In this document: positions 1 through 64,000 of the stretch, piece by piece
Position numbering within the stretch: position 1 is the first letter of the stretch
Layout: the number at the start of each line of letters is the position of its first letter
Position numbers and translations under genes: made by a program
Notes under the pieces: generated by a model
What the model was told of the DNA's origin: nothing
What the model saw: only the letters and a program-made list of their open reading frames with translations
The model's database searches: none
Sequence record: MT161459.1
Strand: one strand, 5' to 3'
Length of the DNA: 64,000 bases

Positions 1-10
1 GGGCCCACCA
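1..10 (+). tRNA. 3' end of a tRNA cut by the window edge
   Basis: GGGCCC-A-CCA immediately before the next tRNA. Confidence 0.6.
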
Positions 11-18
11 ATTTCAAC

Positions 19-93
19 GCGCTGATAGCCAAGCGGTTGGGCAAGTGATTGCAAATCACTTCTACATCGGTTCGAATCCGGTTCAGTGCTCCA
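19..93 (+). tRNA. tRNA-Cys(GCA)
   Basis: Acceptor GCGCTGA/TCAGTGC, anticodon arm AGTGA-TTGCAAA-TCACT, T loop TTCGAAT, encoded CCA. Confidence 0.93.
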
Positions 94-118
94 ATTTTAC
101 ATAGCCGAGAATTACACC

Positions 119-898
119 ATGAGCATGCCAAGTCGCATACATTTCTACAAGAATGGCTTTCCCGTTGCCTCTGCGTTTATCAACTGCGGTTGGTACTACG
201 ACGAGATCGAAATCATTAAGACTCTGCTCCGTTATGTGGATCAGGATTGGAACCATTGCGTAGCGTATAACGTCACGTACTACAAAGATCAACTCGAATG
301 TCAACTCGAGACACTGCTTCTTGCAAATGAAGCTCGTGCCGAATTAGCGAAGAAAGAACGCGAAGCTCGGGCACTGGACAATCGCACCACGATGATGACT
401 ATCGTGAAAGGACGTGCTATTCCCAAGCTAATTGCAGAGGAAATCTGTAGCGTTCAACCGATGGCTGATGCTAATGGGAAAATGTTCAAACCGGAAACGT
501 TCAGCAAATATGTAGATGAGCTTCCGCCATACACTGCGGTAGAGCACGTCAAACTCCGAGCTGAGCATTGGACTGTTATTACGACTGCAGCTTTGCAAGC
601 TCTACGTAATGTCTGGTCTGCTGATGTAATGCACGCGAAGGTCCATCACGCTACAGAGCGTTATCTGGCCGTCGAGCTCAGCATCGCTTACCCAACAAAT
701 CTATCGAAGAAGACTATCTTCTTTGGCAACATAGATCTTACATCCGCCGAGACTTTCAACAAAGATCTTCGCCGGTTGAAGAGTAATCTAGTGCTGAAAA
801 GCATTGGAATGAAGGATTCGTTTGTGATGGATAATGACGTAATGTTCATGTATCCGGATAGAATCGATTTCAGCAAAATCAAACACGAATTAAAGTGA
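119..898 (+). CDS. hypothetical protein
   Basis: Long ORF; the track start at 86 overlaps tRNA-Cys so ATG 119 is preferred. Confidence 0.75.
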   Translation: MSMPSRIHFYKNGFPVASAFINCGWYYDEIEIIKTLLRYVDQDWNHCVAYNVTYYKDQLECQLETLLLANEARAELAKKEREARALDNRTTMMTIVKGRAIPKLIAEEICSVQPMADANGKMFKPETFSKYVDELPPYTAVEHVKLRAEHWTVITTAALQALRNVWSADVMHAKVHHATERYLAVELSIAYPTNLSKKTIFFGNIDLTSAETFNKDLRRLKSNLVLKSIGMKDSFVMDNDVMFMYPDRIDFSKIKHELK

Positions 899-959
899 GG
901 TTGATTATGTCACCGCTAAACGCGATGGAAAGCCGCTAGGCAGAAAAGGTAAGAACACA

Positions 960-1265
960 GTGTACATCAGCGGGCATTCCAGCGATGGGAAGCCAGTGCT
1001 TCGGAACGTGTTTTACCAATACGAGACAAACGGCGTACCGCTAGATCTTTTGATCGAGCAATTCTATGCTAATGGGTATCTGATAGACTGGCTACAGTTC
1101 TACGATGATGCTGTTGCTATAGGATGGAAGTGCGAAACTATTCTCAAGCGTATTGGATATGCTTTTGAAGAAGTGTTTAGTCTTGATGAAAGTGAGCGGA
1201 TAATAGCTTCATTGAAGAGATTCAGAACTTACCCGACAGTTAGTCTGATGAAGACCTTACCTTAG
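960..1265 (+). CDS. small protein resembling a fragment of alanyl-tRNA synthetase
   Basis: VFYQYETNGVPLDLL..IDWLQF aligns by eye with the AlaRS motif AFxLYDTYGFPxDLT..VDxxGF. Confidence 0.55.
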   Translation: MYISGHSSDGKPVLRNVFYQYETNGVPLDLLIEQFYANGYLIDWLQFYDDAVAIGWKCETILKRIGYAFEEVFSLDESERIIASLKRFRTYPTVSLMKTLP

Positions 1266-1456
1266 GTCAGATCTTTGAATACCGAGAATCGTTACTGCAA
1301 CCAAAACTTAAAAACAATGGAAGCGTCCTCGTGATGCAATGGTAGTGAACTGAACCCAACAGTCCAAAATGCGTGGATTAGTCATCTACATGGGAACAAA
1401 CGATTCTGTCGACTACCTTAACTAATGCTTCATTTCGATGGAGCATGTGTTAAAGT

Positions 1457-1531
1457 GCCTGTATAGTGTTAATGGTAACATGCCGTCCTTCCAAGTCGGA
1501 GTTCCGAGTTCGAGTCTCGATACAGGCTCCA
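1457..1531 (+). tRNA. tRNA-Gly(TCC)
   Basis: Acceptor GCCTGTA/TACAGGC, loop CTTCCAA, T loop TTCGAGT, CCA. Confidence 0.9.
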
Positions 1532-1541
1532 AATTTATCAT

Positions 1542-1618
1542 GGGGAATTAGCTCAGCTGGAACGAGCACCTGCCTTGCACGCAGGGGGTCATCGGTTCGA
1601 ACCCGATATTCTCCACCA
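1542..1618 (+). tRNA. tRNA-Ala(TGC)
   Basis: CCTGC-CTTGCAC-GCAGG arm, G3:U70 identity pair, CCA. Confidence 0.95.
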
Positions 1619-1642
1619 ATTTCAAAAACGAGAAAATACACT

Positions 1643-1843
1643 ATGATCTTTCTTGCACGGATTGAATACAATGAAATGCACTATCAAGGTAAGATTCGCT
1701 ATCTATCAGCTACCAAGTTGGTACACGCAGAGACTGCCGATGACGTAGAGCAGAAAGTAATAGATTTCTACGACAAGAAGTCTCGCGAATATGACGTGTA
1801 TTACAGCGTCAGATCCGTCGAGGTGGAAGAACCAATTTTATAA
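1643..1843 (+). CDS. hypothetical protein
   Basis: 66-aa ORF between tRNAs, GAG before ATG 1643. Confidence 0.65.
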   Translation: MIFLARIEYNEMHYQGKIRYLSATKLVHAETADDVEQKVIDFYDKKSREYDVYYSVRSVEVEEPIL

Positions 1844-1903
1844 CCATTTGGCTATCAGCTCACCGTTGAAAGAATACGGACAAGTCGGCTCGACCAAACG
1901 GTT
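1842..1903 (+). ncRNA. candidate small structured RNA
   Basis: Closing stem AACCATTTGG/CCAAACGGTT and inner hairpin CCGT-TGAAAGAAT-ACGG. Confidence 0.35.
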
Positions 1904-1906
1904 CAT

Positions 1907-1980
1907 AGGGGATTAGCCTAGTGGTTAGGCAGCGGATTCCAAATCCGCCTAGGAGGTTTCGAATACTTCATCCCCTGCCA
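1907..1980 (+). tRNA. tRNA-Trp(CCA)
   Basis: AGGGGAT/ATCCCCT, GCGGA-TTCCAAA-TCCGC, CCA. Confidence 0.92.
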
Positions 1981-2030
1981 ATTTCAAGAGATCTCATCAT
2001 TCCCAATTAAAGATCTCGTATTTACAACAT

Positions 2031-2105
2031 CGGTGATTCGGCAAGGGGTATGTCACTTGCTTTGGGAGCAAGCATTCGTAGGTTCGATTCCTACATCACC
2101 GACCA
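2031..2105 (+). tRNA. tRNA-Pro(TGG)
   Basis: CGGTGAT/ATCACCG, CTTGC-TTTGGGA-GCAAG, T loop TTCGATT, CCA. Confidence 0.92.
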
Positions 2106-2113
2106 ATTTCAAC

Positions 2114-2190
2114 GCGTCCTTAGCTTAGCTGGTTAGAGCAGCAGACTCTTAATTTGAAGGTCCTCGGTTCGATCCCGAGAGGACGCACCA
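2114..2190 (+). tRNA. tRNA-Lys(CTT)
   Basis: GCGTCCT/AGGACGC, loop CTCTTAA, T loop TTCGATC, CCA. Confidence 0.88.
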
Positions 2191-2198
2191 ATTTCAAT

Positions 2199-2270
2199 AC
2201 CCGTTAGAGCTCAATGAGCGCCTGACAAATGTGATGGAGGAAACCAGTGAAAGACTGGTGACGGGTACCA
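2199..2270 (+). ncRNA. tRNA-like RNA with degenerate D loop, anticodon arm and T loop
   Basis: Acceptor ACCCGTT/GACGGGT + A-CCA; D stem GCTC-AAT-GAGC; T arm ACCAG-TGAAAGA-CTGGT; anticodon stem mostly unpaired. Confidence 0.65.
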
Positions 2271-2277
2271 TTTCAAT

Positions 2278-2354
2278 ACGCCTTTAGCTCAATTGGATAG
2301 AGCAATCGGCTTTTAACCGATAGGTTCTGGGATCATGCCCCAGAGGGCGTACCA
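2278..2354 (+). tRNA. tRNA-Lys(TTT), non-canonical T loop
   Basis: ATCGG-CTTTTAA-CCGAT; T arm CTGGG-ATCATGC-CCCAG; CCA. Confidence 0.85.
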
Positions 2355-2359
2355 TATTC

Positions 2360-2605
2360 GCAAGAATCGAGCTGGTATGAGTACCTCAGCTCGTTAAATT
2401 ATCAAACGGTATCCGCGATGCGCTCGGTCAGCCAATCCGTAATGGATAAGCAGACTATCAACAGTAAGCGGCTGTATTGGTTCAACCTTCTCCCACGTCA
2501 GTGGTGTCAGGGTAGGATGATGTGGGGTTTCCCAAGTAGGCCACAGAAAATGTGATGTCCCAACGAAACGACAGCGACCCACGTTAAACGTTCATGTCTG
2601 TCAAC
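2360..2605 (+). ncRNA. candidate ~240-nt structured RNA between tRNAs
   Basis: No + strand ORF in the track; hairpins CGAGCTG..CAGCTCG, ATCC-GTAAT-GGAT, ACAG..CTGT, CCAC-GTCA-GTGG, and AGCCAAT/ATTGGTT pairing. Confidence 0.45.
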
Positions 2606-2614
2606 AAATTTTAG

Positions 2615-2691
2615 AGGGGATTCGCCTAGCTGGCCTAAGGCAGTGGACTTTGAATTCACTATCACTGGTTCGAATCCAGTATCCCCCGCCA
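2615..2691 (+). tRNA. tRNA-Gln(TTG)
   Basis: GTGGA-CTTTGAA-TTCAC, T loop TTCGAAT, CCA; A1:C72 mismatch. Confidence 0.9.
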
Positions 2692-2694
2692 ATT

Positions 2695-2763
2695 TGGTTG
2701 CATTCTCGATAGCCGTCCTGAGAAAATGAGATCGGGACTAAGCTAAAGAACATAGTGCAACCA
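2695..2763 (+). ncRNA. tRNA-sized long hairpin ending in CCA
   Basis: TGGTTGCA/TGCAACCA terminal stem, inner TTCT/AGAA, TAGC/GCTA, GTCCTG/CGGGAC. Confidence 0.45.
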
Positions 2764-2771
2764 TTGCTTTT

Positions 2772-2863
2772 GGAAGTGTGCCAGAGAGGCTGAATGGGCC
2801 AGCTTGGAAAGCTGGTGACGGCCAACAGGTCGTCCGTAGGTTCGAATCCTACCACTTCCGCCA
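2772..2863 (+). tRNA. tRNA-Ser(GGA)
   Basis: GGAAGTG/CACTTCC, CCAGC-TTGGAAA-GCTGG, long variable arm, G73, CCA. Confidence 0.95.
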
Positions 2864-2906
2864 ATTATTCACGATCGTGCAGCAGCACGATGAGAGGTAT
2901 CAGTAG

Positions 2907-3338
2907 ATGCAAAACCTAGCAAGTCTCTACGTCGGTATGGTAGAGCACATTATGGAATTTCAAAAAGATCGAACCGACATCGATCCACGATGCTACTGCA
3001 AAGAAGCGTTCCTTCGGGATTGCAGGACAATTTCTATCGATATGGGTAGAATGACTTGCAAATCTGTAGCGGCAATGACCCTTGCTCAAAAGCATTGCGG
3101 AGCTGTTGTCGTTATGAATGGAGCTCTTCGAGATTGGATCCTGGGACACCCTGGCATTGATCGGAGTCGAGTATTCACAGCAAGGGACTTTATCAAAGAG
3201 CTGCAGGAGAATGGATCTCATTACCGTATTGTGGTAATCGATGAGCCTAAATTCATCTCTGAGAAAATGGTTCGCGAGATCGTCAAGTTGTCTGCCGACA
3301 CAGGCGTGGAACATATCGTTCGTCTTGGAACACAATGA
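2907..3338 (+). CDS. hypothetical protein with degenerate P-loop NTPase-like motifs
   Basis: GRMTCKS (Walker A-like) and IVVIDEP (Walker B-like); GAGG RBS. Confidence 0.6.
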   Translation: MQNLASLYVGMVEHIMEFQKDRTDIDPRCYCKEAFLRDCRTISIDMGRMTCKSVAAMTLAQKHCGAVVVMNGALRDWILGHPGIDRSRVFTARDFIKELQENGSHYRIVVIDEPKFISEKMVREIVKLSADTGVEHIVRLGTQ

Positions 3339-3343
3339 ACAAA

Positions 3344-3440
3344 GGAAGCGTGGCAGAGTCCGGCTTATTGCAACTGACTTGAAATCAGTCGACGGTGGCA
3401 ATCCCATCGTCCGTGGGTTCAAATCCTACCGCTTCCGCCA
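3344..3440 (+). tRNA. tRNA-Ser(TGA)
   Basis: GGAAGCG/CGCTTCC, ACTGA-CTTGAAA-TCAGT, long variable arm, CCA. Confidence 0.95.
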
Positions 3441-3446
3441 AACAAT

Positions 3447-3511
3447 GAGCTCTTAGGTTAGTGAAAACCGCTGGCTGTCCAATGCCAGAGACGCGTAAGC
3501 AGAGCTCGCCA
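3447..3511 (+). ncRNA. tRNA-like RNA with 8-nt anticodon loop and vestigial T arm
   Basis: Perfect GAGCTCT/AGAGCTC + G-CCA; D arm GGTT-AGTGAA-AACC; CTGGC-TGTCCAAT-GCCAG; T arm reduced to GC-GTAA-GC. Confidence 0.65.
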
Positions 3512-3516
3512 AACAC

Positions 3517-3601
3517 GCGGATGTGGTGAAATTGGCAGTCACACTAGATTTAGGATCTAGCGCCTTCGGGCATGTCGGTTCGAGTCCGACCATCCGCACC
3601 A
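3517..3601 (+). tRNA. tRNA-Leu(TAG)
   Basis: GCGGATG/CATCCGC, CTAGA-TTTAGGA-TCTAG, variable arm, CCA. Confidence 0.95.
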
Positions 3602-3608
3602 GAATTAC

Positions 3609-3634
3609 AAGAGCCCATATGGGCTCTTTTTGTT
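3609..3634 (+). terminator. intrinsic terminator after the tRNA run
   Basis: AAGAGCCC-ATAT-GGGCTCTT + U tract. Confidence 0.85.
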
Positions 3635-3637
3635 GCC

Positions 3638-3644
3638 CTAAATA
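3638..3644 (+). promoter_or_regulatory. putative late promoter CTAAATA (also 11669, 17479, 17872, 33568, 45395, 56370, 62010)
   Basis: Recurs in intergenic positions shortly upstream of starts; resembles T4 gp55 late promoter TATAAATA. Confidence 0.6.
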
Positions 3645-3662
3645 CAAGAAAAGGAGATCGTA

Positions 3663-4052
3663 ATGGACTTTGCAAACTTTTCTAGTACACAGTCTAAGTC
3701 ACCGGCCATCGGTAATCTCATTACCAAGTTGCTAAAGAGTGTTCCGTACGTTCACCACGAGCATCTGACTACTACGTCATACGAACGTCATATCACCCTT
3801 CAACAGTATTACGAAGGGATGCCAGGAGTAGTCGATACGCTAGCGGAAGCTAGTATTGCTCGTGGGTATCCACAGAGTTTCGATGCTCAGTTCAATCTGA
3901 TATCATTCGAGCAACTCTTAAACGACGCGATGTCGGAGTGTAATGCAGTTCACAAGATTCTCGAGAAAGATGGTATGTGGGATCTGACCAATGCTCTGGA
4001 AGATATCATGACCTTCATTTCATCCGTACAGTACAAATTGCGTTTGAAATAG
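3663..4052 (+). CDS. ferritin/Dps-like four-helix protein
   Basis: HHEHL...YERH..LQQYYE....D.LAE ferritin-like pattern; AGGAG RBS. Confidence 0.65.
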   Translation: MDFANFSSTQSKSPAIGNLITKLLKSVPYVHHEHLTTTSYERHITLQQYYEGMPGVVDTLAEASIARGYPQSFDAQFNLISFEQLLNDAMSECNAVHKILEKDGMWDLTNALEDIMTFISSVQYKLRLK

Positions 4053-4081
4053 TTGACTAAGCGGGTTATCCATGAGATGAT
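4053..4081 (+). promoter_or_regulatory. sigma70-like early promoter
   Basis: TTGACT-17-GATGAT. Confidence 0.55.
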
Positions 4082-4092
4082 CTGCTTTATAA

Positions 4093-4169
4093 GGCCCCTT
4101 ATCATAATCGGTTAGTGGAGCGTCCTCATAAGGCGTAACGTCTCGGTTCGAGTCCGAGAGGGGCCACCA
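4093..4169 (+). tRNA. tRNA-Ile2(CAT, lysidine type); Met less likely
   Basis: GGCCCCT/AGGGGCC-A-CCA acceptor as in enterobacterial Ile2; loop CTCATAA. Confidence 0.8.
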
Positions 4170-4189
4170 TATTCATTTGGGAGATTCTC

Positions 4190-4495
4190 GTGCACTATAG
4201 AGATGTCGATCGAAACAAACTCATTCGACTGTCGATGTACCAACGGATGTGCCTCGAGCACAAATACCACAACGGTAAGCAGGTTGGTCGATACATCAAC
4301 GAAATGCACCAGCTCAATAAGCTGGTGTACGTTGCGGAGTCTCCCTTTAACGCGATTAGCGATAAGAAGGTGCTAATTGCTATTGCCAACAAGGTCGCAT
4401 TCGATCGTGAGCTAGCTCGCCAGAAGGATGCATTCAACTTTCAACTTCACAAAGCGTTGCACGAAGCAAACTGGGAATACGAGCACGAGAGGTAA
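4190..4495 (+). CDS. hypothetical protein
   Basis: GTG start after GGAG. Confidence 0.6.
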   Translation: MHYRDVDRNKLIRLSMYQRMCLEHKYHNGKQVGRYINEMHQLNKLVYVAESPFNAISDKKVLIAIANKVAFDRELARQKDAFNFQLHKALHEANWEYEHER

Positions 4496-4498
4496 ATT

Positions 4499-4690
4499 AT
4501 GGCGCTAATACTGTCTGATCTTCGAGAGTACATCGACAAAGATCCAAAGACCTGTCGTCGGTGTGGATATTACGGAGCCAAGTATGCTCCACTTGGAGAT
4601 AGCTCCAATGGACTATTTTGTTACAACTGCATCGATGCAGCAACATATCGACTCCAACAACTTCGACGCGAAAACAACAACCGCAACTAA
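4499..4690 (+). CDS. small Cys-rich (zinc-binding) protein
   Basis: CxxC...CxxC; GAGG RBS. Confidence 0.6.
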   Translation: MALILSDLREYIDKDPKTCRRCGYYGAKYAPLGDSSNGLFCYNCIDAATYRLQQLRRENNNRN

Positions 4691-4701
4691 GCAGGTTTAC
4701 C

Positions 4702-4971
4702 ATGATTCTCAAAATTGATGGATTTAAAAAGACCACAGTTCATTCTCGTTGGGAGATCGTTGCATTCCTCGCTCGGAAGAACATCGTCGATGAAGACTAT
4801 ATAGACGACTGCGCTGACGAGATCCGAGATATCATGAAGCGTGGGGCTGAGGTCTGTTGGGGCCAGTTGTGTCCATATCATCTCGAGATCAATGAAACCA
4901 ATTACCTCATCGTGAGTGGTGACGAAGACGAGCTTCGGACCATGATTGCAAACGCGAGAGAAGAAATCTAA
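4702..4971 (+). CDS. hypothetical protein
   Basis: ATG 4702 after AGG. Confidence 0.6.
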   Translation: MILKIDGFKKTTVHSRWEIVAFLARKNIVDEDYIDDCADEIRDIMKRGAEVCWGQLCPYHLEINETNYLIVSGDEDELRTMIANAREEI

Positions 4972-4976
4972 AATTT

Positions 4977-5056
4977 GTGTTCTTTGTAAGTCTCAGTTGG
5001 AAGAGCTGCTTGGCCGAAACCAAGCGGAGGCGTGTTCGAATCGCGCCTTAGAACAC
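4977..5056 (+). ncRNA. tRNA-like element / pseudo-tRNA without CCA
   Basis: D-like TCTC-AGTTGGAA-GAGC, GCTTGG-CCGAAA-CCAAGC arm, canonical T arm GCGTG-TTCGAAT-CGCGC, outer stem GTGTTCT/AGAACAC. Confidence 0.6.
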
Positions 5057-5125
5057 TTTATTATCGAGGAGACTTTGTGTACGAAGTTCTGTTACTTCAT
5101 TAGAGTATTCTAATGGAGATCCAAA

Positions 5126-5329
5126 ATGTCAATACAACAAAGAAGTCGCTATATCCCATATCGCAATACCTGGGGAAGATATCTGAAAAACCTAACCAAT
5201 ACGGTATCCCGAGTAACGTGGAAGCGTGAGTGTCACCTCCTACTACTCGATCCTACGTTGGAGGTTACCGATGATGCTGCCCTGAGGAAGATCGCCAAGG
5301 CCAAAGACTCTTGGGATAGCGTATGGTGA
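5126..5329 (+). CDS. hypothetical protein
   Basis: GGAG RBS, followed by terminator. Confidence 0.6.
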   Translation: MSIQQRSRYIPYRNTWGRYLKNLTNTVSRVTWKRECHLLLLDPTLEVTDDAALRKIAKAKDSWDSVW

Positions 5330-5336
5330 AAAATCA

Positions 5337-5360
5337 AACCCACTTCGGTGGGTTTTCCTT
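5337..5360 (+). terminator. terminator type B, AACCCAC-TTCG-GTGGGTT (identical at 27536, 53869, 61712)
   Basis: UUCG hairpin + U tract, four identical copies. Confidence 0.9.
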
Positions 5361-5369
5361 TATCTACTG

Positions 5370-5397
5370 TTGACTGTCTTGTATACCTGCGTATACT
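5370..5397 (+). promoter_or_regulatory. sigma70-like early promoter
   Basis: TTGACT-16-TATACT directly after terminator. Confidence 0.65.
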
Positions 5398-5426
5398 TCC
5401 CTATACAGTTTTGGAGACTTTATATT

Positions 5427-5735
5427 ATGACATTTAACATCAAACTCGAGTTAATGTCGTCGGCTGAGAATGCCGCGAAGGATGGGATCCTCGCAAAGGA
5501 TTTGGCGCGATCGTACTACGTGGATGATGAACTGACGTCATACGTCGAATCTATCATGATGTGCACGTGCCTTCCAATCTTATCAACTCGAAGTGATGAC
5601 GTCATCATACTCACGCCCAACGGTTACGTACTGTGGGCTAGTGAAGATCTGATCGCTGTAACTGAAAGTCTCTATCGCAAGCCAATCTCATTATTTGAAC
5701 TAGGAAGAGAAATATGTCTGAAAAGCTCCAGTTGA
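5427..5735 (+). CDS. hypothetical protein
   Basis: ATG 5427 after GGAG. Confidence 0.65.
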   Translation: MTFNIKLELMSSAENAAKDGILAKDLARSYYVDDELTSYVESIMMCTCLPILSTRSDDVIILTPNGYVLWASEDLIAVTESLYRKPISLFELGREICLKSSS

Positions 5736-6040
5736 ATCTCAATAGCATCAACGAACTTGGGGATCAACCGTTCGACGATCTCGATCAATTCGAGTTTGTC
5801 CGATATGACTATGATCGATTCACAACTGTCCTGCTATCTCGCATTCGCGAACTCGAGGATCGGTTTACTCGGATGTTTGGGTCTCCATGCGTTGTGTTCG
5901 GAGATGGCACTGTCGACTCGTTGAATAACATCACAAGTGGATACTATGCTGAGTACTTCGTCGTGACTGCTAATGGGGTCATGGCAATGTACGGCGAGTC
6001 GCATGCTCTGTTTGTCAGTGGACCTCACTATGGACAATGA
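5714..6040 (+). CDS. hypothetical protein
   Basis: ORF overlapping neighbours, AGGA RBS. Confidence 0.65.
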   Translation: MSEKLQLNLNSINELGDQPFDDLDQFEFVRYDYDRFTTVLLSRIRELEDRFTRMFGSPCVVFGDGTVDSLNNITSGYYAEYFVVTANGVMAMYGESHALFVSGPHYGQ

Positions 6041-6236
6041 TCGCATCCGCTTTTTCAAAGAGCTTCTTGAGGATCATCCTCATCTGTATGGAACTACCGT
6101 GTCGTGTCCGGAGTGTCGGAATATGGAGGATGATCAGTACTGCTGCACTCTGTGCTGGGGACAGCAACAAATCAGTCTCGGTGATATGATCGGCGAATTG
6201 CTGACGGAGGTGGAAGCAAATGTCCAAACGTCTTAA
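6030..6236 (+). CDS. small CxxC-containing protein
   Basis: CPEC...CCTLC. Confidence 0.6.
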   Translation: MDNDRIRFFKELLEDHPHLYGTTVSCPECRNMEDDQYCCTLCWGQQQISLGDMIGELLTEVEANVQTS

Positions 6237-6444
6237 CGCTCATGTAGTGAGGCACCCTTATCTGTCGTCATTGCACAGATGGGCAGTTGTAGCAAATAAG
6301 AAGAACAGGGAACGAGAATGGAGCGACTTCTGGTGGCTGGCGTTCAAGCTGTATCCATGCTTAGCTCACCAGGGTACTGTAACTGTCCGGAGAATATCTC
6401 AATACTCCATCGAGCTGCTATTTGAAATAGAGGGCAACAAATGA
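6220..6444 (+). CDS. hypothetical protein
   Basis: GGAGG RBS. Confidence 0.6.
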   Translation: MSKRLNAHVVRHPYLSSLHRWAVVANKKNREREWSDFWWLAFKLYPCLAHQGTVTVRRISQYSIELLFEIEGNK

Positions 6445-6767
6445 AGTATCTGATAGTCGTGCTAGCGTTGTTGCTGGCAGGATGCGAAGAAGAGAAACCG
6501 TTCAAGTCGGTGGATGTGATCGGGACTGTGACTCGATACGTTCCGGAGGAGACGCGGATAAGGTACCACGCTGATCAGAAGATCATGATATCTATCCGCG
6601 ACAAAGAAGTGCATCAACTGTCTCTAGGCAAGTGCAGTCTGGAGATGAATACCGGATTGATTGGCCACGAGGTCAAGCTACGCCGCGATATCTACTACGA
6701 TCAAGGATCCAGATATCTCATTTACGAGGGAGAGAAAGAAAAGATTCTCGAGAAATACTGTTATTAA
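6441..6767 (+). CDS. putative lipoprotein
   Basis: Signal peptide with lipobox LLLAGC. Confidence 0.7.
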   Translation: MKYLIVVLALLLAGCEEEKPFKSVDVIGTVTRYVPEETRIRYHADQKIMISIRDKEVHQLSLGKCSLEMNTGLIGHEVKLRRDIYYDQGSRYLIYEGEKEKILEKYCY

Positions 6768-6778
6768 CAAGGGGTTAC

Positions 6779-7372
6779 ATGGCTAAACTTTTCTATTTTT
6801 ACGCAGCAATGAACAGTGGTAAGTCCACTCAACTGCTCCAAGTGGCACACAATTACACAGAACGCGATCAGAACGTGTTGCTACTGAAACCGAAGATCGA
6901 CACCAGAACGTCCAACACCATCGGATCTCGGATCGGGATCTCCAAAGCGTGCTTGTCCATCGACGTTGACGTCAATCTGGTTGACTTCTTCAAAGCGCAG
7001 ACGACCAAATACGATTGCATCCTCGTTGATGAAGCTCAGTTCCTGACGGAAGATCAAGTATGGCAACTGTCTGATATAGTGGATAAGCTCCACATCCCAG
7101 TCATGTGTTACGGACTGCGAACTGACTTCTTGGGCAATCTATTCGAAGGATCCAGGACGTTGTTGGCCATCGCTGATAGCATTACGGAAGTTCGCGGGAT
7201 CTGCGAATGTGGCCGGAAGGCTTGCATGGTTGCTCGGATTGACTCCAATGGAAATGCGATCCTCCGAGGAGAGCAGGTTTGCATTGGGGCTGAGGAGACG
7301 TACGTCAGTTTTTGTCGTGCTTGCTGGAAAAAGAAGTTGAAAACTAACTGGACTCGTAAGACAATCTATTAA
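6779..7372 (+). CDS. tdk: thymidine kinase (type II)
   Basis: YAAMNSGKS P-loop, VDEAQF, YGLRTDF, C-terminal Zn cysteines; ATG 6779 after GGGG. Confidence 0.95.
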   Translation: MAKLFYFYAAMNSGKSTQLLQVAHNYTERDQNVLLLKPKIDTRTSNTIGSRIGISKACLSIDVDVNLVDFFKAQTTKYDCILVDEAQFLTEDQVWQLSDIVDKLHIPVMCYGLRTDFLGNLFEGSRTLLAIADSITEVRGICECGRKACMVARIDSNGNAILRGEQVCIGAEETYVSFCRACWKKKLKTNWTRKTIY

Positions 7373-7394
7373 CTACAAACCAAAGGAAACTGAA

Positions 7395-8789
7395 ATGTCA
7401 ATGTTGTTCGATGCAATGTCTGAAAAAGACGCCCGCACTATGAACGGTGCAATCACGCACTCCACATCCGGTCAAGCCAACGTAGACTTGTTCTTCATCG
7501 TTGGCGCTTCTCGCGGCAAGAAAATTCGCGCTGAGTTTGCCAAAGCATATCGCGAGAATATGGACTACGCTGTCCGCATTCTTCAATGGGCGCGCGACGT
7601 TCGTGGTGGTGCTGGTGAGCGCGGTATCTTCATCGATTTGCTCCGCACCCTGTACACTCTGAATCGTGCGCATGCAGTATCCATTCTGTATAAGACTCCA
7701 GAGATTGGCCGCTGGAAGGATGTGGTTGAGATGTTCAACTCTCCTCTGCGCGCGGAAGTTCTGGATATGTTAGAGTTCGCTCTGCGTTCCGAGGACAGTC
7801 TGGCTGCTAAGTGGATCCCGCGTAAAGGTCCGGTAGCAAGCGCTCTGGCTCGCCGCATGAAGTGGAGCTCTAAACAGCTTCGTCAGACGCTGGTTGCTCT
7901 GAGCAACACAGTTGAGCAGAAGATGTGCGCGCGTCAGTGGAACGACATTGATTTCAGTAAGCTCCCGTCGATCGCATCCAGTCGCTACCAGAAGGCGTTC
8001 CATCGCCAAGCTCCAACCGCGTACACCAAGTACCTGGAGAGTCTGGAGAAAGGCGAGACCAAGATCAATGCCGGCGCCATCTATCCGCACACTATCGTCG
8101 GGAATCTGAGCAATGGCGTAGCTGCTGCTGCAGAGGCTCAGTGGAAAGCTCTTCCGAACTACATGGAAGGTACCAATGAGCGAATCCTGCCAGTGGTTGA
8201 CGTTTCTGGATCCATGAGCTGTCCGGCCGGCGGCAGCGGTTCGGTTAGTTGCATGACCGTAGCCATTTCGCTGGGTTTGTACATCTCCGAGCGCAATGAA
8301 GGGATTTTCCACAACCAGTTTGTGACGTTCAGCGAAGAACCAACATTCGTGACCCTGACCAAGCCGACTCTCCAAGGCCGTTGCAGCGAGATGTCTCGTT
8401 CGGATTGGGGTTACAATACCGATCTGCAGCGCACATTCTCTATCCTGTTGGATCGTGCAGTCAAATGCGCAGTCCCGCAAGATCAAATGCCGACCAAGAT
8501 CCTGATCTTGTCCGACATGGAGTTCGACGCAGCGTGTGATCGTGCCACCAACTACGACGCCATTGAGCGTAAGTATGCCGCCGCAGGATACGAGATGCCA
8601 TCCATCGTATTCTGGAACCTGAATGCTCGTGCCGGCAATGTACCAGTCAAGGCAGGCGTTCGCAACACTGCTCTGATCTCGGGTTTCTCTCCAGCTATCT
8701 TGACTTCTGTTCTGGGATGTCAGACAATGACTCCATTGTCAGTCATGCAAGACGCGATTATGAAAGATCGCTACGACTGGATTGTCTAA
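7395..8789 (+). CDS. DUF2828/TROVE(Ro60)-like helical protein with C-terminal vWA domain
   Basis: DLFF.VGASRG, RDVRGGAGER, LAAKWIPR, MIDAS DVSGS, ILSDMEFD, IVFWNL. Confidence 0.8.
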   Translation: MSMLFDAMSEKDARTMNGAITHSTSGQANVDLFFIVGASRGKKIRAEFAKAYRENMDYAVRILQWARDVRGGAGERGIFIDLLRTLYTLNRAHAVSILYKTPEIGRWKDVVEMFNSPLRAEVLDMLEFALRSEDSLAAKWIPRKGPVASALARRMKWSSKQLRQTLVALSNTVEQKMCARQWNDIDFSKLPSIASSRYQKAFHRQAPTAYTKYLESLEKGETKINAGAIYPHTIVGNLSNGVAAAAEAQWKALPNYMEGTNERILPVVDVSGSMSCPAGGSGSVSCMTVAISLGLYISERNEGIFHNQFVTFSEEPTFVTLTKPTLQGRCSEMSRSDWGYNTDLQRTFSILLDRAVKCAVPQDQMPTKILILSDMEFDAACDRATNYDAIERKYAAAGYEMPSIVFWNLNARAGNVPVKAGVRNTALISGFSPAILTSVLGCQTMTPLSVMQDAIMKDRYDWIV

Positions 8790-8826
8790 CCAATGTGGGC
8801 CCTCGGGCCCACTTCATAGAGGCATT

Positions 8827-9198
8827 ATGTTAACTAAATTTGAAGGTCAGGCTCGTGCATTTGCAACGTTCCTCGCAGCTGTTAAGCACGATCATAGGTC
8901 AGATTGGAGTTATCGCCACACCACACTGAGCCATCGAGCTTCGCAAATAGATGTATCATTCTATTCTCCGAATGGGGAATGTGGGGAGTGGTGTACATTC
9001 GAGCTTCCGGTGGCTGTGCTGTTCGACTCGGTGGCGGCAATTATGGCATTTCACGAGATCAAAACGCAAATGCAAGTTGCTACGCGAGAAAGGCAGATGA
9101 ACCAACTTCGAGATCGTCAACAACAGCGGATTGAAGATGAAGCTCGCGAACGCGCGCAATATGAGATCCTCAAGCAAAAATTCGGAGATGATGAATGA
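8827..9198 (+). CDS. hypothetical protein, C-terminal coiled coil
   Basis: GAGG RBS; ends ERAQYEILKQKFG. Confidence 0.65.
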   Translation: MLTKFEGQARAFATFLAAVKHDHRSDWSYRHTTLSHRASQIDVSFYSPNGECGEWCTFELPVAVLFDSVAAIMAFHEIKTQMQVATRERQMNQLRDRQQQRIEDEARERAQYEILKQKFGDDE

Positions 9199-9542
9199 AT
9201 CTGGATAACATCTACAGCTTCTGTGACCAGTTTGTGGTAGCATTGAATGAAGCTCAGTTGTATGACAGCAACGAGTGGGGAATGTACCACGATGTGGCCA
9301 TTTCGCGTCACAGTCGTGCTGCGAAGCTCACCTTTGCTATCCCATATTTCATGCCTGAAATGTACGACGTGTTGTTGCCACTCCACTGCTTCAACGATGA
9401 GCGTACTATGGAGAAGCATCTTGCGGACTCCATTCAGACCATGCGTCTCTTTGCAGCGAATCATAGGGCGTCTCAAACTGAATATCAAATGGCCCTAGAG
9501 CATCGCGCTCGTCAACGTAAATGGTGGATGTTTTGGAAATAG
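9195..9542 (+). CDS. hypothetical protein
   Basis: ATGA overlap with upstream gene. Confidence 0.6.
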   Translation: MNLDNIYSFCDQFVVALNEAQLYDSNEWGMYHDVAISRHSRAAKLTFAIPYFMPEMYDVLLPLHCFNDERTMEKHLADSIQTMRLFAANHRASQTEYQMALEHRARQRKWWMFWK

Positions 9543-9943
9543 AAACCCAATCTGATGTAGTCAAAACGCTAAAGATCCTGTACGACATGGGCGATCAAAT
9601 CGCCAAGATGTTGACCGATTCGTGCTACTATGCTCATTACACAGTCACATCGTGCAAATGGGAAATGGATGACGTTACCATCGATGACTCCGATGGTTGT
9701 TGTGCTATGAAGTTCGTTTCGCGAGAGGACAACGTATACCGTTGGTTTGCAGAGCTCGATCGAATGTTGGATCCGGAGTACGTACAATCCGAACTGCGGA
9801 GTGTCCGCAATCTGACCGATCAATACAAAGCTAAGATGGCAGAATCTCGTAGACTCAAGGCCGACTCTGTCATTGCTGAAACCGAACGTCGTGAACGTCG
9901 CGAGTTGGAACGTCTCCAAGCAAAGTATGGGACTCAGTCATGA
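9521..9943 (+). CDS. hypothetical protein, C-terminal coiled coil
   Basis: Ends ERRELERLQAKYG; start uncertain. Confidence 0.6.
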   Translation: MVDVLEIETQSDVVKTLKILYDMGDQIAKMLTDSCYYAHYTVTSCKWEMDDVTIDDSDGCCAMKFVSREDNVYRWFAELDRMLDPEYVQSELRSVRNLTDQYKAKMAESRRLKADSVIAETERRERRELERLQAKYGTQS

Positions 9944-10206
9944 GTACAGCCGAGAGTATCCGTAGCCTCAATCGGTATGCAATTGACCACGTATCGTTCC
10001 TGAACTCTATCGAGTTCATGGGATCCAACGAATGGCGTTTTGAGGACGCCATCGTTCATGCTAGCGGTCGCGGCACAATTAGAGTCAACTTCAAAAGTCA
10101 TTGCCGATCTGAGGTAGTTGAATTGAAATACAACGAGTTTGACTCGCCAGACCAAATCAAATTAGCGTTTCTGCATCGCAAAAACATCATTCTTGGCGTT
10201 GACTGA
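9940..10206 (+). CDS. hypothetical protein
   Basis: ATGA overlap. Confidence 0.6.
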   Translation: MSTAESIRSLNRYAIDHVSFLNSIEFMGSNEWRFEDAIVHASGRGTIRVNFKSHCRSEVVELKYNEFDSPDQIKLAFLHRKNIILGVD

Positions 10207-10252
10207 ATCATAATGTGCGGTACAATAGCTGCATCAACTAGAGGAAACGATT

Positions 10253-10453
10253 ATGACTGCACAACTGAGCAATGACCAAATCGAAATGATCTCTGGCCGT
10301 ATCCTGAAGCTGGATGCCCAACGCAACAGCCTCTTGATCCACGCCGAGAACGTTCGACTCGAGATGTTGGAACTCCGTAAGCTCCTGGCGGAGAATTTCA
10401 AAGACGATCTCCCGATGGAAATCCGACCACTCCCGTCGCGGATGCGAGCATGA
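10253..10453 (+). CDS. hypothetical protein
   Basis: GAGG RBS after TTGACT..TACAAT promoter. Confidence 0.65.
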   Translation: MTAQLSNDQIEMISGRILKLDAQRNSLLIHAENVRLEMLELRKLLAENFKDDLPMEIRPLPSRMRA

Positions 10454-10677
10454 TCGACTATGGGAAGTGGTTGATTGACAATCAAGGGATGTATACCGTA
10501 TCCATCGATGGGTCATCTTGGAGCACAGAAGATGGTACATCGTATACGTCTCCATGCTCGTTGTCATTTCGTGGTACTGGATTTCATGGGTATAGGACTT
10601 TGGAAGATGCCATCGAACATGCCGTATCGATGTATCCGGATTCAGTAAAATACGTCGATCTAATGTGCGATTGCTAA
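10450..10677 (+). CDS. hypothetical protein
   Basis: ATGA overlap. Confidence 0.6.
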   Translation: MIDYGKWLIDNQGMYTVSIDGSSWSTEDGTSYTSPCSLSFRGTGFHGYRTLEDAIEHAVSMYPDSVKYVDLMCDC

Positions 10678-10710
10678 GATAGTGATCGCACTTTTCAAGA
10701 GGAATAGATT

Positions 10711-11172
10711 ATGACTTTTGTAGATTTCCTGACTTCGGTATTTCCGAAGAGTACCAAAACCATTCGCCAAGCTGGATATTTGCTCGGTCAGCTGGATGGA
10801 GAGAAGAACCAACGCGATCGCGAGAAGATGTCACGCGATCTGATCCAACAAATTAAATTCCCAGTGGGATGCCTGGTTATCTCCTGCGATAGCTCCCATC
10901 CGATGCACCTCGTGGAGATCACCAGATACGAGGCCAACATGAATGGTATTCCGTTCGGTCGCGATCTGATCACCGGCGAAGACGTTATGCTGTTCAGCAC
11001 CATCTTCAACTACACAGAGAACACGGTACGCGCATTAGCTAAGCTCGAGATGCACGAGCGTCTGATGATCGCTAACAAGATGCACTGTCGGATCCCACAG
11101 ACTGCCATCCAAGAGTACGATGTGGAGATGTTGGTATCAATTGGCAACGCTTTCGTGGAGAATGAAGAATGA
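10711..11172 (+). CDS. hypothetical protein
   Basis: GAGG RBS, 153 aa. Confidence 0.7.
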   Translation: MTFVDFLTSVFPKSTKTIRQAGYLLGQLDGEKNQRDREKMSRDLIQQIKFPVGCLVISCDSSHPMHLVEITRYEANMNGIPFGRDLITGEDVMLFSTIFNYTENTVRALAKLEMHERLMIANKMHCRIPQTAIQEYDVEMLVSIGNAFVENEE

Positions 11173-11672
11173 TCTACGCTCAAGTTGCTCGGATGTTAGC
11201 CATCCAATCCAGTCGTCGGATCTATATCGGATCTAGTGCATTGTGGAAGTTTCGTCAGCGGGCATCAGAAGCTGTATGCATCAAGTGCCAGTATGAGGAT
11301 GACTGGAAGAAAAGCCATCCCGAGATGTATCCACTCGATCCTGCAGCAGTTGAAACGTGGCGCGCTTACACGGACTGTCTGTCTGGGACATTGATTCTTG
11401 GCGAGACTAAAGCTACATTGCGCGCAGAAATCGTCAATCCGAATATGTTCTCAGTTCGCGGTCGTTCGTTAGAGAAGACTATGGAGTTCGAATTGACTCC
11501 AGAGCTGACGATGGATATCTTTGGGGAATACATCAAATCTCACTGCCACCATGTAGTCGAAGATGAGTACGAGCGTCGAGAGATTGCTCGAGTGACTCAA
11601 GAACAAGAGGAGCTGATGGCTACCATGCTGTCCGAGGCCGCGTCAATGGATTGTGACTGGGAAAACTCCTAA
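11169..11672 (+). CDS. hypothetical protein
   Basis: ATGA overlap, 167 aa. Confidence 0.7.
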   Translation: MIYAQVARMLAIQSSRRIYIGSSALWKFRQRASEAVCIKCQYEDDWKKSHPEMYPLDPAAVETWRAYTDCLSGTLILGETKATLRAEIVNPNMFSVRGRSLEKTMEFELTPELTMDIFGEYIKSHCHHVVEDEYERREIARVTQEQEELMATMLSEAASMDCDWENS

Positions 11673-11683
11673 ATAAGTTTAGG

Positions 11684-11715
11684 TGTGGGGTAAGTCAGGA
11701 GATACTTACCCCACA
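11684..11715 (+). other. perfect 12-bp inverted repeat
   Basis: TGTGGGGTAAGT-N8-ACTTACCCCACA between CTAAATA and the tRNA-like RNA. Confidence 0.8.
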
Positions 11716-11720
11716 GAGAG

Positions 11721-11855
11721 ATAATACCGCGATCGAGTAGCTCAATGGTAGAGCAACGTAAAATGCATCCTGTCAAGGATGAATTCTGCAATCAAATCGC
11801 CTGTTAAGCCGTAGGTTGTGTGGTTCGAATCCGCGCCTCGATCGCAGTATTATTT
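11721..11855 (+). ncRNA. tRNA-Asn(GTT)-derived RNA with 40-nt insertion in the anticodon stem and extended acceptor stem
   Basis: GATCGAG/CTCGATC acceptor, GCTC-AATGGTA-GAGC D arm, ACG[40 nt]GC-CTGTTAA-GCCGT, T loop TTCGAAT, no CCA, flanks ATAATAC/GTATTAT pair. Confidence 0.75.
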
Positions 11856-11882
11856 CAACAAAGCACCACAAGGTAAAACGTC

Positions 11883-12155
11883 ATGGATTTTTTGACTGAG
11901 AAGCAGTTGCGTAATCTGACCACTGAACGTCTGAATGCTCTTCGCAAGACCGTTTTGAAAGCTCGTGCATCAGCTGAATACAACGCCGATCAAGATCCCA
12001 GCTCACAGGCTGACAAGGAACGCGCTCGCGGTTTGATCGAGTACTACGAACTGATCAAGTCCGTCATGGACGATCGTGAACACATTGAACGCAGCACCAA
12101 ACCGAAACAGAAGGGTCACAATCGTGATTCGATCAAAAGGATGACTTGGGAATGA
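11883..12155 (+). CDS. hypothetical protein
   Basis: AAGGT RBS. Confidence 0.65.
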   Translation: MDFLTEKQLRNLTTERLNALRKTVLKARASAEYNADQDPSSQADKERARGLIEYYELIKSVMDDREHIERSTKPKQKGHNRDSIKRMTWE

Positions 12156-12463
12156 CCCGAACAAAGAATAAACATTCTCCGGCACAACAACCGCCGAAGG
12201 GTGTCAAGAAGTTTCTCGGTATTGAGTTGACTACAGAGTTCAACTTCCGCCGATTCCGCAAACTATTGTACCTTGTGCTCAGCGCCGCGACGTTCCTCGC
12301 GTCCGTCGCGATGGTGATCAACGATAGCACGTGGAGTCCGTTCAATCTGGTTGTGAGTCATATCACGTTCATGATGATCTTTGCATCCACTATCCTGGAA
12401 CTGTTGTATAAGGATATGGTAGTGGCTGATCTGAAAGATCAACTGAAACTGGCAGGCAAGTAA
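12152..12463 (+). CDS. two-TM membrane protein
   Basis: Two hydrophobic segments; ATGA overlap. Confidence 0.65.
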   Translation: MTRTKNKHSPAQQPPKGVKKFLGIELTTEFNFRRFRKLLYLVLSAATFLASVAMVINDSTWSPFNLVVSHITFMMIFASTILELLYKDMVVADLKDQLKLAGK

Positions 12464-12509
12464 ACTAATGCGCTGACTACGGTCGGCGCATCTTCATAAG
12501 GGCAATATC

Positions 12510-12692
12510 GTGGCAATATTTGGATGGTTGGTTCTCGTTGCAATATCTCTGGGCGTATCTGCCGTCGCGGTAGTTGCGTTCATGGCATCCGGTTTCTTTC
12601 AAAAAGGAGAGCCACTGATTGCAGCAGTTGTGGCTGGGCTAATGTGGTGGCTTACTATTCACTTCACTCCGTTCACTGTGGTGATGTCGTAA
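12510..12692 (+). CDS. small membrane protein
   Basis: Hydrophobic 60 aa, GTG start. Confidence 0.6.
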   Translation: MAIFGWLVLVAISLGVSAVAVVAFMASGFFQKGEPLIAAVVAGLMWWLTIHFTPFTVVMS

Positions 12693-12862
12693 TGGGTTTA
12701 GAATTTCTGGGTTGGATACTGTTTCTCGTGTTGGCTGTGTTGGCCACATTCTCTTGGGTTGTCTGTCTCCTAGTTCCAGGAGCTGGTGCTGCTGAGGCGA
12801 TCATGTTCGGAGTAGTTTCTGTTATGTGGTTTGTCCTATCTCGCTACTCCCCATTCTTTTAG
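12692..12862 (+). CDS. small membrane protein
   Basis: Hydrophobic, TAATG overlap; similar architecture to upstream gene. Confidence 0.55.
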   Translation: MGLEFLGWILFLVLAVLATFSWVVCLLVPGAGAAEAIMFGVVSVMWFVLSRYSPFF

Positions 12863-12871
12863 GAGTCTCGC

Positions 12872-13144
12872 GTGACTAAGGTTAGAATGGCCGATGCGCT
12901 GGATATGGAACAAGAATCCGATGAGCTGGTGTGGGGATTTGATGAATTCCACCAACCGCATATCGATTATTCGAGGACCATATTCTCTGCAGTTGCTGCT
13001 CGTATAGCTGCTCGATATGACGTACATCCGCGTCAAGTAAGGATTACGTACTGCGCTCCCGAAGAAGAGTACTGCATATACGTCGATAACAAGTGGTGTG
13101 GGTACTATGACGTCACCGGTACTCCATATGAATTTAACAAATAG
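12872..13144 (+). CDS. hypothetical protein
   Basis: AGGAG RBS, GTG start. Confidence 0.6.
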   Translation: MTKVRMADALDMEQESDELVWGFDEFHQPHIDYSRTIFSAVAARIAARYDVHPRQVRITYCAPEEEYCIYVDNKWCGYYDVTGTPYEFNK

Positions 13145-13201
13145 GGTTGCCTCGTGCAACCCTTTCCTGTATCCTGCCTGCATCAACTGGAGGAAATAAC
13201 C

Positions 13202-13522
13202 ATGGCTAAGAATCAGATCAACCCCGAAGTTCAAACCATTCGTGCATTCCGTGCTGCTAAGAATCGGATCGGTGGTCACATGTCAATCAACGATGCGCTC
13301 GTGCACTTGTTGGGCGATCGTCATCACATTTGCCCCAAATGTAAAGGCCAAGGATTTGCTACCATTATGAAGGACTGTTATCCATCTGGACTTCCGGATA
13401 GCGGTTGGGCTACCGACATGAAACCTGTTGACGTCGATTGCTCCGTGTGCGAAGGTTATGGCTACACCAAGAAGAAACTGGTTCCGAAGATGGAGGTAGT
13501 TGATTATGTGGAAGAAATTTAA
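13202..13522 (+). CDS. protein with DnaJ-type CxxCxGxG zinc-finger motifs
   Basis: CPKCKGQG and CSVCEGYG; GGAGG RBS. Confidence 0.7.
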   Translation: MAKNQINPEVQTIRAFRAAKNRIGGHMSINDALVHLLGDRHHICPKCKGQGFATIMKDCYPSGLPDSGWATDMKPVDVDCSVCEGYGYTKKKLVPKMEVVDYVEEI

Positions 13523-13793
13523 GGGTAAGCTGTTTACAGCAGCTCGTACCACAAACCGATTCCGAATCCAGTATCGAATCCAAGCTCTGGATCATCTGGG
13601 ATGCTCTGTCATCTGGGACGAAGGAGAGCTAATTCACCGAACCATAGACAAAGTCCCAAATCCGGACGCGGTAATCTCTCAGATCCGCAGACATAGCGTG
13701 TCCGTAGATCGAATCAACCGGATCATGACTAGCATGAACATTCATCAGACTAGTCTGAATTATTCATATCAATACACAGAGGAAACCGAATGA
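13506..13793 (+). CDS. hypothetical protein
   Basis: ORF filling gap; start uncertain. Confidence 0.5.
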   Translation: MWKKFKGKLFTAARTTNRFRIQYRIQALDHLGCSVIWDEGELIHRTIDKVPNPDAVISQIRRHSVSVDRINRIMTSMNIHQTSLNYSYQYTEETE

Positions 13794-14353
13794 AACTGAT
13801 TGAAACAGTCGCTGGCGGCGGCAAGACTAACAAAGCTATCGATGTGATGATCGGGTACATGATGGAGAACAAAGGAGTCATCCTTTTCAACTCCGAAGAA
13901 GAACCAGCTGGCTTGACCGAACGTGTGGTCCAGAAATTCATCGCTGCTGGTGGCGATCTGAATCGTGCAAGAGGATATGTAGTCCGTGTAGGTCTGTACG
14001 ACACTGACGTCATGGAAGAAGCAGATCGTCGGATCGCAGCCTTTATGGACGAGTTCATTCGTCCGCCAAGTGCAGTTATCTTCGATACCAATCATGGCGG
14101 CAAGGTTCGCGAGTACTTCAAGGAGTACGCCGACAAACTCATCGCTAATGGGATGGAAGTGTACGTGACTGTCCAGATCCCACGCAGCGGTCGCGAAGTC
14201 GAGTTGCCGGAATATGTCAAGGCTGAGATCGATATGGCAGCTGCCGCGGTCGAGCCTTGGACAGCTCCACCTGCAGCTCCTGCAGTAGTTCGACGCGATC
14301 CAGCAGCTCAGCTGATGGAGTTCTTGGACGATGAAGGCGATGGAGCAATCTGA
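13790..14353 (+). CDS. P-loop NTPase-like protein
   Basis: N-terminal AGGGKT, later VIFD; GAGG RBS. Confidence 0.6.
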   Translation: MKLIETVAGGGKTNKAIDVMIGYMMENKGVILFNSEEEPAGLTERVVQKFIAAGGDLNRARGYVVRVGLYDTDVMEEADRRIAAFMDEFIRPPSAVIFDTNHGGKVREYFKEYADKLIANGMEVYVTVQIPRSGREVELPEYVKAEIDMAAAAVEPWTAPPAAPAVVRRDPAAQLMEFLDDEGDGAI

Positions 14354-14712
14354 TGGACAGAGACACTCCAGATCTGGTGGAGTACTGGCGGGATGTAATG
14401 TCCCGCCGGATGCCCGAGTGGTGCGAAGTTGACCGCTTGACTACAATGGCGTACGGTTACTACTACAAAGAACGTCTTAACGGAGAGAAGTTCTCGTTCC
14501 TGGAATTCCTCCAGACCGCTAAGCGTCCGTACGGCAACAAAGACAAACCGGCAAGTATCGCATATTCGCTTGGGTGGGACTGGAACCGACATCTATGTCA
14601 AGTAGTGGTTCCAAAGGATATCCAAGAAGAGGCTATGCGGTTGCACGCAATAGTTATCCAGAACGTCAAGCAGGAGATCGAAGATGAGCGTAGAAATCGA
14701 AAAAGCTATTGA
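14353..14712 (+). CDS. hypothetical protein
   Basis: TGATG overlap. Confidence 0.65.
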   Translation: MDRDTPDLVEYWRDVMSRRMPEWCEVDRLTTMAYGYYYKERLNGEKFSFLEFLQTAKRPYGNKDKPASIAYSLGWDWNRHLCQVVVPKDIQEEAMRLHAIVIQNVKQEIEDERRNRKSY

Positions 14713-15421
14713 GATCATGAAGCCGTTCGAAGGTCGCCATTATGGTGGACTTGAGATCTACTATGCTAGTTGCAAGGCGTTTGATGTGTTATTCGATAAT
14801 CCGTGGAAGAGGTCAATAGACGACGTTCAACGAGAAATCATCAAGTACAAGGCTCGTCCTTATCGCTGCACTCCTATGCCCGCTCGCAATCGCCAGTATC
14901 GAAATGTGGTAGCCGTTACACTTCCGGATATGTCGTACGTTATTGAGAAGCTGTATGGCAAAGTTGTGCTGAATGGAAAGACCATCAAACAATGGCTGAG
15001 TATATTCCGCCAAACTGGCCCGCTGAATCATCTGGCACGAAATCTATTCCAGTACAGCGGTCGTCATAGTATCGGAGTAAACGCTCAACGTTGCACTCAG
15101 GCTCTACACGACTTTATGCACGCTAGCTGTCTAGCTATGTTCCAAGACGGTCGGGGATTCCCAGTCTCAGCATCGCACAACACCATCTATTGGGTCGCAG
15201 ATCACGTCATCGACATCGATACTGTAGACTTTCACGATCTAGTAGTCGGATTCGACAACTTTGTCACATCTCGTGGGGCGTTAGTAGTCGGATTCGATAT
15301 GTGCCAAACTGCGTTCGGTCAAATGGAAACGGTTACTATGTTCGGGTTTGGACCCAAGATCACTATCGAATCGTGGATGCACTCCATCCAATTTGAACAA
15401 CCACAAATAAAGGTACAATGA
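14684..15421 (+). CDS. hypothetical protein
   Basis: 245-aa ORF, AGGAG RBS. Confidence 0.7.
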   Translation: MSVEIEKAIEIMKPFEGRHYGGLEIYYASCKAFDVLFDNPWKRSIDDVQREIIKYKARPYRCTPMPARNRQYRNVVAVTLPDMSYVIEKLYGKVVLNGKTIKQWLSIFRQTGPLNHLARNLFQYSGRHSIGVNAQRCTQALHDFMHASCLAMFQDGRGFPVSASHNTIYWVADHVIDIDTVDFHDLVVGFDNFVTSRGALVVGFDMCQTAFGQMETVTMFGFGPKITIESWMHSIQFEQPQIKVQ

Positions 15422-15969
15422 TGTTTTATCGCGCTAAAGATGTTACAGTTTCCGCTGACGAATTTGTTCGCTTGATTGATGCCAAAGTCGGCATGGTACT
15501 CTCAGTTCGATTGGATAAAGTTATGGTTGACTTTATCTATGACGGGATGTACAAACAAATCGACAATATTACAAACAGTGTGCTTGAACCTCGTTATTCG
15601 TTTAAGTCTGCTAATCCGGCAGAGACTATGATCCTGTTTATTAGTAGTGGCCGCGTGATCATGGATGTGCAGAATACCGTCACTCGAACCATCACTCGCT
15701 ACTCGGCCACCCCATCTAAGTTGGGTCTGACCAAGAAGGGCGCTTACTACGGTTTCTTGAACAAGGGCAAGACGATGGCTACTGGACGTCCCATTGACGT
15801 GGGCGATGTGCTCACTCGAACTAAATCGTCAGGTAGCGAGCTCTCTTATGAGGTCAAGTTGATCAACCGCACCAGTATGGTATGCGCTGTCGGAGATGAG
15901 TTCCGCACCATCAACTGGAAAGAGACTGAGGTCCTTGCTGCTCTCGGTGTCACGTTTATCCACGACTAA
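15418..15969 (+). CDS. paralogue family A member (MFYxxxD start)
   Basis: MFYRAKDV; RPIDVGDVLTRTKS shared with next gene. Confidence 0.7.
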   Translation: MMFYRAKDVTVSADEFVRLIDAKVGMVLSVRLDKVMVDFIYDGMYKQIDNITNSVLEPRYSFKSANPAETMILFISSGRVIMDVQNTVTRTITRYSATPSKLGLTKKGAYYGFLNKGKTMATGRPIDVGDVLTRTKSSGSELSYEVKLINRTSMVCAVGDEFRTINWKETEVLAALGVTFIHD

Positions 15970-15974
15970 AAATA

Positions 15975-16025
15975 AACCTCCTTCGGGAGGTTTTTTGTTG
16001 CCTTAGAGTTTAGAACCTGTAAAAT
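15975..16025 (+). terminator. terminator type A fused to early promoter (cassette repeated at 21549, 37788, 45964, 50913; terminator alone at 17224, 54331, 58223)
   Basis: ACCTCC-TTCG-GGAGGT + TTTTTGTTGCC whose TTGCC is a -35 box; -10 TAAAAT 16 nt later. Confidence 0.88.
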
Positions 16026-16050
16026 GATCGACATCAACTGAGGAGAACCT

Positions 16051-16614
16051 ATGTACTACAACAAATCGGATGTCAACCACTACCCATCGGAGTTCGTGCC
16101 GTTGGGCAAGAATCGAATGTACAAGCTATCGTTGGCGCATATCGAATCTGGATTTTTTACCCTATCGGATGTATTCAACGACGATCAATCCGGGTGTCGC
16201 GAGTATCACTTCAAGCACTTTAGTCGCGGATGGCAGTTTGTTGTTCTGACTGTATATCCCAACACCACATCGATCCGTGCCAAGATCTACAACGCGACGA
16301 GCGCGACTATCGCGTACGAATCTATTGATGTTCCGAAGAATCCGGTGCCTGGTCAATTCTACGTATCGAATGGCATATTGGGATTCGATTCCAGAGAACG
16401 AATCGATGTGGAAGGAGTCCGTCCAATCCAAGTTGGCGATACCGTCATTCGGAACAAAAGTGCCAGCACAAAGAAACAGACTAAAGAATGGACAGTCTGG
16501 GCCATCTCCCACAATGGCAATGAATTAGCATTGTCTCGTGGTGATAAGCAAGTAGTAATTCACGCAACCAATTCACAAGAAATGCAGGCATATGGCCTGA
16601 TCTGGAGCGAGTAA
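16051..16614 (+). CDS. paralogue family A member
   Basis: MYYNKSDV; RPIQVGDTVIRNKS; GAGGAG RBS. Confidence 0.75.
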   Translation: MYYNKSDVNHYPSEFVPLGKNRMYKLSLAHIESGFFTLSDVFNDDQSGCREYHFKHFSRGWQFVVLTVYPNTTSIRAKIYNATSATIAYESIDVPKNPVPGQFYVSNGILGFDSRERIDVEGVRPIQVGDTVIRNKSASTKKQTKEWTVWAISHNGNELALSRGDKQVVIHATNSQEMQAYGLIWSE

Positions 16615-17216
16615 TGTTTTACCATAAACGCGACTTTACCCCACATACCAACAACACAGTGTTCTGCATGCTGAAAGATATGAAGTCGGGCCACGTATTC
16701 CCAATGTTGGGAGATACCTGGATCCTCCAGAGTATCGATCAGCCTACCAAGAACAAATCCAGCGGCGATAGCGCTCCGCGGTATAAATTCCGGAACGCGG
16801 ATCTGACCAAGTCGTCTGTGCTGCACATCTCTCATGGGGAGGTTCACGTTGCAGTATTCGAGTGGCATTCAATGGAAACCGAGACTCACGTCTTGGCTCT
16901 GGCGGACCTTGGATTGAAGAAGTGCGGATCTTATTACGGTCGCGACTTTGTAATGAGTACAACCAAGGGCGTCATCACCGGCACTCCATATGAAGTAGAC
17001 GATCGTTTCGAAATCCGAGCTGCTGGCAAGCCGACTCGAAACGGGGTGGTACGAATGGTGACTGATAGATTCATGTTGGTGACCGACGAAGCTGGTGACC
17101 CTCTCGTATTCCGGAAAAGCGATTTCAGTACCATGAACCGACAAGGTATTGCGTTCCTGGACGAATCCAAATACGATCATCAGTTTACAACTCCTGGCTA
17201 TTTGGCCATAGATTGA
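16614..17216 (+). CDS. paralogue family A member
   Basis: MFYHKRDF; TAATG overlap. Confidence 0.7.
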   Translation: MFYHKRDFTPHTNNTVFCMLKDMKSGHVFPMLGDTWILQSIDQPTKNKSSGDSAPRYKFRNADLTKSSVLHISHGEVHVAVFEWHSMETETHVLALADLGLKKCGSYYGRDFVMSTTKGVITGTPYEVDDRFEIRAAGKPTRNGVVRMVTDRFMLVTDEAGDPLVFRKSDFSTMNRQGIAFLDESKYDHQFTTPGYLAID

Positions 17217-17379
17217 AAAAGTCAACCTCCTTCGGGAGGTTTTCTTTTATCTGTAGCATCAGATCTCAAATTGTAGCGTGTTATACCTGTGTATGAATCG
17301 TTTCTCATTAGCATCAGTACGATCTATCAGGTTAGCAATAGGATTCCGTATAGACGGTTATAGAGCGATGGAGCGTAGC

Positions 17380-17478
17380 GACATCTCCGACCGTAGGTCG
17401 GTAGGGGGACTTATAGAGTCTCTTTAAAGGGTATAAGGAGATTCTATTTCTCCCCCTTCGGGGAGTTCACTACGTTCA
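17380..17478. repeat. structured repeat copy 1 (53-bp core 17405-17457 identical to 54987-55039)
   Basis: GGGGACTTATAGAGTCTCTTTAAAGGGTATAAGGAGATTCTATTTCTCCCCCT within nested stems. Confidence 0.85.
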
Positions 17479-17499
17479 CTAAATAATTGTTTATAACCT

Positions 17500-17871
17500 A
17501 TGGTGAACTACATGACAATTGAAATCCTTAACTGGATTGGGCTGTTCGCTGTCATAGGGCTAGTGGGATCGGTACTACATCTGCACTGGTATCCAGACTC
17601 TAACGAGGCTCACCTCACCTACCTCCAAACCCGACTTGATGCTATCAATACTAAATTGGCAGACTACAATATCAAGCTCGAGATATGTGACAATCAGATC
17701 AGATTTGAGGTAATAGGGTGGCTCGCTACCTATGCAGTCGAGTTTAGACAATTGCAGTGTGTAACTGAATGGATGACGCCATCGGAAGCGTTCGCGCTAA
17801 CGCATTCATCTGATGGCATTGACGCGGTATCCATCTTCGAGCTGCTAAAACCAATCCCAGCTCTCTCGTAG
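17500..17871 (+). CDS. membrane-anchored hypothetical protein
   Basis: N-terminal TM; follows CTAAATA. Confidence 0.6.
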   Translation: MVNYMTIEILNWIGLFAVIGLVGSVLHLHWYPDSNEAHLTYLQTRLDAINTKLADYNIKLEICDNQIRFEVIGWLATYAVEFRQLQCVTEWMTPSEAFALTHSSDGIDAVSIFELLKPIPALS

Positions 17872-17890
17872 CTAAATAAGACCAAACTAC

Positions 17891-20800
17891 ATGGAGATTC
17901 AAATGAAGCTAAATCAAATGCTTGAGAGATCAGATGACCTGATGTACAAGCAATTCATCAACGAAAACACGCTGTACACCGACGAAACCAAAGAAGACTT
18001 CGTTGACGATGAATCCAAAATTGTCAACGCATTCGCAATGAATTTCGTTGGTATTCTAGGCGCGTACAACGCTGCCATCCAATCGAGCAATGATCGGAGC
18101 TTGAATCAGATCAAGCGGTACTTCAAGTCTGATGCATCGGTTCGTCCAGATGCAATTGGCGATACCAACCACAACATTAGTCTCGTCATCAAGTTGATGC
18201 GCGACAAGAAGATGTTTATTTCGGATGCGAAGGCGGTCCAGATGACACGCTTCTTAGCACTCGCCAAACAAGGCCAACTCGATCTGATTGATGATGCGAT
18301 CGTTCGCGATTGGGTCAATAATATCAAGCTCCCATCCATCACCAAAGCTGATAGCAAGATCAAAGACATCTTGATGAAGTTTAAAAATGATGTGTTTACG
18401 CTGGTAGACTCATCTCGAGAACTCAGACGCATTCGCGCGAAGGTGGGAAGTGTGTCTGATGAGTTCTGGAACGTCAGTAAGACTGTCCGGTACAAGACCA
18501 AAGGTGATGTTGAGCCAGAGACGTCCGAAGCTAAAGAAGCTCGCGATGCTAAAAAGGCTGCAGATGTAGAACCTGATGATGTGTCAGTTGTTACTCCAGT
18601 TGAACCTGAACCGGAAGTAGTTCCAGCTCCCCAAATGGGATTTGGATTGCCCGCAGATCCAATTCCGGCAGCTCCGACCGCGAATGTTGAACCGGAAGTG
18701 GTTCCAGATCCTGAACCAGAAGCTGCAGTTGTCCCAGCAGCATTGGTTGATGATCCGGAGTTGGTCCAAGATCGAGAACTGCGTCGCCGAATTGCCGACT
18801 ACTTCATTGCTCGTATCAATTCAGGCATGGACGGATTCCGTCTGGGATCTACCGTCGATCGCGCATATAAGATGGAACGAGATAAGAAAGAAGATCCTAT
18901 GTTCTTGGTTCGCGACATCGTTGATGATAAATCTCCAAATGCTGATCAGCGCGTTTCAGATCTTGAAACGAAAGCTGTTGCTATCATGTCAAGTTTAGCG
19001 TCCGCGGTTGGCCGATTCACTCAGTTTACAGACGCTTCTGTGAATGGGATCGATCTGACTAGTACCGATCTGCCATACGCTAGCGATTTCCGTGGGATTG
19101 CGGCCATGATTGGTACTGAACTACGTAGAAATCCAAAGCTCGCGTTCTCCGGTTCGATCACGAACTATATGACCAACGTTACGTTGCCGTACGATAAGGT
19201 CAGCTCATACTTCGGCATCAGCTCTCGTGAATACTACCACATGATGTTGGGAAATCCTGGAGTGTCCGTTACTCTGATGGATGACATCAGAAGTCCGTAT
19301 AACTTCACCATCGACGGTCTATTCACAGCAATTGCTCGTTCGTCGTCCGAAGACGATCGCAGCAAGTTCGCAAGTCTGATGCCTGACGTAGTGGAAGCAT
19401 ATTTCATACACAAGGCTCCGGACGTTCTGAATCTAGCTGGTACTGGATTGGTGCATGACTATGCGAAGTTTGCTCAGTATGGAATCCTGGGCAACGTGTA
19501 CAAGACGTACTCCGATACTCTGACGGCCCAATGGACCAAGATCAAGGACTCCGGATTTGATCGCAGCTTTGTAACTAGCGTCCCGAGAATGGTGAACATG
19601 ACCGCGCTGTTGATGGAGTGGGGCCAGCCTGATTTGTTGAAAGGATCTATCGCGGTATTGGCCACGATCAACGCACTCGACGACGCTGCCTTCACGGAAG
19701 CTACCGGTAGTCTGCTGATGATGGGCGAGCGTCTGATGACTGCGTGTATGGAAATTGGATCTCCGAGAATGGTTGAAGAGATCGAAGACATGATGATCCG
19801 CAATCTGAAGTTGGGCAATTTCTTCACAGCAACAGACTTCCAGCTTGTAACGGACAAGCAGATGGATCACCTGATGAAGGGTCATAAGGATGATGTGGAA
19901 CGTATCAGACAAACGATGTTCGACTATATTAGCAATGTGTCTCCGTCCAAGCTGAATAAGCTGAATGCAATCGGGTCGTATCTGATGGATGCCAATTCTC
20001 CGAGCAAGTCCATCGAACAGATCGTTAACCACGTATCTGAACACATCGATCCGAGTCTCCAAGGTCCGGTCCTGAATGCGCTGTTCGCTCGCCTGGGGTA
20101 CATTACCAATGCTGAGGCCAGAACTGAAATGTTCCTGACCATCCACGAGATGACGGACAAAGTCATGCCGCCACCTGCGGACTACTACGAGACGGTTGGT
20201 AGATATGTTCTCGAGGGGAAACAAGCGGTGCGATTCTTGAAGTTGGATCTGTCCCGAAATGGATTCATCTCCAAACTGGCTGGCGACATCAAAGGTCGCG
20301 AAGACAAGGCTATGTTCAAAGATGCTTTGTTTGACATGGCGTGGGACGCACTCGAATTGGATCCTGCGGTAGCTGATGAGTTCTACAACTCACTGCCGAC
20401 TGCCGACAAGACCAAGTTCCGTAACCGCGTATCGTCTGCAGGTGCGGTATCAGCTCAACTGGGTAGTGGTTTGATTGAGTTGGGTGCGAAGCTAGATGCG
20501 CATCGCATCAAAGAGATCTTCACGTACAACGATCTGGATGCGGATGCCATTGCAGCTGCGTATGACCTGAAAGCGAACAAGAACGAGAAGTTTTCCGAGT
20601 ATGCAGAGCGCGTCAACGTTGCATCCAGAGAGAAATCTCCGTTGATTGAGCCAGCAATCGAGGATCTGAATCTGACTCCTGCTGAGATGGCAGCTAAGGC
20701 AGATTTCATGATCAAGAATCATCACGCTGGGAAGCACGGTAACGTTTACCCGAAGATTACGCGTGCATTTGCTGTGAAGCTGCCAGACGAAGCGTTCCAG

Positions 20801-21544
20801 AAGTTCCGGAACGAGATGATTGCTCGAAATCTGAACGATAGCGTTGTGCCAGCATATCACGGAACTGGTGGTGTGGCAGCAAGCATGATTCTCCGTTACG
20901 GATTCAAGGTAATCAGCGCCAAGGATCAGTCCGTAGTCGGACGTGCCATCGGCGACGGTATCTACTTCAGTAACAAGATCGATAAGGTGCTACAGTACGT
21001 TGGGAATGCCGGATTCACTCGTGGTGTTGGAACCAAGGGATACATCTTTGAGATGGATACTACGTTGGGCCAACCGCATGTTGATTTCCAATCCGCTGGA
21101 TTTGAAGGATCTACCGACGTGGACGCAAACTTCATCTCTCCGGAGTGGGCAGTGTTCAATCCAGGAGCTCAACTGAAAATCCTGAAATGCTATGAGGTGG
21201 AAATCGTTACCAAGAAGGATGCTGATGCCCTGATTGCTCGCGATCTGATTGTGTCCGAGAGTCGCAAGAATTTTGCGAATTTCTTGACAGAAGCGAAGGC
21301 CGGAAACACCAACGCGATCACGTACAGATTCTTCGACAATCGAATCCCTGTCATTCGCGATGGCAAGTTGCGCATCGTTCGTGCTGAGGATTTTGAGCAT
21401 TGTGGATCCAAGGTGATTCGCGCATACTCCGACGGCAAGATTGCTACGGTAGTTATCAAGAACCCGAAGACTATGGTAATCGATACGATGCTGCGCAAGA
21501 TGTCAACGAAGGATGTTGAGACTTTCAATAACCTGATGTGCTAA
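17891..21544 (+). CDS. large putative virion protein with C-terminal PARP-like (H-Y-E) ADP-ribosyltransferase domain
   Basis: YHGT..A.SMILRYGF, GDGIYF...KVLQY, SPEWAVF; Pro/Glu-rich linker; CTAAATA upstream; start may be ATG 17903. Confidence 0.75.
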   Translation: MEIQMKLNQMLERSDDLMYKQFINENTLYTDETKEDFVDDESKIVNAFAMNFVGILGAYNAAIQSSNDRSLNQIKRYFKSDASVRPDAIGDTNHNISLVIKLMRDKKMFISDAKAVQMTRFLALAKQGQLDLIDDAIVRDWVNNIKLPSITKADSKIKDILMKFKNDVFTLVDSSRELRRIRAKVGSVSDEFWNVSKTVRYKTKGDVEPETSEAKEARDAKKAADVEPDDVSVVTPVEPEPEVVPAPQMGFGLPADPIPAAPTANVEPEVVPDPEPEAAVVPAALVDDPELVQDRELRRRIADYFIARINSGMDGFRLGSTVDRAYKMERDKKEDPMFLVRDIVDDKSPNADQRVSDLETKAVAIMSSLASAVGRFTQFTDASVNGIDLTSTDLPYASDFRGIAAMIGTELRRNPKLAFSGSITNYMTNVTLPYDKVSSYFGISSREYYHMMLGNPGVSVTLMDDIRSPYNFTIDGLFTAIARSSSEDDRSKFASLMPDVVEAYFIHKAPDVLNLAGTGLVHDYAKFAQYGILGNVYKTYSDTLTAQWTKIKDSGFDRSFVTSVPRMVNMTALLMEWGQPDLLKGSIAVLATINALDDAAFTEATGSLLMMGERLMTACMEIGSPRMVEEIEDMMIRNLKLGNFFTATDFQLVTDKQMDHLMKGHKDDVERIRQTMFDYISNVSPSKLNKLNAIGSYLMDANSPSKSIEQIVNHVSEHIDPSLQGPVLNALFARLGYITNAEARTEMFLTIHEMTDKVMPPPADYYETVGRYVLEGKQAVRFLKLDLSRNGFISKLAGDIKGREDKAMFKDALFDMAWDALELDPAVADEFYNSLPTADKTKFRNRVSSAGAVSAQLGSGLIELGAKLDAHRIKEIFTYNDLDADAIAAAYDLKANKNEKFSEYAERVNVASREKSPLIEPAIEDLNLTPAEMAAKADFMIKNHHAGKHGNVYPKITRAFAVKLPDEAFQKFRNEMIARNLNDSVVPAYHGTGGVAASMILRYGFKVISAKDQSVVGRAIGDGIYFSNKIDKVLQYVGNAGFTRGVGTKGYIFEMDTTLGQPHVDFQSAGFEGSTDVDANFISPEWAVFNPGAQLKILKCYEVEIVTKKDADALIARDLIVSESRKNFANFLTEAKAGNTNAITYRFFDNRIPVIRDGKLRIVRAEDFEHCGSKVIRAYSDGKIATVVIKNPKTMVIDTMLRKMSTKDVETFNNLMC

Positions 21545-21571
21545 CCAAAACCTCCTTCGGGAGGTTTTTTG

Positions 21572-21600
21572 TTGCCTATTGATAAGTCATCGCTGATAAT
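21572..21600 (+). promoter_or_regulatory. early promoter in terminator cassette
   Basis: TTGCCT-17-GATAAT. Confidence 0.7.
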
Positions 21601-21628
21601 AGCCGAACCTAATCTAAGGAGTTATCTC

Positions 21629-22333
21629 ATGGGTAAGAAAATCCTAAAGACTGACAAACTAGCATGCATCGATCGTCGGATCGCGCACATTCGCAAAAGT
21701 GTGACTACGAACGTCGAGTTGTTCTCGTTTGTGCACACGTTGACCACAAATCAAGATGCGATGCTTCGTGGAAAGAGCTTCTTGAGCCTAATAGCTCCAC
21801 TGGTTTCCGGTCACGAGAATCGCCCACATAAACGCTGGTATCCCGGCCATGCAGTCAATTCAATATTTCAGATGGGACAGACCGCATCATTTGAATTGAC
21901 TATGATTCCGGATAATGGGGTTCCGGTAGTCCGAGTGGTAACCGCTATTCACGGATCTCAACGCGGTAACCAGCTGGACGTTATTGTCCATTTGTATCGA
22001 CTGCTGGCTGCAATTTTCCATGTCCGCGTTCACGTGACGGACGAAAAGGCAACCATCTTGGTATCCGTGGATCCGACATTCAATTCAGCCGCGCTTGATG
22101 CGCAATCTGAATTTGGATCTGACGTTGACTTCCTCGAGAGTGTCATCAAGCAAGCCAACGAAGCGCACAAAGTGGTACTCCGGACTGAGGATGAGATCCG
22201 CACTCTGAATGCGCGACTCTCTATAGAGCGATCGCAATACAACCATTTGTCCAGCTTGGCCAATTCACACGCCGCTAAGCGACATCGAGTCAAACTGGTA
22301 TCCGAAATCATCAACAAACCTGTGAGGTCATAA
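21629..22333 (+). CDS. hypothetical protein, C-terminal coiled coil
   Basis: AAGGAG RBS. Confidence 0.7.
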   Translation: MGKKILKTDKLACIDRRIAHIRKSVTTNVELFSFVHTLTTNQDAMLRGKSFLSLIAPLVSGHENRPHKRWYPGHAVNSIFQMGQTASFELTMIPDNGVPVVRVVTAIHGSQRGNQLDVIVHLYRLLAAIFHVRVHVTDEKATILVSVDPTFNSAALDAQSEFGSDVDFLESVIKQANEAHKVVLRTEDEIRTLNARLSIERSQYNHLSSLANSHAAKRHRVKLVSEIINKPVRS

Positions 22334-22662
22334 TGCCACTACTCGTTACTTTCATCATCACCGCCACCGTTTTCGGATTGGCTTGGCTCGTGTGGTCATA
22401 TACCAAATCCCGATATGATGCTATCGCGTGGCTCGTTGATAACAATGAAGCCATTCAATCTCAACTGTCAGCGTTGACTCCGCCAATCGTTATGGCGTAC
22501 GGTCATAATTCGGTATCATTCGAATCTGATGGATGGGTCGTATCTAACTTGGATCTGATCGCGGCGTCTAAAGCACTGTGTAAAGTTCGAGATGGAGCCG
22601 ATCCACACAAAACGCTTCTCATCAAACTTGATGCTCGGAAGCCGTTTAAAGTTCCGGAATGA
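22333..22662 (+). CDS. membrane-anchored hypothetical protein
   Basis: N-terminal TM; TAATG overlap. Confidence 0.6.
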   Translation: MPLLVTFIITATVFGLAWLVWSYTKSRYDAIAWLVDNNEAIQSQLSALTPPIVMAYGHNSVSFESDGWVVSNLDLIAASKALCKVRDGADPHKTLLIKLDARKPFKVPE

Positions 22663-22868
22663 TCGTTGATATCAGCGGGAAATCGAAGGAGGAGGTATTG
22701 GACAACTGGAATCAATACCTCCTCGGAAATAAATCGTTTGACGTTAAGTATATTCCTGTGTACTGTACTCCTCAGACGGTTAAGCTAGCACAACCGCAGG
22801 TTAGCAACCAAACAGTTATTGCTGATCACGTAGAACCTAATCCATATTGGAGATCGCCAAGACAATGA
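22659..22868 (+). CDS. hypothetical protein
   Basis: ATGA overlap. Confidence 0.55.
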   Translation: MIVDISGKSKEEVLDNWNQYLLGNKSFDVKYIPVYCTPQTVKLAQPQVSNQTVIADHVEPNPYWRSPRQ

Positions 22869-23191
22869 TCTTAGAACCTAATGCAGTAATATTGCCCGAA
22901 CACATTCAACGCCTCGAGTATCGTTTTGGCGAGGATTTGACTGACATCGGCCTGCAATACAACGTCAGTACCATTTGCGGCTTTATGTGGGGATGCCCTG
23001 CATTGGCCAAATACGCTCCGGCGTACCAACAACGTCTCGATGAAGATAAGCAGTGCACATCTTTGTCTGATGTCTACGAAGATTTCTCTCGAGAAGAATA
23101 CTGGGAGTTCTGGGCTCTGTTGTGCAACGGCATTCCGCGGTACAAAGAGAGATTCATTGCGCTGTTCAACGAGAATATGGTGGACGAATGA
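22865..23191 (+). CDS. hypothetical protein
   Basis: ATGA overlap. Confidence 0.6.
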   Translation: MILEPNAVILPEHIQRLEYRFGEDLTDIGLQYNVSTICGFMWGCPALAKYAPAYQQRLDEDKQCTSLSDVYEDFSREEYWEFWALLCNGIPRYKERFIALFNENMVDE

Positions 23192-23427
23192 AAAACGTAA
23201 TCATCGCGCTCGGCGCACTGCTTCTGGTTGGTTGTGACAGCTACTCCAAATCATTGGATTCGGACTACACGCTCCCACCCGAACTGAGCGATTGTAAGAT
23301 CGTGAAGCTCGTTGGATCTGGAATGTCCAAAGATCTATATGTAGTCCGTTGCCCAAACAGCTCGACCACTACTCGGTATCACTGCGGCAAGAGCTGCGAA
23401 CAGTCTGTCACTACTGTCGACTACTAG
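23188..23427 (+). CDS. putative lipoprotein
   Basis: Lipobox LLVGC; additional Cys pairs. Confidence 0.7.
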   Translation: MKNVIIALGALLLVGCDSYSKSLDSDYTLPPELSDCKIVKLVGSGMSKDLYVVRCPNSSTTTRYHCGKSCEQSVTTVDY

Positions 23428-23435
23428 GAGGACTA

Positions 23436-24422
23436 ATGTCCCAACAACTGAACGTTATCATGAAGACCGTGTTTGGTTCGCACCTCTACGGCCTCAGCAC
23501 TCCAGAGTCGGATATGGATTTCAAAGGAGTGTTTATCCCGACAGCTCGAGAGATCATCTTGGGTGGTCGTGACGTATACAACGTATCGACTGGCGGTAGT
23601 GGCAAGAACACTGCCGAAGATACTGATACTGAAATGATGAGCCTACGTCAGTTCCTGAAACTGGCTTTCAAAGGCGAGACTATGTGCATCGATATGCTCC
23701 ATGCACCTAGTCACCACTTGGTAGAGACGACTGGATTGTGGGAGTTCATCCACGATCATCGCGAGATGTTCTACACGACCAAGATGGACGCCTTCCTAGG
23801 CTATGTGCGGAAGCAGGCAACAAAGTACGGCGTCAAAGGTACACGTCTGGCTGCTCTCGAGCGTGTCATGACTGTGATCAAAAGTGTTCCAGCCGATCAG
23901 CATGGTTACAAACTGCGCAGCTTCGTGGAGTTCCTGCCGAAGGACGAATTCACATTCTGTGGTGCGGAAGTGTCACGAACTGGCGAAACTGTATCGTTCT
24001 ACGAGGTACTTGGTCGCAAATACCTGTATGGGATCAAATTCTCTGAATTTGCTCAACAGGTGCAAAAGATCTGGGACGAGTATGGCGATCGAGCTCGTAA
24101 GGCCAAAGAGCAGGTGGGCGTAGACTGGAAGGCACTCTCCCACGCTGTGCGTGGTGGCGAGCAGCTTCTAGAGATCTATCAGACTGGCGATCTCAACTTC
24201 CCGCTGAAACATCGCGAGTATATCCTCGACGTCAAGTTGGGTAAGCGGAGTCTCGTGGATGATGTTCAGCCGTACCTCGAGTACCTGACTGATGAGGTCG
24301 AGAAAGCTGCTGTCATAGCTGGAAAGAACGGTATGCGCGACAAAGTTGATGTAGACTTCTGGAATAAGTTTCTGTACGATACTTATGTCGATGTGATCAA
24401 ATCCACTAAGGAGTTTGTATGA
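23436..24422 (+). CDS. Pol-beta superfamily nucleotidyltransferase (RlaP-like, T4 NrdC.11-like)
   Basis: FGSHLYGLSTPESDMDFKGVF (GS..YG...SD.D), DWKALSHAVR. Confidence 0.85.
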   Translation: MSQQLNVIMKTVFGSHLYGLSTPESDMDFKGVFIPTAREIILGGRDVYNVSTGGSGKNTAEDTDTEMMSLRQFLKLAFKGETMCIDMLHAPSHHLVETTGLWEFIHDHREMFYTTKMDAFLGYVRKQATKYGVKGTRLAALERVMTVIKSVPADQHGYKLRSFVEFLPKDEFTFCGAEVSRTGETVSFYEVLGRKYLYGIKFSEFAQQVQKIWDEYGDRARKAKEQVGVDWKALSHAVRGGEQLLEIYQTGDLNFPLKHREYILDVKLGKRSLVDDVQPYLEYLTDEVEKAAVIAGKNGMRDKVDVDFWNKFLYDTYVDVIKSTKEFV

Positions 24423-24670
24423 CTGACTTGACTGATGACGGGCTAACCGTGACTGGTGAGCTGACGATGGAACGGAAGACGTGGTCCGATAAGGAACTGC
24501 ACCTAGTTCCGATCAACCACGAACACGCTTTTATTGTGCCGAAAATGTATGAGCTGGATGTTGACAAAATCCAAGATCTCGATGACGTTAAGTCAGTCCT
24601 CCGAGCTCTGCAGATTCAATTTTCTGATCACTGTCATGGGTTTGCGAGCGTTGCTCATCTACTCAAATGA
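24419..24670 (+). CDS. hypothetical protein
   Basis: ATGA overlap. Confidence 0.55.
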   Translation: MTDLTDDGLTVTGELTMERKTWSDKELHLVPINHEHAFIVPKMYELDVDKIQDLDDVKSVLRALQIQFSDHCHGFASVAHLLK

Positions 24671-24885
24671 ATGAGTTGATCGATCTAGTGAGCCCAGTAA
24701 CTGCTGGGCTTATTATGACTCTCTGGCCGATCCCAACTGCTATTATTGCGATGTTGTTTACAAAGCTGATAGAGCGCAGGATAATCCAGGGAGTGTTTAA
24801 CGGCTACATGGACGCCATTCGAAATCCAGTATTTCTGATCGTGTTCTGGTTAGTAGTCATCGTTATGTGTGTCGGTTCACATTAA
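24667..24885 (+). CDS. small membrane protein
   Basis: Two hydrophobic segments. Confidence 0.55.
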   Translation: MNELIDLVSPVTAGLIMTLWPIPTAIIAMLFTKLIERRIIQGVFNGYMDAIRNPVFLIVFWLVVIVMCVGSH

Positions 24886-24908
24886 CCGTCAATCCAAAAG
24901 GAAGTTAA

Positions 24909-25598
24909 ATGTCTATGTCTATGATTCATCGGATTATCGTTGGTATGGCTATTATGGCCTCTGTTGTCGCTTGCACTCCGGCCAAAGCTGGTGTACTGAG
25001 TGATGTTACTGGCGCCTACCAAGCAACGTCCGTGTCCAAAGTATATGCAGAGCGCAACGTCGACTCTGGTGTGAGTGAGTTTGGTGTGGTTGTGGATCTG
25101 CCAGCTGACTACTTTCTGGAAGCTAAGCGCGACACCACCGGCTACACTGCTGGTACTCTGGGCAAGTCCGTCCAACTGTCCGACAGCTTCACTTTCGTTC
25201 CATCCGTCAAGTACGGCGTGCTGAATGTCAACAAGGAAGCAAACACCGATCATGAAACCTACTTCGAGGGCATTCTCGAGTACATGCCAGTGTCCGCGCT
25301 GTATGTGTATGGTGGCGCTGGTTACAGCTTCATGAATGAAGGTCAAGACTACAGCAAACTGAAAGCTGGCGTATCTTATGACATCCATCCAGAAATGACA
25401 GTTGGTTACAATTACACTCGTCAGATGCAAAACGCCCGCAACGATTTCGATCTGGGCCTGCCGACCTCCAATGAGCACGAAGTTGTTCTGACTCTGGTTG
25501 GCCACACCATCGAACCGTATGTCAAGATGCGTCACACTGTGACTACTGGTATCGGTTATGACAACTCAGCTGTTGCTGGTCTGGCTCTGGTGTTCTAA
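24909..25598 (+). CDS. putative outer-membrane beta-barrel protein
   Basis: Signal peptide ending AKA, amphipathic strands rich in Y/G, C-terminal Phe (LALVF). Confidence 0.65.
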   Translation: MSMSMIHRIIVGMAIMASVVACTPAKAGVLSDVTGAYQATSVSKVYAERNVDSGVSEFGVVVDLPADYFLEAKRDTTGYTAGTLGKSVQLSDSFTFVPSVKYGVLNVNKEANTDHETYFEGILEYMPVSALYVYGGAGYSFMNEGQDYSKLKAGVSYDIHPEMTVGYNYTRQMQNARNDFDLGLPTSNEHEVVLTLVGHTIEPYVKMRHTVTTGIGYDNSAVAGLALVF

Positions 25599-25599
25599 T

Positions 25600-25836
25600 A
25601 TGATCCCAGAAGCAGGTGTATCGTTTAGCAAGGCTCTCGAACTCGTCAAGACTGGGCAGAAGATTGCTCGTCTCGGTTGGAATGGCCAAGGTATGTGGAT
25701 CGAGATCCAGCGTCCTGACGCTAACAGCAAAATGACCATGCCGTATCTGTATCTGAATTATCCAGCCGGTGGCCGAGTGCCTTGGTTGGCATCTCAGACA
25801 GATCTCCTCTCCGAGGATTGGGTTCTGGTTATGTAA
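25600..25836 (+). CDS. tad2: DUF2829 family protein, Tad2-like signalling-molecule sponge
   Basis: F..AL..VK.G.KIAR.GWNG.GMW...PY...VPWLASQTDLLSEDW. Confidence 0.8.
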   Translation: MIPEAGVSFSKALELVKTGQKIARLGWNGQGMWIEIQRPDANSKMTMPYLYLNYPAGGRVPWLASQTDLLSEDWVLVM

Positions 25837-25950
25837 CGTGTCGGGGTAGAAATACCCCACACAAATGTGTTGTCTTGGAACCGATAAAGCTGAGACGATA
25901 CATTTGTGGCTAAAGTCACAATTCGATAATCATCAAAGGGAGTCTTTGAA

Positions 25951-27528
25951 ATGAACATGAAAAAAGCACAAATGGTCAAGCACTTGCGTGCACTGTTCCG
26001 TGGCGATGCAACTCTGCAAGCTGAGTACAAGAATTCGGACAATTTCATCCGAGCGGTACTCCAGCTGGGTAAAACTGACCCATTCAAACGGAATCTGTGC
26101 ACATCGAGCGACTCTTACAAAGCTAGTCATCCGAAGCAGTTCCCTCGCGGAACTACTCACACCAGCTATTACGTAGAAGCTCGTGGCGGCAAGTTTGATC
26201 AGATCATGGTACAAGGTTTGCATGGTGTTGCGCGTATCCTGGAGCAGGGTGTGACCGTCGAAGACGTCGAGCGTGCCAACAAATTATTCAAATCTCACTT
26301 CGGTCGTGACATCTTCGTATACAAGCAATGGTTGCGAATCGCTACCGAGTTTGACGGCAAAATCCCAGTCAATATGTTTGGCGTGAAAGAATGCACCGTT
26401 CTTCCGGTCAAGAACGCGATGGCTGTGTTGGAAAACACTCACGAAGACTACTACTGGTTGCCTGGTCACTTCGAACCGCTGTTGATGCGCGGTATCTGGT
26501 ATCCAACTGCGGTTGGTACAATCAGCTTCCACGTCAAAGAAGCCTTGCGTCGTGCATTCGAACGCACCTCTGATCTGACTGGTGCCGATCTGGACTTCGT
26601 TCTGAAAACTCGTCTGCACGACTTCGGTCTGCGTGGAGTGAGCTCAGAAGAATCTGCTCGCATTGGCGGTCTGGCCCATCTGATGAACTTCATCGGTACT
26701 GATACTGTAGAAGCTCTGATCATGGCCCAAGATCTGTACAATATGGCCGAAGAATTTGCTGCCGGTATCAGTATCCCAGCTCGGGAACACAGCACTACCA
26801 TCAGCTACGGCGATGACGGTGAATTGACTCCGGATCAGGAAGACGAAGCGTTCGAAAACAGTATCGATCAGTATGGCGATGGCGTTTACGCTTGCGTAAT
26901 GGATTCTAAGGACTTCGAAGCTGCAGTTCTGCGGGTATCTCGTAAGTTCAAGGCAAAGATCCTGGATATGGGTGGCGTATTCGTATTCCGTCCGGACTCG
27001 GGCGATATGTTTGCTAACATCAAATACGCTCTCGAGACTCTGTCCGAGGAGTTTGGCTACACTGTGAACAGCAAAGGGTTTAAGGTTCTGCATCCGAGTG
27101 TTCGCATCATCCAAGGTGATGGTCTGAATAAGGTCCACGATATTGTGGCAGTGACCGACTGCGTCGAAGATCTGGGATATAGCGTCGAGAACATCGCATT
27201 TGGTATGGGCGGCGGTCTGCTGCAACAAGTCAACCGCGACACTCACAAAGTCGCTATGAAAATGAGCGCACTGAAAGTGAATGGCGTATGGCGTAAGGTT
27301 CGTAAGACTCCGAAGGGAGCTGAGTGGAAGACCTCCAAAGCTGGCCGTCTCCGCCTGGTGAAGATCGACGGCGAGTATCGCACTGTGGACATCCTGGAGT
27401 TCCCAGAGTATGAGCACGTCAACGAATACGTGCAGTATCTGAGATCTGGTTATGGTATGTTCGAGTACAATGAGGAACTGTTCCTACGGATTCGCGCTTA
27501 CTCCGACACCCAAAGTCTGACTGCATAA
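25951..27528 (+). CDS. nadV: nicotinamide phosphoribosyltransferase family enzyme (Nampt/NadV; Namat not excluded)
   Basis: DSYKASH, LHDFG.RGVSS, GTDT, EHST, RPDSGD, IIQGDG, KTSKAG. Confidence 0.88.
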   Translation: MNMKKAQMVKHLRALFRGDATLQAEYKNSDNFIRAVLQLGKTDPFKRNLCTSSDSYKASHPKQFPRGTTHTSYYVEARGGKFDQIMVQGLHGVARILEQGVTVEDVERANKLFKSHFGRDIFVYKQWLRIATEFDGKIPVNMFGVKECTVLPVKNAMAVLENTHEDYYWLPGHFEPLLMRGIWYPTAVGTISFHVKEALRRAFERTSDLTGADLDFVLKTRLHDFGLRGVSSEESARIGGLAHLMNFIGTDTVEALIMAQDLYNMAEEFAAGISIPAREHSTTISYGDDGELTPDQEDEAFENSIDQYGDGVYACVMDSKDFEAAVLRVSRKFKAKILDMGGVFVFRPDSGDMFANIKYALETLSEEFGYTVNSKGFKVLHPSVRIIQGDGLNKVHDIVAVTDCVEDLGYSVENIAFGMGGGLLQQVNRDTHKVAMKMSALKVNGVWRKVRKTPKGAEWKTSKAGRLRLVKIDGEYRTVDILEFPEYEHVNEYVQYLRSGYGMFEYNEELFLRIRAYSDTQSLTA

Positions 27529-27624
27529 TAACGGAAACCCACTTCGGTGGGTTTTCTTTTATCTGTTGTGCTGCAAACGACAATAGCGTAGGATGTCCGT
27601 AATGAAACTAAAAGGAGTACAACC

Positions 27625-27948
27625 ATGATCGACATCAATCGCACATTCGCATTCGCGGACGGTTCAGTAGAAAAAGTTTGGAACCTGCGTGTAGACCGTG
27701 GGGACATCGTTGAAGTAGTGACTCCCGAAGGTCGTAGTGACGACTTCGTATGTTACATCCGTCTGACTAACGCGTTCGATGGCATAGAGTTCCAATTGAA
27801 GCACCATTTTTATGGCAAGACTGTATATACCGCCGACGACTCATATTACGTCAACGGTTACTCCGTAGCCGAGCACTTCATGAATAAGATCTTGGCTCAC
27901 GGTATCGTAGATCTCAATAACTGGGTTGAAGTTCCGGAGGGCGAATAA
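27625..27948 (+). CDS. hypothetical protein
   Basis: AAGGAG RBS. Confidence 0.7.
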   Translation: MIDINRTFAFADGSVEKVWNLRVDRGDIVEVVTPEGRSDDFVCYIRLTNAFDGIEFQLKHHFYGKTVYTADDSYYVNGYSVAEHFMNKILAHGIVDLNNWVEVPEGE

Positions 27949-27949
27949 T

Positions 27950-28234
27950 ATGAAGAAGACGTTCATGGAAATCTTGGTCGAGTCTCTAGCAGCAGCTGAC
28001 AAGGAGTTCGTTGGCAAATTCGCGGTTCAGGATAAGGACGGAACGTTCCACTTCTTTGCAGATCGACCTAGTCGGAAGCTCAAGACTCATCATTGGGATT
28101 CTACGATGGGACCAATTGATAGCTTGATTGGCACGCAATTGTATTCAGATTGGCATGGATCTCGTCTGAGTCGAGTTGGATACGATAGCTACACTGCGTA
28201 CATGCTTCGTAAGGAGAATAATGAAGACGTTTAA
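27950..28234 (+). CDS. hypothetical protein (xAVQDxDG motif)
   Basis: FAVQDKDG motif common in small phage proteins. Confidence 0.6.
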   Translation: MKKTFMEILVESLAAADKEFVGKFAVQDKDGTFHFFADRPSRKLKTHHWDSTMGPIDSLIGTQLYSDWHGSRLSRVGYDSYTAYMLRKENNEDV

Positions 28235-28712
28235 GAAGGTGCTGTTTCTGGATATGGACGGCGTCATTCACAATGATGCGTCCTACATGAAATATGGTCA
28301 AATGATCGACTTTGGAGGAGTCAAGATCCTATCGAAGTTGATACTGGAACAAGATCTTGGGATAGTATTCAGTTCCACTTGGAGAATTGGATTGGATCGC
28401 GACGTTGTATCAGACTATCTGAAATTGTGCGGATTCCCACCTAGTGTCCTGCACGAGGACTACAAGACTCGAGATCTGATCGGAGAGCACCGCGGTTCGC
28501 TGATCCAGGAATGGCTGGACGCTCATCCAGAAGTTGAGCAATACGTCATAGTGGATGACGATGACGACATGCTGCCCAGTCAGACTGAGAACTTCATCCA
28601 CGTAGATGGGATGAATGGATTTGGAGTTCGGGACTTCTACAGAGCAGAGAGTATCTTCAAAGGATATCGAACTGGGCAGTGCAAAGAGCACATCAACATG
28701 GGTAGGAAATAA
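28221..28712 (+). CDS. HAD-family phosphatase (HAD_SAK_2-like)
   Basis: VLFLDMDGV, VFSSTWR, RG..I..WL, YVIVDD. Confidence 0.85.
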   Translation: MKTFKKVLFLDMDGVIHNDASYMKYGQMIDFGGVKILSKLILEQDLGIVFSSTWRIGLDRDVVSDYLKLCGFPPSVLHEDYKTRDLIGEHRGSLIQEWLDAHPEVEQYVIVDDDDDMLPSQTENFIHVDGMNGFGVRDFYRAESIFKGYRTGQCKEHINMGRK

Positions 28713-28802
28713 TCGAGAATCTCTGAGATAATCGGTTGCATCAAAACGTAGTTCATGGGATTATATCTTCATTGGGACAGAAGTCCAAAACCAAACAGAG
28801 GA

Positions 28803-29234
28803 ATGACCATGAACTACTTCAACCTGACTACCAAAACTGTAATGACCTTCAAAGAAGCTGAAGCTGCTCGTCTGGCTGGTTCTACTGATCAAGTTGTATG
28901 TCGTCACGATTTCAACTCCTTTGAAGATGCTCAGGCAGTTGTAGATAGCTTTAGTGACGCTGGTATCGATCTGCTGGCTGTCGATAACGGCGCAAACGTA
29001 TCTCCACGATTCGATATCATTGAGACTCCGAAGGTTGGCGAAGATATCAGCTACGCATACAATGGTGACTACTATCCTTGCGGTCAGATCGCTTCTATCA
29101 GCAAGACCATGAAGCGTATTACCAGTACAACCGGTCGCGTTTTCACTCGTCGTAAACTGACTGGCGCTTGGAAGAATCAAGGCATGTGGACCATGGTTTC
29201 TGGTCACATCAACAAGTGGAACCCAGAGTTCTAA
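28803..29234 (+). CDS. hypothetical protein
   Basis: GAGG RBS after TTGCAT-17-GATTAT promoter. Confidence 0.7.
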   Translation: MTMNYFNLTTKTVMTFKEAEAARLAGSTDQVVCRHDFNSFEDAQAVVDSFSDAGIDLLAVDNGANVSPRFDIIETPKVGEDISYAYNGDYYPCGQIASISKTMKRITSTTGRVFTRRKLTGAWKNQGMWTMVSGHINKWNPEF

Positions 29235-29281
29235 GAATTAGGCCCTTCGGGGCCTTCCTCCACAATACAGAAGGAAATCAA

Positions 29282-30325
29282 ATGAACGAACTTCATGCAA
29301 TATTACGATCCCATAACGTTACTTGGCCTCTCGCGGCTGAGTTTGCAACCCAAAACCGAGATGGAGGCGTTGTATTCTCCAAACAACGGCCGATCCGTCG
29401 TTCCGGCCAGCCCATCTGGAACCATCCTCGTTACTCGAAGGTTGGGTTTGCATCACCAACTCGACTCAGCTCACGCTGGTATTCCAACATCGTTACCAAA
29501 GAACAATGGGAACGCGAGCAGTGGATCGAGTGGACTGAAGTGGATCGTCACAAGGGCGTTATGCCAGTACCGAAAGGCACCATCGTCGACGTTCTCTTTA
29601 ATGATGGTAGCCAGAGCCTCGGCGGTTCTGCGGGCACTCGTCGTACTGATGCCAACCACGTAGTTGGTATCGATCCGACTACTAATCAGCGTGGAACTCG
29701 CATCGCGCACTACTGGGGCAATTCAGCTGCGTTCCGTATTGTGGGTTATCGAGTATCCAATGTCAAACCTCTCGATGTGCAACCCGAGTGGATCGAGTGG
29801 ACCACGGACGATCGATCTCGTGACGTTATGCCAGTACCTCGCGGTACACTCATTGACGTTGAGTTTACTGACGGTCAAATTAGCATCGGGGTGTCGGCTG
29901 GTACCGATGGCATGGCATCAGATCACGTCGCTGGTGTAACTCCATCAGGCAGCCCAAGCTATCGTACAGCTGGTTACTGGGGATCTCATACATCGAATCC
30001 GATCGTTCGATATCGTCTGCATACTCCGTCAGCGGACGTCAAAAAACCGGCAGCGCCTATAGATCGCGGTGTTGTCGTCGCTGAGTCTTCGTATGAGCCG
30101 TGGAATACTCCAGCGTGCAAATCTGTCAGCGAAGAAGAATTCTCCATCAGCGCGACCATGCAACACATTCGCAATCTGGAATTGGCTGCCAACGAGAAGT
30201 TGGAGCAATCTGCTAAGCTGTTCGCTGAGGCTGAGACTATGACCAAAGAGCGACTGGATCTGCTGGCCCAACTGAATGTTCACTTGGCTGAACTGAATCT
30301 GGTTGTCGACTTTAAGGACAAATAA
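29282..30325 (+). CDS. protein with two tandem internal repeats
   Basis: WIEWT..DR...VMPVP.GT..DV.F.DG twice; C-terminal coiled coil. Confidence 0.75.
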   Translation: MNELHAILRSHNVTWPLAAEFATQNRDGGVVFSKQRPIRRSGQPIWNHPRYSKVGFASPTRLSSRWYSNIVTKEQWEREQWIEWTEVDRHKGVMPVPKGTIVDVLFNDGSQSLGGSAGTRRTDANHVVGIDPTTNQRGTRIAHYWGNSAAFRIVGYRVSNVKPLDVQPEWIEWTTDDRSRDVMPVPRGTLIDVEFTDGQISIGVSAGTDGMASDHVAGVTPSGSPSYRTAGYWGSHTSNPIVRYRLHTPSADVKKPAAPIDRGVVVAESSYEPWNTPACKSVSEEEFSISATMQHIRNLELAANEKLEQSAKLFAEAETMTKERLDLLAQLNVHLAELNLVVDFKDK

Positions 30326-30328
30326 CAG

Positions 30329-30362
30329 TTGACGCTAACGGGGTATCCGATGACGATACCCC
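30329..30362 (+). promoter_or_regulatory. early promoter with inverted repeat over -10
   Basis: TTGACG-17-GACGAT; GGGGTATC/GATACCCC. Confidence 0.6.
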
Positions 30363-30384
30363 TATCAATCGATAGGAGATCATT

Positions 30385-30660
30385 ATGATCCAGCAAGGCA
30401 CTAAATTCCGTCTCCGTCCAGAACGGAAGGCGATGTTTATCAACCTTCATCCAGACAATGCTGAGAACTACCAGCTTATGGGTGACGGCATCCTGACAGT
30501 CAAAGATCTCCGACCGGAGAAAAGCGTCATTGACAGCGTGTACCAAGAAGACGGATCTGTAGTAGTTGGGATCGCGCACGGTTGCGATGCTCTGCTCACA
30601 TTCTACGAATTTGCAAGTTTCTTTGAAGAGGTTGTTGCTACCGAACCTGAGTCTGTGTAG
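30385..30660 (+). CDS. hypothetical protein
   Basis: AGGAG RBS. Confidence 0.65.
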   Translation: MIQQGTKFRLRPERKAMFINLHPDNAENYQLMGDGILTVKDLRPEKSVIDSVYQEDGSVVVGIAHGCDALLTFYEFASFFEEVVATEPESV

Positions 30661-30692
30661 ACTTAATCGTATCGCGCAACAGGTATAAAACT

Positions 30693-31019
30693 ATGCACAC
30701 CACTTCTCGATACAAGTCTATTCTGGCTCACAACCAAAGTGTCATCCCTAGTGGGAGCTATTCCGATATAGGCAACCGTAAACGGGCCGACAATGCAGCC
30801 AAACGAAGTGCAGTTCGGAATAGGTTGTTTCAAGTGATCGTCCCAAGATCTGACTTGGATTACGGATACGACAACTGTATCGGGATTAATCTCGGTGCGT
30901 GCAGATCGAGGGATGGCAAACCGGAAGTTATGTTGCTTATCCCAACCAGCGGCAAAAACTTCGATATCGTATCGTTTCTATTTGAAAATGTGAAACTTGC
31001 CGATCAACAGTTTAAATAA
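30693..31019 (+). CDS. hypothetical protein
   Basis: AGGT RBS. Confidence 0.55.
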   Translation: MHTTSRYKSILAHNQSVIPSGSYSDIGNRKRADNAAKRSAVRNRLFQVIVPRSDLDYGYDNCIGINLGACRSRDGKPEVMLLIPTSGKNFDIVSFLFENVKLADQQFK

Positions 31020-31028
31020 GAGGTTACT

Positions 31029-31493
31029 ATGACTACCACCACTATGGGCCAAGCCTACGCTCTCGTTTCGAAGTTGTTCGCTGATAAAACTGACAAGGGT
31101 GGCAACCCTTACTTTGAGCATTGTCTGTCTGTCATGAACGGACTGTGCTGCAACGCTACATTCATCGAACGACTAGCCGCTCTAGGTCACGATGTGATCG
31201 AAGACATCGAGGGCGGTCGCGACATCCTGCTGTGCAATGGTTGGCCGCTGGAAGCTATCGAGATCATCGAATCCGTTAGCAAGGTTCCTGGCGAAACCGA
31301 CGCGCAGTATAAGGCGAAGGTCAAGGCCAACGATCGCGGGATCAAAGTCAAGATGTCAGATCTGCGCAATAACAGCGACATTCGTCGTATGAAGAACAAG
31401 ATCCCAACCGCTCGCGACATCCAACGTGTCATTGGGTACATGGAGTTCTATGGCGAGCTGGAAATCCTTGCCAAAGAACGTGGATTGATCTAA
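31029..31493 (+). CDS. HD-domain hydrolase, Mesh1/RelA-SpoT-hydrolase-like
   Basis: DKGGNPY.EH...V, ALGHDVIED, VKMSD..NN. Confidence 0.8.
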   Translation: MTTTTMGQAYALVSKLFADKTDKGGNPYFEHCLSVMNGLCCNATFIERLAALGHDVIEDIEGGRDILLCNGWPLEAIEIIESVSKVPGETDAQYKAKVKANDRGIKVKMSDLRNNSDIRRMKNKIPTARDIQRVIGYMEFYGELEILAKERGLI

Positions 31494-31537
31494 GATGCTA
31501 CTGGGGCGAATGTGCCCCATTATCAAGAGGGTGTATC

Positions 31538-32050
31538 ATGAAAGCGAAGACTGAAATCACTGCTGAGATGTTCAAAGCTGCTACTGGCCGCGATCACGAA
31601 CAAGACGATCTGGAGCGTTGCAACTGTCATAAGGCTGGAACCAGTGGACACAATCACTGTGGGTGGAACTACAAGCACAACTGCCCGATGTTCGAATCTT
31701 CGGACGAAGGCATGTTCCTCGGTCTGATTACTCGCCATCGTCACACTTACGATATTCACGTTCCGATGAAATCGTTCAACCTGCTGTCGAAAGAGCAGCA
31801 GAAGATCCTGCAATGCAATGGCGGACGTCTCAAAATTCGCGAGGAGATGCACTCGCGATTCAAAGACGAGTATAGCCGTCAACCGTTCATCGGCCTGTCA
31901 GTAACTCTGATGGTTCGAAATGGCGTGAAACTGAGAGCTGCTCGGTTGAAGTGGGATCGAATCATGACCTACGTTGACTCCATCGGAATGTTAGATGATG
32001 ATGTTGCAGCACAATGGCGTGCGAGTCGATGTGAGGCCAGATACCTATGA
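31538..32050 (+). CDS. Cys/His-rich hypothetical protein
   Basis: DDLERCNC..AG..GH.HCGW motif. Confidence 0.7.
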   Translation: MKAKTEITAEMFKAATGRDHEQDDLERCNCHKAGTSGHNHCGWNYKHNCPMFESSDEGMFLGLITRHRHTYDIHVPMKSFNLLSKEQQKILQCNGGRLKIREEMHSRFKDEYSRQPFIGLSVTLMVRNGVKLRAARLKWDRIMTYVDSIGMLDDDVAAQWRASRCEARYL

Positions 32051-32196
32051 ACCAACCAACGCAACATCCAACCCAGTTGCCGAGAACTCCAGTACCGGTT
32101 TGCGAGACGAACACAGCATACTACTGTCCCCATCGTCCCAAGACTGAATCTGATGAACCGAATACCAAACCGCAGATAGTTCTGCACTAGGAGATT

Positions 32197-32616
32197 ATGA
32201 TGGTAGATCACCACTACACTGGATACGTTCGTGTAAACACCCAGCGTTCCAAACACCATGGCAAGATTGGCGAGATGATCACATGGAGCTACAAATCTGG
32301 CGTGAAGTTTGGCAAGGTCCGTTTTGAAGACAAAACTGTTGCCAGCATCGTCCTGACCAATCTGGACAAAGCCAGCAAACCTGTAACTCTGTCAGTCGAT
32401 GACGATCGCAAGGTATACCGCGTGCGTTCTGTTATCACCAAGGCATCCGACGGTTCCAAGATCGAGTCTATGTCCGAAGATATGACCGAAGCGGATGCAA
32501 TCGAACTGGCTACGAAGCGGAAGATCGCTAACCCAGAAGATCTGATCAGCATCTGGAAAATGACTGCTGTGATCGGCACTCCGCGTACTCTGGCTGACGT
32601 CATTCCGGTAATTTAA
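32197..32616 (+). CDS. hypothetical protein (KOW/SH3-like N-terminus)
   Basis: AGGAG RBS. Confidence 0.65.
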   Translation: MMVDHHYTGYVRVNTQRSKHHGKIGEMITWSYKSGVKFGKVRFEDKTVASIVLTNLDKASKPVTLSVDDDRKVYRVRSVITKASDGSKIESMSEDMTEADAIELATKRKIANPEDLISIWKMTAVIGTPRTLADVIPVI

Positions 32617-32619
32617 AAG

Positions 32620-32652
32620 TTGCAAGGATTGTATTGACGATGTATAATCCTT
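32620..32652 (+). promoter_or_regulatory. sigma70-like promoter of queE with inverted repeat
   Basis: TTGCAA-17-TATAAT; AAGGATTGTA/TATAATCCTT. Confidence 0.7.
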
Positions 32653-32678
32653 CTCTATTCAACGTAAAGGTAAAAAGC

Positions 32679-33545
32679 ATGGCTCGTGAAATTACTTATT
32701 CAGAGGAATTCTTTAGCTTCCAGGGAGAAGGCCAATATACCGGTCGTCCAACTGTGTGGCTTCGTCTCCATGGTTGTAATCTGGAGTGTCCTGGCTTCGG
32801 TCGTTCTAACCCAGCTCGTCCTGATCTGTACGCAGACCAAGATCCGTTGGGCGACATCGATGTCAAGATGATCAATTCGTACGCAGATCTGCCGATCCCA
32901 GAGTTTGGTTGCGACTCCAGTTATTCGTGGTCTCGTAAATTCAAACATCTGGCTCACAAAGACACTGCAACGGATCTGGTTGACAAGCTCGTGGCACTAG
33001 CTCCTGGTGGGTTCTTTGGGGATAACATCCACTTCTGTATCACTGGCGGTGAGCCGATGATGAACCAGAACGCAGTGATCGATATCTTCGAAGAGCTGAT
33101 GGCCCGCGGAGAGCTTCCGAAGTTTGTGACTATTGAGACTAATGGTACTCGTCCACTGAAGCAAGATATGATCGATCTGATCGGTCGCGTCAAGCGTGAA
33201 GGTACTGAATGGTTCTGGTCTATCAGTCCGAAATTGCTTCACGTATCCGGTGAACAGAACGCGAAAGCAATCCGTCCGGAAGTAGTAGCTCAATACTTCG
33301 ATGTATCTGAGACTGGCCAGTTGAAGTTCGTGTGCAACGGTACTCCAGAGTGCTGGCACGAATTGGAATGGGCAGCTGATCAGTTTGATCGCGTATATCC
33401 GATCTGGGTTATGCCTGTTGGCGCTCGTCTGGAACACCAGGAGTCCAGCAGCATCGCTGGGATCAGCAACGAAGCACTTCGTCGTCGTTATAATGTAGCT
33501 GCTCGCGTTCACGTTTATGTGTACGGCAACTCTATTGGCACCTGA
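32679..33545 (+). CDS. queE: 7-carboxy-7-deazaguanine synthase (radical SAM)
   Basis: F.SFQGEG..TGRP.V.LRL.GCNL.C....CDS.YSW, ITGGEP, TIETNG, SISPK. Confidence 0.9.
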   Translation: MAREITYSEEFFSFQGEGQYTGRPTVWLRLHGCNLECPGFGRSNPARPDLYADQDPLGDIDVKMINSYADLPIPEFGCDSSYSWSRKFKHLAHKDTATDLVDKLVALAPGGFFGDNIHFCITGGEPMMNQNAVIDIFEELMARGELPKFVTIETNGTRPLKQDMIDLIGRVKREGTEWFWSISPKLLHVSGEQNAKAIRPEVVAQYFDVSETGQLKFVCNGTPECWHELEWAADQFDRVYPIWVMPVGARLEHQESSSIAGISNEALRRRYNVAARVHVYVYGNSIGT

Positions 33546-33597
33546 TCGATGGGTCTCTTCGGAGACCCTAAATAACGGACCGACAAAGGAGAATTAC

Positions 33598-33810
33598 ATG
33601 AAGACGTTCGATGAATACCTCGCCGAGGCAAAAGGGTTGTCTACTGCAGATAAGCAGAAGATTGCTAAAGATATCGTCAAAGAGATGTCCGACGATGATG
33701 ACGTGAATGAGCTGATTGGGATGTACCTGGAAAATACTCCAGGCGCAGAGCACGCTACCGATCGGGATCATAAAGACATCCTGAAGATGATCGAGAAGCT
33801 GCGCAAGTAA
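33598..33810 (+). CDS. putative internal head protein
   Basis: MKTFDEYLAEA resembles T4 capsid-targeting leader MKTYQEFIAE; CTAAATA upstream. Confidence 0.6.
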   Translation: MKTFDEYLAEAKGLSTADKQKIAKDIVKEMSDDDDVNELIGMYLENTPGAEHATDRDHKDILKMIEKLRK

Positions 33811-33952
33811 GTTTACAGCGTAGCGATATCGCAGTAAGATAGACAGACAAAGTCATTCTCGTTGTGTTGTCCGAAAGGTTTTGAACGAGCAAGTACGGAT
33901 GCCCTTGACTCTTCCGCATCCACATTAACCAACCTGAAGAAAGGAATTTTAA

Positions 33953-34618
33953 ATGAAAAACAACGCTGAATTGGGCCGTGCAGTAAACCAACATCTGACC
34001 GATCTGGGCATCAACACTCCCACCACCGATCTGCTCTACGTAGGTCGCGATGAGAAGGTTGAGAAGATCAAAGGTCATATGAAGTCCATCCTGGAAACTC
34101 TGGGTCTGGATCTGACAGATGACAGTCTGGAAGAAACCCCAATTCGTGTGGCGAAGATGTTCGTCGACGAGATCTACTCTGGTCTGGTACCGGATACCTT
34201 CCCGAAGTGCACCACTGTAGAAAACAAATTCGCTAACCATAACGAATTTGTCATGGAGCGTGATATCACTTTGTTCTCTGACTGCGAACATCACCTGCGT
34301 ACCATTCATGGCGTTGCTCATGTAGCATACGTGCCGACTGATAAGGTTCTCGGTCTGAGTAAGTTGAACCGTATCGTTCAATACTTCGGTCAGCGGCCGC
34401 AGGTTCAGGAACGACTGACTCAACAGATTGCTCACGCAATTCAGTTCATCACTGGTTCTGATCACGTCTGCGTAGCTATCGATGCTAAGCATATGTGTGT
34501 CAGTCAACGCGGTATCAAGGACTCCAAGAGCTCCACTGTTACTCTGGCTGCTCTGGGCAAGTTCGGCGAGGCGGATAGCAATCTGCGTCGCGAGTTTATG
34601 GCTGCTACTAAGCAGTAA
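33953..34618 (+). CDS. folE: GTP cyclohydrolase I
   Basis: ETP.RVAKM, CEHH, LGLSKL.R, RPQVQERLT, H.C...RG. Confidence 0.95.
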   Translation: MKNNAELGRAVNQHLTDLGINTPTTDLLYVGRDEKVEKIKGHMKSILETLGLDLTDDSLEETPIRVAKMFVDEIYSGLVPDTFPKCTTVENKFANHNEFVMERDITLFSDCEHHLRTIHGVAHVAYVPTDKVLGLSKLNRIVQYFGQRPQVQERLTQQIAHAIQFITGSDHVCVAIDAKHMCVSQRGIKDSKSSTVTLAALGKFGEADSNLRREFMAATKQ

Positions 34619-34623
34619 CGACA

Positions 34624-34652
34624 AAGGCCACCTTCGGGTGGCTTTTCTTTTG
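34624..34652 (+). terminator. intrinsic terminator
   Basis: GCCACC-TTCG-GGTGGC + U tract. Confidence 0.85.
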
Positions 34653-34683
34653 GAAATTATTTCATTTTATTTTGTTTAAGCGG

Positions 34684-34727
34684 TTGTCCGAGACATCATA
34701 GTATCAGATACTATCTTCATTGGGACG
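34684..34727 (+). promoter_or_regulatory. early promoter with 23-bp box shared with 54421-54443
   Basis: TTGTCC-17-GATACT; CAGATACTATCTTCATTGGGACG identical in both; 15 bp also at 28764. Confidence 0.7.
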
Positions 34728-34766
34728 GAAGACCGAACCACAAACACAACCACAGAGAGATACATT

Positions 34767-35210
34767 ATGACCACCATGACCCAAATCCAAGTTGTTGAAG
34801 CCTTCGCTACCACTACCCTGACCAAGACTGCTTTCGCTGCAGAACACGGTATCAGTACTCGTACTCTGGGTCGTTGGGTAGAGAAGTTCAACGGCGTAAC
34901 TGCTAACGATGCCGAAGAAGTGATCGAAGTTCTGACCGCTACCGCCGATCCGGTTGTTGTAGTCGAAGATACTCCGGTAGTAGAAACCAACGACGCGATC
35001 GTCGTACCGGTTGTTGAAGAAGTGATCGAGACTCCGGTAGTAGTTGAAGAGAAGACCAACAAACGTGCTCTGGCTGCTGCTGCATACTTCGGTAACGTTG
35101 GTATGAAGCGTAAGGATCTGATCGCGATGATGGTTGCTACCTGCGGTCTGACTGCTGCTGGTGCTTCCACTTACATCTCCAACTTCAAAACCGGTAAGTG
35201 GACTGCATAA
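34767..35210 (+). CDS. putative DNA-binding protein (HTH N-terminus + family B C-terminal domain)
   Basis: FAAEHGISTRTLGRW; RKDLIAMM...GLTAAGASTYISNFKTGKW. Confidence 0.7.
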   Translation: MTTMTQIQVVEAFATTTLTKTAFAAEHGISTRTLGRWVEKFNGVTANDAEEVIEVLTATADPVVVVEDTPVVETNDAIVVPVVEEVIETPVVVEEKTNKRALAAAAYFGNVGMKRKDLIAMMVATCGLTAAGASTYISNFKTGKWTA

Positions 35211-35215
35211 GGCAC

Positions 35216-35262
35216 TTTAGATCGGCTGTAGGACGGTGTATAATCGATCCTACAGCCGATCT
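35216..35262 (+). promoter_or_regulatory. promoter with -10 in the loop of a 15-bp perfect inverted repeat
   Basis: TTTAGA-17-TATAAT; AGATCGGCTGTAGGA/TCCTACAGCCGATCT. Confidence 0.6.
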
Positions 35263-35351
35263 GATAGATTGCTCGGATCAAGAATAAAACGGTTGTATAC
35301 GCAGAATGAAGTGTGTACAATCTCTTTTCATTACGTATAAAAGGTAAAGTT

Positions 35352-35744
35352 ATGAATCAGGTATTCAAGAAGAAAGCGTTTGTCTACTGTTCCTTCCAGC
35401 TTGAAGGTTATCACATGTATCCTGGCGCAGATGTCAATCCATCGACGGCGACTGGCGACTATCTGGACGTTTCTCATCTGGGCGATCGACATTTCCATTA
35501 TTTCAACGTACGAGTGTGGATAGAAGTCAAGCACGAAGAGCGCGATATCGAGTTTATTCAGCTGCGTCGTCGTATCGTAGCTGAATATCAGAAGGGCGGT
35601 CTGGAGATGAACGGTAAGTCCTGCGAGACTCTATCCGATGAGCTGTTCAAAACCCTGAATGAATGGTATCCGAACCGCGACATCAAGATCGATATCTCCG
35701 AAGAAGGTATCAATGGCGCGTATGTAGAATACAGCGTAGCGTAA
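35352..35744 (+). CDS. QueD-like T-fold protein, DpdL (CDG decarboxylase)-type motif
   Basis: GYH.YP, LGDRHFHYF (LxxxHxHxF rather than CxxxHGH), RDIEF, SCE...D, ISEEG.NGA. Confidence 0.7.
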   Translation: MNQVFKKKAFVYCSFQLEGYHMYPGADVNPSTATGDYLDVSHLGDRHFHYFNVRVWIEVKHEERDIEFIQLRRRIVAEYQKGGLEMNGKSCETLSDELFKTLNEWYPNRDIKIDISEEGINGAYVEYSVA

Positions 35745-35797
35745 TGTCAACGGCTCTCTTCGGAGAGCCTTCTTAAACCAAATCCAAAGGATAACGA

Positions 35798-36670
35798 ATG
35801 TCTATCAATTTCTGTCACATTTCTCCGACTCCACATCTGTCTCAACTGACCGCATTCAATGGCAGTCATCTGCTTCTGGCTCACCTGATCGAAGAAGATC
35901 CTCATTACCAGGAGTTCTACGCAAAGCTGGATGACGGTCGCGAGAAGATCATGGACAACAGCGGCTTTGAGATGTTCAAGATGGGTCGCGAAATGTACAA
36001 TCCATCCAAACTGGTTCAGATGGCTGCTTCTGTGCACGCTGACATCATCGTACTGCCAGACTATCCGATGCAACCAGCTCACGTCACGATGGATGCTGCT
36101 GCGAAGATGCTGCCTGTCTTCAAAGACAACGGCTTCGGTGCTTTCTACGTACCACAATCCGAAGTAGGCGATCTGGAAGGTTATCTGACCTCCATGAATT
36201 GGGCTCTGAACAATCCGGACATCAAAGTCATCGGGCTTAGCATTCTGGGTTGTCCGATCGCTCTGGGCATGAAGGAGCAGAAGTTCGACAGTCTGGATCA
36301 GATTGACGGCGCATACAAAATGCAACGCTTCCTGAGTCGTTGGAAGATTCTCAGCATCATGAAAGAACGTGGCATGCTGGATGAACGAGCTGTCAAGAAG
36401 TTCCACTGCTTGGGTCTCGTTGATGGGCCTAATGAAATCGATCTGCTCCAAGAGTTTGTGCCATATATCCGTAGTTGGGATACCAGCTCAGCAGTGTGGT
36501 TGGGTCTGAGCGGTAACATGACCTACGATAGCTCTCCGACTGGTCTGCGCAACGGCAAGTACGAGAAAGAAGTTGACTTTGACTTCTCTACCTCTGACGC
36601 TGATCGTATCAACAAGGCAATCAGCAATATCCAGTTTATCAACAGCAAGCCTGGTATCACCAAACTCTAA
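35798..36670 (+). CDS. dpdA: TGT-fold 7-deazaguanine transglycosylase (DpdA-like)
   Basis: IMDNSGFE, VLPD, FHCLG, WDTSSA motifs of TGT/DpdA barrels; embedded in que cluster. Confidence 0.65.
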   Translation: MSINFCHISPTPHLSQLTAFNGSHLLLAHLIEEDPHYQEFYAKLDDGREKIMDNSGFEMFKMGREMYNPSKLVQMAASVHADIIVLPDYPMQPAHVTMDAAAKMLPVFKDNGFGAFYVPQSEVGDLEGYLTSMNWALNNPDIKVIGLSILGCPIALGMKEQKFDSLDQIDGAYKMQRFLSRWKILSIMKERGMLDERAVKKFHCLGLVDGPNEIDLLQEFVPYIRSWDTSSAVWLGLSGNMTYDSSPTGLRNGKYEKEVDFDFSTSDADRINKAISNIQFINSKPGITKL

Positions 36671-36678
36671 GGAACCAA

Positions 36679-37248
36679 ATGTCAATGCATCTCATTGGCA
36701 TCAGCGGATTCAAGCGCAGCGGTAAGGATACCGCTGCTGACTTCATTCAGCTGATGGCAGAAAAACACAGAATCCCATCGAATCGGTTTGCGATTGCAGA
36801 TACTGTCATCGAGAAAGCGAGTGCAGTATTTGGATTCAAACGGGAAGATTGGGACAAGCTGAAAGTCAACGGCGTAATGTCTATTGGCGATGGTAGCATC
36901 TATCGCGATGTCCGAGATGTTGTCCGAGACTTCGGAATGGCTCTCATCGATGCAGATGAGACGTACCTGATTCGGAACGCAGAGGCCAAACTCCAACCAT
37001 TCATGCTAAACATCGTCACTGACGTTCGATTCGATCGAGAGATTGATATGATCAAACGTAATGGCGGACTGCTGATCAAGATCGTGCGGCCAGGAGTTGG
37101 GTCGGATGGTCATGTCACCGAGCAGCATCTGGATGACGACAAATACGATGCTATCGTCGTAAACGATGGCGATCTCGATCAATTGGAACGACGCGTAGCT
37201 AATGTGTGTCGGTGCCACTACAAAACTATGTTCAAGGACAACAAATGA
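36679..37248 (+). CDS. deoxynucleoside monophosphate kinase (T4 gp1-like)
   Basis: LIGISGFKRSGKDT, VTDVRF..E, GG.LIKI.R. Confidence 0.85.
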   Translation: MSMHLIGISGFKRSGKDTAADFIQLMAEKHRIPSNRFAIADTVIEKASAVFGFKREDWDKLKVNGVMSIGDGSIYRDVRDVVRDFGMALIDADETYLIRNAEAKLQPFMLNIVTDVRFDREIDMIKRNGGLLIKIVRPGVGSDGHVTEQHLDDDKYDAIVVNDGDLDQLERRVANVCRCHYKTMFKDNK

Positions 37249-37781
37249 TTCACATCAAAGGCGAAACCTCCAAATCCAAAGTGACTGGCGTAGAGTCGCG
37301 TCACATTCAACCAAACGCTGTTGACATTACCGTCGACAAGATCTTCGCGTTCTCCAAACCGGAGCTCGGCGAACTGTCTAACGTGGTAGTCATCTCAAAC
37401 AACCAAAAGCAACATCGCAGAGTGGAACAACTGCTTCCAATTCCTGGTTCTGATGGCGAATGGGCAGATGGCGAATACTGGATCCTGCCAGAAGGGGTTT
37501 ACGACTGTCTGTCTAGCTCCGAGGTTACCATAGCCGAAGGTGAAGCAGCGTTCGTCATTCAACGCAGCACGTTGAATCGCAACGGTCTTCGTTGCACTTC
37601 TGGGCTGTATGACAGCGGATTCAGCGGGAAGATCGGATTCAGTCTGACCGTGCAAGGTGGTCCAGCCAAGATCTATCGTGGCGTGGCATTGTGCCAACTG
37701 TTGACTTTCCAGGCTGAGACTCTGGGGCTGTACAATGGCAGCTACGGAACTGGCAAAGAAGGCGAAGCGCGTTACCAATGA
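37245..37781 (+). CDS. trimeric dUTPase / dCTP deaminase family
   Basis: QPNAVD, RSTLNRNG, YDSGFSG, CQL, YNG.Y. Confidence 0.8.
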   Translation: MIHIKGETSKSKVTGVESRHIQPNAVDITVDKIFAFSKPELGELSNVVVISNNQKQHRRVEQLLPIPGSDGEWADGEYWILPEGVYDCLSSSEVTIAEGEAAFVIQRSTLNRNGLRCTSGLYDSGFSGKIGFSLTVQGGPAKIYRGVALCQLLTFQAETLGLYNGSYGTGKEGEARYQ

Positions 37782-37870
37782 TTTTTAAACCTCCTTCGGG
37801 AGGTTTTTTGTTGCCTTGGATTCTGAATCATGTAAGATCTCCATATCGAAACAAACATCTGGAGAGTAAA

Positions 37871-38059
37871 ATGATTTCATTCAACGTAGCTCTGTTCGCA
37901 TTCTTGTGTTTCATGACATTCGTGAGCGCGATCTATACAGTTTGGTGGTCGTCTAACGGTCTGCAAAATTGTATGATCAAAGTTACCTGGGCATGTATCT
38001 TTGGCGCGAATGTGTACTTCGTAGCTTCGGGTCGCATCCTGACTCTGATTGCAGCGTAA
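37871..38059 (+). CDS. small membrane protein
   Basis: Hydrophobic, GGAG RBS. Confidence 0.6.
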   Translation: MISFNVALFAFLCFMTFVSAIYTVWWSSNGLQNCMIKVTWACIFGANVYFVASGRILTLIAA

Positions 38060-38071
38060 GGGGTTACGATC

Positions 38072-38287
38072 GTGGATAAGTTAGACAGTTCGATTATTCA
38101 GATCGCGATATTCCTAGTGGCATTTTGCACCTGGTTGTACATCTGGGACATGATGGCAATATGTCGTCGTAAGAACACTGATCGGAATCTCGATTTCGCG
38201 GAAGCTATCTGGGATACTATCGTTGTACTGATCAAGATTGCTATCATTGCAATCCCAACTTACATCTTCATCCACCGAGGAGCTTAA
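38072..38287 (+). CDS. small membrane protein
   Basis: Two TM segments. Confidence 0.6.
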   Translation: MDKLDSSIIQIAIFLVAFCTWLYIWDMMAICRRKNTDRNLDFAEAIWDTIVVLIKIAIIAIPTYIFIHRGA

Positions 38288-38289
38288 AA

Positions 38290-38490
38290 ATGCCAATGTT
38301 TTTGTGCACCATCGCTATTAACGTAGCGGCGTTCTTGGGGACTGTAATCACAGTATTTTGGATATGTTCTCTCCGAGATGACGCTAGCGCTAAAAATTGG
38401 CCTGGCGCATTTACATCGCTAGCGTGTGCTGGGATCATGTTCACATTCACATTCCTGATCGTTAAAATCATTATCAAATATCAACTGTGA
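38290..38490 (+). CDS. small membrane protein
   Basis: Two TM segments, GGAG RBS. Confidence 0.6.
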   Translation: MPMFLCTIAINVAAFLGTVITVFWICSLRDDASAKNWPGAFTSLACAGIMFTFTFLIVKIIIKYQL

Positions 38491-38497
38491 GAATATT

Positions 38498-39448
38498 ATG
38501 ATAGAAAGAAATTGGACTATTTGGCATACCATCGAAGAACATCAATCCCACGACGTTGATGTGAAGAAGTACATCTTCAAGTCTCCGGATGCTATTGCTG
38601 AGGCTGTACTTTACAAATACGGATCGTATGAAGAGCGTACTGTAATGTGTATCAGCACCCAAACCGGTTGCCCGATGGGCTGCACATTCTGCGGTACCGG
38701 CAAGTTCTTTGGTCGCAATCTGACTACCCAAGAGATTGTGGATCAAGTCGCGTACATGATCGATGTGAACAACATCGATGCAGAGAACGTCAAGAAGCTG
38801 CAGATCATGGTCATGTCAATGGGCGAGCCGTTGCTCAATATGCCAAACGTGGCAGAGGCTTTCTTTACCTTCAATCGTTGGTACAAGAATGCTGCTCTGT
38901 TGGTATCTACATCTGCGCCGAAGACCCACGATGGTTGGGATCAGTTCTTCGAGTTGGCGAGCTGTCTCCCGCAAGTAGGTCTGCAGTTTAGCGTTCACGA
39001 GAGCACCGACGAAGCTCGCGATCTGATCATGCCAATGAAAGCGAAGTTGAATCTGGAACAGATTGCACTCCGCGGAGAATACTTCCATGAGTTGACTGGT
39101 CGTCGTCCGTACTTCAACTACTGCGTGGGCGAACACAATAACTCCGCAGAAGATGCGCAGCGTCTGGCTGGTCTCTTCGATCCAACCATATGGGAAGCTA
39201 CTCTGAGCGTGATCTGTGAAGCGGATGTTAACATGAAGGACGCTGTTCAAGATCAATTTGAAATGGTATCCGCGTTCAGTTCCAACCTGGTTGAGCTTGG
39301 TTTCAACACCCGCGTGTTCAATCCAAGTGGACAAGGGGATGTTGGGGGTGGGTGTGGGCAGTTGTGGTCGGTTCAAGAATACGCCAAGGCCAACCCACAA
39401 TCCTTCAAGCAATCTGCCGGCAATAAGATCGCCTGTCGCCAAGTATAA
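38498..39448 (+). CDS. RlmN/Cfr-family (class A) radical SAM methyltransferase
   Basis: CISTQTGCPMGCTFCGTG, MSMGEPLLN, SVH, C-terminal GGGCGQL; both extra catalytic Cys present. Confidence 0.85.
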   Translation: MIERNWTIWHTIEEHQSHDVDVKKYIFKSPDAIAEAVLYKYGSYEERTVMCISTQTGCPMGCTFCGTGKFFGRNLTTQEIVDQVAYMIDVNNIDAENVKKLQIMVMSMGEPLLNMPNVAEAFFTFNRWYKNAALLVSTSAPKTHDGWDQFFELASCLPQVGLQFSVHESTDEARDLIMPMKAKLNLEQIALRGEYFHELTGRRPYFNYCVGEHNNSAEDAQRLAGLFDPTIWEATLSVICEADVNMKDAVQDQFEMVSAFSSNLVELGFNTRVFNPSGQGDVGGGCGQLWSVQEYAKANPQSFKQSAGNKIACRQV

Positions 39449-39452
39449 ACAG

Positions 39453-39487
39453 TTGTCGAGGACATCGAGCTAAGGTAAGATGTCCTC
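39453..39487 (+). promoter_or_regulatory. early promoter with inverted repeat
   Basis: TTGTCG-17-TAAGAT; GAGGACATC/GATGTCCTC. Confidence 0.6.
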
Positions 39488-39523
39488 ATTGAAACGAATC
39501 CAACCAATCTTAGAGGTAGTATC

Positions 39524-39994
39524 ATGTCACACATCACTGAATTCGCAATGGGTCAAATGGCAGTCAAGTTCATCCGCGAACGTAACCGTAACACTCCAAC
39601 CCTGACCATTATCGATCACATCAAAAACCATCCGGACTTGGGTCCAGATGACTTGGTGGAGTACAAGTCCGGTATTCCTCGTTGGTACGAGATTCTGCAG
39701 AACGCGTTCGTCCGTCAAATGGATAACCACGACGGGATCATCCGTACTCCATCAGGCTTTGACGTATCCGAAGAATACAAACTCAAACAACGTGTCAACG
39801 ACGAGGTAGTGAAAATGCAAGGTACTTTCAAGTTTCCAGAAGGCCATACCCGTCAGTCTCTGTTCAGTCTGGCTCAAAAAGCTGGTATCAATCCTGCTGA
39901 CATCAACGACTTCATCACCGAAGCGTTTGAAGATAGTGAGGTCGTCACCGAAGCTGATGTCCAGACCCTCCTCTCTCAATATAAGGATCTCTAA
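39524..39994 (+). CDS. hypothetical protein
   Basis: GAGGT RBS. Confidence 0.7.
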   Translation: MSHITEFAMGQMAVKFIRERNRNTPTLTIIDHIKNHPDLGPDDLVEYKSGIPRWYEILQNAFVRQMDNHDGIIRTPSGFDVSEEYKLKQRVNDEVVKMQGTFKFPEGHTRQSLFSLAQKAGINPADINDFITEAFEDSEVVTEADVQTLLSQYKDL

Positions 39995-40353
39995 TGATTA
40001 AAGTCGGTACGAATGTGCGAGTCGTAGAAGGCTCGCGCAAATCCAAGCACGTAGGTAAAGTGGGCGTGGTGGTCGGATCTCGGATGGTTAAGCCGAATGG
40101 GATCCGGTACGAACTCTTCAAAGTGGAGAGCGACAACATTACGTTCGAGCTAACTGCCAAGAGTCTGGTCAGCCTGGATGTAGCTATCGGTATCGATAAG
40201 ATCGAAGCTCCCAAGGTATATCAGGTCCAGATCCCAGATCGCGTACCGCCGTATATCTCTCCGCTGATCGAATATAAGGTCGCGAAGGTCATCGCAGAGC
40301 GTCTGATCGAAGACGGTATCAAGTTCCAACTGATGCAGGCAGTTACCTTCTGA
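39994..40353 (+). CDS. KOW-motif protein
   Basis: IKVG..V.V..G...K.VGKVG.V. Confidence 0.6.
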   Translation: MIKVGTNVRVVEGSRKSKHVGKVGVVVGSRMVKPNGIRYELFKVESDNITFELTAKSLVSLDVAIGIDKIEAPKVYQVQIPDRVPPYISPLIEYKVAKVIAERLIEDGIKFQLMQAVTF

Positions 40354-40430
40354 TGTTGTGATACGCTAAAGGATTCTGGTATAATAGAATCCTTTGTCGA
40401 AATCATAACTAATATAATGAGGTTAGTATC

Positions 40431-40925
40431 ATGAACGGTCGCAGAATTCGCAGAGTACGTCCGAGTTCGATTACAAAGTACAATCGACAACTACAGGACA
40501 TCAATGACAGCATCGCCGAATGTCAGCGTATTCTCACAGCCGTTGAGCGTTCCGTCCTTCCTGGAGATTGGCTCAGCGGACGAATCGAAGACACCTACCA
40601 GTATAAAACGTGGCGCACAGTAGGTTGTCTCAACTTAACAGATCATTTCATCATTCGATATATGGAACGAGTCCTCAAGATCCGATTCAATGAAGATGCA
40701 ATCAAACTCGAGTACGGCGGATACGCAGAGGAAGATGCAGATCGAGCTAAGCTCCGTTATGCTGATGATCATCTGATGATCAATGACGATTTCAAGGCCA
40801 GCATCCGCGAGTTCGTCAAGAATCCGCCGACTCACGTTCGAATTGTTCGGAAGGAGGATCGTGTGATTACCCTCCTGACGTTCGATGACGATGATTGGAA
40901 AGTGGTTGACTACATCTCAAAGTGA
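40431..40925 (+). CDS. hypothetical protein
   Basis: GAGGT RBS; LTDHFIIRYMERV motif. Confidence 0.7.
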   Translation: MNGRRIRRVRPSSITKYNRQLQDINDSIAECQRILTAVERSVLPGDWLSGRIEDTYQYKTWRTVGCLNLTDHFIIRYMERVLKIRFNEDAIKLEYGGYAEEDADRAKLRYADDHLMINDDFKASIREFVKNPPTHVRIVRKEDRVITLLTFDDDDWKVVDYISK

Positions 40926-40960
40926 TGGATAATCTCCACATCAACCAAGAGGAATACATT

Positions 40961-41116
40961 ATGAAATATGATTTGGTATACATCGACAAGAATGGTTCTC
41001 GGGCAGCGTTGGTCTGTGGCATTTCCAAGAAGGAAGCTGAGACTGAACGTACCAAGTACATGGAAGTGTTCGACGACGTCGAATCTGATTACGATATCGC
41101 TCCATCCACCAATTAA
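40961..41116 (+). CDS. hypothetical protein
   Basis: GAGGA RBS. Confidence 0.55.
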   Translation: MKYDLVYIDKNGSRAALVCGISKKEAETERTKYMEVFDDVESDYDIAPSTN

Positions 41117-41159
41117 CATACGTGGGGACACTGAGTCCCCATCTCAAAAAGGTTCTATC

Positions 41160-41825
41160 ATGAAAAAGTTCGCTATTGCCGCTCTGCTGTTTGTCGGTTC
41201 CGTTAACGCTGCTGGATTCGATTGTAATCTGGCATCATCCGAAGTTGAGAATCAGATCTGCTCGGACTCCGTGTTGTCCAAGCTGGATGAAGATCTGAAC
41301 GCAGTGTATCGTCAAGCGGTGAAAATTGACGAATCGGTCAAAGTCAACCAGCGGACTTGGGTTCGTGAAGTTCGTAACGTCACTCCGGATCTGGAATCCG
41401 CGTACCGCCAACGCATCGCTGACTTGAAGTCTCGAATCAAAGACGGTGAGACCAAAAAGCCAGTAGATCCAGTCAAAGCTGTTCAAGCTCGCGAAGTTCG
41501 TCGCGGTAACGTGGATGCAGATCTCAAAGCAATGGCCGAGAGTGCTATCGGTTTGGGCATGTCCAAGGCTTGCGTCGATGAGTATCTGATGACTGATGAG
41601 CAATTCAGTTACTACAAATCCACTCTGGTCAAAGAGCTGAAATCCATGTATGGCGACAAATACAGTTCCACTGCCGTCAAGAATGGTTACAACGCTGGAT
41701 ACAATATGGGCAAGCAACTCAAGTCTCTGAGCTACGAAGAGTTGTCTAGCACTTGTACCTCATATCAGACTGAGATCCAAAAGATGATGTCTGCAGCTAG
41801 CACCACCAGCGAAGACTTCGAATAA
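41160..41825 (+). CDS. secreted LprI-like lysozyme-inhibitor domain protein
   Basis: Signal peptide; AGFDCNLASS.VE..ICSD..LSKLD..L..VY...Q..W. Confidence 0.75.
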   Translation: MKKFAIAALLFVGSVNAAGFDCNLASSEVENQICSDSVLSKLDEDLNAVYRQAVKIDESVKVNQRTWVREVRNVTPDLESAYRQRIADLKSRIKDGETKKPVDPVKAVQAREVRRGNVDADLKAMAESAIGLGMSKACVDEYLMTDEQFSYYKSTLVKELKSMYGDKYSSTAVKNGYNAGYNMGKQLKSLSYEELSSTCTSYQTEIQKMMSAASTTSEDFE

Positions 41826-41880
41826 CGGTTGCCCAGATCGCAATTTGTTGGATAATGATCAGCATCAACGGAGAGAACTC

Positions 41881-42042
41881 ATGCACGTCGTAGCTATTAT
41901 CATCGTTCTAGTTGGAATTGTGGGGTTGTGTCGATCTCGTAACAATCGAATCGAGCAAGCTGATCGTGAGTATGATGCTCGTATGGCTGCTGACACTCTT
42001 GATACGTATCGTCGGATGTACCAAATTGGGGAACTGAAATGA
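41881..42042 (+). CDS. small membrane-anchored protein
   Basis: N-terminal TM, GGAG RBS. Confidence 0.55.
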   Translation: MHVVAIIIVLVGIVGLCRSRNNRIEQADREYDARMAADTLDTYRRMYQIGELK

Positions 42043-42470
42043 AATCTGCGGCAGCGTTACTCATGATGGCATTGTGTGGGGTTGTTCTTACTGTCATAGA
42101 AAAGGAACAATCTCAGCAGGATTACGTTACGGTGTGCAAAATGCCTGACGTCGAAATCGGTGCTCGGTTGTTGGAATCTGGAGAGTATCAACCAGAAGTC
42201 CGAGCTACTGGAGTAGATTCAGATATGGTTCTGGATATCACAAGATCCAATGCTGTTGACGTTGCGGTGATGTTCCACGATGAGTTTGGTCGGTTCAAGA
42301 ATGGTAACGGTGATGCACTATCGGTATCCACTGGCGATCCTGAAGATGATCCGATTATCGTGGTAGTTCCAAAGGGCGCTAATGGATTGAATATCATTCG
42401 GATCACATCCGACGAATCCAAGCATCTAGCGCGCTGCGTCATCGATGCAAACAAGAAATTCAATAAGTAG
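42039..42470 (+). CDS. exported/membrane-anchored protein
   Basis: N-terminal hydrophobic segment. Confidence 0.65.
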   Translation: MKSAAALLMMALCGVVLTVIEKEQSQQDYVTVCKMPDVEIGARLLESGEYQPEVRATGVDSDMVLDITRSNAVDVAVMFHDEFGRFKNGNGDALSVSTGDPEDDPIIVVVPKGANGLNIIRITSDESKHLARCVIDANKKFNK

Positions 42471-42596
42471 GGTCCATCGGCCCTTCTATGACAAGACTGA
42501 CCCAACTCAAACATTAATTTTTCGTTTGTCGTAGGTGTAGTGTGGCGCTTTTCAGTCTTGTCATATAAGTGTCGATAACAACCAAAGGGGTATAAA

Positions 42597-42941
42597 ATGA
42601 AAAAGATTATGGGTCTGGTGGTAGCTAGCATGTTCGTTTCAATGGCTGCTGATGCCGCGATGGTTATGTCTCGTCCTATGACGATGTCTCGTCCTATGAC
42701 CATTAGTCGACCATCAACTCCGGTAGTACGTCCGAGCATGAGCGCAACTCATAGCATCAACAACACTATGATGAACGCAGCCGTTCTGATGTCTATCCTG
42801 AATAGCCAGAATGCGTACGAGGTGTCTACTCAATCCAGCGAGGTAGAGGCTTTGGTAGAGCGTTGCAAGTCACTGGATTCTCCAGAAACCGATCCACATT
42901 GTGTGGAACTCGCTACTGCTATCCAGAATGGTGATGAGTGA
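42597..42941 (+). CDS. secreted protein with SRP(M/S)T repeats
   Basis: Signal peptide; MSRPMTMSRPMTISRPST. Confidence 0.65.
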   Translation: MKKIMGLVVASMFVSMAADAAMVMSRPMTMSRPMTISRPSTPVVRPSMSATHSINNTMMNAAVLMSILNSQNAYEVSTQSSEVEALVERCKSLDSPETDPHCVELATAIQNGDE

Positions 42942-43465
42942 TGGTCCGATTGTTGTTCGTTGTAATCGGCCTACTGGTTTGTTCCGGAGTCCGAGCTGAG
43001 GTTATTCTCGAGGAGGATCTCATTCAGCAGATGATCGCAAAGAACAACGATCAATCAGGAGAGATCCTCGCTTGTACTGGAGTTGGTGAGAATACAGGGT
43101 ATGATGTAACCCTAATGAAGATGGATGGCCGTTACGTGACGGCCATTAACGTCACCGATATGAAGTCGAAGATCACATACGCGCTGTCGCAACAGCAAAT
43201 GCATGATCAGTTCATTGGGATGGTGGAGCGGAGTTGGAACATCATCAACCAAGATCTATACTCCAAAATGAATGTTCGAATCGGCTACGTGGATGGAGAT
43301 TGGTACACAGCTGACTTTAGAACGGTCAAAGAAACTTTCGTTCTTGCGTTGACCCTCGAAGATGAAAGTGCGACACTAGTCACTAGTAAAGTACAGGTTG
43401 AGGACCTCAACGAGTGCCTTCAACGAGTCAATCGAACCATGCAAACGTATTACGAGAGGTATTAA
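42938..43465 (+). CDS. secreted protein
   Basis: Signal peptide ending VRA. Confidence 0.65.
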   Translation: MMVRLLFVVIGLLVCSGVRAEVILEEDLIQQMIAKNNDQSGEILACTGVGENTGYDVTLMKMDGRYVTAINVTDMKSKITYALSQQQMHDQFIGMVERSWNIINQDLYSKMNVRIGYVDGDWYTADFRTVKETFVLALTLEDESATLVTSKVQVEDLNECLQRVNRTMQTYYERY

Positions 43466-43467
43466 CT

Positions 43468-43728
43468 ATGACCGCAATGTTCGAAGTAGTCAGTGCTCAG
43501 AAGATCGCCGGCCTGGTAAAGGTGTACGATCAATCTCGATTCATTCTCAAACGCGATGGATCATACTGTGTAGTTGAAATGGCCAACGGCCAAAGCTATC
43601 ACGTAGGTCGTCGGTTCGATTCGGATCTGGGAATGCAGATCTTCTACGTACAAGACAACCAGTGGGTTGGGGAAGAGTCCGCCAACTTCGCTGACATCAT
43701 CAAATATTTGGAGAGCTTTAATGGGTAG
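43468..43728 (+). CDS. hypothetical protein
   Basis: GAGGT RBS. Confidence 0.6.
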   Translation: MTAMFEVVSAQKIAGLVKVYDQSRFILKRDGSYCVVEMANGQSYHVGRRFDSDLGMQIFYVQDNQWVGEESANFADIIKYLESFNG

Positions 43729-44596
43729 CAGTATTCGTAAGGATTTCAAGTACGCGTCAGTTCGAGCAAACCGACTTGCATTCATCGAGAGCAAGATCTG
43801 GTTTGATCACGACAAGAATCCGCGTAGCGTTGAAGATGCTAAGTGTCAACTGGGCTATTTCATGACTGCGATGTCCGTTATCAAACCTCCAGTTACCAAG
43901 TCTGAGGTTGCGTATTACTGGGCCACTGAATCGATGCGTGGTTTGTTTCACGATCGCCCGATTGCTGATCTGATCGTTCCTCACTTAGTGTCGCGCGTGA
44001 ATGCTTTCGATGCGTACAAAGACTTCGATCTATCGCCCATCCGCGACTGCAGCGTGACAGCGGCAGGTGACGATACTATGTCGGTCAGCTTCGCTGTAAT
44101 TGGAACATCGCTGCTGACTCGTTCGGTATTCAACTCCAACGGTTGTCGCATTCCATCATTCTTCGACCTTCGTGCAACCGATCTGAATGGCGAAGTCAAG
44201 TTTATGATGACGTTTAAGCGGCCAGCTGAGTATCCGACTATGGGCACCATCTGTCTATCTCGATACCGCGAAGAGGAAAAGGCGCGAGAGGCTGCTAAAC
44301 TAGCTAAACCCAAGCCTCCCAAACCTGCAGCCGTCAATGATCCATCCGTAGAGGTTGGAGTTGCTAATGTGGCGAGTCTGACTCGCAGAGCTGTCAAGGC
44401 TGTCAACCAAACCATCCAGGAATACCTCGAACGGTTGAAGATGGAAGAAGCTGCTGCTGCAACTGCCGCGAAGGAAGCTAGTGCCAAACTGGTGGAAGCT
44501 CGTCGTGTAGCAGAACAGACGCGCCTTCGTCACGAAGAGCTCCAAGCAAGTATCAAGAATTTCCAAGAAACGATCGTTGCATCGATCAAACCGTAA
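43721..44596 (+). CDS. hypothetical protein, C-terminal coiled coil
   Basis: N-terminus similar to next gene (RK..K.A.V..NR...WFD.D). Confidence 0.7.
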   Translation: MGSSIRKDFKYASVRANRLAFIESKIWFDHDKNPRSVEDAKCQLGYFMTAMSVIKPPVTKSEVAYYWATESMRGLFHDRPIADLIVPHLVSRVNAFDAYKDFDLSPIRDCSVTAAGDDTMSVSFAVIGTSLLTRSVFNSNGCRIPSFFDLRATDLNGEVKFMMTFKRPAEYPTMGTICLSRYREEEKAREAAKLAKPKPPKPAAVNDPSVEVGVANVASLTRRAVKAVNQTIQEYLERLKMEEAAAATAAKEASAKLVEARRVAEQTRLRHEELQASIKNFQETIVASIKP

Positions 44597-44637
44597 GATC
44601 AAGGCCCTTCGGGGCCTTTCGTCACAGGAAACGTATT

Positions 44638-45402
44638 ATGTCCAATGCAGCTAGAAAGCATATCAAATTTGCAGCAGTTCAAACCAATCGGATCAATTAC
44701 CTCAACCGTCTTGTGTGGTTTGACGCTGATGGGGATAGTGTGAGGATCGAACAAGCTCGGCACACTATGATGTCGCTGTTCTCCCAGTGGAGCGTCAATC
44801 CCAACGAGCGGAAGTTTCAGACTTGGATGGGTCGCAAGGTATCTCGGATTCTCCATCCGTTATTCAGTAAGTCATTCACTCAGCAGCTTAGTCGGTTTGG
44901 CCTAGCGTGTGTCAGGGAATTATCTTACGATCAGATCTCTGAGCGCCGAGATGAGTTTACTCTCCGATTCGAGACCGATGTAGAGTTCCACGATCATGAT
45001 GTGGATACCATGTCAATCCGATGCACTGGCAGCGATCGACATCTGCTACTGAGACGATTTAACGTAACGATTACGTTCCGCCGACCATCTCAAAGTTTCT
45101 CGGAACTGACTCCTATCAGCATTCGCAACAAGACTGCATCCGCTGGGAGCTACGCAAATCCAGTCAGTGCCAAACTGTATGCATCGAGTGATGTCAAGGC
45201 TCAGATCGATCGACTGATCGGAGCTGAGCTGAGCACGTTTGCCAATGCTGACCATCAGTTCAAAGCTCAGATGGCAGATCTGGACAAACAAGTCAAGAAT
45301 CTGATTTTGAAGCGTCAGGATCTAGAGACTAAGATCCGAGTCAATAACCGGAACAAGGACGCAGCTGTGAAGAATCTGTTGGGCGACTGGTTCCCTAAAT
45401 AA
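44638..45402 (+). CDS. hypothetical protein, C-terminal coiled coil
   Basis: AGGA RBS; paralogous N-terminus. Confidence 0.7.
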   Translation: MSNAARKHIKFAAVQTNRINYLNRLVWFDADGDSVRIEQARHTMMSLFSQWSVNPNERKFQTWMGRKVSRILHPLFSKSFTQQLSRFGLACVRELSYDQISERRDEFTLRFETDVEFHDHDVDTMSIRCTGSDRHLLLRRFNVTITFRRPSQSFSELTPISIRNKTASAGSYANPVSAKLYASSDVKAQIDRLIGAELSTFANADHQFKAQMADLDKQVKNLILKRQDLETKIRVNNRNKDAAVKNLLGDWFPK

Positions 45403-45419
45403 CGATAAAAGGGGAATCT

Positions 45420-45959
45420 ATGAGAGACATCAAACCGTTCAGCAGCTTCTTGGAAGCAGTCATTGGAACCGACGAACCTTCCACTCTCCAAGTTAGCGAT
45501 AACGTGAAGGTGGAGTTGACCAAGGCAGAAGAATTCGAACTCAGCAAGAAGAGTCATCTGCCAGTCAAAATGAAAGTGGGAATGTACGACTTCCGCGCAT
45601 CCATTCATGCACAAGCTCGTGCTGCACAACGCCGATCTAGTATGTCACCCATCGATTGGAAGGACCTTGCTCGCAAGATCGCTCACTATGTGGAAGACAA
45701 CGGCATCCGTCGTGGTACTTACATGTTCCACGATAGTGCTACTGGAGAGTCGATTGTGTGCGGAGTCAAGGACAGATTGATCGAGATTGTGACTGTGTAC
45801 CCGAAAGGTACTGGCGGCCGCGTAAGTCATAAACAGACTGCGGCAGGAGTCAAGAGCGCAATTATGGAAGCTCTATATGAGAGCGTCGAGATGGAAGATT
45901 GGCTAGATGAAGCGCTTGCGCTGACTGGTCGAGAACTCAATGACGTAATCGTTCTGTAA
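45420..45959 (+). CDS. putative internal head protein
   Basis: KPFSSFLEA leader and internal IMEALYE; CTAAATA upstream. Confidence 0.55.
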   Translation: MRDIKPFSSFLEAVIGTDEPSTLQVSDNVKVELTKAEEFELSKKSHLPVKMKVGMYDFRASIHAQARAAQRRSSMSPIDWKDLARKIAHYVEDNGIRRGTYMFHDSATGESIVCGVKDRLIEIVTVYPKGTGGRVSHKQTAAGVKSAIMEALYESVEMEDWLDEALALTGRELNDVIVL

Positions 45960-46041
45960 TTTAAACCTCCTTCGGGAGGTTTTTTGTTGCCTCGAAATCG
46001 AAATTGCGTAGAATAGGCTGTACACAACCAAGGAGAGTATT

Positions 46042-47022
46042 ATGAATCCCAATCATTACTGGAAAATCGAAGACGGCCGTATCGTAGCATTGATGGGCAT
46101 GTCGTTTGGCGTTAATGATATCCCCGTCGGATCCATCGGAGCTATTATCCCAGCTCACGTCAAACTTCCAGATCCTGGATATGATGTGTGGATTGCCGCA
46201 GATGTCAAGTTCGATACACCATCGTGCGAGCGTAGTCAAATCGCAATCGAATCTGGAACGTACATCGGTCCGCGGTGTCACGTTGGTATTGAGGTTGAGA
46301 TCGGCGAAGGATGTTTCATCGATCGCGAAGTAACTATTCGCAATCGCGTTCGCATCGGTAACGGTTCGTCGATTGGCGAAAACAGTAACATTCGCGGATT
46401 CGCTACCATCTCCAACGCGGTTGATATTGGTCGCGATGTATCCATCGGAGAATTCGCCGTCATTGGCGATGGCTCTAGCGTTGGTCACGACACCAAGATC
46501 GATAACGGTTGCGTCATCGGCCGTATGGTTCATATCGGAGACGATTGTCGCATCAACGTATGCGCTAACATTCTCGATAAGTGCAATCTTCGCAATGGTG
46601 TATCTCTGGGCAACTACGTGTATGTTGGAGATCGGACTACTATCGGCAACTACACACACATCGGTAATGACGTGAAACTCGATCGCGAACTGATTGTGAC
46701 TGCGCATTCCACTCTGATCAACGGCAAAATCGTCCAACTGCATAATATTGGTGGGAATGGTCGGAACATGATCATCTACGTAGATCGATATGGCGATGTG
46801 GTTATGAGCATTGGATGCCAAAATGGGATCTCGTTGAAATCGTTCAAGAGTCGCATCAAGCGTAAGATGACGTCCAATGATAGCATCGAGATCTATCGTA
46901 ACCAGATGGAGATCATTGAAGCTGCATTCAAATCCGTTGGTCGAGCCAATGGGGTCAGTACGATCTACAAAGTATTTCAATTCGCTAAAAAGATGTTTGG
47001 CATTGTTGAGCTGGGGAGATAG
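46042..47022 (+). CDS. left-handed beta-helix (hexapeptide repeat) protein
   Basis: Many IGxxxx hexapeptide repeats; AAGGAG RBS. Confidence 0.85.
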   Translation: MNPNHYWKIEDGRIVALMGMSFGVNDIPVGSIGAIIPAHVKLPDPGYDVWIAADVKFDTPSCERSQIAIESGTYIGPRCHVGIEVEIGEGCFIDREVTIRNRVRIGNGSSIGENSNIRGFATISNAVDIGRDVSIGEFAVIGDGSSVGHDTKIDNGCVIGRMVHIGDDCRINVCANILDKCNLRNGVSLGNYVYVGDRTTIGNYTHIGNDVKLDRELIVTAHSTLINGKIVQLHNIGGNGRNMIIYVDRYGDVVMSIGCQNGISLKSFKSRIKRKMTSNDSIEIYRNQMEIIEAAFKSVGRANGVSTIYKVFQFAKKMFGIVELGR

Positions 47023-47026
47023 TACA

Positions 47027-47314
47027 GTGACTGATAAAACTGAATTACTGGAGGCACTCGAATCGGCCCTGAAATCGAAAGGGGTCCAGTACTTCCACGC
47101 GGTAGTCTCGGAGAACAACCACGGTCGGTATGTGCTGTCTGTACGCACGAAGCGCGATCAGGCTGAGATTGTGGCCCAGATGTTCCGAGATCTGACCAAT
47201 TTCAGCTGCACATCGACATCCAGCTACAAACGCAACGCGTGTACGGAAGTCAAGACGTTTATTCGCAGCAGTGTATATCTCACAGGAGCAATAGCATGGT
47301 TCAGAACCTTATGA
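47027..47314 (+). CDS. hypothetical protein
   Basis: GGAG RBS, GTG start. Confidence 0.5.
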   Translation: MTDKTELLEALESALKSKGVQYFHAVVSENNHGRYVLSVRTKRDQAEIVAQMFRDLTNFSCTSTSSYKRNACTEVKTFIRSSVYLTGAIAWFRTL

Positions 47315-47508
47315 GCAACGTTTACGTTCGCGTTTTGCTAACCTTAGTTGCTAATGGATTGATCTGGATCCCCAACGCACTTGGGCTCGATAAGGTCAGC
47401 CCCATTGCATTCTGGGTGACGTGGGGAATCGGAATGGTACTAGCGTTTGGGATGCTCATTTATCACATTCAACGGGGAGTCAGCAATGAAGCTATCCGAC
47501 CTTCGTGA
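47296..47508 (+). CDS. small membrane protein
   Basis: Two TM segments, AGGAG RBS. Confidence 0.6.
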   Translation: MVQNLMSNVYVRVLLTLVANGLIWIPNALGLDKVSPIAFWVTWGIGMVLAFGMLIYHIQRGVSNEAIRPS

Positions 47509-47731
47509 TATAGTGGAGCTGAGTCGAAGTACTCGGTCCATCAGCTTCACGGATAAGAAGTCATTCGCCGTCCATCTAATCGACGGATCCAAGTTTGTTG
47601 TTACCAAGGTATTGTGGTGGTACAACATCAAGATGATTGGAACCAACCAAGGGTTGTGGCATCTGCCTGCAGCCGAAGTAGTCCGTACCTTAGATTGGTA
47701 CGCCACTGAACTTAACGAGGCACTGAGATGA
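47486..47731 (+). CDS. hypothetical protein
   Basis: GGGAG RBS. Confidence 0.6.
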   Translation: MKLSDLRDIVELSRSTRSISFTDKKSFAVHLIDGSKFVVTKVLWWYNIKMIGTNQGLWHLPAAEVVRTLDWYATELNEALR

Positions 47732-47967
47732 GTAGTTTAGATATTGTCAAGAAAATGCAGATCAACGATGAATTCATCGAGTTGGTCAGCTACGCTTCCA
47801 TCATCGTTCGATGCACAGAGGCTCCAGTTCGATCTGAAACTGGCGCGTGGACATGGAAGGGGGTTCGCGTAGACAATGGCCAGGAGATCGATTACCTGAT
47901 CACTGAGGGTTACGAGCACTACGGTCCGAAACTGTATCCAGTATCAAACTTTCCGGTGTACATGTAA
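47728..47967 (+). CDS. hypothetical protein
   Basis: ATGA overlap. Confidence 0.6.
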   Translation: MSSLDIVKKMQINDEFIELVSYASIIVRCTEAPVRSETGAWTWKGVRVDNGQEIDYLITEGYEHYGPKLYPVSNFPVYM

Positions 47968-48305
47968 TGGCAGCGCTTAACTTCTATCAGGTATCCGAGA
48001 GGATGCCCGATCACGATGACGAGGTCGTGTGGTGCAATCGTCATAACGGAGTTCCGATCGTTGGTACTGTGGAGCGTTTCTGGGACGAAGTGGATCTGTC
48101 TGGAGAGTCCACTGGATTCTCCATGACGTACACCGACAAAGAGGTAGAGGTCCACGAGGATCCTGATCTACGTTGGAGACTTGGTGTATCGGTAAACGGC
48201 GTCGAAATGGACCAAAAAGATTTCTGGATTGATATGAAATCTTATGTGAAATTCGTTGCCCAGAAATCCAAAGTATCGGATCATAGCTCCATCGGTAGGG
48301 AATAA
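47967..48305 (+). CDS. hypothetical protein (DUF551-like start VSERMP)
   Basis: TAATG overlap. Confidence 0.6.
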   Translation: MAALNFYQVSERMPDHDDEVVWCNRHNGVPIVGTVERFWDEVDLSGESTGFSMTYTDKEVEVHEDPDLRWRLGVSVNGVEMDQKDFWIDMKSYVKFVAQKSKVSDHSSIGRE

Positions 48306-48332
48306 CCCCTACCGCAAACGGGAGTAACGATC

Positions 48333-48707
48333 ATGCATACATTCACCAAAGGTCAAAATTGTGTAGTGTTCCACTGTGGTACTGCCCCAGTCATGAATTT
48401 GTCCGGTAAGATGCGCGTCGTTAAATCCCACGGTCGTAAGTGGGTCACCACCGAAGACAACTTCAAAGGTGAAGCGTGGGATGGGATAACTTTCGGTTCA
48501 TCAGCAACCCATCGTATCCTGACTCCGAACCAAGCTATTGAATACCGTCTGCACTACCAGTGGAACGCTACTGCAGAACAAATTGCTGATATCATGATGG
48601 ATCAAGCTACCGCGTTGACCAAATGGGAAAACTACGGTATGCACATGAACGACGCGATCCCAGGCGTAATTGCTGAGCTGTTTGTTTGGGCCAGTTTCGA
48701 TTATTAA
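48333..48707 (+). CDS. hypothetical protein
   Basis: GGAG RBS. Confidence 0.65.
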   Translation: MHTFTKGQNCVVFHCGTAPVMNLSGKMRVVKSHGRKWVTTEDNFKGEAWDGITFGSSATHRILTPNQAIEYRLHYQWNATAEQIADIMMDQATALTKWENYGMHMNDAIPGVIAELFVWASFDY

Positions 48708-48711
48708 TATG

Positions 48712-48740
48712 TTGACTCTGAGGATAGCTTCGGCTATCCT
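48712..48740 (+). promoter_or_regulatory. early promoter with inverted repeat
   Basis: TTGACT-17-TATCCT; AGGATAGC-TTCG-GCTATCCT. Confidence 0.6.
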
Positions 48741-48767
48741 GTCTCTGAAACGAACAAGGAGATTACC

Positions 48768-48998
48768 ATGTGTGAAGAAATCAAGGTTAACCGTGTCACT
48801 ATCTATGAATATGAAATGGATGACGAGACTCACTATGGTGTAAAGCTGGAAGGCGATGTAGCTGAGATTTTCGGTCAGGAAGTATTTGAGAGCTTTGAAG
48901 ATAGTCTGGTCGACGCACACGAACTTGCTGAACAAGCAGCAGATGCAGGCGATTGTGAAATCACCTGGGAATGTTACAAACCAGGTTGGGCCAAATAA
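48768..48998 (+). CDS. acidic hypothetical protein
   Basis: AAGGAG RBS. Confidence 0.65.
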   Translation: MCEEIKVNRVTIYEYEMDDETHYGVKLEGDVAEIFGQEVFESFEDSLVDAHELAEQAADAGDCEITWECYKPGWAK

Positions 48999-49008
48999 GG
49001 AGAATATC

Positions 49009-49389
49009 ATGAAGAAGATGTGTGTCAAGAATATCAAAGCTGGTAAAACTGTGTACTACGTCCATGCACTAGGCGAGAACACATCTGTGACCAAGTACAT
49101 CGTGACTGGTCGTCCGAAGTTATATCGGTTTAAGCACGTAAAGAGCTTGGCGGATAGTCTGTTTGTACCATCTCGCTACGTATTCCGAGATGGAACCGTC
49201 GCGAAGATCAATAGCGACTTCAGTCTGGTGGATGCCAACGTACAGCGTCAGAACCATTACAACAAGCATCGTCTGTTCTTTAGTCGTAAAGCTGCCAATC
49301 GCTACGTTGAGCTGTGCAAGCACCATAACATCAATCTGGTTCACAGCGGTGACGACGCCGATCCGTTCTGGGACTATCGCTATGACTAA
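49009..49389 (+). CDS. hypothetical protein
   Basis: AAGGAG RBS. Confidence 0.65.
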   Translation: MKKMCVKNIKAGKTVYYVHALGENTSVTKYIVTGRPKLYRFKHVKSLADSLFVPSRYVFRDGTVAKINSDFSLVDANVQRQNHYNKHRLFFSRKAANRYVELCKHHNINLVHSGDDADPFWDYRYD

Positions 49390-49645
49390 CCAACTGACTG
49401 GTATTGCCAGATCTCGAGCTCTTCAAGTAGCAGTGAATGAGGTTCTTCAAGCGACAGTGTACTCACACCGACCCAACATTCACGTGGACATCGTCGATGT
49501 AATGTACGGCCGGAAGCTGACCAAAGCAATGGATCACGTATGTCGACATATGTTCGTACATGGGACTCCAGCTGGACTGGAGGCTCAAGTGACGATGATC
49601 GTCGAAGCTCAACGCGAGTTGGATAGCCTGGGGTTCTTCTCATGA
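49382..49645 (+). CDS. hypothetical protein
   Basis: Overlaps neighbours. Confidence 0.55.
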   Translation: MTNQLTGIARSRALQVAVNEVLQATVYSHRPNIHVDIVDVMYGRKLTKAMDHVCRHMFVHGTPAGLEAQVTMIVEAQRELDSLGFFS

Positions 49646-49878
49646 ATCTCAGCCAAGGTCACAAGGACTTCAAATTCGTTATATCGAATCTGCAGATCGT
49701 GTCCAAAGTATCAGCTATCAATATCCGATTGAAGATAGGTATCACTGTCAAATACCGGATCGCCGATCTCGTCGGCGTTCCAAAAGTGATCCTAACTTAC
49801 CCCAACCTGAAAATGGAGGTCTTCGAGCTCTCCGATCTAGCTGGGGTAGTCAAGAAGTTAAAAGAATATGCTGGATAA
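49642..49878 (+). CDS. hypothetical protein
   Basis: ATGA overlap. Confidence 0.55.
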   Translation: MNLSQGHKDFKFVISNLQIVSKVSAINIRLKIGITVKYRIADLVGVPKVILTYPNLKMEVFELSDLAGVVKKLKEYAG

Positions 49879-49954
49879 AGTTTAAACCGATCGCAAGATC
49901 ACCGAAACTGGCTTACATAGCCGAAACAAACACAAACCAATAGGAAACTGTTAA

Positions 49955-50902
49955 ATGCGTACTGAACTGAAATATGGCGTGACTGGTATTGCTGCTGTCC
50001 TGGCAATGATCATTGGCTTCAACAGCTATACCATCGTCGATGCTGGTACCACCAAAGTGGAAACTTTGTTTGGTGTCGTCAATCCGAAGCATCTGGGCGA
50101 AGGTCCGCACATGGTCAACCCATTCGCATCTTTCGATGTGTTCGACACTCGTAACAACAAGCACATCGTCGAGAACATGCAAATCCCAACTCGCGACCGA
50201 TTCAACAGTACTGGTAAAGTTACCCTGCTGTATCGCGTAGACAATGCCAAGACTCCGTACATCAAGACCAACTACGGTACCATGGAGATGTTCGTCGACA
50301 AAGCGATGAGTCAGTTCCTGAGCTCCATCCTGAAAGATGAAGGTCGTAAGGTTGATGACTCCCGCGGTCTGGCTGACTCCGGTAACATCACCACCATGCA
50401 AGAGAACACCAAACGCCGTCTGCAGGAAGCTCTGGAAGGTACTGGTATCACTCTGCAAGAAGTGCTGATCCAAGACATCACTTTCGATCCGCGCATCGCT
50501 AACCAGATTCTGCAGACTCAGGATCGCATCCAGAAAGAAGAGTCTGAGAAGTCTCAGCTGCGTATCGCCAAGACTCAAGCAGACAAAGACATCGCGATCG
50601 CTCAAGGTAAAGCTGGTGCCGATAAGGCCAAGTACGATGCTGACGCATACAAGACCGCTGTGAACGCTACCGCAAATGCGAACGCTACCAAAGCAATGGC
50701 TGACGCAGATCGTTACATGGCTGAACAGACTGCTGCTGGTAACAAGAAGCTGGCTGAGAGCTTGACTCCGCAGATCGTTCGCCTGAAAGAGATCGAAGTT
50801 GAGAAAGTGAAAGCTGGTCAAGGCTGGAACGGTCAAGTACCGACCAACTTCACCATGATGGGTGAAGGTCAAGCACCGCTCTTCATGAAGCAGATGCAGT
50901 GA
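49955..50902 (+). CDS. SPFH (band 7/prohibitin) domain membrane protein
   Basis: N-terminal TM, FG.V....L.EG.H..NP, D.R, coiled-coil AxAEA tail. Confidence 0.85.
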   Translation: MRTELKYGVTGIAAVLAMIIGFNSYTIVDAGTTKVETLFGVVNPKHLGEGPHMVNPFASFDVFDTRNNKHIVENMQIPTRDRFNSTGKVTLLYRVDNAKTPYIKTNYGTMEMFVDKAMSQFLSSILKDEGRKVDDSRGLADSGNITTMQENTKRRLQEALEGTGITLQEVLIQDITFDPRIANQILQTQDRIQKEESEKSQLRIAKTQADKDIAIAQGKAGADKAKYDADAYKTAVNATANANATKAMADADRYMAEQTAAGNKKLAESLTPQIVRLKEIEVEKVKAGQGWNGQVPTNFTMMGEGQAPLFMKQMQ

Positions 50903-51003
50903 TTTAAAAATTAGACCTCCTTCGGGAGGTCTTTTTGTTGCCCCAAAATCCATATGCCCTGATAATCTCTTCATCGAAACAAACTCAACCAAAGGAAAGA
51001 ATC

Positions 51004-51285
51004 ATGTTCAACCCTACCGCACCAGTCAAGTACACCGTAGGTCAACCTAACGTCATCCTGTGTAACGTCGTCGAGCTGATCGAAGCTCTGGTAGAAGAGT
51101 GCGATCTGACCGATCTGTGTAGCGCTCGTCTGCTGACTGCTCGCGGTAAGAAGACTCCGATTATGGTTCTGGGCGAAGCAACTGACGACTACTACGACAT
51201 CGCCGTTCCGTATATCGATGCTGACCACAACATCCAGTTCATCTACCTGGATGCGATCAGCGAATATCATCTGACCTCCAAATAA
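51004..51285 (+). CDS. hypothetical protein
   Basis: TTGCCC-17-GATAAT promoter and AGGA RBS. Confidence 0.65.
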   Translation: MFNPTAPVKYTVGQPNVILCNVVELIEALVEECDLTDLCSARLLTARGKKTPIMVLGEATDDYYDIAVPYIDADHNIQFIYLDAISEYHLTSK

Positions 51286-51288
51286 TAG

Positions 51289-51321
51289 TTGTACCGTAAT
51301 GAGGGATTAGCGATAATCCCT
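51289..51321 (+). promoter_or_regulatory. early promoter with inverted repeat
   Basis: TTGTAC-17-GATAAT; AGGGATTA/TAATCCCT; ATCGAAC leader. Confidence 0.65.
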
Positions 51322-51347
51322 TTATCGAACCAAGTAGAGGAATTACT

Positions 51348-51791
51348 ATGAACCGTTTGTCCCAACTCGCATCCATCCTGAATGCAGCCGATTTCGATCG
51401 CGAAGCAGCTATCGCTGAGAGCATCTACCGCAGTTCGTACGTTGGGACAGAAGAGTTCATCGTTGATTCCTCTGACGATTTAGAACTCCAGGATCAGGCT
51501 ATCCGCGAGGTCAAGAAGTATCTGGCTACTATGGCTGGTCACAATATCATTAATGAATTTGCCGGTTCTGATGAATGGAGCATGATGGCCGAAGACGACT
51601 TCGCGTGCGAGATTCGTGATGATGAGATTGAAGCTATTCTGAATCGATATTCCGACGAAGCTCAGGATCTGGTAAATCGAGGAGCTATGTTTGTGGTCCT
51701 CGTGAACTATAAGGGCGAGGAGGAAGGTATCGGGTACGCTCCAGCGTGTAAGCGTCTGCAAAAGTTCATAGGAAAATACAATTATCGCTAA
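51348..51791 (+). CDS. acidic hypothetical protein
   Basis: GAGGA RBS. Confidence 0.7.
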   Translation: MNRLSQLASILNAADFDREAAIAESIYRSSYVGTEEFIVDSSDDLELQDQAIREVKKYLATMAGHNIINEFAGSDEWSMMAEDDFACEIRDDEIEAILNRYSDEAQDLVNRGAMFVVLVNYKGEEEGIGYAPACKRLQKFIGKYNYR

Positions 51792-51860
51792 TAAACTGGT
51801 TGCACCGTCTATCAGTTTGACGGATAATCCCTTTATCGAAACCAAGCAGAGGAATACATC

Positions 51861-52694
51861 ATGAACACCATGTCCCAATATCAAGTTCTGGCAGTAGCTC
51901 AACAACAGATCATCGAACGCGTTAAACTGGAAGTAGCTCGTGCTAACCAGATCTTTGGTCTGAACATGAATCCTGTCATCAAGACCGATTTGACTGGTGC
52001 TTCTGCTGGTCTGGCCGGTCGTCGTAACGGTCAACTGTATACCAATATCAATGCTCAGATGATGACTATCTCCGAATCCAACTGGTGGGAGATTCTGGAC
52101 AACACCATCTCTCATGAAGTAGCTCATCTGGTAGACTACGCAACTCGCGGTCGTTCTGATCATAGCCCCATTTGGAAAGCTATTCACAAACGTCTGGGCG
52201 GTTCTGCTGAGCGTTGTCACACAATGGATACCATCAAACGCGGCGGTTCGTTCAAATACGTAGTTGAAGGTAAGGAAGTGACTCTGTCTGCTACTCAGCA
52301 CAAACGCGTCATCAGTGGTACCACTTACTCGACGTCTGTAGCGAATGGTCGTCGTGCTACCATCGACAAAACCAAGTACGTAGGTCCGACTCGCGTCGAA
52401 TTCCTGACTCACGTTCCAACTCGCGCGAATGGTCCAGAATCTGCTGTTGTGATCGAAACTCCAGTAGTAGTTGAAGCACCGAAAAAAGTCAAGGCTCCTT
52501 ACCCGAAAGCTCCAGCGCTGACCGTCAAAGTGGTGTCTAGTTCTTCCAAGCGTGATCAGGCTGCTGCTCTATTCGCTGCAAATCCGAATGCTGCTCGTAA
52601 GGATCTGATTGCGATGATGGTTGAAATCGGTTTGACTGCTGCTGGTGCAAGCACTTATATCAGCAACTTCAAAACTGGTAAGTGGGCAATTTAA
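51861..52694 (+). CDS. SprT-like zinc metalloprotease fused to family B C-terminal domain
   Basis: TISHEVAHL, H...WK.I; ends RKDLIAMM..GLTAAGASTYISNFKTGKW. Confidence 0.8.
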   Translation: MNTMSQYQVLAVAQQQIIERVKLEVARANQIFGLNMNPVIKTDLTGASAGLAGRRNGQLYTNINAQMMTISESNWWEILDNTISHEVAHLVDYATRGRSDHSPIWKAIHKRLGGSAERCHTMDTIKRGGSFKYVVEGKEVTLSATQHKRVISGTTYSTSVANGRRATIDKTKYVGPTRVEFLTHVPTRANGPESAVVIETPVVVEAPKKVKAPYPKAPALTVKVVSSSSKRDQAAALFAANPNAARKDLIAMMVEIGLTAAGASTYISNFKTGKWAI

Positions 52695-52698
52695 TCCG

Positions 52699-52731
52699 TT
52701 GACGTTAGGGGTCATCTCAAGGATGATCCCT
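52699..52731 (+). promoter_or_regulatory. early promoter with inverted repeat
   Basis: TTGACG-17-GATGAT; AGGGGTCATC/GATGATCCCT. Confidence 0.65.
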
Positions 52732-52758
52732 CTATCGAAACAAAGCCAGGAGAATCCC

Positions 52759-53061
52759 ATGTTCGCATCTACCATTCAAGTCAATCGTTATTTCTTCGAA
52801 GGCGCGACACACAACGAGGTCATGGACGTCGAATTCATGAGCTCCCACAGCAACCCAGATCAGGTGGATGCTGATCGCGAAGCTTTGGATTGTGAGATCC
52901 AGGAGATCGTCAATGCTCTGATGGATGAGTACGAGAACGGTCAATACCATGTATTCATCTCTGGTGGTGTAGTCCATAGTAAGCATTGGACCGATTACGG
53001 TTATGAGTATGACAGCGATGTCGAAATTCGCATTTCGTCTGTCCAGAGTATCGCAGAATGA
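52759..53061 (+). CDS. acidic hypothetical protein
   Basis: AGGAG RBS. Confidence 0.65.
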   Translation: MFASTIQVNRYFFEGATHNEVMDVEFMSSHSNPDQVDADREALDCEIQEIVNALMDEYENGQYHVFISGGVVHSKHWTDYGYEYDSDVEIRISSVQSIAE

Positions 53062-53282
53062 AACCATTCAACGTAGTCGACTACATGAGGTTCCAGGCGA
53101 AGATGCAATCGTCTGTTGACTTCAAAGATCCGTGGATCGAGTTTATAGATGAGGTCATCGATTGCGAGAATACCAACACCGATCTGGTGCTGACTGAGGT
53201 AGCCGAAGAGTTCGGCGTTCTCGATCAGTTCCTAGATTTTCAATCCAAATGCCTACAGGAGTACATGAATGGTCAACGTTGA
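53058..53282 (+). CDS. hypothetical protein
   Basis: ATGA overlap. Confidence 0.6.
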   Translation: MKPFNVVDYMRFQAKMQSSVDFKDPWIEFIDEVIDCENTNTDLVLTEVAEEFGVLDQFLDFQSKCLQEYMNGQR

Positions 53283-53640
53283 ATTAGCAGTAGCTCGTGG
53301 ACTGTCTGACGAAGACATCAAAGCGATCGAGGAGCGACATAAGTTCCGAGATGTTACCGAAACCGCTTTGGAGATGATCGCCCTTGGTCAAGGCCGAGGT
53401 GTCCCAGACGATCGCTGGATTCTCCTCAAAGCGTGGAGAGCGAATGAGAGCGAACTACAAAAGCTGTGGGGGTTCCAGCCCAATCCGCACTATCATAAAG
53501 AGTTCCGAATTGCTGGGTGCACTTGCCCCAAAGAAGACAACGAGCAGTTTGTTGGCACCGAATACAGGTACGTCAGCAAGGTCTGCCCCTTCCACGGAAT
53601 CGAAGCCAAAGCAGAAGTTGATACTAAGGATATCAAATGA
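53269..53640 (+). CDS. hypothetical protein with CTCP..DN...CP.HG zinc motif
   Basis: AGGAG RBS. Confidence 0.65.
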   Translation: MVNVELAVARGLSDEDIKAIEERHKFRDVTETALEMIALGQGRGVPDDRWILLKAWRANESELQKLWGFQPNPHYHKEFRIAGCTCPKEDNEQFVGTEYRYVSKVCPFHGIEAKAEVDTKDIK

Positions 53641-53870
53641 ACGTGAAACTGATCCCACTGTACGAAGACGAGATTCGATACATTGAAGAGCGTCGAATCG
53701 CGTTTGTGCCTGTCATCAAGACCTTCACTGTTGGCGGTCTGACAATGGATAAATTGACTGTGGTTGATGGTCACGTTATGCCCGAGATCGATATCATCCC
53801 AGTAGAGCACATCGTTCGGATCCCAGTAGTGGTTCGAGTTCTCCAAGGTTACATTGTCAAAAGAATTTAA
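53637..53870 (+). CDS. hypothetical protein
   Basis: ATGA overlap, followed by terminator. Confidence 0.6.
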   Translation: MNVKLIPLYEDEIRYIEERRIAFVPVIKTFTVGGLTMDKLTVVDGHVMPEIDIIPVEHIVRIPVVVRVLQGYIVKRI

Positions 53871-53953
53871 CCCACTTCGGTGGGTTTTCTCGTTGCCCAT
53901 TTCTTCAATTCAAGTAAGATACCCATATCGAAACAACAACTGAGGAAAGCACA

Positions 53954-54157
53954 ATGTCCAACCAAATCGTAAACGTTACCGTAATCGCTCAAGCTGCTCT
54001 GAACAATCTGAACGTCGAAACGTGTGACATCTTCGAGGTTGAAGCTGCTTGTCAAACTGCTTGTGCTGCCGCCGGTTACGATAACGTCGAATATGTTGCT
54101 GATCTGGTGTTAGAATTGATCGACGCGAAGTGCGAAGAGCTTGGGATCGAGGGCTAA
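53954..54157 (+). CDS. small acidic protein
   Basis: GAGGA RBS after early promoter. Confidence 0.65.
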   Translation: MSNQIVNVTVIAQAALNNLNVETCDIFEVEAACQTACAAAGYDNVEYVADLVLELIDAKCEELGIEG

Positions 54158-54160
54158 GAC

Positions 54161-54325
54161 ATGACAGACGTTCAAAAAGCTCTGCAGAGTATCAGCGAAG
54201 GGTTGTCAGCTCTGAAAGGAGAGAAGGTCGAGGTCACATGCGATCGAACCAGAGAAGGCGTTGTGTTGAAGTTTGGTCAGCGACCGCAGTGTAACATCTG
54301 GCTCAAGATGAAAGACAAGAAATGA
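54161..54325 (+). CDS. hypothetical protein (54 aa)
   Basis: Read manually; ends at terminator 54331. Confidence 0.5.
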   Translation: MTDVQKALQSISEGLSALKGEKVEVTCDRTREGVVLKFGQRPQCNIWLKMKDKK

Positions 54326-54480
54326 AACCAAACCTCCTTCGGGAGGTTTTTTGTTTCCAGAACAATCCAAAAATAATCAAAAAACTTTTGTCAAAGTGGT
54401 TGTCCCAAACTCCAGTCCATCAGATACTATCTTCATTGGGACGAAACAAGTCCAACCAACCAAACACTGAGGAATGAATC

Positions 54481-54837
54481 ATGAACACCACCAAAATCCA
54501 AGTAGTTGCTACCTTCCTGAAAGCTAACGTAAACGGTACCGTTGTTAAGAGCCAGTTCGCTGCCGAGCACAACATCAGTACTCGTACTCTGGGTCGTTGG
54601 ATCGAAGCGTTCTCCGATGCTGCCAACGATCTGATCGAGGCTGAATCCAAACAGGCTGACGATAACGTAGCTCCTACCACCAAACGTGGTGCTGCTCAAG
54701 CGGTTTATACCTCTAACCCAGGCATGAAGCGTAAGGATCTGATTGCTCTGATGATGTCCGAAGCTGGTTTGACTGCTGCTGGTGCAAGCACCTATATCTC
54801 CAACTTCAAAACTGGTAAATGGGATCTGGCTGCGTAA
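54481..54837 (+). CDS. putative DNA-binding protein, paralogue of 34767-35210
   Basis: FAAEHNISTRTLGRW; RKDLIALM...GLTAAGASTYISNFKTGKW. Confidence 0.75.
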   Translation: MNTTKIQVVATFLKANVNGTVVKSQFAAEHNISTRTLGRWIEAFSDAANDLIEAESKQADDNVAPTTKRGAAQAVYTSNPGMKRKDLIALMMSEAGLTAAGASTYISNFKTGKWDLAA

Positions 54838-54972
54838 GCGTATAGAAACGCGTATAAACGATCGTACATCGAGCTGGTGGGATCTATCGGATAGCGATGT
54901 ACGATTCATTATAGCGAGTTCTAGGCTGATAGAATCGCGTTAGAAATAGGTTGACATCCGAAGGATGTTCCT

Positions 54973-55062
54973 GGAGCGAAGCGACAGGGGACTTATAGAG
55001 TCTCTTTAAAGGGTATAAGGAGATTCTATTTCTCCCCCTCCTACGGAGTGTCGCTACGCTCC
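54973..55062. repeat. structured repeat copy 2
   Basis: GGAGCGAAGCGACA/TGTCGCTACGCTCC outer stem around the 53-bp core. Confidence 0.85.
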
Positions 55063-55081
55063 ACCACTTAACGGAGAGCTT

Positions 55082-55255
55082 ATGAAATACTACTGCTATC
55101 CACTTCGTCATCTAAAGCTGGTTCCAGTGTTGCCTATCAACACTAACTGTATGAAGATCATGTCTCATAATGCTTCGATCTGCACTCCGTGTTGGTTTGC
55201 GTTCAAGGCTCGTATCAAACGGCTGAAAGCCGAACTGCTATCAAACAGAGGTTAA
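55082..55255 (+). CDS. hypothetical protein (57 aa)
   Basis: GGAGAG RBS; read manually. Confidence 0.5.
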   Translation: MKYYCYPLRHLKLVPVLPINTNCMKIMSHNASICTPCWFAFKARIKRLKAELLSNRG

Positions 55256-55256
55256 C

Positions 55257-55811
55257 ATGTTCTATCGCAAGTCAGACGTCCTCGAGATTCCGATCGGCGG
55301 ACACATTCACGTCAATAACACCAGAGGAGTGCTGACCAAGATCGACGGCACTCTGATCCAAGTCACCTTCCACGGTATCGCTTATTCGGAGTTCGTCTGG
55401 GTCGAGAATGCACGTTGGTATAATACCAAGGAGAAATCTCCTCGCGCTCGGTTGACCGATCTGGACGAGCACTTCCTCGATGAAGGCAAGCTGTACTACC
55501 ACGATGTCGAAGCTTTGACTGTTGGCAAGACTGTGAGCCTCTTCCTGGATGGAGATAAGCCTACCAACGTTCGCATCATGAACGAGACGTGCATTGATCT
55601 TATCTGGGATTTCAATGGCAACGACGTTGAAGAGATTCGTCTCGGGAACACACTAGCTTGGCCATGTCTGATCATGATCGATGATAAGGGTCAGGCGTAC
55701 TACGCGATCTACAACACAGATGGCGACTATGAAGCGGTTGACTTATACACCAACGTCAATGGCACGTTTACCCAACTGGATACCAAGCTAAGCTGGAGCT
55801 TCGAAGACTAA
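55257..55811 (+). CDS. paralogue family A member
   Basis: MFYRKSDV start; GAGG RBS. Confidence 0.7.
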   Translation: MFYRKSDVLEIPIGGHIHVNNTRGVLTKIDGTLIQVTFHGIAYSEFVWVENARWYNTKEKSPRARLTDLDEHFLDEGKLYYHDVEALTVGKTVSLFLDGDKPTNVRIMNETCIDLIWDFNGNDVEEIRLGNTLAWPCLIMIDDKGQAYYAIYNTDGDYEAVDLYTNVNGTFTQLDTKLSWSFED

Positions 55812-56365
55812 TGTTCCGATACATGAGCCAGAGTTTCACCAACCGCGTTGGCGATAAAATCAACATCCTTGACCGCTTTCCTGATGCGGAAGTGTGGGAA
55901 ATCCTCGTGGACGAAAAGATTGTTATCTTGAAGCACGAGGGCACCAAAATTCAGTTGACATTCAACTGTTCGTCGTGTGTAGAGTTCAACTACGAGGTGT
56001 GCGGTCACAACCATCATGGATACTGCCATCAGTACCGATACAAGTGGGTGGATGACCTAGGTCTCGTGGACTCTGGTCCCCTCAATGTAGTTCGTGTTGG
56101 TGATGTTCTCCAAGTGCACTTTGATGGGAAGTACTATGACGTCAAGGTCAAAGCGTTTGGCCGAGTCGTGTGTGCAGGTCGTTGGGAGTTCGATGAGCTC
56201 AGCAGTGATGATCAAGCTATGCTCTTGGAAGATGGGGACATCATTTTCGATAGCGGGCTGACACATCGATTCTCACTGATCCGCAATGGCAGCGACATCG
56301 GCAGCGTTGTCATCAACAACGTAGCTGGATACAAGAACCGAACCGACAATCGCGGCAACTTCTGA
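55811..56365 (+). CDS. hypothetical protein, possible family A member
   Basis: TAATG overlap; VRVGDVL motif. Confidence 0.65.
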   Translation: MFRYMSQSFTNRVGDKINILDRFPDAEVWEILVDEKIVILKHEGTKIQLTFNCSSCVEFNYEVCGHNHHGYCHQYRYKWVDDLGLVDSGPLNVVRVGDVLQVHFDGKYYDVKVKAFGRVVCAGRWEFDELSSDDQAMLLEDGDIIFDSGLTHRFSLIRNGSDIGSVVINNVAGYKNRTDNRGNF

Positions 56366-56369
56366 TAAC

Positions 56370-56404
56370 CTAAATAAGGTCTCGCACAACAACGAGACCT
56401 TATT
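56370..56404 (+). promoter_or_regulatory. late promoter inside an RBS-sequestering hairpin
   Basis: CTAAATA overlapping AATAAGGTCTCG/CGAGACCTTATT, 2 nt before ATG. Confidence 0.7.
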
Positions 56405-56406
56405 CT

Positions 56407-56895
56407 ATGCTGCTCACACCAAAAACCTACAAAGCTGAAAAAGAACGCCTCTACGCATCCCAACAAGGGATCTGCCCCATCTGCCACCGAGAGCTTGATC
56501 TCGATATCCAAAAGAACCATCTAGACCACGATCACGAATTGGTTGGTCCGAATGCTGGCAAGATCCGAGGTCTGCTCTGCAACCTTTGCAATGGATCCGA
56601 AGGACGCACTAGACACGAGTTTATGCGATCTGGATTGGCAGGACGTGGGATCGAGTACATCGCGTACTTGGAATCGCTTGTAGCGTATTTGAAGCAAGAT
56701 ACAACCGCTAATAACCTACATCCAAACTTGGTATCAGATCTAAAGAAACGGTTTTCCCGAATGGACAAAACTGGTATGATGGGAGAGCTCGACTCCTATG
56801 GATTTGTGTACTCCGAAGACAATACCAAGGCTGAGATGTGCAAGATCTTCAACAAAGAGCTTCCAAAGCATCTGAAATCCAAACACAACAGTTGA
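56407..56895 (+). CDS. 49: recombination endonuclease VII (T4 gp49-like)
   Basis: Q.G.CPIC, HLDHDH, G.IRGLLC..CN..EG, LHP. Confidence 0.93.
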   Translation: MLLTPKTYKAEKERLYASQQGICPICHRELDLDIQKNHLDHDHELVGPNAGKIRGLLCNLCNGSEGRTRHEFMRSGLAGRGIEYIAYLESLVAYLKQDTTANNLHPNLVSDLKKRFSRMDKTGMMGELDSYGFVYSEDNTKAEMCKIFNKELPKHLKSKHNS

Positions 56896-56947
56896 TCGTC
56901 TATTACTCCTCTGTATAATGAGGCACATCAACAAAGAGGAATACACC

Positions 56948-57385
56948 ATGACTATCCAAATCGATCGACTGTTTCTCAACCCAAACGTCCCAGATGACGT
57001 CAGATTCTACGCCGCGAACAAAGCGCGTATTGATATTACGTACGCTAAACTCAACGCCATCCTGGAAGGTGAGATCGGCCGGAGCGAGTGTCGTCGTGGA
57101 CTGTGTCGACTAGTTGGTCCAGATGTTGGTGGCATGGATATGGCTGACAATCGATTCCTTCGCGGATACAAGTATTGGAGTGGATACCGCGGATATATGA
57201 TCGTTGTCGATAGAGGTGCGTGTGACGATAAACTTATTGAGTCGATTAAACAGTTTGAAGAAGAACGCGATGACTATAACCACGACGATAAGTTTTGGGA
57301 AGCGCGAATTGAGCTTGCTCGTCATTGGATGCGGCGTATCCTGACACTCCACGCTGCGTACAAAATCGCAATTCGAACTTTGTAA
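56948..57385 (+). CDS. paralogue family C member
   Basis: GLC..., YKYWSG, FWEAR.ELARHW. Confidence 0.7.
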   Translation: MTIQIDRLFLNPNVPDDVRFYAANKARIDITYAKLNAILEGEIGRSECRRGLCRLVGPDVGGMDMADNRFLRGYKYWSGYRGYMIVVDRGACDDKLIESIKQFEEERDDYNHDDKFWEARIELARHWMRRILTLHAAYKIAIRTL

Positions 57386-57399
57386 TGATGGGAGTCATC

Positions 57400-57825
57400 G
57401 TGAACATTTTCAACAAAATCCGATATGCCATCGATCGACGTAAATTCTTAATATCGGTCAAGATGGATTCCAGCAAAGCTAGTGCAATTGAGCATCTTCA
57501 AAAAGATCGAGCTGCCGTTGACCGCGATCTGAAAATTCTGGATGATGTAATTTCTGGAGAGATTAGCCGATACGCAATTCGATCTGGTTTGTGTTCGGTA
57601 CTGGAGATCGTAGGCCTACTGTATGTCAAGATCTATACCAATGTTGGATACAAGCACTTCTCTGGAAGCAACGTGTACCCCATCGATGGATCTATAATCT
57701 GGTTCTACCGAGAATCCAACTGCGCGAATTTGTCCACTGAGTTCTATGAACGTCGTGTGGAACTAGCTCGCCATTGGGCCATTCAAGTTCGGAAACTTCT
57801 GTCCGATATGGACAAATACCTGTAA
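57400..57825 (+). CDS. paralogue family C member
   Basis: GLC, YKHFSG, FYERR.ELARHW; GTG after GGAG. Confidence 0.65.
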   Translation: MNIFNKIRYAIDRRKFLISVKMDSSKASAIEHLQKDRAAVDRDLKILDDVISGEISRYAIRSGLCSVLEIVGLLYVKIYTNVGYKHFSGSNVYPIDGSIIWFYRESNCANLSTEFYERRVELARHWAIQVRKLLSDMDKYL

Positions 57826-57837
57826 GAGGATTTTGTT

Positions 57838-58218
57838 ATGGATTTTCAAACCCACGTAAGTCGCTGCCAAAGTGATAGCAGTTCGTACATCAAGGTCCGA
57901 GAGATCCTGAACAAGGTCGTGACTGGAGAAACTTCCCGCGATTATTGTAAGCAAGGTCTGTGCGATCTGATTTGTGATTATGAGCTGAATCTGTTCATGG
58001 ATGACGTCATGGAGGGATATAAATATTGGTCCGAGTTCAATGGATACATCATACTCGTTGGTCCAAAGAATTGGGATGTGTCCGTTAATCGTTCAAAAGC
58101 GATTGCTCAATTCAGCCAAGAAGCCATCTACGGCAACGATGAATATTGGGAAGCTCGACTCGAGCTCGCCCGACACTGGATCCGCTTCCTCGACAAAGTA
58201 ATCGAGGCAGCCAAGTAA
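57838..58218 (+). CDS. paralogue family C member
   Basis: GLC, YKYWS, YWEAR.ELARHW. Confidence 0.7.
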   Translation: MDFQTHVSRCQSDSSSYIKVREILNKVVTGETSRDYCKQGLCDLICDYELNLFMDDVMEGYKYWSEFNGYIILVGPKNWDVSVNRSKAIAQFSQEAIYGNDEYWEARLELARHWIRFLDKVIEAAK

Positions 58219-58336
58219 ATAGAGACCTCCTTCGGGAGGTCTTCTTTTCTGCTAAAGATGTAGATAGTTTACATTTCAGGTATCGTCTGTATAATCAAAC
58301 CTAACCCCACACCACTAACCAAGAGGGTTTCAACCT

Positions 58337-60568
58337 TTGCAAACAGTTCTAAAGTCCTCCGGCATTACGGAACCGTATAACGTCAACAAGATCTTCAAAG
58401 TCGTACAGAATGCGTGTATTGGCACTGACGTCGATCCGTACGACATTATCAATAGTCTGCCCAACATCCTGAACGATGGAATGTCAACAGCTGACATCCA
58501 ACAAGCTGTCACGAAGATGTGCGCGGATCGAATCTCCCCCGATACTCCTGACTACCAGTACGTAGCAGCTCGTCTCGCGATGTATGGGTTGCGCAAGAGC
58601 GTATACAGTCAGTTTGATCCGCCGTCTTTGTACAACCACACGCGACCGCTGGTTGAGCGTGGGATCTACGATCCGGAACTGCTAACTAAGTGGACTGCTA
58701 ATGACTTCGATCGCATCAATCGTCACATTATCCACGATCGTGACATGAATATCTCGTACGCTGGTGTGATGCAGTGGATTGAGAAGTATTTGGTCAAAGA
58801 TCGATCTACTGGGACAATCTACGAGACTCCGCAGTTTGCTTACATGTTGATCGCGATGTGCCTGCACCAAGACGAAAAGCACGATCGGATTGCTCATGTA
58901 TTGAACTACTACGACGCGATCAGCTCTGGCAAGTTAAGCCTGCCTACTCCAATTCTGTCCGGTGCACGTACTCCAACGCGTCAATTCAGTTCGTGTGTGA
59001 AAATCGAATCCGGCGATAGTTTGGAATCTATCAATGCGACTGCAGCATCTATAATTGGATACATTAGTCAGCGTGCCGGCATTGGTCTGAATGGTGGAGC
59101 GATTCGAGCAGAGGGATCCAAGATCCGATCTGGCGAAGTCAAACACACTGGCGTCATTCCGTTCTGGAAACACTTCCAGACTGCGGTAAAAAGTTGCAGC
59201 CAAGGCGGAGTTCGCGGAGGTGCTGCCAACCTGAACTACCCGATGTGGCACCTAGAGTTCGAGAAGCTGATCGTTCTCAAGAACAACAAAGGCGTTGAAG
59301 AAAACAGGATCCGTCAGCTGGACTACACTGTGCAGATCAACCGGCTAATGTTGGAACGTCTCCGCGACGATGACTATATCACTCTGTTCAGCCCAGATGT
59401 TGATGGCGGTCAATTGTACTTGGACTACTTCGACGACCCAGAACGCTTCAAGGCTCGATACGAAGAGCTCGAGAAGAATCCGGTTGTCCGCAAGAAGCGT
59501 ATCAAAGCATCCGATCTGTTCGGTCAGCTGGGTCAGGAACGAACTGGCACTGGTCGGATCTACATTCAGTTTGTCGATAATGTCAATGCTCAGGGTCCAT
59601 ATATTGAGCCTATCCGGATGACGAACTTGTGTGTCGAGATCTGTCTGCCGACAACTCCTGTCGGTACTCCGGATGCCGAAATAAGCCTCTGTACGTTGTC
59701 TGCATACAATCTGGGTCTCATCGAAGGCTACGACGACTTCCTCAAAGTAGCTCGTGCTGCCGTTCGCGGTCTGGATAATTTGCTTGACTATCAGGACTAC
59801 CCTGTAGAAGAAGCTCTCAAGGCCAAGCTCCGCAGATCGTTGGGTATGGGAGTGACTAACTTCGCGTACTTCCTGGCTAAGAATTATGTCAAGTACTCCG
59901 ATGGCAGTGCAAACAAGCTAGTCCACAGAACGTTCGAGATGATGCAATTTGCTAACCTCGTTGCTTCTATGGAGCTCGCTAAAGAACGCGGAGCAAGTGA
60001 ATGGCATTACAAGACGCGTTGGGCACAAGGTCAACTACCGATCGATTGGTATAACAAGAACGTTGACAAGCTCGTTCCGAATGATCTACAGTGTGATTGG
60101 GAATGGCTTCGCGGTCAGATCAAAGAACACGGTCTTCGTAACGATACACTGTCCGCTCTCATGCCATGCGAGAGTAGCAGCCAATTGACGAATAGTACGA
60201 ATGGTATTGAACCTCCTCGTAGTCTAGTCAGCGTCAAGAGCTCCAAAGATGGAGTCTTCAACCAAGTCGTTCCAGAGATCTTCATGCTCGGCGATGAGTA
60301 CGAGACCGCTTGGGCAATGACCAAGCACGGAATGAAAGGTTACCTGTCGCTAGTTGCTATTATGCAGAAGTTTGTGGATCAAGGAATCTCCGCTAACACT
60401 TATTCTGATCCGTCCAACACTGGCGGTAAGATCTCAATGGAAACTGTTCTCGAGGACATCGCGTTCTGCAGTCACTACGGGATCAAGAGTTTGTACTATA
60501 GCAATGTACGAGATGGAGCTGACGGTTCCGAAGAGTCCAAGTCCGATTGCGATAGCTGCAAAGTATAA
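58337..60568 (+). CDS. nrdA: class Ia ribonucleotide reductase alpha subunit
   Basis: ATP cone, PTP...GAR...RQFSSC, SCSQGG.R.G, TNLC.EI, MPCESSS, C-terminal CDSCKV; TTG start. Confidence 0.97.
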   Translation: MQTVLKSSGITEPYNVNKIFKVVQNACIGTDVDPYDIINSLPNILNDGMSTADIQQAVTKMCADRISPDTPDYQYVAARLAMYGLRKSVYSQFDPPSLYNHTRPLVERGIYDPELLTKWTANDFDRINRHIIHDRDMNISYAGVMQWIEKYLVKDRSTGTIYETPQFAYMLIAMCLHQDEKHDRIAHVLNYYDAISSGKLSLPTPILSGARTPTRQFSSCVKIESGDSLESINATAASIIGYISQRAGIGLNGGAIRAEGSKIRSGEVKHTGVIPFWKHFQTAVKSCSQGGVRGGAANLNYPMWHLEFEKLIVLKNNKGVEENRIRQLDYTVQINRLMLERLRDDDYITLFSPDVDGGQLYLDYFDDPERFKARYEELEKNPVVRKKRIKASDLFGQLGQERTGTGRIYIQFVDNVNAQGPYIEPIRMTNLCVEICLPTTPVGTPDAEISLCTLSAYNLGLIEGYDDFLKVARAAVRGLDNLLDYQDYPVEEALKAKLRRSLGMGVTNFAYFLAKNYVKYSDGSANKLVHRTFEMMQFANLVASMELAKERGASEWHYKTRWAQGQLPIDWYNKNVDKLVPNDLQCDWEWLRGQIKEHGLRNDTLSALMPCESSSQLTNSTNGIEPPRSLVSVKSSKDGVFNQVVPEIFMLGDEYETAWAMTKHGMKGYLSLVAIMQKFVDQGISANTYSDPSNTGGKISMETVLEDIAFCSHYGIKSLYYSNVRDGADGSEESKSDCDSCKV

Positions 60569-60609
60569 CCATTCACAGAGTGGGACTTCGGTCCCACATT
60601 AGAGGTATT

Positions 60610-61707
60610 ATGTCCACAGTTTTTAACCAAGATGTAGTAGACCACATGACCCAGCCAATGTTCTTTGGCGAGGCAACCAACGTGGTTCGATTTGAAACGG
60701 TCAAGCACCAAGTGTTTGATGATCTTACTGAACGTCAGTTGTCATTCTTCTGGAGACCGCAGGAAGTGGATCTGACCAAAGATGCCATCGACTTCCAACA
60801 GCTATCTGCCCGCGAGCAACGGATCTTTACCGAGAACTTGAAGTACCAGAGTCTGTTGGACTCTATTCAGGGTCGCGGACCGAACCTCGCTCTGCTTCCA
60901 ATTGCTTCTGACGTCGCGCTGGAGACTTGGATCGAGACTTGGAGCTTCTCGGAGACTATCCATTCCAGATCATATACCCACATGATCCGCAACGTGTATC
61001 CGGATCCATCTGCTGTGTTCGATCAGATCATGCTTACTCCGCAGATCATGGATCGTGCATCGGCAGTGACCAAGTATTATGACAAGCTGCTTGACGCGAT
61101 CGTTGGTTATCAGTTTGCTCCGAGCAAGAAATCGATGACTGCTGCCAAGAAAGCTCTGTACTTGTGCATGCATGCTATCAACGCGTTGGAAGCAGTTCGA
61201 TTCTACGTCAGCTTTGCGTGCACATTCTCGTTTGGTGAGCGGAAGTTGATGGAAGGTAGTTCCAAGATCATGAAGCTGATCGCGCGCGACGAACAACTTC
61301 ATTTGAAGGGGACGCAGTACATTCTCCGTCAGTGGCAGAATGGCAAAGATGATAGCGAGATGGCTCAGATTGCTATCGAGATGAAGGAAGAAGCGGAAGC
61401 TCTGTTCGTTGAGATGGTAGGTCAAGAGAACGACTGGGTAGATCACCTTATGGTAGATGGTCCAATCCCGATGTTGAATGCATCTGGCCTGAAAAGCTAC
61501 GTGCAGTACGTGGCCAATAGCCGAATGAAATCTGTTGGTCTGGATCCGCAGTTCGAGAAGATCGCTCATCCTTATCCGTGGATGAATAAGTGGCTCAACT
61601 CTGACTCTGTTCAGGTTGCAGCACAAGAAGCAGAGCTCAGTTCATATCTGGTCGGTCAAATGGATAGTACCATTCGCCCAGAGTTTATGAAATCCCTGGA
61701 AGTATAA
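60610..61707 (+). CDS. nrdB: class Ia ribonucleotide reductase beta subunit
   Basis: FFWRPQEVDL, LLDSIQ, ETIHSRSY, RFYVSF, IARDEQLH, AAQEAE. Confidence 0.97.
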   Translation: MSTVFNQDVVDHMTQPMFFGEATNVVRFETVKHQVFDDLTERQLSFFWRPQEVDLTKDAIDFQQLSAREQRIFTENLKYQSLLDSIQGRGPNLALLPIASDVALETWIETWSFSETIHSRSYTHMIRNVYPDPSAVFDQIMLTPQIMDRASAVTKYYDKLLDAIVGYQFAPSKKSMTAAKKALYLCMHAINALEAVRFYVSFACTFSFGERKLMEGSSKIMKLIARDEQLHLKGTQYILRQWQNGKDDSEMAQIAIEMKEEAEALFVEMVGQENDWVDHLMVDGPIPMLNASGLKSYVQYVANSRMKSVGLDPQFEKIAHPYPWMNKWLNSDSVQVAAQEAELSSYLVGQMDSTIRPEFMKSLEV

Positions 61708-62028
61708 TATAAACCCACTTCGGTGGGTTTTCTTTTATCTGTTGTTGACATAGGTCGCGTCTACCGCTAAAATAACCGCATCAACAAGATCAAGCACATC
61801 GCTATCGTTGACAGGGTAACAAGGCATAATCCGCTGACATCTACTTCGACAATGTTCGTAGTATCCCACTCTCATCTCTGGAAAAAGCTGGCATCGATGT
61901 GAACTCCGGCCGTTGTTCCATCCGATATGCAACTCTGGCTCCTATCGTGGGTAAGCCGACCAAAGCTGACCAAAGCTGCTTTCTTTGTTCGGTTAAGTTT
62001 ATCAGCTCTCTAAATAGCGATACAATAC

Positions 62029-62057
62029 AACGAGTCCTAGCGACTCGTTTTCTTTTT
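62029..62057 (+). terminator. terminator-like hairpin upstream of nrdD
   Basis: AACGAGTC-CTAGC-GACTCGTT + TTCTTTTT. Confidence 0.6.
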
Positions 62058-62085
62058 CCAATCACCTACGACAACGGAAAACTCA

Positions 62086-64000
62086 ATGCAAGTACAAAAA
62101 CGTGACGGTCGCATCGTCAACTTTGACCGATCCTTTATTGAAAATGCAGTAACTAAAGCAGTGCACACCGCTGGAGTACTGGATTCAAATTTCCCATTGC
62201 ATGTTACTAATGCAGTAGTTCGCAAGCTCCCACAAGATGGCGTTCTATCCATCTCCGATATCCAGAATGCTGTTGAAACCGTCCTAATGAAATCCCGCTA
62301 TCCAAACGTAGCTCGTGAGTACATCGAATATCGACACGATCGTGATCAAGCTCGCGAAATGACGAGTGACATGACCAAGCAGATTGACGGTCTCATGAAC
62401 GTGACCAATGATGACATCATCAATGAGAATGCCAACAAAGACGGCAACGTCATCCCCACCCAACGAGACCTACTCGCAGGCATCGTCAGCAAGCACTACG
62501 CGAACCACATGATCCCGAAACATATCATGCAAGCGCACAAATCTGGCGTTCTCCACTTCCACGATCTGGATTACAGTCCGCTGTTCCCTATGTTCAACTG
62601 TATGTTGATCGACATTGAGAACATGATGACCAACGGGTTCCGGATGGGCAATGCTTGGATCGAGACTCCACGCAGTATCGGTACAGCGTGTGCAGTTACC
62701 GCTCAGATCATTGCGCAAGTAGCTAGTCACATCTATGGCGGCAACACTATCAACCGTATCGATGAAGTCCTAGCTCCATATGTAACAGCTACCCACAAAA
62801 AGAACATCGAGTTCTTGGCATATGCTAAGTGTCCGGATGTTGAACGTGTAGCGATGGAAAAGACGCGCAAAGATGTGTACGATGCTATCCAAGCACTCGA
62901 GTACGAAGTGAATACCATGCACACTGCCAACGGCCAGACTCCGTTCTGTACGTTTGGTTTTGGTCTGGGAGACTCCTGGGAGTCTGCACTGATCCAAGAA
63001 AGCATCTTGAAGATCCGAATGGCTGGGTTGGGTAAGGATAAGCACACCGCCATCTTCCCGAAACTGGTATTCGCTATCAAGCAAGGTCACAATGCAAATC
63101 CAGGAGATCCGTTGTATCGTATCAAGCAACTGGCTCTCGAGTGTGCGTCCAAGCGTATGTATCCAGACATCGTCAGCTACGAGAAGATTGTTGAGCAAAC
63201 TGGATCCTTCAAGTTCCCGATGGGCTGCCGCAGTTTCCTACATCGTTGGACCAACGAAGAAGGCAAAGAGATTCATGAAGGTCGCAACAACCTCGGTGTG
63301 GTGACCTTGAACCTTCCTCGCATCGCGTTGGACTCGAATGGTGATCCGTCCAAGTTTATGGATCTGCTGGACGAACGAATGGAGCTGATCCGTCAAGCTC
63401 TGCAAGTTCGGATCGATCGTCTGAAAGGCGTCAAGGCTAAAGTGGCTCCAATCCTGTACGTGGAAGGTGCGTGTGGTGTTCGTCTGGATCCAGAAGACTA
63501 CGTTATGGACATCTTTGTCAATAAGCGTGCAAGCGTCTCAGCTGGTTACATTGGGCTGCACGAAGTCAGCGAGCTTATGAATCTTGGTGACGACCATGTA
63601 TTCGATAGTCCGACCAAGCAACGGTTCCTCGTTGATGTCATGGAACGAATGAAGTCTTGGATCCAGAAATGGAACGACTCCAGTACATTTGCATACAGCT
63701 TGTATGGTACTCCGTCCGAGAGCCTGTGCGATCGATTCTGCCGTCTGGACAAAGCTGTGTATGGCGATGTCGTTCCTGGCATCTTCGAGAAGGGATACTA
63801 CACCAACAGTTTCCACCTCGATGTCAACAAGAAAGTCAATCCGTACGAGAAGATGATCTTCGAGAAGCAATTCCTTTCGTCAACTACTGGTGGGTTTATC
63901 TGCTACGGAGAGTTTCCGAATATGCAGCACAATCTAGAAGCTCTGGAGGATGTCTGGGACTTCGCGTGTGCTAACGTTCCGTACTACGGCACCAATACTC
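62086..64000 (+). CDS. nrdD: class III anaerobic ribonucleotide reductase, truncated by window end
   Basis: MQVQKRDG ATP cone, HFHDLDY, FNC, MGCRSFL, GRNNLGVVTLNLP, YGTP.ESLC.RF, YYTNSFH; absent from ORF track because no stop. Confidence 0.95.
   Translation, partial: MQVQKRDGRIVNFDRSFIENAVTKAVHTAGVLDSNFPLHVTNAVVRKLPQDGVLSISDIQNAVETVLMKSRYPNVAREYIEYRHDRDQAREMTSDMTKQIDGLMNVTNDDIINENANKDGNVIPTQRDLLAGIVSKHYANHMIPKHIMQAHKSGVLHFHDLDYSPLFPMFNCMLIDIENMMTNGFRMGNAWIETPRSIGTACAVTAQIIAQVASHIYGGNTINRIDEVLAPYVTATHKKNIEFLAYAKCPDVERVAMEKTRKDVYDAIQALEYEVNTMHTANGQTPFCTFGFGLGDSWESALIQESILKIRMAGLGKDKHTAIFPKLVFAIKQGHNANPGDPLYRIKQLALECASKRMYPDIVSYEKIVEQTGSFKFPMGCRSFLHRWTNEEGKEIHEGRNNLGVVTLNLPRIALDSNGDPSKFMDLLDERMELIRQALQVRIDRLKGVKAKVAPILYVEGACGVRLDPEDYVMDIFVNKRASVSAGYIGLHEVSELMNLGDDHVFDSPTKQRFLVDVMERMKSWIQKWNDSSTFAYSLYGTPSESLCDRFCRLDKAVYGDVVPGIFEKGYYTNSFHLDVNKKVNPYEKMIFEKQFLSSTTGGFICYGEFPNMQHNLEALEDVWDFACANVPYYGTNT

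What the first reader, a model, noticed from the sequence alone, without database searches (positions are those of the whole stretch)
1842..11855. A family of tRNA-mimic RNAs co-transcribed with real tRNAs
Seen: at least four elements keep tRNA architecture but break it in different ways. 2199-2270 and 3447-3511 have intact 7-bp acceptor stems plus encoded NCCA but degenerate anticodon/T arms; 4977-5056 has canonical D and T arms but a 6-nt anticodon loop and no CCA; 11731-11846 is a tRNA-Asn with a 40-nt insert. Two further tRNA-sized hairpins (1842-1903, 2695-2763) occupy tRNA slots. Retention of long stems while decoding parts decay argues against simple pseudogenisation. Known: phage tRNAs counter host anticodon nucleases (PrrC, PARIS/AriB, retron PtuAB). 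Inference: a set of decoy or regulatory tRNA mimics (nuclease decoys, aaRS/CCA-enzyme/EF-Tu/RelA modulators), possibly partnered with the Ro60-like and RNA-repair proteins nearby.
Basis: partly seen in the sequence, partly recalled or inferred. Interest (0 to 1): 0.82.

Follow-up and report, generated by a model that had tools for sequence, protein, structure and literature searches.

The report
Phage tRNA-operon RNAs, one Ro60-linked
The tRNA operon of this T4-like Aeromonas phage also encodes several small structured RNAs that are not working tRNAs; they belong to at least four unrelated kinds, including a tRNA-shaped RNA that probably partners with the phage's Ro60-like protein and a 62-nt hairpin conserved almost letter for letter across distant phage families.

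Summary
The window is Aeromonas phage Ahp1_CNU-2021 (T4-like), bases 1-64000. All six elements exist as described, but they are not one family.

- **A (1842-1903):** a non-tRNA hairpin. Its 45-nt core is 94-100% conserved in about 50 phage genomes of at least four families, with clear covariation. It has no Rfam match.
- **F (11731-11846):** a tRNA-Asn body with a conserved 40-nt module in the 5' strand of the anticodon stem. The same module sits in Asn, Met/Ile and Arg tRNA bodies of cyanophages and uncultured phages. In every case found, a homolog of the window's DUF2828 protein (7395-8789) lies close by, on the same strand wherever I worked out the orientation. That protein's predicted fold matches Ro60. 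F is most likely a Y-RNA analogue.
- **E (4977-5056):** a tRNA-derived cloverleaf with a 6-nt loop and no CCA. It is conserved with compensatory changes across Aeromonas T4-like phages.
- **B and D:** acceptor-stem-plus-NCCA mini tRNA-likes found only in Ahp1's closest relatives. They are well conserved but show no covariation.
- **C:** a hairpin with a variable tip that one relative lacks.

The anticodon-nuclease decoy idea remains untested. The Ro60 partnership is supported for F only.

The parts
1842..1903 (+). Element A: a 62-nt irregular hairpin. It has a variable outer stem, a conserved core (GCUAUCAGCUCACCGUUGAAAGAAUACGGACAAGUCGGCUCGAC) and an apical CCGU/ACGG stem. It lies between the stop codon of ORF 1643-1843 and tRNA-Trp.
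   Evidence: The core is 94-100% identical in 50 phage records and 21 IMG/VR contigs. The outer stem is always complementary but differs in sequence. Inner pairs covary: pair 16-49 is AU in 12, GC in 8 and UA in 3 sequences; 97.7% of cells are paired; 0 of 500 shuffles reach this. No Rfam hit at E<=10. Only 2 hits in 185,579 bacterial genomes.
2199..2270 (+). Element B: a 72-nt mini tRNA-like. It has a 7-bp acceptor stem, A-CCA, a 6-bp T-like arm, a stub D arm and no anticodon arm. It is followed by the same UUUCAAUAC trailer as the real tRNAs.
   Evidence: Sequence and fold (z -3.0). It is 98.6-100% identical in three relatives whose neighbouring tRNA-Lys genes match at only 74-85% identity. 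No other relatives found by BLAST or covariance model.
2695..2763 (+). Element C: a 69-nt hairpin with a 9-10-bp basal stem (UGGUUGCAU/GUGCAACCA) between tRNA-Gln and tRNA-Ser(GGA).
   Evidence: Fold z -4.9. The basal stem is kept in L044 and L047, but the tip carries an 11-nt deletion in one and a 10-nt insertion in the other. The element is precisely absent from L046.
3447..3511 (+). Element D: a 65-nt cloverleaf lacking a T arm. It has a 7-bp acceptor stem, G-CCA, a D arm, and a 5-bp arm with an 8-nt loop (UGUCCAAU).
   Evidence: Fold z -2.4. It is 95-97% identical in L046 and L047, with changes in two loop bases; L047 also has a C4-to-A change that breaks one acceptor pair. It is absent from L044. 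No distant homologs.
4977..5056 (+). Element E: an 80-nt tRNA-derived cloverleaf with an invariant D region, a 6-nt loop C(C/A)GAAA, a canonical T arm and no CCA. It starts directly after the stop codon of ORF 4702-4971.
   Evidence: Homologs in PX29, Aeh1, Ah1 and phiAS5. 98.5% of cells are paired, 9 pairs change on both sides, and 0 of 500 shuffles reach this. Its covariance model scores true tRNAs at roughly 15-41 bits but E copies at 94 bits or more.
11731..11846 (+). Element F: a tRNA-Asn(GUU)-shaped RNA carrying the 40-nt module. There is no encoded CCA. The acceptor plus T stack is 7+6 bp.
   Evidence: Rfam tRNA 31.2 bits, with a 51-nt insertion in the model alignment. Homologs in Aeh1-group phages, cyanophages BUCT-ZZ01 and B3, and five IMG/VR contigs.
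11759..11798 (+). The inserted module of F: (G)UAAAA, then a 6-bp hairpin (CAUCCU/AGGAUG), then AAUUCUGCAAUC. UUCUGCAAU is at 11784-11792.
   Evidence: The same module, at the same position of the anticodon stem, occurs in tRNA bodies of different identity. The hairpin sequence covaries (CAUCCU, CAUUCU, AUAUCUA, CAAUUCUG) while the flanks stay conserved. The YCNGCAA motif is enriched upstream of DUF2828 genes.
7395..8789 (+). Gene for a 464-aa DUF2828/DUF7788 protein with a Ro60-like fold: a helical-repeat ring plus a vWA domain with the MIDAS motif DVSGSM. It is the proposed protein partner of F.
   Evidence: Pfam hits. AlphaFold2 model with a 22-sequence alignment has pLDDT 83.6. The ten best Foldseek PDB matches are all Ro60, with E 9e-8 to 7e-6 and TM 0.4-0.6, mostly 0.5-0.6. 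Homologs in mycobacteriophages are annotated 'Ro-like RNA binding protein'.
1457..4169 (+). tRNA operon context: 11 of the 12 real tRNAs lie here (Gly, Ala, Trp, Pro, Lys-CUU, Lys-UUU, Gln, Ser-GGA, Ser-UGA, Leu, Met). Each encodes CCA, most followed by an AUUUCAA-like trailer. tRNA-Cys is at 19-93.
   Evidence: ARAGORN and Rfam; sequence.
3609..3628 (+). First + strand intrinsic-terminator-like hairpin after the tRNA block, just past tRNA-Leu.
   Evidence: No + strand terminator-like site lies between 1457 and 3609.

Best explanation
The tRNA operon of this T4-like phage carries at least four unrelated kinds of small structured RNA. They sit in tRNA-sized slots, so the enzymes that cut out the neighbouring tRNAs (RNase P at the next tRNA's 5' end, plus 3' trimming) would probably release them; this step is inferred, not shown.

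1. F is a tRNA body with a conserved 40-nt module built into its anticodon stem. The module most likely binds the phage's Ro60-like protein (7395-8789). F would then be a Y-RNA analogue with the opposite layout to bacterial YrlA: the RNA ends form a tRNA acceptor stem and the protein-binding part is internal. The tRNA-shaped part would connect the ring protein to tRNA-handling machinery, or present an authentic Asn anticodon loop.
2. E is a tRNA descendant kept for its shape, not for decoding.
3. A is a separate, widely spread phage RNA motif. Its nearly invariant loops suggest it binds a conserved factor.
4. B and D are young, lineage-specific mini tRNA-likes that keep only what RNase P, the CCA enzyme and similar proteins recognise. 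C may be no more than a processing hairpin.

Shown here: structures, conservation, covariation, the gene-RNA linkage and the protein fold. Inferred: processing, protein binding and biological role.
For: - A: the core is conserved in Straboviridae, Schitoviridae, Otagovirus and 98-kb Acinetobacter phages. The outer stem covaries and the inner pairs covary. In all eight IMG/VR loci where tRNAs flank it, it lies in a gap between tRNAs on the tRNAs' strand.
- E: covariation in three helices over five phage lineages.
- F, the RNA: the module is conserved while the tRNA bodies differ (Asn GUU, Met/Ile CAU, Arg UCG). The cyanophage bodies are canonical, and both BUCT-ZZ01 copies end in CCA. T stems and the module hairpin covary.
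- F, the linkage: in cyanophages the RNAs lie 200-400 nt downstream of a protein 40% identical to window 7395-8789. All five new IMG/VR members (L054, L091/L092, L111, L120, L131) have a DUF2828 homolog in the same locus; in the four where I worked out both positions (L054, L091, L111, L120) it is on the same strand, 0.1-6.8 kb away. No remaining pattern-hit locus outside this family carries the gene.
- F, the motif: the module's 3' motif is enriched in the 400 nt upstream of DUF2828 genes. There are 15 in 28 loci, against 2.1 in shuffles and 4.7 from the background rate, P about 1e-4.
- The protein: the predicted fold matches Ro60. Family members are annotated Ro-like in mycobacteriophages. 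A distant DUF2828 locus has a sub-threshold YrlA hit 2 kb upstream on the same strand.
- B and D: they are more conserved than the flanking tRNAs and ORFs.
Against: - There are no expression, processing or binding data.
- F has no Rfam YrlA match and lacks the GNCGAAN0-1G Ro-binding motif (PMC4201824).
- The linkage is not universal. Vibrio phage phi-ST2 and Campylobacter phage CP8 carry the gene with no F-type RNA nearby.
- The loci used for motif enrichment are partly related to one another.
- B and D show no compensatory changes, and two of their seven differences among relatives break a pair. D, A and C are each missing from one or more close relatives.
- A's fold energy is not unusual (z = -0.8) and no common neighbouring gene was found.
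Confidence: 0.6

Rival explanations
1. The 40-nt module of F is an intron. It would be removed to give working tRNAs (Asn, Met/Ile, Arg), perhaps with the Ro60-like protein and phage RNA-repair enzymes helping. That would make it a small mobile intervening sequence in phage tRNA genes.
For: The cyanophage copies are canonical tRNAs once the module is removed: 7-bp acceptor stem, 5-bp T stem, a 7-nt anticodon loop with U33, and CCA in both BUCT-ZZ01 copies. The same module sits at the same stem position in bodies of different identity. PX29's neighbouring aberrant tRNA is annotated as a two-piece join.
Against: No known bacterial or phage mechanism removes a 40-nt insert from an anticodon stem. 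There are no group I intron features or Rfam hits. The Aeromonas copies have lost tRNA features: no CCA although all 12 real tRNAs in the window encode it, a 13-bp acceptor/T stack, and a U-U mismatch in the Aeh1-group anticodon stem. A separate tRNA-Asn exists in Ahp1 and in Aeh1.
Confidence: 0.2
2. This is the first reader's reading: one family of tRNA mimics that act as decoys or modulators against host anticodon nucleases or tRNA-binding enzymes.
For: F carries an authentic Asn anticodon loop (CUGUUAA), and its relatives carry Arg and Met/Ile loops. B and D keep the acceptor stem and CCA. Phage tRNAs are known to counter tRNA-targeting defences (PMC10264068, PMC11464382).
Against: The six elements share no sequence or structure with one another. 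A is not tRNA-shaped. B has no anticodon arm, and E and D have 6- and 8-nt loops, so most lack the part an anticodon nuclease would cut.
Confidence: 0.15
3. B, C and D (and the further degenerate copies at the other genome end) are decaying tRNA genes or plain 'punctuation' hairpins. Their stems would persist only because they keep the polycistronic precursor correctly cut, and they would have no function of their own.
For: They are confined to Ahp1's clade. They are gained and lost between genomes about 90% identical. They show no compensatory changes and have two pair-breaking changes. The tip of C is free to vary. Two more acceptor-plus-CCA degenerate copies occur at the other genome end.
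Against: B has 0-2 differences in 72 nt in three relatives, while adjacent real tRNAs match at only 74-85% identity and ORFs at 70-95%. The non-stem parts of B and D are conserved too.
Confidence: 0.35
4. Element A acts at the DNA level, for example as a recombination site, a homing site or a replication hairpin, and not as an RNA.
For: Its sequence conservation across unrelated phages is extreme. Elements come and go next to homing-endonuclease-like genes in relatives. About half the loci have no tRNAs nearby.
Against: The outer stem changes sequence completely yet stays complementary. An invariant U-G pair (19-46) would be an A-C mismatch on the other strand. Where tRNAs are present the orientation always matches theirs.
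Confidence: 0.05

Closest known systems
Bacterial and phage Y RNAs of the YrlA type with Ro60/Rsr (Chen et al. 2014, PMC4201824; Thermus phage phiLo Ro60-Yrl, PMC12135203)
   Same: A ring-shaped Ro60-fold protein is encoded within a few kb, on the same strand, of a small RNA that joins a protein-binding part to a tRNA-like part. Phage examples are known, and mycobacteriophage members of this same protein family are annotated Ro-like.
   Different: F is not permuted: its ends form a tRNA acceptor stem and the conserved module is internal, in the anticodon stem. It keeps an authentic anticodon loop. It has no GNCGAA motif and no Rfam YrlA score. The protein matches Pfam DUF2828/DUF7788; no TROVE family appeared among its hits.
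Phage T4 stable RNAs, species 1 and 2 (rnaC, rnaD), in the T4 tRNA cluster
   Same: They are tRNA-sized or larger non-tRNA RNAs encoded in the tRNA operon of a T4-type phage. rnaC has a canonical T arm and a terminal stem. That their function has remained unknown since the 1970s is my own recollection.
   Different: None of A-F shows sequence similarity to them: there were no T4 hits, and the covariance-model hits on the T4 locus were weak. T4 was not seen to carry the DUF2828 gene or motif A, but I did not check this directly.
tRNA genes with intervening sequences (bacterial group I introns in anticodon loops; archaeal bulge-helix-bulge introns at non-canonical positions)
   Same: An insert interrupts the anticodon arm of an otherwise canonical tRNA, and the same insert type occurs in several tRNA identities.
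   Different: The insert is 40 nt, far too small for a group I intron. It sits in the stem, not the loop, and no splicing enzyme for it is known in bacteria or phages.
Phage tRNAs that counter tRNA-targeting defences (PARIS, retron PtuAB, PrrC; PMC11464382, PMC10264068)
   Same: They are encoded in phage tRNA clusters and have anticodon loops matching tRNAs that nucleases target.
   Different: Those are working tRNAs with variant loops. A-E cannot decode, and F carries a 40-nt insert.
tRNA pseudogenes and tRNA-like punctuation in polycistronic transcripts
   Same: B, D and possibly C keep acceptor-like stems at tRNA positions. GenBank labels E and F as tRNA-Pseudo.
   Different: E and F show compensatory evolution across genera. 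B is more conserved than its working neighbours.

Membership tests
tRNA (Rfam RF00005 / ARAGORN) | Scores at or above the Rfam gathering cut-off (29 bits), or is called by ARAGORN | tested here: not met
   A, B, C, D and E get no tRNA hit even at E<=10. Only F passes, at 31.2 bits, and only by skipping a 51-nt insertion.
tRNA (Rfam RF00005 / ARAGORN) | 7-nt anticodon loop on a continuous 5-bp stem | tested here: not met
   B has no such arm. D has an 8-nt loop and E a 6-nt loop. F has a 7-nt CUGUUAA loop, but its stem is interrupted after nt 29.
tRNA (Rfam RF00005 / ARAGORN) | 7-bp acceptor stem with discriminator base and CCA (encoded in all 12 real tRNAs of this operon) | tested here: inconclusive
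   Met by B (A-CCA) and D (G-CCA). E and F have the stem but no CCA. A and C have neither.
YrlA-type Y RNA (Rfam RF02553) | Match to the YrlA covariance model (gathering cut-off 69 bits) | tested here: not met
   No YrlA hit at E<=10 in window 1-13000 or on F alone. A distant DUF2828 locus (L015) scores 38.9 bits, E 4e-5.
YrlA-type Y RNA (Rfam RF02553) | Encoded within about 4 kb of the Ro60 ortholog, on the same strand (criterion of PMC4201824) | tested here: met
   F starts 2.9 kb downstream of gene 7395-8789 on the same strand. In L091, L120, L111 and the cyanophages the distance is 0.1-1.8 kb.
YrlA-type Y RNA (Rfam RF02553) | 5'/3' ends form the Ro-binding stem with GNCGAAN0-1G; tRNA-like part permuted (T arm, closed acceptor-like stem, D arm) | tested here: not met
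   F's ends form an ordinary acceptor stem. The arm order is D, anticodon, T, and there is no CGAA motif in the module.
YrlA-type Y RNA (Rfam RF02553) | Physically bound by the Ro60 protein | not testable with these tools
   This needs co-purification or gel-shift experiments.
Ro60 / TROVE proteins | Ring of helical repeats followed by a vWA domain with a MIDAS motif | tested here: met
   AlphaFold2 model with pLDDT 83.6. The ten best PDB matches are all Ro60, E 9e-8 to 7e-6, over the full length. DVSGSM at residues 269-274 aligns to the MIDAS motif of phage phiLo Ro60.
Ro60 / TROVE proteins | Sequence-level match to curated Ro60 families | tested here: not met
   Pfam gives DUF2828 and DUF7788. 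vWA_Ro60 scores only 18.8 bits against a cut-off of 27.7. The PDB profile search gives E = 0.09 to TROVE proteins.
Group I intron in a tRNA gene | Insert of more than about 200 nt in the anticodon loop with a group I core | tested here: not met
   The insert is 40 nt and sits in the stem. No intron family hit in Rfam.
Archaeal-type bulge-helix-bulge tRNA intron | Two 3-nt bulges separated by a 4-bp helix at the exon-intron junctions | not tested
   I only looked by eye and saw no obvious motif. No formal search was run.
T4 species 1/2 RNAs (rnaC, rnaD) | Sequence or structural homology to T4 rnaC/rnaD | tested here: not met
   No T4 hits in the BLAST searches for A-F. The only covariance-model hits on the T4 locus L043 are weak: real tRNAs, plus an E-model hit (17.4 bits) overlapping rnaC.

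The most novel reading that the evidence does not exclude
F-type RNAs would be a new class of Ro60-partner RNA in which the protein-binding module is grafted into the anticodon stem of an otherwise complete, possibly chargeable tRNA. This would give phages a Ro60-like particle that plugs directly into tRNA or translation machinery, or the module would be the first small, protein-assisted tRNA intron in bacterial viruses. Independently, motif A would be a new pan-phage functional RNA, such as a binder of a universal host factor or a catalytic RNA.
Probability: 0.3. Interest if true: 0.85.

Novelty: new variant of a known kind. Interest (0 to 1): 0.72.

Why it matters
- Why phages carry a Ro60-like protein is unknown. 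This family occurs in at least 710 sequenced phages, and outside mycobacteriophages and Thermus phage phiLo its RNA partners are unknown.
- A defined RNA (F), a short candidate recognition motif (UUCUGCAAU / UACAGCAA) and a cultivable phage-host pair make the question directly testable.
- Motif A is a compact RNA with strong covariation, absent from Rfam, and shared by phages of Aeromonas, Enterobacter, Serratia, Salmonella, Pseudomonas and Acinetobacter. Conservation at that level usually marks an interaction with something universal.
- The non-tRNA stable RNAs of T4's tRNA cluster have, to my knowledge, had no known function for decades. This operon shows that such passengers are diverse and evolve under selection.
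- For annotation, 'tRNA-Pseudo' labels in phage genomes can hide functional RNAs.

Tried and rejected
- **One family:** rejected. The elements share no sequence with one another, and the models for B, D and E do not find the other elements beyond a weak tRNA-level match of E's model to F (16.7 bits).
- **A mimics a host RNA:** rejected at sequence level. Its core pattern hits only 2 of 185,579 bacterial genomes.
- **A has a fixed protein neighbour:** not found. Its neighbours are RtcB, an exoribonuclease, ERF and YqaJ recombinases, a terminase and a methylase.
- **A goes with the Ro60-like gene:** rejected. Apart from Aeh1 and PX29, no fetched A locus holds the gene, although in Pseudomonas phage Astolliot it lies about 7 kb from the A copy.
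- **Distant homologs of B, C and D:** none by BLAST or covariance models. The weak hits were real tRNAs.
- **E outside Aeromonas phages:** a pattern scan found only Aeh1, PX29, phiAS5 and Ah1.
- **Single-sequence structure prediction of the protein:** failed, with pLDDT 46. It was repeated with an alignment.
- **F as the phage's only tRNA-Asn:** rejected. An 82-nt tRNA-Asn lies at 215641-215722 of the genome.
- **YrlA-like RNA next to the gene in Campylobacter phage CP8:** only artefactual hits spanning adjacent tRNAs.
- **Own promoters:** the promoter scan was not above shuffles, so no claim is made.
- **Literature:** I found no description of DUF2828 phage proteins with tRNA-embedded RNAs, nor of motif A.

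Full report
**Source and setting.** The window is bases 1-64000 of Aeromonas phage Ahp1_CNU-2021 (MT161459.1), a T4-like member of the Straboviridae. ARAGORN and Rfam agree on 12 real tRNAs between 19 and 4169 on the + strand. Each encodes its CCA, and most are followed by an AUUUCAA-like trailer. The first + strand terminator-like hairpin after the block 1457-3601 is at 3609-3628. Co-transcription of A-D with the tRNAs is therefore plausible but not shown. GenBank already labels 4980-5054 and 11731-11844 as 'tRNA-Pseudo'; the other four elements are unannotated.

**Checking the observation.**
- B has a 7-bp acceptor stem, A-CCA, a 6-bp T-like arm and a stub D arm.
- D has a 7-bp acceptor stem, G-CCA, a D arm, a 5-bp arm with an 8-nt loop, and a 2-bp/GUAA stub in place of a T arm.
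- E has a closing stem, a D-like region, a 6-bp stem with a 6-nt loop, a canonical T arm and no CCA.
- F is a tRNA-Asn(GUU) body with 40 extra bases at 11759-11798, lying between nt 29 and 30 of the anticodon stem's 5' strand. Rfam aligns it as a tRNA with a 51-nt insertion.
- A and C are hairpins filling gaps between tRNAs.

An acceptor stem plus NCCA is not rare by chance: 36 on the + strand against about 20 in shuffles. The case therefore rests on comparison with other genomes.

**Element A.** BLAST found a 44-48-nt core of A at 94-100% identity in 50 phage records. They include T4-like phages of Aeromonas, Enterobacter and Serratia, N4-like Salmonella phages, Pseudomonas phage Astolliot and 98-kb Acinetobacter phages. 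In three of the four loci examined it lies among annotated tRNAs; in Enterobacter phage CIP9 no tRNAs are annotated, but a tRNA-like sequence follows it directly. A pattern scan added 21 IMG/VR contigs, giving 23 distinct sequences.

The flanking stem has a different sequence in nearly every lineage yet stays complementary, at 5-16 bp. Inside the core, pair 16-49 is AU in 12 sequences, GC in 8 and UA in 3, with none unpaired. Pair 15-51 switches from CG to UA. Overall 97.7% of cells pair, five pairs change on both sides, and no shuffle or slid register comes close. Loop positions 27 and 32 also change together (G...A to U...G).

An invariant U-G pair, and the shared orientation with tRNAs, place the RNA on the + strand. 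Roughly half of the IMG/VR loci have no tRNAs. There the neighbours vary: RtcB, an exoribonuclease, recombinases and a terminase. The core is essentially absent from bacterial genomes, with 2 hits in 185,579, and it matches no Rfam family. A is a real and apparently undescribed phage RNA motif. It is rod-shaped, not tRNA-shaped.

**Element F and the Ro60-like protein.** F has relatives in the Aeh1 group of Aeromonas phages and, unexpectedly, in freshwater cyanophages. The conserved part is the insert: GUAAAA, then a 6-8-bp hairpin whose sequence covaries, then UYCYGCAAY. The tRNA bodies differ: Asn GUU and Met/Ile CAU in BUCT-ZZ01, and Arg UCG in B3. The cyanophage bodies are canonical, and both BUCT-ZZ01 copies end in CCA.

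In both cyanophages the RNAs lie 200-400 nt downstream of a protein 40% identical to window 7395-8789. I scanned IMG/VR with a pattern for the module plus a T loop and filtered for an acceptor stem. Together with two further pattern-hit loci that carry the gene, this gave five new members: L054, L091/L092, L111, L120 and L131. Every one has a homolog of that protein in the same locus. In the four where I worked out both positions it is on the same strand, at about 105 nt (L091), 620 nt (L120), 1.8 kb (L111) and 6.8 kb (L054). No remaining pattern-hit locus outside this family carries the gene.

The protein matches Pfam DUF2828 plus DUF7788. With a 22-sequence alignment, AlphaFold2 gives pLDDT 83.6. 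The ten best PDB matches are all Ro60, including the Thermus phage phiLo protein (E 9e-8 to 7e-6, full length). Its DVSGSM aligns with the Ro60 MIDAS motif. The family occurs in 710 phage records, and its mycobacteriophage members are annotated 'Ro-like RNA binding protein'. Chen et al. reported YrlA-type Y RNAs next to Ro60 in 22 phages (PMC4201824). One distant DUF2828 locus here has a sub-threshold YrlA hit 2 kb upstream on the same strand.

The 3' motif of the module also recurs just upstream of DUF2828 genes in unrelated phages. It is at -28 in Vibrio phage phi-ST2, at -86 and -158 in Campylobacter phage CP8, and at -23, -46 and -52 elsewhere. That is 15 in 28 loci, against 2.1 in shuffles and 4.7 from the background rate.

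I infer that the module is this protein's binding site and that F is a Y-RNA analogue. It fails the YrlA tests for model score, topology and the CGAA motif, so it is not a YrlA member. I rate it a new variant that works on the same plan.

The main rival is that the module is an intron. The canonical cyanophage bodies favour that view. Against it, the Aeromonas copies have lost CCA and have a 13-bp acceptor/T stack, a separate tRNA-Asn exists, and no removal mechanism is known.

**Element E.** Homologs exist in PX29, Aeh1, Ah1 and phiAS5 at the same position in the gene order. The closing stem, the middle hairpin (GCUUGG, ACUGGG or GAACGG) and the T stem all change with compensation. The D region and the C(C/A)GAAA loop are fixed. 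In all, 98.5% of cells pair, nine pairs change on both sides, and 0 of 500 shuffles reach this. A model of E scores real tRNAs at roughly 15-41 bits and E copies at 94 bits or more. E is therefore a tRNA descendant under selection for shape. It lies 2.4 kb upstream of the Ro60-like gene, but I have no independent evidence linking the two.

**Elements B, C and D.** None has relatives in the phage database. Close relatives of Ahp1 (93-95% protein identity) were recovered from public assemblies through the Ro60-like protein.
- B is present in all three relatives that cover the site, at 98.6-100% identity, although the adjacent tRNA-Lys genes match at only 74-85% identity.
- D is 95-97% identical in two relatives and absent from a third.
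- C keeps its basal stem but has an 11-nt deletion or a 10-nt insertion at the tip, and one relative lacks it exactly.

No compensatory changes were seen, and two of the seven differences break a pair. Covariance models found nothing further. Two more degenerate acceptor-plus-CCA copies sit at the other end of the genome. B looks constrained. D and C could be recent decay products or processing hairpins.

**Comparison with what is known.** The nearest precedents are Ro60 with Y RNAs (for F) and the T4 species 1 and 2 RNAs. T4 rnaC has a canonical T arm but shares no sequence with A-F. The literature searches found no description of motif A or of module-bearing tRNAs next to DUF2828 genes.

Noticed in passing
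window 2355-2614: This 260-nt spacer between tRNA-Lys(UUU) and tRNA-Gln is 98-99% identical in three relatives, while the flanking tRNAs match at only 75-91% identity. GenBank places a 45-aa ORF there (2418-2555). It has no Rfam hit and an unremarkable fold energy (z -0.3). It could be a further non-coding RNA or a conserved micro-ORF.
   Followed up: partly
window 1284-1410; also L152 7578-7638 and about 7750-7830 (Ahp1 genome 215.6 kb); L111 and L120 near their DUF2828 genes: These are hairpins whose 5' arm is followed by UUAC(U/A)GCAA(C/U) and an A-rich stretch. The motif resembles the 3' part of the F module and the motif upstream of DUF2828 genes. In Ahp1 one copy precedes tRNA-Gly and another precedes the 82-nt tRNA-Asn. 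Fold energies are not significant.
   Followed up: partly
L006 15851-15972 and 16118-16239 (Aeh1); L007 14850-14972 and 15119-15235 (PX29): At the site matching F, Aeh1-group phages carry three aberrant tRNA-likes in tandem. One has two T arms, each preceded by AUCGAGAA(A)CG. One is the F homolog. One has a roughly 55-nt insert and is annotated tRNA-Val or a two-piece tRNA-Leu. Ahp1 has only F.
   Followed up: partly
L019 4283-4363: An 81-nt match to Rfam tmRNA (68.8 bits, above the gathering cut-off of 47) lies inside the tRNA cluster of an uncultured phage that also carries a DUF2828 gene. It may be a minimal tmRNA-like RNA.
   Followed up: no
window 17903-21544: A 1213-aa protein has a weak PARP catalytic-domain hit (E 1.4e-5, just under the Pfam cut-off). 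A protein of similar size sits at the same place in the gene order in Aeh1 and PX29 (not compared directly), preceded there by an ADP-ribosylglycohydrolase-like gene.
   Followed up: no
window 1457-1531, 1907-1980, 2772-2863: The GenBank tRNA annotation disagrees with ARAGORN and Rfam. tRNA-Gly(UCC) is not annotated, tRNA-Trp(CCA) is labelled pseudo-Pro, and tRNA-Ser(GGA) is labelled pseudo-Gly.
   Followed up: yes
L044 2377-2913 and 4899-5447 compared with window 1622-1907: In one close relative, T5orf172-type (homing-endonuclease-like) genes sit in the tRNA cluster, one of them where Ahp1 has ORF 1643-1843 plus element A. tRNA and RNA cassettes are swapped at roughly 80-nt granularity between genomes about 90% identical.
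   Followed up: partly
L033 6663-6724 and L037 5295-5356: Motif A lies 30 nt downstream of an RtcB RNA ligase gene in one contig, and about 100 nt upstream of an Rv2179c-like 3'-5' exoribonuclease gene in another. This hints at a link to RNA repair or turnover.
   Followed up: no
L152 8270-8345 and 8350-8423 (Ahp1 genome about 216.27-216.42 kb); L044 554-627: Two more degenerate tRNA-likes with intact acceptor stems and CCA-type ends lie at the other end of the genome. One has a CUUUUCG loop, and ARAGORN calls it tRNA-Lys(UUU) in the relatives. The B/D class is therefore larger than the window shows.
   Followed up: partly

Follow-up and report, generated by a model that had tools for sequence, protein, structure and literature searches.

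A T-arm-less, tRNA-like element in the tRNA cluster of Aeromonas phage Ahp1 and its closest relatives

Introduction

Phage tRNA clusters are now viewed as weapons in a conflict over host tRNAs and, to our knowledge, only complete tRNAs have been studied. One of these, the tRNA-Lys of phage T5, reportedly neutralises PARIS, a defence that cleaves tRNA. The elbow of a tRNA is read by EF-Tu, the ribosome and the specificity domain of RNase P, and YrlA, one of the tRNA-shaped noncoding mimics (YrlA and Y RNAs) that partner with Ro60 (Rsr), imitates this D/T elbow. The +1 suppressors SufA6, SufB2 and SufJ are complete tRNAs, with U33 and the entire elbow in place, and they and engineered quadruplet decoders have an anticodon loop of 8 nt. 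In the tRNA region of T4, the species 1 and 2 RNAs (rnaC and rnaD, 139 and 119 nt) are small RNAs other than tRNAs whose genes lie head-to-tail with those of tRNAs at distances of 1–6 nt, and rnaC keeps the canonical T arm CCGGG-UUCGAAU-CCCGG. T4-like phages also carry tRNAscan-SE pseudogenes, which are aberrant tRNA-like genes within tRNA clusters (PMC1524935).

Cloverleaves that lack the T arm altogether are known from the mitochondria of nematodes and other metazoa. They combine an acceptor stem of 7 bp with a D arm, an anticodon arm and a replacement of about 12 nt for the variable loop and T arm (TV replacement), for a total of about 55–65 nt. Their anticodon loop has 7 nt with U33, their CCA is not encoded, and they are served by a dedicated EF-Tu and by an RNase P and an L1 stalk that evolved along with them (PMC4919913). 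In bacteria, both RNase P and the ribosome hold on to the elbow, and tRNAs that lack one are known only together with co-evolved partners (PMC4919913). In our full-text searches of the published literature, no phage was reported to carry a tRNA-like gene without the T arm. Here we describe a 65-nt element of this build in the tRNA cluster of an Aeromonas phage, which we class with the tRNA-like small RNA genes or pseudo-tRNAs of phage tRNA clusters.

A truncated cloverleaf between tRNA-Ser and tRNA-Leu

The window, by which we mean the whole stretch of 64,000 nt that was analysed (positions 1–64000), matched Aeromonas phage Ahp1_CNU-2021 (MT161459.1; 218 kb; Straboviridae) at 100% identity. 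The tRNA cluster of Ahp1 occupies the first 5 kb of the window on the + strand, where ARAGORN called 12 tRNAs and Rfam 13; every tRNA of the cluster encodes its CCA, and adjacent tRNAs are often just 5–10 nt apart. The GenBank record contains four ‘tRNA-Pseudo’ features, but the 65-nt element is not among its annotated features, and nothing is annotated there between tRNA-Ser (3344–3437 in the record) and tRNA-Leu (3517–3598 in the record). The features of the locus, with the evidence for each, are as follows.

2907–3338: ORF upstream of tRNA-Ser(UGA), flanking gene
3344–3440, + strand: tRNA-Ser(UGA) with encoded CCA, upstream neighbour (ARAGORN, Rfam)
3441–3446, + strand: 5′ spacer AACAAU, with U at −1 (invariant in all copies)
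3447–3511, + strand: whole 65-nt tRNA-like unit (fold, ARAGORN -mt, pattern scan against shuffles, covariance model R1)
3447–3453, + strand: acceptor stem 5′ strand GAGCUCU, pairing with 3501–3507 (sequence, fold)
3456–3469, + strand: D arm GGUU/AACC with a 6-nt loop AGUGAA, without G18 G19 (sequence, fold)
3471–3488, + strand: anticodon-like arm CUGGC/GCCAG with an 8-nt loop UGUCCAAU at 3476–3483 (sequence, fold)
3489–3500, + strand: AGAC and the stub GC-GUAA-GC (3493–3500), 12 nt that replace the variable loop and T arm (sequence, fold)
3501–3507, + strand: acceptor stem 3′ strand AGAGCUC (sequence, fold)
3508–3511, + strand: discriminator G73 and encoded CCA (sequence)
3512–3516, + strand: 3′ spacer AACAC, AAUAU in relatives (sequence comparison)
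3517–3601, + strand: tRNA-Leu(UAG), downstream neighbour (ARAGORN, Rfam)
3609–3638, + strand: terminator-like hairpin and T run directly after tRNA-Leu, end of the Ser–element–Leu transcription unit
3663–4052: DUF5856 gene, downstream of tRNA-Leu
7395–8789: Ro60-like DUF2828/DUF7788 gene of Ahp1
11731–11843: interrupted tRNA-like RNA in Ahp1

The element, a single copy in the 218-kb genome, exactly fills the gap between tRNA-Ser(UGA) and tRNA-Leu(UAG) on the tRNA strand, with spacers of 6 nt (5′) and 5 nt (3′); the 5′ spacer AACAAU also precedes tRNA-Leu in phage Aeh1. A sequence-only reading had claimed a 65-nt tRNA mimic at 3447–3511, and we found the sequence and all the claimed arms to be as it described. 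U8 and A9 follow the acceptor strand, and a single linker G separates the D stem from the anticodon stem. The minimum-free-energy fold was the same cloverleaf (−23.9 kcal/mol, 61% of the ensemble, z = −2.4), including the GUAA-capped 2-bp stem and an unpaired terminal GCCA. The word ‘mimic’ also proved apt, as build and placement are those of a tRNA gene, the T arm and the D-loop GG are missing and the unit is conserved in its clade. With neither a T loop nor a D-loop GG, a tRNA elbow cannot form.

Measured against a canonical tRNA, the element has the 7-bp acceptor stem, the discriminator and CCA, U8 and the operon position; it lacks the 5-bp T stem, the 7-nt T-psi-C loop and D-loop G18 G19, and it does not score with the tRNA models. 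The motif GGTTCRANTCC is absent from the element, where the best match has 3 mismatches. Measured against T-armless tRNAs, its 12 nt at 3489–3500 fall within the 6–12 nt of a variable loop/T arm replacement, but it has neither the conserved 7-nt loop with U33 and purine 37 nor a matching elongation factor in the phage.

Detection and chance expectation

Standard searches overlook this unit. ARAGORN in bacterial mode did not call it even at lowered thresholds, and Rfam cmscan, both at the gathering threshold and at E ≤ 10, left it unmatched, including by RF00005 and Y RNA. By contrast, ARAGORN in metazoan-mitochondrial mode called exactly 3447–3511 as ‘mtRNA-?(Gly|Trp)(tcca)’, in a mode noisy enough to yield about 16 extra calls outside the tRNA cluster in 64 kb. 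Units of this kind thus escape both the standard tRNA finders and Rfam.

A bare 7-bp stem followed by NCCA is common by chance, at about 27 per shuffled window. We therefore scanned for the full pattern, in which the acceptor stem and NCCA are accompanied by a D arm, an anticodon arm whose loop has 7–8 nt and a short TV region. Counting both strands, this pattern occurred once in the real window, at 3447–3511, compared with 0.07 times per shuffled 64 kb. Given the rarity of the full pattern, the correct strand and the exact fit into a gap between two tRNAs with tRNA-type spacers, a chance occurrence of the cloverleaf is excluded.

Other unusual units lie in the same region. Further odd tRNA-like remnants were seen in the Ahp1 cluster, and the cluster and those of its relatives hold at least four other tRNA-sized, stem-closed units. 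Separately, a hairpin after tRNA-Trp has the arms GAGATCT/AGATCTC, which are near-identical to the acceptor arms of the element.

The element is young and confined to the Ahp1 clade

A blastn search of the phage collection (distant mode, 3438–3520) returned the source record Ahp1 and otherwise chance matches. A word search with the DUF5856 gene found relatives of three kinds, at 96%, 88% and 60% identity. In the 96% relatives (L006–L014), covariance model R1 placed the element at the same position in all nine metagenome contigs, which come from different samples, and the element was also present in four sequencing runs from four studies (X8, X11, X16 and X17). The 88% relative (L015) has tRNA-Ser(UGA), a 7-nt spacer and a different tRNA(UAG) allele, without the element. 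In the 60% relative (L016) and in the phages Aeh1, PX29 and avDM12, which are about 53% identical, tRNA-Ser(GCU) directly precedes tRNA-Leu. The element was absent from L015, L016, Aeh1, PX29, phiAS5 and avDM12. Scans of IMG/VR and JGI with patterns for the anticodon arm, for the D arm and for a degenerate arm gave zero or chance matches among the matches listed, none of which had the remainder of the element, and a search of IMG/VR with the neighbour gene gave no match. Its presence in the 96% relatives, together with its absence from the 88% relative and all more distant ones, makes the element a young, clade-specific unit of the Ahp1 clade. The conservation search that the sequence-only reading had called for thus found an element almost unchanged in nine contigs and four runs and confined to this clade.

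Two haplotypes were seen, which differ solely at 3477 (G/A) and 3483 (U/A), both of them loop sites. The Ahp1 haplotype, with the loop UGUCCAAU, is carried by Ahp1 and runs X8, X11 and X16; the majority haplotype, with the loop UAUCCAAA, by the nine contigs and run X17. The UCCAA core of the loop is invariant across copies. In the majority loop the terminal bases can pair as U-A; RNAfold then predicts 6 bp for the stem and 6 nt for the loop, and ARAGORN -mt reads a 2-base ‘anticodon’, ‘cc’. The 8-nt anticodon loop that had been proposed therefore holds for the Ahp1 haplotype but is not conserved, as the predicted loop of the majority haplotype has 6 nt. Reading the loop instead as an extra 5′ U and a 7-nt loop leaves U33, CCA and A37 constant and confines the variation to positions 32 and 38. 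Of the 14 sampled copies, 13 keep all 18 base pairs; the exception is contig L008, in which C4>A breaks the acceptor pair C4-G69 as an uncompensated singleton. Compensatory changes in the stems were found in none of the sampled copies, so the fold has no covariation support.

Low variability in a recombining region

We counted variable sites between Ahp1 and five collinear relatives. The element varied at 3 of 65 sites (4.6%), compared with 33 of 129 third codon positions in the DUF5856 gene (Fisher p = 3e-4) and 70 of 143 in the ORF at 2907–3338 (Fisher p = 2e-11), which makes it about 5- to 10-fold less variable than the neighbouring third codon positions (26–49%). The spacer between a coding sequence and tRNA-Met varied at 6 of 39 sites, the 3′ spacer of the element at 2 of 5 and tRNA-Leu, between the same genomes, at 18 of 85. 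The noncoding stretch 3602–3662 was as invariant as the element (3 of 61). Across ten loci, the element matched the best-kept true tRNAs (Gly 2.7%, SerGGA 3.3%, Met 1.3%), whereas several true tRNAs varied at 21–43% of their sites, with whole alleles swapped.

The divergence around the element comes in blocks, at 3514–3572 (the 5′ two thirds of tRNA-Leu) and at 3701–3716 in the downstream gene. There are at least three alleles of the adjoining tRNA-Ser and two of tRNA-Leu, the 5′ part of the Ahp1 tRNA-Leu is a PX29/AsFcp-type allele, and the element is bordered on both sides by recombination breakpoints. As the region is a mosaic and 3602–3662 is equally invariant, low variability may partly reflect a shallow local genealogy. 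The low variability of the element is thus suggestive of purifying selection but does not prove it.

Decoding is not expected of the element

The sequence-only reading had offered, besides a decoy, a T-armless tRNA that causes frameshifts. Such a molecule would be charged with Trp or Gly and would perhaps read the quadruplet UGGA with +1 frameshifts. It could draw on the 8-nt loop of the Ahp1 haplotype, on the anticodon ‘tcca’ that ARAGORN -mt reports there and on G73, A9 and CCA, which are major Trp determinants. The bacterial Trp identity set has G73, A9 and C34-C35-A36 as major elements, plus A1-U72, G2-C71, G3-C70, G4-C69 and G5-C68 (PMC9976931 Table 1). With its loop read as U-[R-U-CCA-A-N], the element has G73, A9, CCA and G3-C70, but it differs at pairs 1-72 (G-C), 2-71 (A-U), 4-69 (C-G) and 5-68 (U-A). 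Bacterial Gly identity rests on U73, C2-G71, G3-C70, C35 and C36 (PMC9976931), of which the element lacks U73 and C2-G71, having G as discriminator and A-U at pair 2-71. Bacterial Asp identity comprises G73, G10, G34-U35-C36 and C38 (PMC9976931). We rejected a reading as Asp, as the GUC of the Ahp1 haplotype is AUC in the majority haplotype; that register also lacks a purine 37.

The frameshifting proposal is not supported. The 8-nt loop is limited to one haplotype, the majority loop being predicted to close by U-A, and in a 2+4+2 reading position 33 is G or A rather than U. A gene of the EF-Tu family (PF00009, GTP_EFTU) was absent from the whole phage record, with control genomes positive. 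Ahp1 already carries a normal tRNA-Gly(UCC) and tRNA-Trp(CCA), and tRNA-Asp(GUC) occurs in close relatives. Efficient reading of UGGA would, by inference, also shift the frame at many Trp codons. Since the elbow cannot form and is read by EF-Tu, the ribosome and the RNase P specificity domain, an RNA from the element would not be a decoder, and the missing elbow, the lack of a phage EF-Tu and the presence of normal tRNA-Gly and tRNA-Trp make decoding or frameshifting unlikely. We give almost no credence to a charged, decoding tRNA at this locus.

Origin of the element

Among 144 distinct tRNAs from all loci, the nearest to the element were tRNA-Gly(UCC) of phiAS5 and of L016, with a model score of 19 bits. 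The alignment score was about 4 SD above the mean, with the gap falling on GGGTTCGATTCCC, the T arm. The similarity was, however, 0.30 per nt compared with a mean of 0.40 between different tRNA species. The comparison is thus no more than suggestive of tRNA-Gly(UCC) as a possible parent, because tRNAs that differ in specificity are at least as alike among themselves. We also considered descent from tRNA-Ser(GCU), which occupies the same slot in Aeh1, PX29, avDM12 and L016, and rejected it for want of sequence similarity. The 8-nt string GCCAAACA ends both tRNA-Ser plus spacer and the element plus spacer, the trace expected when a ‘[tRNA-CCA-spacer]’ unit is inserted into a tandem array or lost from it.

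[quoted passage not shown] Genes of the GIY-YIG/NUMOD3, T5orf172/MUG113 and CapR kinds are present in the clusters of Ahp1 relatives. By analogy, it is plausible that an endonuclease cut at GGTTCRANTCC, followed by imprecise repair, removed the T arm. Absence of the motif did not correlate cleanly with escape from allele swapping: tRNA-SerGGA and tRNA-Met are invariant although they contain it, whereas tRNA-LysTTT lacks it and is variable.

Discussion

We favour, at a rough probability of 0.45, the reading that the element is a tRNA-derived, probably RNase-P-processed, non-decoding mimic that engages some tRNA-binding factor, for example as a decoy or sponge. Its structure, placement, clade-restricted presence and low variability are direct observations, to which we add a mechanism, covering transcription, processing, partner and origin, that we infer from the sequence. 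The element would be a derivative of a tRNA gene that has lost its T-psi-C arm and been kept in the Ser–Leu tRNA operon of the Ahp1 clade of Aeromonas phages, which are T4-like. There it would share with tRNA-Ser(UGA) and tRNA-Leu(UAG) a transcript that ends at the terminator at 3609. Even when the T arm is missing, RNase P accepts an acceptor helix of 7 bp that is preceded by U at −1 and ends in RCCA. Host RNase P could thus cut at G1 of the element, favoured by its 7-bp acceptor stem, the U at −1 and its GCCA 3′ end, and the 5-nt trailer left after RNase P cleavage of tRNA-Leu would be trimmed to CCA. From these substrate features and the terminator after tRNA-Leu, release of a stable, CCA-ended RNA of about 65 nt would be expected.

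Such an RNA would display the acceptor end of a tRNA together with an anticodon-like hairpin that holds the invariant UCCAA, a core that, together with G73, would supply the major bacterial Trp identity elements U33-CCA-A37. It may occupy a host tRNA-directed nuclease or defence protein, a synthetase or a modification enzyme. In a narrower version, which we consider unlikely as a whole, the element is a selected and processed elbow-less mimic whose G73-CCA end is possibly chargeable by TrpRS and which serves as a decoy for a host tRNA-directed factor, such as a defence nuclease, while remaining invisible to EF-Tu and the ribosome. The common changes among the copies are confined to the loop, and no stem pair has been lost except in the L008 singleton, which favours a mimic. 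The uncompensated acceptor mismatch in that contig, the lack of compensatory changes, the recent origin and the mosaic region with an equally invariant 3602–3662 count against it.

These same observations bear on the possibility that the element is a recent, functionless relic of a tRNA gene closest to the phage tRNA-Gly(UCC), with the T arm deleted and an insertion gained in the loop. Such a relic may still be excised, and the sameness of its copies would reflect youth and hitch-hiking in a mosaic region. Its confinement to one shallow clade, the gap on the T arm in the alignment with tRNA-Gly(UCC) of phiAS5 and L016, the uncompensated mismatch in one copy, the invariance of the adjacent noncoding stretch, the other odd remnants within the cluster and the precedent of tRNAscan pseudogenes in T4-like phages (PMC1524935) are all consistent with a relic. 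Nevertheless, 13 of 14 copies retain all 18 base pairs, the element varies 5- to 10-fold less than neighbouring third codon positions while the 3′ spacer and tRNA-Leu differ between the same genomes, and the resemblance to tRNA-Gly is no greater than is typical between tRNA species. We consider a relic the main rival account, somewhat less probable than a mimic, and if it is correct, the element documents the remodelling of tRNA genes in clusters rich in homing endonucleases.

The tight fit between both tRNAs, the tRNA-type spacers and the U at −1 would also suit a role in processing or stability, either as an extra RNase P site or as a structured separator that protects tRNA-Ser and tRNA-Leu in the precursor, and T4 keeps its stable non-tRNA species 1 and 2 RNAs beside tRNA-Arg. 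We regard this role as improbable, as the Ser–Leu pairs of relatives are 6–7 nt apart and are processed without such a unit, and mere punctuation needs neither a D arm nor an anticodon-like arm. Still less probable is a function at the DNA level, in which the inverted repeat GAGCTCT...AGAGCTC is a protein-binding or recombination site and the cloverleaf is incidental. In its favour, the arms are palindromic, forming two SacI-type palindromes at a distance of 47 bp, both borders are recombination breakpoints and the hairpin after tRNA-Trp has near-identical arms, but a DNA site leaves unexplained the encoded GCCA, the tRNA-type spacers and two more perfect helices inside the unit, placed as in a tRNA, in a full pattern expected 0.07 times per window.

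If the non-decoding mimic is the correct reading, the element would be the first T-arm-less cloverleaf reported outside mitochondria and a conserved phage RNA that separates binding by tRNA enzymes from use in translation. In the narrower version, it would represent a new class of phage small RNA, a decoy unable to disturb translation.

The mitochondrial T-armless tRNAs match it in architecture, with the same 7-bp acceptor stem, D arm, anticodon arm, short replacement and total length; the element differs from them in its loop of 8 or 6 nt, its encoded CCA, its bacterial host and the lack of an EF-Tu gene in the phage. In genomic setting it resembles the T4 species 1 and 2 RNAs, which likewise sit among tRNA genes, but these are longer and model R1, with filters off, had no match at rnaC or rnaD in the T4 tRNA region, so the element is not homologous to them. 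Compared with the tRNAscan-SE pseudogenes, the element lies below every standard tRNA model and looks constrained rather than decaying. Like YrlA it is tRNA-shaped, and Ahp1 has a Ro60-like gene, but the elbow that YrlA imitates is exactly the part that the element is missing, and neither a T loop nor a Ro-binding module is visible in it; it is neither a Y RNA nor a YrlA. Co-occurrence lent no support to a link with the Ro60-like DUF2828 gene, which L015 and Aeh1 carry although they lack the element. The likeness to SufA6, SufB2, SufJ and the engineered quadruplet decoders lies in the 8-nt loop and extends to the Ahp1 haplotype only; against these suppressors, the element is truncated and its 8-nt loop is not conserved. 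The analogy with T5 tRNA-Lys is functional and underlies the decoy reading, as both would be phage tRNA-type molecules in a conflict over host tRNAs. Molecules of the T5 type are nuclease-resistant, functional decoders that replace a cleaved tRNA, whereas the element could titrate a factor that acts on tRNA rather than replace the tRNA itself.

tRNA-like and structured units in and near the cluster

Several intergenic stretches of the Aeromonas phage Ahp1_CNU-2021 tRNA cluster, and two database features, have tRNA-like or structured character:

1988-2017, + strand: hairpin GAGAUCU/AGAUCUC followed by G, inside the 50-nt gap 3' of tRNA-Trp
2199-2270, + strand: 72-nt tRNA-like unit between tRNA-Lys(CUU) and tRNA-Lys(UUU)
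2692-2771, + strand: 80-nt gap with a long closed structure, between tRNA-Gln and tRNA-Ser(GGA)
4980-5057, + strand: 'tRNA-Pseudo' feature of the GenBank record
11731-11847, + strand: 'tRNA-Pseudo' feature, an interrupted tRNA-like RNA (Rfam tRNA match, 31 bits)

The arms of the 1988-2017 hairpin equal the acceptor arms of the T-arm-less element at 3447 at six of seven positions, with the single difference compensated, and its 16-nt loop includes CCCAAU. The C4>A variant of the 3447 element in the 96% relative L008 turns the 5' arm of that element into an exact copy of the hairpin's 5' arm. The hairpin is possibly a further-reduced paralogue of the 3447 element.

The 72-nt unit has an acceptor-type stem, ACCCGUU/GACGGGU, followed by A-CCA, and carries a 6-bp hairpin at the T-arm position; it lacks a usable anticodon arm. 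Three of the 96% relatives (L006, L008 and L011) and the 88% relative L015 share the unit in conserved form, with 3 of 72 sites variable, and it is missing in three other 96% relatives (L007, L010 and L012). The 2692-2771 gap, which varies at 25% of sites among the relatives, folds into a structure closed by GGUUGCA/UGCAACC (-27.6 kcal/mol, z = -4.4), part of which is called by ARAGORN -mt.

A further tRNA-like unit of about 90 nt lies between two tRNA-Asp genes in the relatives L006 and L016:

L006 1286-1384; L016 2772-2872: tRNA-like unit

Its AACAAU leader is the same as that of the 3447 element. This unit, for which ARAGORN gave no call, has the T arm CUGGA-AUCGAAU-UCCAG, an ACCA end and an anticodon-like loop, UCGUAAU, with C at position 33. 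Judging from synteny, the Ahp1 genome probably carries this unit as well, at its far end. The tRNA-Thr to tRNA-His gap, of 79-83 nt, recurs in phages PX29, Aeh1, phiAS5 and avDM12 and in L016, and holds small hairpins.

Annotation of the tRNA genes

The 4980-5057 feature is near-invariant in nine of ten relatives (1 of 78 sites). Upstream of 11731-11847, at a distance of 2.9 kb, is a gene of the DUF2828/DUF7788 (Ro60-vWA-like) type (7395-8789). Two genes labelled as pseudo-tRNAs in the GenBank record, 1907-1980 ('tRNA-Pseudo-CCA (Pro)') and 2772-2863 ('tRNA-Pseudo-GGA (Gly)'), are by ARAGORN and Rfam the normal tRNAs tRNA-Trp(CCA) (55.8 bits) and tRNA-Ser(GGA) (55.4 bits). The Aeh1 record AY266303.2 (locus L003) contains at L003 6927-7018 an intact tRNA-Tyr(GUA), unannotated there and identical to the avDM12 copy.

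Allele swaps beside the 3447 element

Both tRNAs flanking the 3447 element contain allele-swap blocks, at 3514-3572 (tRNA-Leu) and about 3345-3432 (tRNA-Ser), that end at their T arms or close by. The 5' two thirds of the Ahp1 tRNA-Leu differ from the closest relatives at 18 sites; its T arm and all sequence downstream are identical to theirs. On this pattern, the blocks look like gene-conversion tracts that begin around the T loop, such as have been described for the T4 homing endonuclease SegB.

What the first reader, a model, noticed from the sequence alone, without database searches (positions are those of the whole stretch)
11669..11855. tRNA-Asn interrupted by a 40-nt insert in the anticodon stem, under its own late promoter
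Seen: removing 11759-11798 restores ACGGC-CTGTTAA-GCCGT and a near-canonical tRNA-Asn with G73; the insert carries its own hairpin CATCCT-GTCA-AGGATG; the acceptor is extended by GC/GC and ATAATAC/GTATTAT; there is no CCA; upstream are CTAAATA and a perfect 12-bp hairpin. Known: GUN-anticodon tRNAs are TGT substrates and colicin E5-type targets; non-canonical tRNA introns are mainly archaeal. Inference: either a novel spliced phage tRNA (healed by phage RNA repair enzymes) or a stable decoy presenting a GUU loop.
Basis: partly seen in the sequence, partly recalled or inferred. Interest (0 to 1): 0.8.

Follow-up and report, generated by a model that had tools for sequence, protein, structure and literature searches.

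The report
tRNA carrying a Ro60-protein docking module
The "interrupted tRNA-Asn" is real and is not a broken gene: its 40-base insert is a conserved RNA module that recurs next to phage genes for a Ro60-like ring protein (one lies 2.9 kb upstream here), so the RNA is most likely a tRNA-shaped partner ("Y RNA"-like) of that protein and not simply a tRNA awaiting splicing.

Summary
The insert is not a lesion. The same module (UAAAA lead, covarying 7-bp hairpin, about 3 nt, CYGCAAU, A/U linker) interrupts the 5' strand of the anticodon stem after nt 28 or 29. It does so in about 20 phage tRNA lineages with 10 different anticodons, and in none of 185,579 cellular reference genomes scanned. A model trained on other phages finds it once in the window (42 bits, E=6.5e-8).

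The new finding is a linked gene. Window 7395-8789 (DUF2828+DUF7788) folds as a Ro60/TROVE ring plus vWA domain. All 17 isolate-phage records with the insert encode it, usually within 3 kb on the same strand (Fisher p=3e-9). Stand-alone small RNAs beside this gene in Listeria, Campylobacter, Bacillus and Mycobacterium phages carry the same helix-end module, circularly permuted.

Best reading (0.58): a Y-RNA-like partner built on a complete tRNA-Asn scaffold. Splicing to a working tRNA (0.25) is not excluded. It is a new variant of the known Ro60-Y RNA kind. All evidence is computational.

The parts
7395..8789 (+). Gene for a Ro60-like RNA-binding ring protein (AHP1_171, 464 aa; DUF2828 + DUF7788/vWA with an intact MIDAS motif, DxSGSM at 269-274)
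   Evidence: Pfam DUF2828 E=1e-25, DUF7788 E=3e-50, weak Ro60 vWA. AF2 model pLDDT 86, pTM 0.86. Foldseek top 9 PDB hits are all Ro60/TROVE, TM 0.52-0.66. Invariant MIDAS residues. Recurs beside insert-bearing tRNAs.
11684..11715 (+). Perfect 12-bp hairpin (8-nt loop) upstream of the RNA, with no U tract; possibly a processing or stabilising structure
   Evidence: Fold. Not scored as a terminator. Also present in the decayed copy in front of the second tRNA-Asn.
11721..11730 (+). 5' strand of the helix that extends the acceptor stem (ATAATAC-C-GC)
   Evidence: The Aeh1-group copies have an equivalent GC/GC plus 10-bp extension.
11731..11758 (+). tRNA body, 5' part: acceptor 11731-37, U8 A9, D arm 11740-54, anticodon-stem nt 27-29 (ACG, 11756-58)
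   Evidence: Rfam tRNA alignment; ARAGORN on the joined flanks.
11759..11798 (+). 40-nt inserted module: lead UAAAAUG 11759-65, hairpin 11766-81 (loop GUCA), spacer AAUU 11782-85, CUGCAAU 11786-92, linker CAAAUC 11793-98
   Evidence: Model R1, built from 14 inserts of other phages, scores 42.2 bits (E=6.5e-8) at 11759-11792; the next best hit in 64 kb scores 11.6 bits. Family tables; covariation.
11799..11844 (+). tRNA body, 3' part: nt 30-31 (GC), loop CUGUUAA (anticodon GUU 11803-05), GCCGU 11808-12, variable loop, 6-bp T arm 11818-36, acceptor 3' strand 11837-43, G73 11844
   Evidence: The only substitution in close relatives that falls in the T arm (11833 G>A) keeps the pair.
11845..11853 (+). 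3' strand of the acceptor-stem extension (C-A-GTATTAT); no CCA

Best explanation
The locus encodes a tRNA-Asn-shaped non-coding RNA whose 40-nt insert is a docking module for the phage's Ro60-like ring protein, encoded 2.9 kb upstream on the same strand. It is a Y-RNA analogue built on a complete, unpermuted tRNA.

Shown here:
- The RNA folds as a cloverleaf with a three-way junction in the anticodon arm.
- The junction has an A-rich strand (UAAAAU) on the 5' side of a G-N-N-A-capped hairpin and N3-4 + CYGCAAU on its 3' side.
- This helix-end module is shared, circularly permuted, with small stem-closed RNAs that lie beside Ro-like genes in unrelated phages.

Inferred:
- The Ro-like ring binds this module.
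- The RNA is cut out of a polycistronic transcript through its long terminal helix.
- The tRNA body, with a native-looking GUU anticodon loop, is the second functional end. As in bacterial YrlA/Ro60/PNPase particles, it may tether the ring to a tRNA-recognising factor or exoribonuclease during infection, for tRNA or structured-RNA surveillance or to counter host attack on tRNAs.
For: Family and structure:
- The insert sits at the same site in about 20 lineages with Asn, Asp, Ile, CAT, Gly, Pro, Gln, Thr, Val and Arg anticodons.
- Hairpin covariation: 96.9% of cells paired, 7/7 pairs with double changes, score 0.956 vs 0.337 +/- 0.056 (0/500 shuffles); slid controls score 0.34 or less.
- Model R1 gives a single hit in the window.

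Protein:
- DUF2828 + DUF7788; full-length structural match to Ro60/TROVE, including Thermus phage Ro60; labelled 'Ro-like RNA binding protein' in mycobacteriophage records.

Linkage:
- 9 of 20 loci share this family.
- All 14 Aeromonas phage records with the element are exactly the Aeromonas T4-like records with the gene, 2.4-2.9 kb apart. B3, B23 and BUCT-ZZ01 have both.
- Only 710 of 50,697 phage records have the gene.
- Control of 159 loci: 11/26 insert loci against 1/133 others (p=3e-9). The one exception, L084, turned out to hold two insert-tRNAs plus three stand-alone units directly upstream of the gene.

Shared module:
- 10 CAGCAA[AU] in 2,047 nt of gaps beside Ro-like genes of P100, CP30A, PBC2 and MiniMac (0.25 expected). 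Each lies 0-3 nt after a stem strand, and the partner strand is preceded by an A-rich run such as UAAAAAU.
- The MiniMac unit continues into a YrlA-type tRNA-like core.

Non-decoding traits:
- No CCA, a 16-bp terminal helix and a 6-bp T stem.
- A same-anticodon ordinary tRNA exists in Ahp1, L012, L035 and BUCT-ZZ01, only 65-70% identical to the insert-bearing copy.
- The third Aeh1 tRNA-like RNA carries the module in place of an anticodon loop.

Precedent:
- Y RNAs are encoded within 4 kb of Ro60 on the same strand and mimic tRNA (PMC4201824). A phage Ro60 binds adjacent Y-like RNAs and host PNPase (PMC12135203).
Against: - There are no binding or expression data; the link rests on genomic association and motif sharing.
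- After conceptual removal, nearly all members give a perfect 5-bp anticodon stem and a 7-nt loop with U33 and R37, across ten anticodons. That is what a spliced, decoding tRNA would need and is not required of a mere scaffold.
- Cyanophage and several metagenomic copies have normal ends with an encoded CCA.
- Two lineages (L025/L039/L105/L121 and L052) have no Ro-like gene within 7-9 kb.
- Many phages with the gene (FelixO1-like, KVP40-like) lack the embedded form.
- The motif differs from the published Ro-binding GNCGAAN0-1G, Rfam YrlA does not hit the window, and Pfam TROVE does not hit the protein.
- The outer 3-bp helix (G29-U-A/U-G-C) is invariant or broken by the C variant, so it is untested.
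Confidence: 0.58

Rival explanations
1. A genuine, protein-dependent tRNA intron. The 40 nt are cut out and the halves ligated to give a working tRNA-Asn. The conserved motifs are recognition signals for the splicing machinery, possibly with the Ro-like ring as the intron-recognising or chaperoning subunit.
For: All 14 hand-parsed members, and the later ones, become ARAGORN-valid tRNAs only after the flanks are joined. Canonical anticodon loops with ten identities are preserved. Several members have standard termini with CCA. Within a genome the same insert sits in different tRNA bodies (BUCT-ZZ01 CAT and GTT; B3 TCG and GTT), as expected of a mobile intron. Short 'enigmatic' introns were reported in Lak megaphage tRNAs (10.1101/356790), and a Lak phage has a distant copy of the Ro-like gene.
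Against: No splicing mechanism fits: there is no bulge-helix-bulge (exon 1 ...GCAA-CG| has no UUGC partner before the 3' site), the insert is too small for group I/II, and Rfam detects no ribozyme. The 3' boundary lies 4-10 nt after CYGCAAU, with no conserved junction sequence. The module is absent from the cellular genomes scanned, so no host pathway is implied. Four phages carry a normal tRNA with the same anticodon. The same module occurs in RNAs with no tRNA to restore and in the third Aeh1 RNA, which has no anticodon loop. The Ahp1 copy has a 6-bp T stem and no CCA.
Confidence: 0.25
2. A decoy or bait for host anticodon nucleases or other tRNA-targeting defences. It would present a GUU anticodon loop on a tRNA body that cannot enter the ribosome, acting on its own or with the Ro-like protein. 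This is compatible with the best explanation as a statement of purpose.
For: A native-like anticodon loop is kept although the RNA looks non-decoding in Aeromonas phages. It duplicates an ordinary same-anticodon tRNA. It is known that phage tRNAs counter tRNA-cleaving defences (PMC11464382, listed).
Against: Ten different anticodons carry the module, so no single nuclease specificity explains the family. Some members have non-canonical loops (L084 copy 1, Aeh1 third RNA). There is no linkage to any defence or anti-defence gene.
Confidence: 0.1
3. A decaying tRNA pseudogene, or a selfish mini-insertion without function (the GenBank annotation is tRNA-Pseudo).
For: GenBank annotation. Aberrant T stem and no CCA. 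A decayed copy of the 5' half lies upstream of the second tRNA-Asn. One close relative has G39>U, which breaks the 31-39 pair.
Against: The locus is syntenic, and the module is conserved between Ahp1 and the Aeh1 group, whose flanking rI.1 proteins are only 61% identical. There is 83.5% identity over 96 nt to a cyanophage copy. Covariation in the hairpin is strong. The fold z-score is -7.6. The RNA is tightly linked to a conserved protein gene.
Confidence: 0.04

Closest known systems
Bacterial/phage YrlA-type Y RNAs with Ro60 (Rsr) (Chen et al. 2014, PMC4201824; Rfam RF02553)
   Same: A non-coding RNA encoded within 4 kb of, and on the same strand as, a Ro60-type ring protein. It contains a tRNA-like fold, and the presumed protein-binding part sits on the anticodon-stem side of that fold. 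A mycobacteriophage RNA beside a DUF2828 gene carries both the CAGCAAU motif and a YrlA-type core.
   Different: YrlA is a permuted, partial tRNA mimic: its ends lie in the 'anticodon' stem, its acceptor is closed by a loop, and it has no anticodon loop. This RNA is a complete tRNA in normal order with a real GUU anticodon loop. The module is an internal hairpin insert. The motif is CNGCAA(U/A), not GNCGAAN0-1G. Rfam YrlA does not hit it. The protein belongs to Pfam DUF2828/DUF7788, not TROVE.
Thermus phage phiLo Ro60 with Yrl1/Yrl2 (PMC12135203; PDB 9KOP, 9L5Y)
   Same: A phage-encoded Ro60-fold protein with small partner RNAs encoded next to it. It is a structural match to the Ahp1 protein (TM 0.52-0.55).
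   Different: The phiLo RNAs are stand-alone stem-bulge-stem RNAs with a CGAA motif and no tRNA body. Binding and PNPase recruitment were shown experimentally there; nothing has been shown here.
Stand-alone CAGCAAU units beside DUF2828 genes (Listeria P100, Campylobacter CP30A, Bacillus PBC2, Mycobacterium MiniMac, contig L084)
   Same: The same helix-end module: an A-rich run before one strand and 0-4 nt + C-N-G-C-A-A-U/A after the other.
   Different: In these units the helix is closed by the RNA's own 5'/3' ends and the loop is 26-104 nt. In Ahp1 the helix is capped by a tetraloop and the 'loop' is the whole tRNA, which is a circular permutation. As far as the held literature shows, these units are themselves undescribed.
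Archaeal non-canonical tRNA introns (bulge-helix-bulge, e.g. at 29/30)
   Same: A short insert in the anticodon stem, at a position also used in Archaea. The joined exons give a canonical tRNA.
   Different: There is no BHB motif, no splicing endonuclease is known in bacteria or these phages, and there is a conserved sequence motif, which BHB introns lack.
'Enigmatic introns' of Lak megaphage tRNAs (Devoto et al., 10.1101/356790 / PMC6784885)
   Same: Short, highly conserved inserts in phage tRNA genes of unknown mechanism. Lak-B2 encodes a distant DUF2828 homologue.
   Different: Their sequences were not compared here. At least one Lak intron is itself tRNA-like, resembling L012 8073-8215 and not the Ahp1 module.

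Membership tests
Canonical tRNA (Rfam RF00005) | Cloverleaf that scores above the curated threshold | tested here: met
   31.2 bits against a threshold of 29, but only with a 51-nt gap in the anticodon arm.
Canonical tRNA (Rfam RF00005) | Continuous 5-bp anticodon stem, 5-bp T stem, single-stranded 3' end (CCA encoded or addable) | tested here: not met
   The stem is interrupted by 40 nt. The T stem has 6 bp. The 3' end is buried in a 16-bp helix with no CCA. ARAGORN does not call it.
Archaeal/eukaryal-type tRNA intron | Bulge-helix-bulge (two 3-nt bulges 4 bp apart) at the splice sites | tested here: not met
   Exon 1 ends ...GCAA-CG|U, and the required UUGC + 2 nt before the 3' site is absent in Ahp1 and the other members (sequences).
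Group I / group II self-splicing intron or small self-cleaving ribozyme | Catalytic core recognisable by Rfam; adequate size | tested here: not met
   The insert is 40 nt. No Rfam family other than tRNA is found at E<=1 in 11600-11950 or in eight related loci.
Y RNA / YrlA | Encoded within 4 kb of a Ro60 orthologue on the same strand (criterion of PMC4201824) | tested here: met
   Gene at 7395-8789 (+), RNA at 11731-11844 (+), 2.9 kb apart. The distance is 2.4-2.9 kb in 13 other Aeromonas phage records.
Y RNA / YrlA | tRNA-like domain | tested here: met
   A full cloverleaf, which is more complete than in YrlA.
Y RNA / YrlA | Terminal stem with internal loop carrying GNCGAAN0-1G; match to RF02553 | tested here: not met
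   No YrlA hit in the window. The motif here is CUGCAAU at the base of an internal hairpin.
Y RNA / YrlA | Physical association with the Ro60-type protein | not testable with these tools
   Needs RIP or EMSA.
Ro60/TROVE protein (for AHP1_171) | HEAT-repeat ring followed by a vWA domain with MIDAS | tested here: met
   AF2 pLDDT 86. Foldseek top 9 hits are all Ro60/TROVE over about 500 aligned columns. DxSGSM, T342 and D374 are invariant.
Ro60/TROVE protein (for AHP1_171) | Sequence match to Pfam TROVE or to solved Ro60 sequences | tested here: not met
   Pfam gives DUF2828/DUF7788, with only a sub-threshold Ro60 vWA hit (18.8 bits against 27.7). phmmer against PDB finds no Ro60. About 14% identity in the structural alignments.
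UAAAA-hairpin-CYGCAAU insert family (defined here) | Lead, 7-bp hairpin, about 3-nt spacer and CYGCAAU in the 5' strand of a tRNA anticodon stem | tested here: met
   42.2 bits, E=6.5e-8 to model R1, which was built without Ahp1.

The most novel reading that the evidence does not exclude
The inserts are true introns, and the Ro60-like ring is the intron-recognition subunit of a protein-dependent tRNA splicing (or splicing-coupled quality-control) pathway carried by phages. That would be the first non-self-splicing tRNA introns in the bacterial world, and a direct functional bridge between Ro60/Y RNA biology and tRNA splicing/repair.
Probability: 0.15. Interest if true: 0.9.

Novelty: new variant of a known kind. 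Interest (0 to 1): 0.7.

Why it matters
Ro60-Y RNA particles are conserved from bacteria to humans, yet why bacterial Y RNAs imitate tRNA, and how they arose, is unresolved. Here the presumed Ro-docking module sits inside otherwise complete tRNA genes of ten specificities. The same module also exists as small stand-alone RNAs, sometimes in one array upstream of the protein gene. That reads like a series of stages from tRNA to Y RNA.

It also gives several concrete leads:
- A defined candidate RNA signature, CNGCAA(U/A) at a helix end, for a very large uncharacterised phage protein family (DUF2828/DUF7788: more than 7,800 relatives and 710 isolate genomes, including FelixO1-, KVP40-, P100- and mycobacteriophage groups).
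- An explanation for a class of 'tRNA-Pseudo / tRNA-OTHER / intron-containing tRNA' annotations in phage genomes.
- A testable link to the unexplained 'tRNA introns' of huge phages.
- If the tRNA body recruits a tRNA-recognising factor, it could reveal how phages watch over or protect their tRNA supply.

Tried and rejected
- Homology to the T4 stable RNAs rnaC/rnaD: these were fetched and folded. rnaC has a T arm, but neither shares the module.
- Bulge-helix-bulge, group I/II and small-ribozyme readings: there is no fitting structure and no Rfam hit.
- Pairing between the UAAAA lead and the A/U linker: possible in some members (BUCT_b, L129, L012) but not in Ahp1, Aeh1 or L127, so it is not a conserved feature (sequences).
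- The upstream flanking ORF as a partner: AHP1_3271 and Aeh1 ORF147c are unrelated and have no Pfam hits.
- Cellular origin: the pattern scan of 185,579 reference genomes gave 34 hits. None was a genuine insert-bearing tRNA under the strict filter. L084 (a MAG contig, probably phage-derived) was recovered later.
- Stand-alone units in the window: none is convincing in 1-20 kb. The CAGCAAT at 6804 lies inside the thymidine kinase ORF.
- Walking the L039 contig to find a Ro-like gene: none within 9 kb upstream or 7 kb downstream.
- MAFFT alignment of the whole anticodon arm (A1): the hairpin register was wrong, so it was replaced by a fixed-length core alignment (A3).
- Close relatives L091/L107/L136 are 98-100% identical and therefore nearly uninformative.
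- Literature: nine searches found no description of this insert or of DUF2828 function.
Full report
**Identity of the window and check of the observation.** The window is the first 64 kb of Aeromonas phage Ahp1_CNU-2021 (MT161459.1, Straboviridae, 218 kb), and window coordinates equal record coordinates. GenBank annotates 11731-11844 as 'tRNA-OTHER / tRNA-Pseudo'. ARAGORN finds 12 ordinary tRNAs at 19-4169 but not this one. Rfam's tRNA model reaches it at 31.2 bits, just above threshold, with a 51-nt gap in the anticodon arm and one extra base pair in the T stem. The region folds far better than shuffles (z = -7.6).

**The insert defines a family.** A sensitive blastn of the element found matches that span the insert in 14 Aeromonas T4-like phage records (the Aeh1, PX29, phiAS5, AsFcp, Ah1, avDM12 and phiWae14 group, plus Ahp1 itself). 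It also matched three freshwater cyanophages: BUCT-ZZ01, B3 and B23. Reading those loci showed the same block at the same place. BUCT-ZZ01 and B3 each carry it in two different tRNA bodies.

Pattern scans of viral contigs and metagenomes added more lineages. After strict filtering there are about 20 distinct members with anticodons GTT, GTC, GAT, CAT, TCC, TGG, TTG, TGT, CAC and TCG. None of the 34 hits in 185,579 cellular reference genomes passed the filter as a genuine insert-bearing tRNA. The one genuine cellular-collection locus, L084, is a MAG contig with a phage-like tRNA array.

The architecture is constant:

| Order | Segment |
|---|---|
| 1 | insertion after nt 28 or 29 of the anticodon stem |
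| 2 | lead UA(A/U/G)AA... |
| 3 | 6-8-bp hairpin, mostly with a G-N-N-A loop |
| 4 | spacer of about 3 nt, A/U-rich |
| 5 | CYGCAAU |
| 6 | A/U-rich linker of 4-10 nt |

On a gap-free 34-column alignment of 14 inserts from other phages, the hairpin shows 96.9% paired cells and compensatory double changes at all seven pairs. Its covariation score is 0.956 against 0.337 +/- 0.056 in shuffles (0/500) and at most 0.34 when the partners are slid. A covariance model built from that alignment, without Ahp1, finds exactly one significant match in the 64-kb window: 11759-11792, 42.2 bits, E = 6.5e-8. The next best hit scores 11.6 bits.

**Is it an intron?** Joining the flanks turns all 14 hand-parsed members into ARAGORN-valid tRNAs, and none is valid uninterrupted. 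That is the strongest argument for splicing. However, no known mechanism fits. There is no bulge-helix-bulge, 40 nt is far too small for group I or II, and Rfam detects no ribozyme. The 3' boundary lies at a variable distance from the conserved motif and has no junction consensus.

Several traits also speak against a plain decoding role:
- The Aeromonas copies have no CCA, and their ends are locked in a 16-18-bp helix. Ahp1 has a 6-bp T stem and PX29 a bulged one.
- At least four phages also carry an ordinary tRNA with the same anticodon. The two copies are only 65-70% identical, so the insert-bearing one is not a recent duplicate.
- Between Ahp1 and Aeh1 the insert plus anticodon loop is better conserved than the tRNA body.

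The literature held here knows only 'enigmatic' short introns in Lak megaphage tRNAs, with no mechanism. No paper describing this insert was found.

**The linked gene.** An all-against-all comparison of ORFs in 20 insert-bearing loci showed one family of 460-560 aa in nine loci of different lineages, often directly adjacent to the tRNA. The window copy is the ORF at 7395-8789 (AHP1_171, 'hypothetical protein'), 2.9 kb upstream on the same strand. Pfam assigns DUF2828 + DUF7788, with a sub-threshold hit to the Ro60 vWA domain. A 28-sequence alignment shows an invariant MIDAS signature. The AlphaFold model (pLDDT 86, pTM 0.86) has Ro60/TROVE structures as its nine best PDB matches over the full length: Xenopus and human Ro60, and the Ro60 of Thermus phage phiLo, with TM 0.52-0.66 and probability 1.0. 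After these come only generic vWA domains. Mycobacteriophage curators already label this family 'Ro-like RNA binding protein'. It has more than 7,800 relatives in metagenomes and occurs in 710 of 50,697 phage records.

**Strength of the linkage.**
- The 14 Aeromonas records that carry the element are exactly the Aeromonas T4-like records that carry the gene, always 2.4-2.9 kb apart. The three cyanophages also have both.
- Gene order is conserved between Ahp1 and Aeh1: tk, Ro-like, small ORFs, tRNA-like RNA(s), rI.1 homologue (61% identity).
- As a control, a tblastn of the family against all 159 pattern-scan loci found it in 11 of 26 insert loci but in only 1 of 133 others (1.0 Mb; Fisher p = 3e-9). 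Most insert loci that lack it are short fragments or duplicates of lineages where the gene lies just outside the fetched stretch.
- By lineage, 10 of the 12 with at least 5 kb of context have the gene within about 4 kb. Two (the L025/L039 group and L052) do not, even after walking 9 kb upstream and 7 kb downstream in one case.

**The same module occurs in stand-alone RNAs next to the gene.** In Listeria phage P100, Campylobacter phage CP30A, Bacillus phage PBC2 and mycobacteriophage MiniMac, the Ro-like gene adjoins unannotated gaps. These gaps hold ten copies of CAGCAA[AU] on the gene's strand in 2,047 nt, against 0.25 expected and a maximum of 3 in 2,000 shuffles. Each copy lies 0-3 nt after the 5' strand of a 7-10-bp closing stem, and the 3' strand of that stem is preceded by an A-rich run, for example UAAAAAU or UAAAAAC in P100.

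This is the arrangement of the Ahp1 insert (UAAAAUG - hairpin - AAUU - CUGCAAU) in circularly permuted form. In the stand-alone RNAs the helix is closed by the 5'/3' ends. In the insert it is capped by a tetraloop, and the tRNA takes the place of the loop.

The second MiniMac unit continues into a tRNA-like core that matches positions 23-89 of Rfam YrlA (E = 7e-7 locally). The motif lies where YrlA has its Ro-binding stem, on the anticodon-stem side. Contig L084 shows both forms together: two insert-bearing tRNAs followed by three stand-alone units (CAGCAAT, CTGCAAT, CAGCAAA), all on one strand immediately upstream of the Ro-like gene. The third Aeh1 tRNA-like RNA carries a weaker copy of the module in place of its anticodon loop.

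**Interpretation.** Two facts are established elsewhere. Ro60 orthologues are encoded within 4 kb of, and on the same strand as, their Y RNAs, which in bacteria and phages mimic tRNA (PMC4201824). And a phage Ro60 binds adjacent Y-like RNAs and recruits host PNPase (PMC12135203).

The Ahp1 RNA meets the positional criterion and has a tRNA fold, but it differs from YrlA in three ways. Its topology is a complete, unpermuted tRNA with an anticodon loop. Its motif is CNGCAA(U/A) instead of GNCGAAN0-1G. Its protein belongs to a different sequence family. That survey used only TROVE-annotated proteins and discarded hits overlapping tRNA arrays, which would explain why this class escaped it.

I therefore read the 40-nt insert as the docking module for the Ro60-like protein, and the whole RNA as a Y-RNA analogue built on a tRNA-Asn scaffold (confidence about 0.58). 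Binding, processing through the terminal helix, and the role of the tRNA body as a tether are all inferences. The persistence of canonical anticodon arms across ten specificities remains the main argument for the rival view that the module is eventually removed. That rival (0.25) is compatible with the Ro-like protein acting on the precursor.

**Promoter claim.** CTAAATA overlaps the stop codon of the upstream ORF and only partly matches the T4 late consensus. No sigma-70-like site lies directly upstream, and the 12-bp hairpin has no U tract. All neighbouring genes are on the same strand, so processing from a longer transcript is at least as likely as a dedicated promoter.

**Verdict.** The feature is a new variant of a known kind (Ro60-Y RNA systems) and belongs to a widespread, apparently undescribed family. 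All evidence is computational. The decisive experiments are a binding test and a junction/size test on RNA from infected cells.

Noticed in passing
MT161459.1 215641-215722 (locus L173 9642-9726), outside the window: Ahp1 has a second tRNA-Asn(GTT) with an encoded CCA and an unusual long variable arm (about 13 nt), a class-II-like shape that is not expected for tRNA-Asn.
   Followed up: partly
L173 about 9537-9640 (record about 215536-215639): Directly upstream of that second tRNA-Asn lies a decayed copy of the element's upstream hairpin, 5' exon and insert start (ATAAGTTTA...ACG-AATGCATCCTGT-TAA). The local alignment scores 53 against 27.7 +/- 5.1 for shuffles. It looks like the product of a deletion between the two CCTGT repeats of an insert-bearing gene.
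   Followed up: partly
L007 1351-1468 and 1618-1736 (Aeh1; the same in PX29, phiAS5, Ah1): The Aeh1 group has three tandem over-long tRNA-like RNAs between ORF147c and rI.1. The first has two T arms and a 13-bp terminal helix. The third has normal ends with CCA but a 53-nt loop with a hairpin + CCGCAAA in place of the anticodon loop; it is annotated variously as tRNA-Val or as a two-piece tRNA-Leu.
   Followed up: partly
L012 8073-8215 and 10563-10676: The same 170-kb viral contig has a CAT-anticodon tRNA with an insert of about 70 nt in its anticodon loop that itself looks like a mini-tRNA (acceptor-like stem + T arm), reminiscent of the Lak phage 'intron that encodes a tRNA'. It also has another 114-nt tRNA with an unrelated insert.
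   Followed up: no
L178 1468-2019 (Listeria phage P100): A ROOL-like large RNA (86 bits, below the 99.1 threshold, E=3e-16) lies in the tRNA region about 1 kb upstream of the Ro-like gene and its three CAGCAAU units.
   Followed up: no
L052 8087-8514: A GOLLD RNA (174 bits) sits inside the tRNA array of the viral contig that carries the insert-bearing tRNA-Val(CAC).
   Followed up: no
L176 10238-10476 (Escherichia phage skuden, Felixounavirus): An unannotated gap in the tRNA array just downstream of the Ro-like gene holds an aberrant tRNA-like RNA (acceptor-like stem, T arm GGGGTTCAACTCCTC, terminal GCCA, no normal D arm). Other gaps of about 250 nt in the array fold stably.
   Followed up: no
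L084 6380-6860 (JAZQNA010000062.1, Ca. Absconditabacterales MAG contig): There is an array of two insert-bearing tRNAs and three stand-alone CNGCAA units directly upstream of a Ro-like gene. The first tRNA has a non-canonical loop, TCAGGGT. Whether the contig is a prophage or a mis-binned phage was not examined.
   Followed up: partly
L177 198-1276 (Mycobacterium phage MiniMac): A band-7-like membrane protein gene and a tRNA-Tyr lie about 1.2-2.3 kb upstream of the Ro-like gene.
   Followed up: no
L166 4942-5299 / L018 11626-11985: The viral contig lineage that carries the insert-bearing tRNA-Asp(GTC) also encodes a tmRNA about 0.7 kb away.
   Followed up: no
window 11808 and 11833: In near-identical metagenome relatives the only substitutions inside the element are 11833 G>A (T stem, U.G to U-A; L091, L107, L136) and 11808 G>T (L091 only), which breaks the loop-closing 31-39 pair.
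   Followed up: yes
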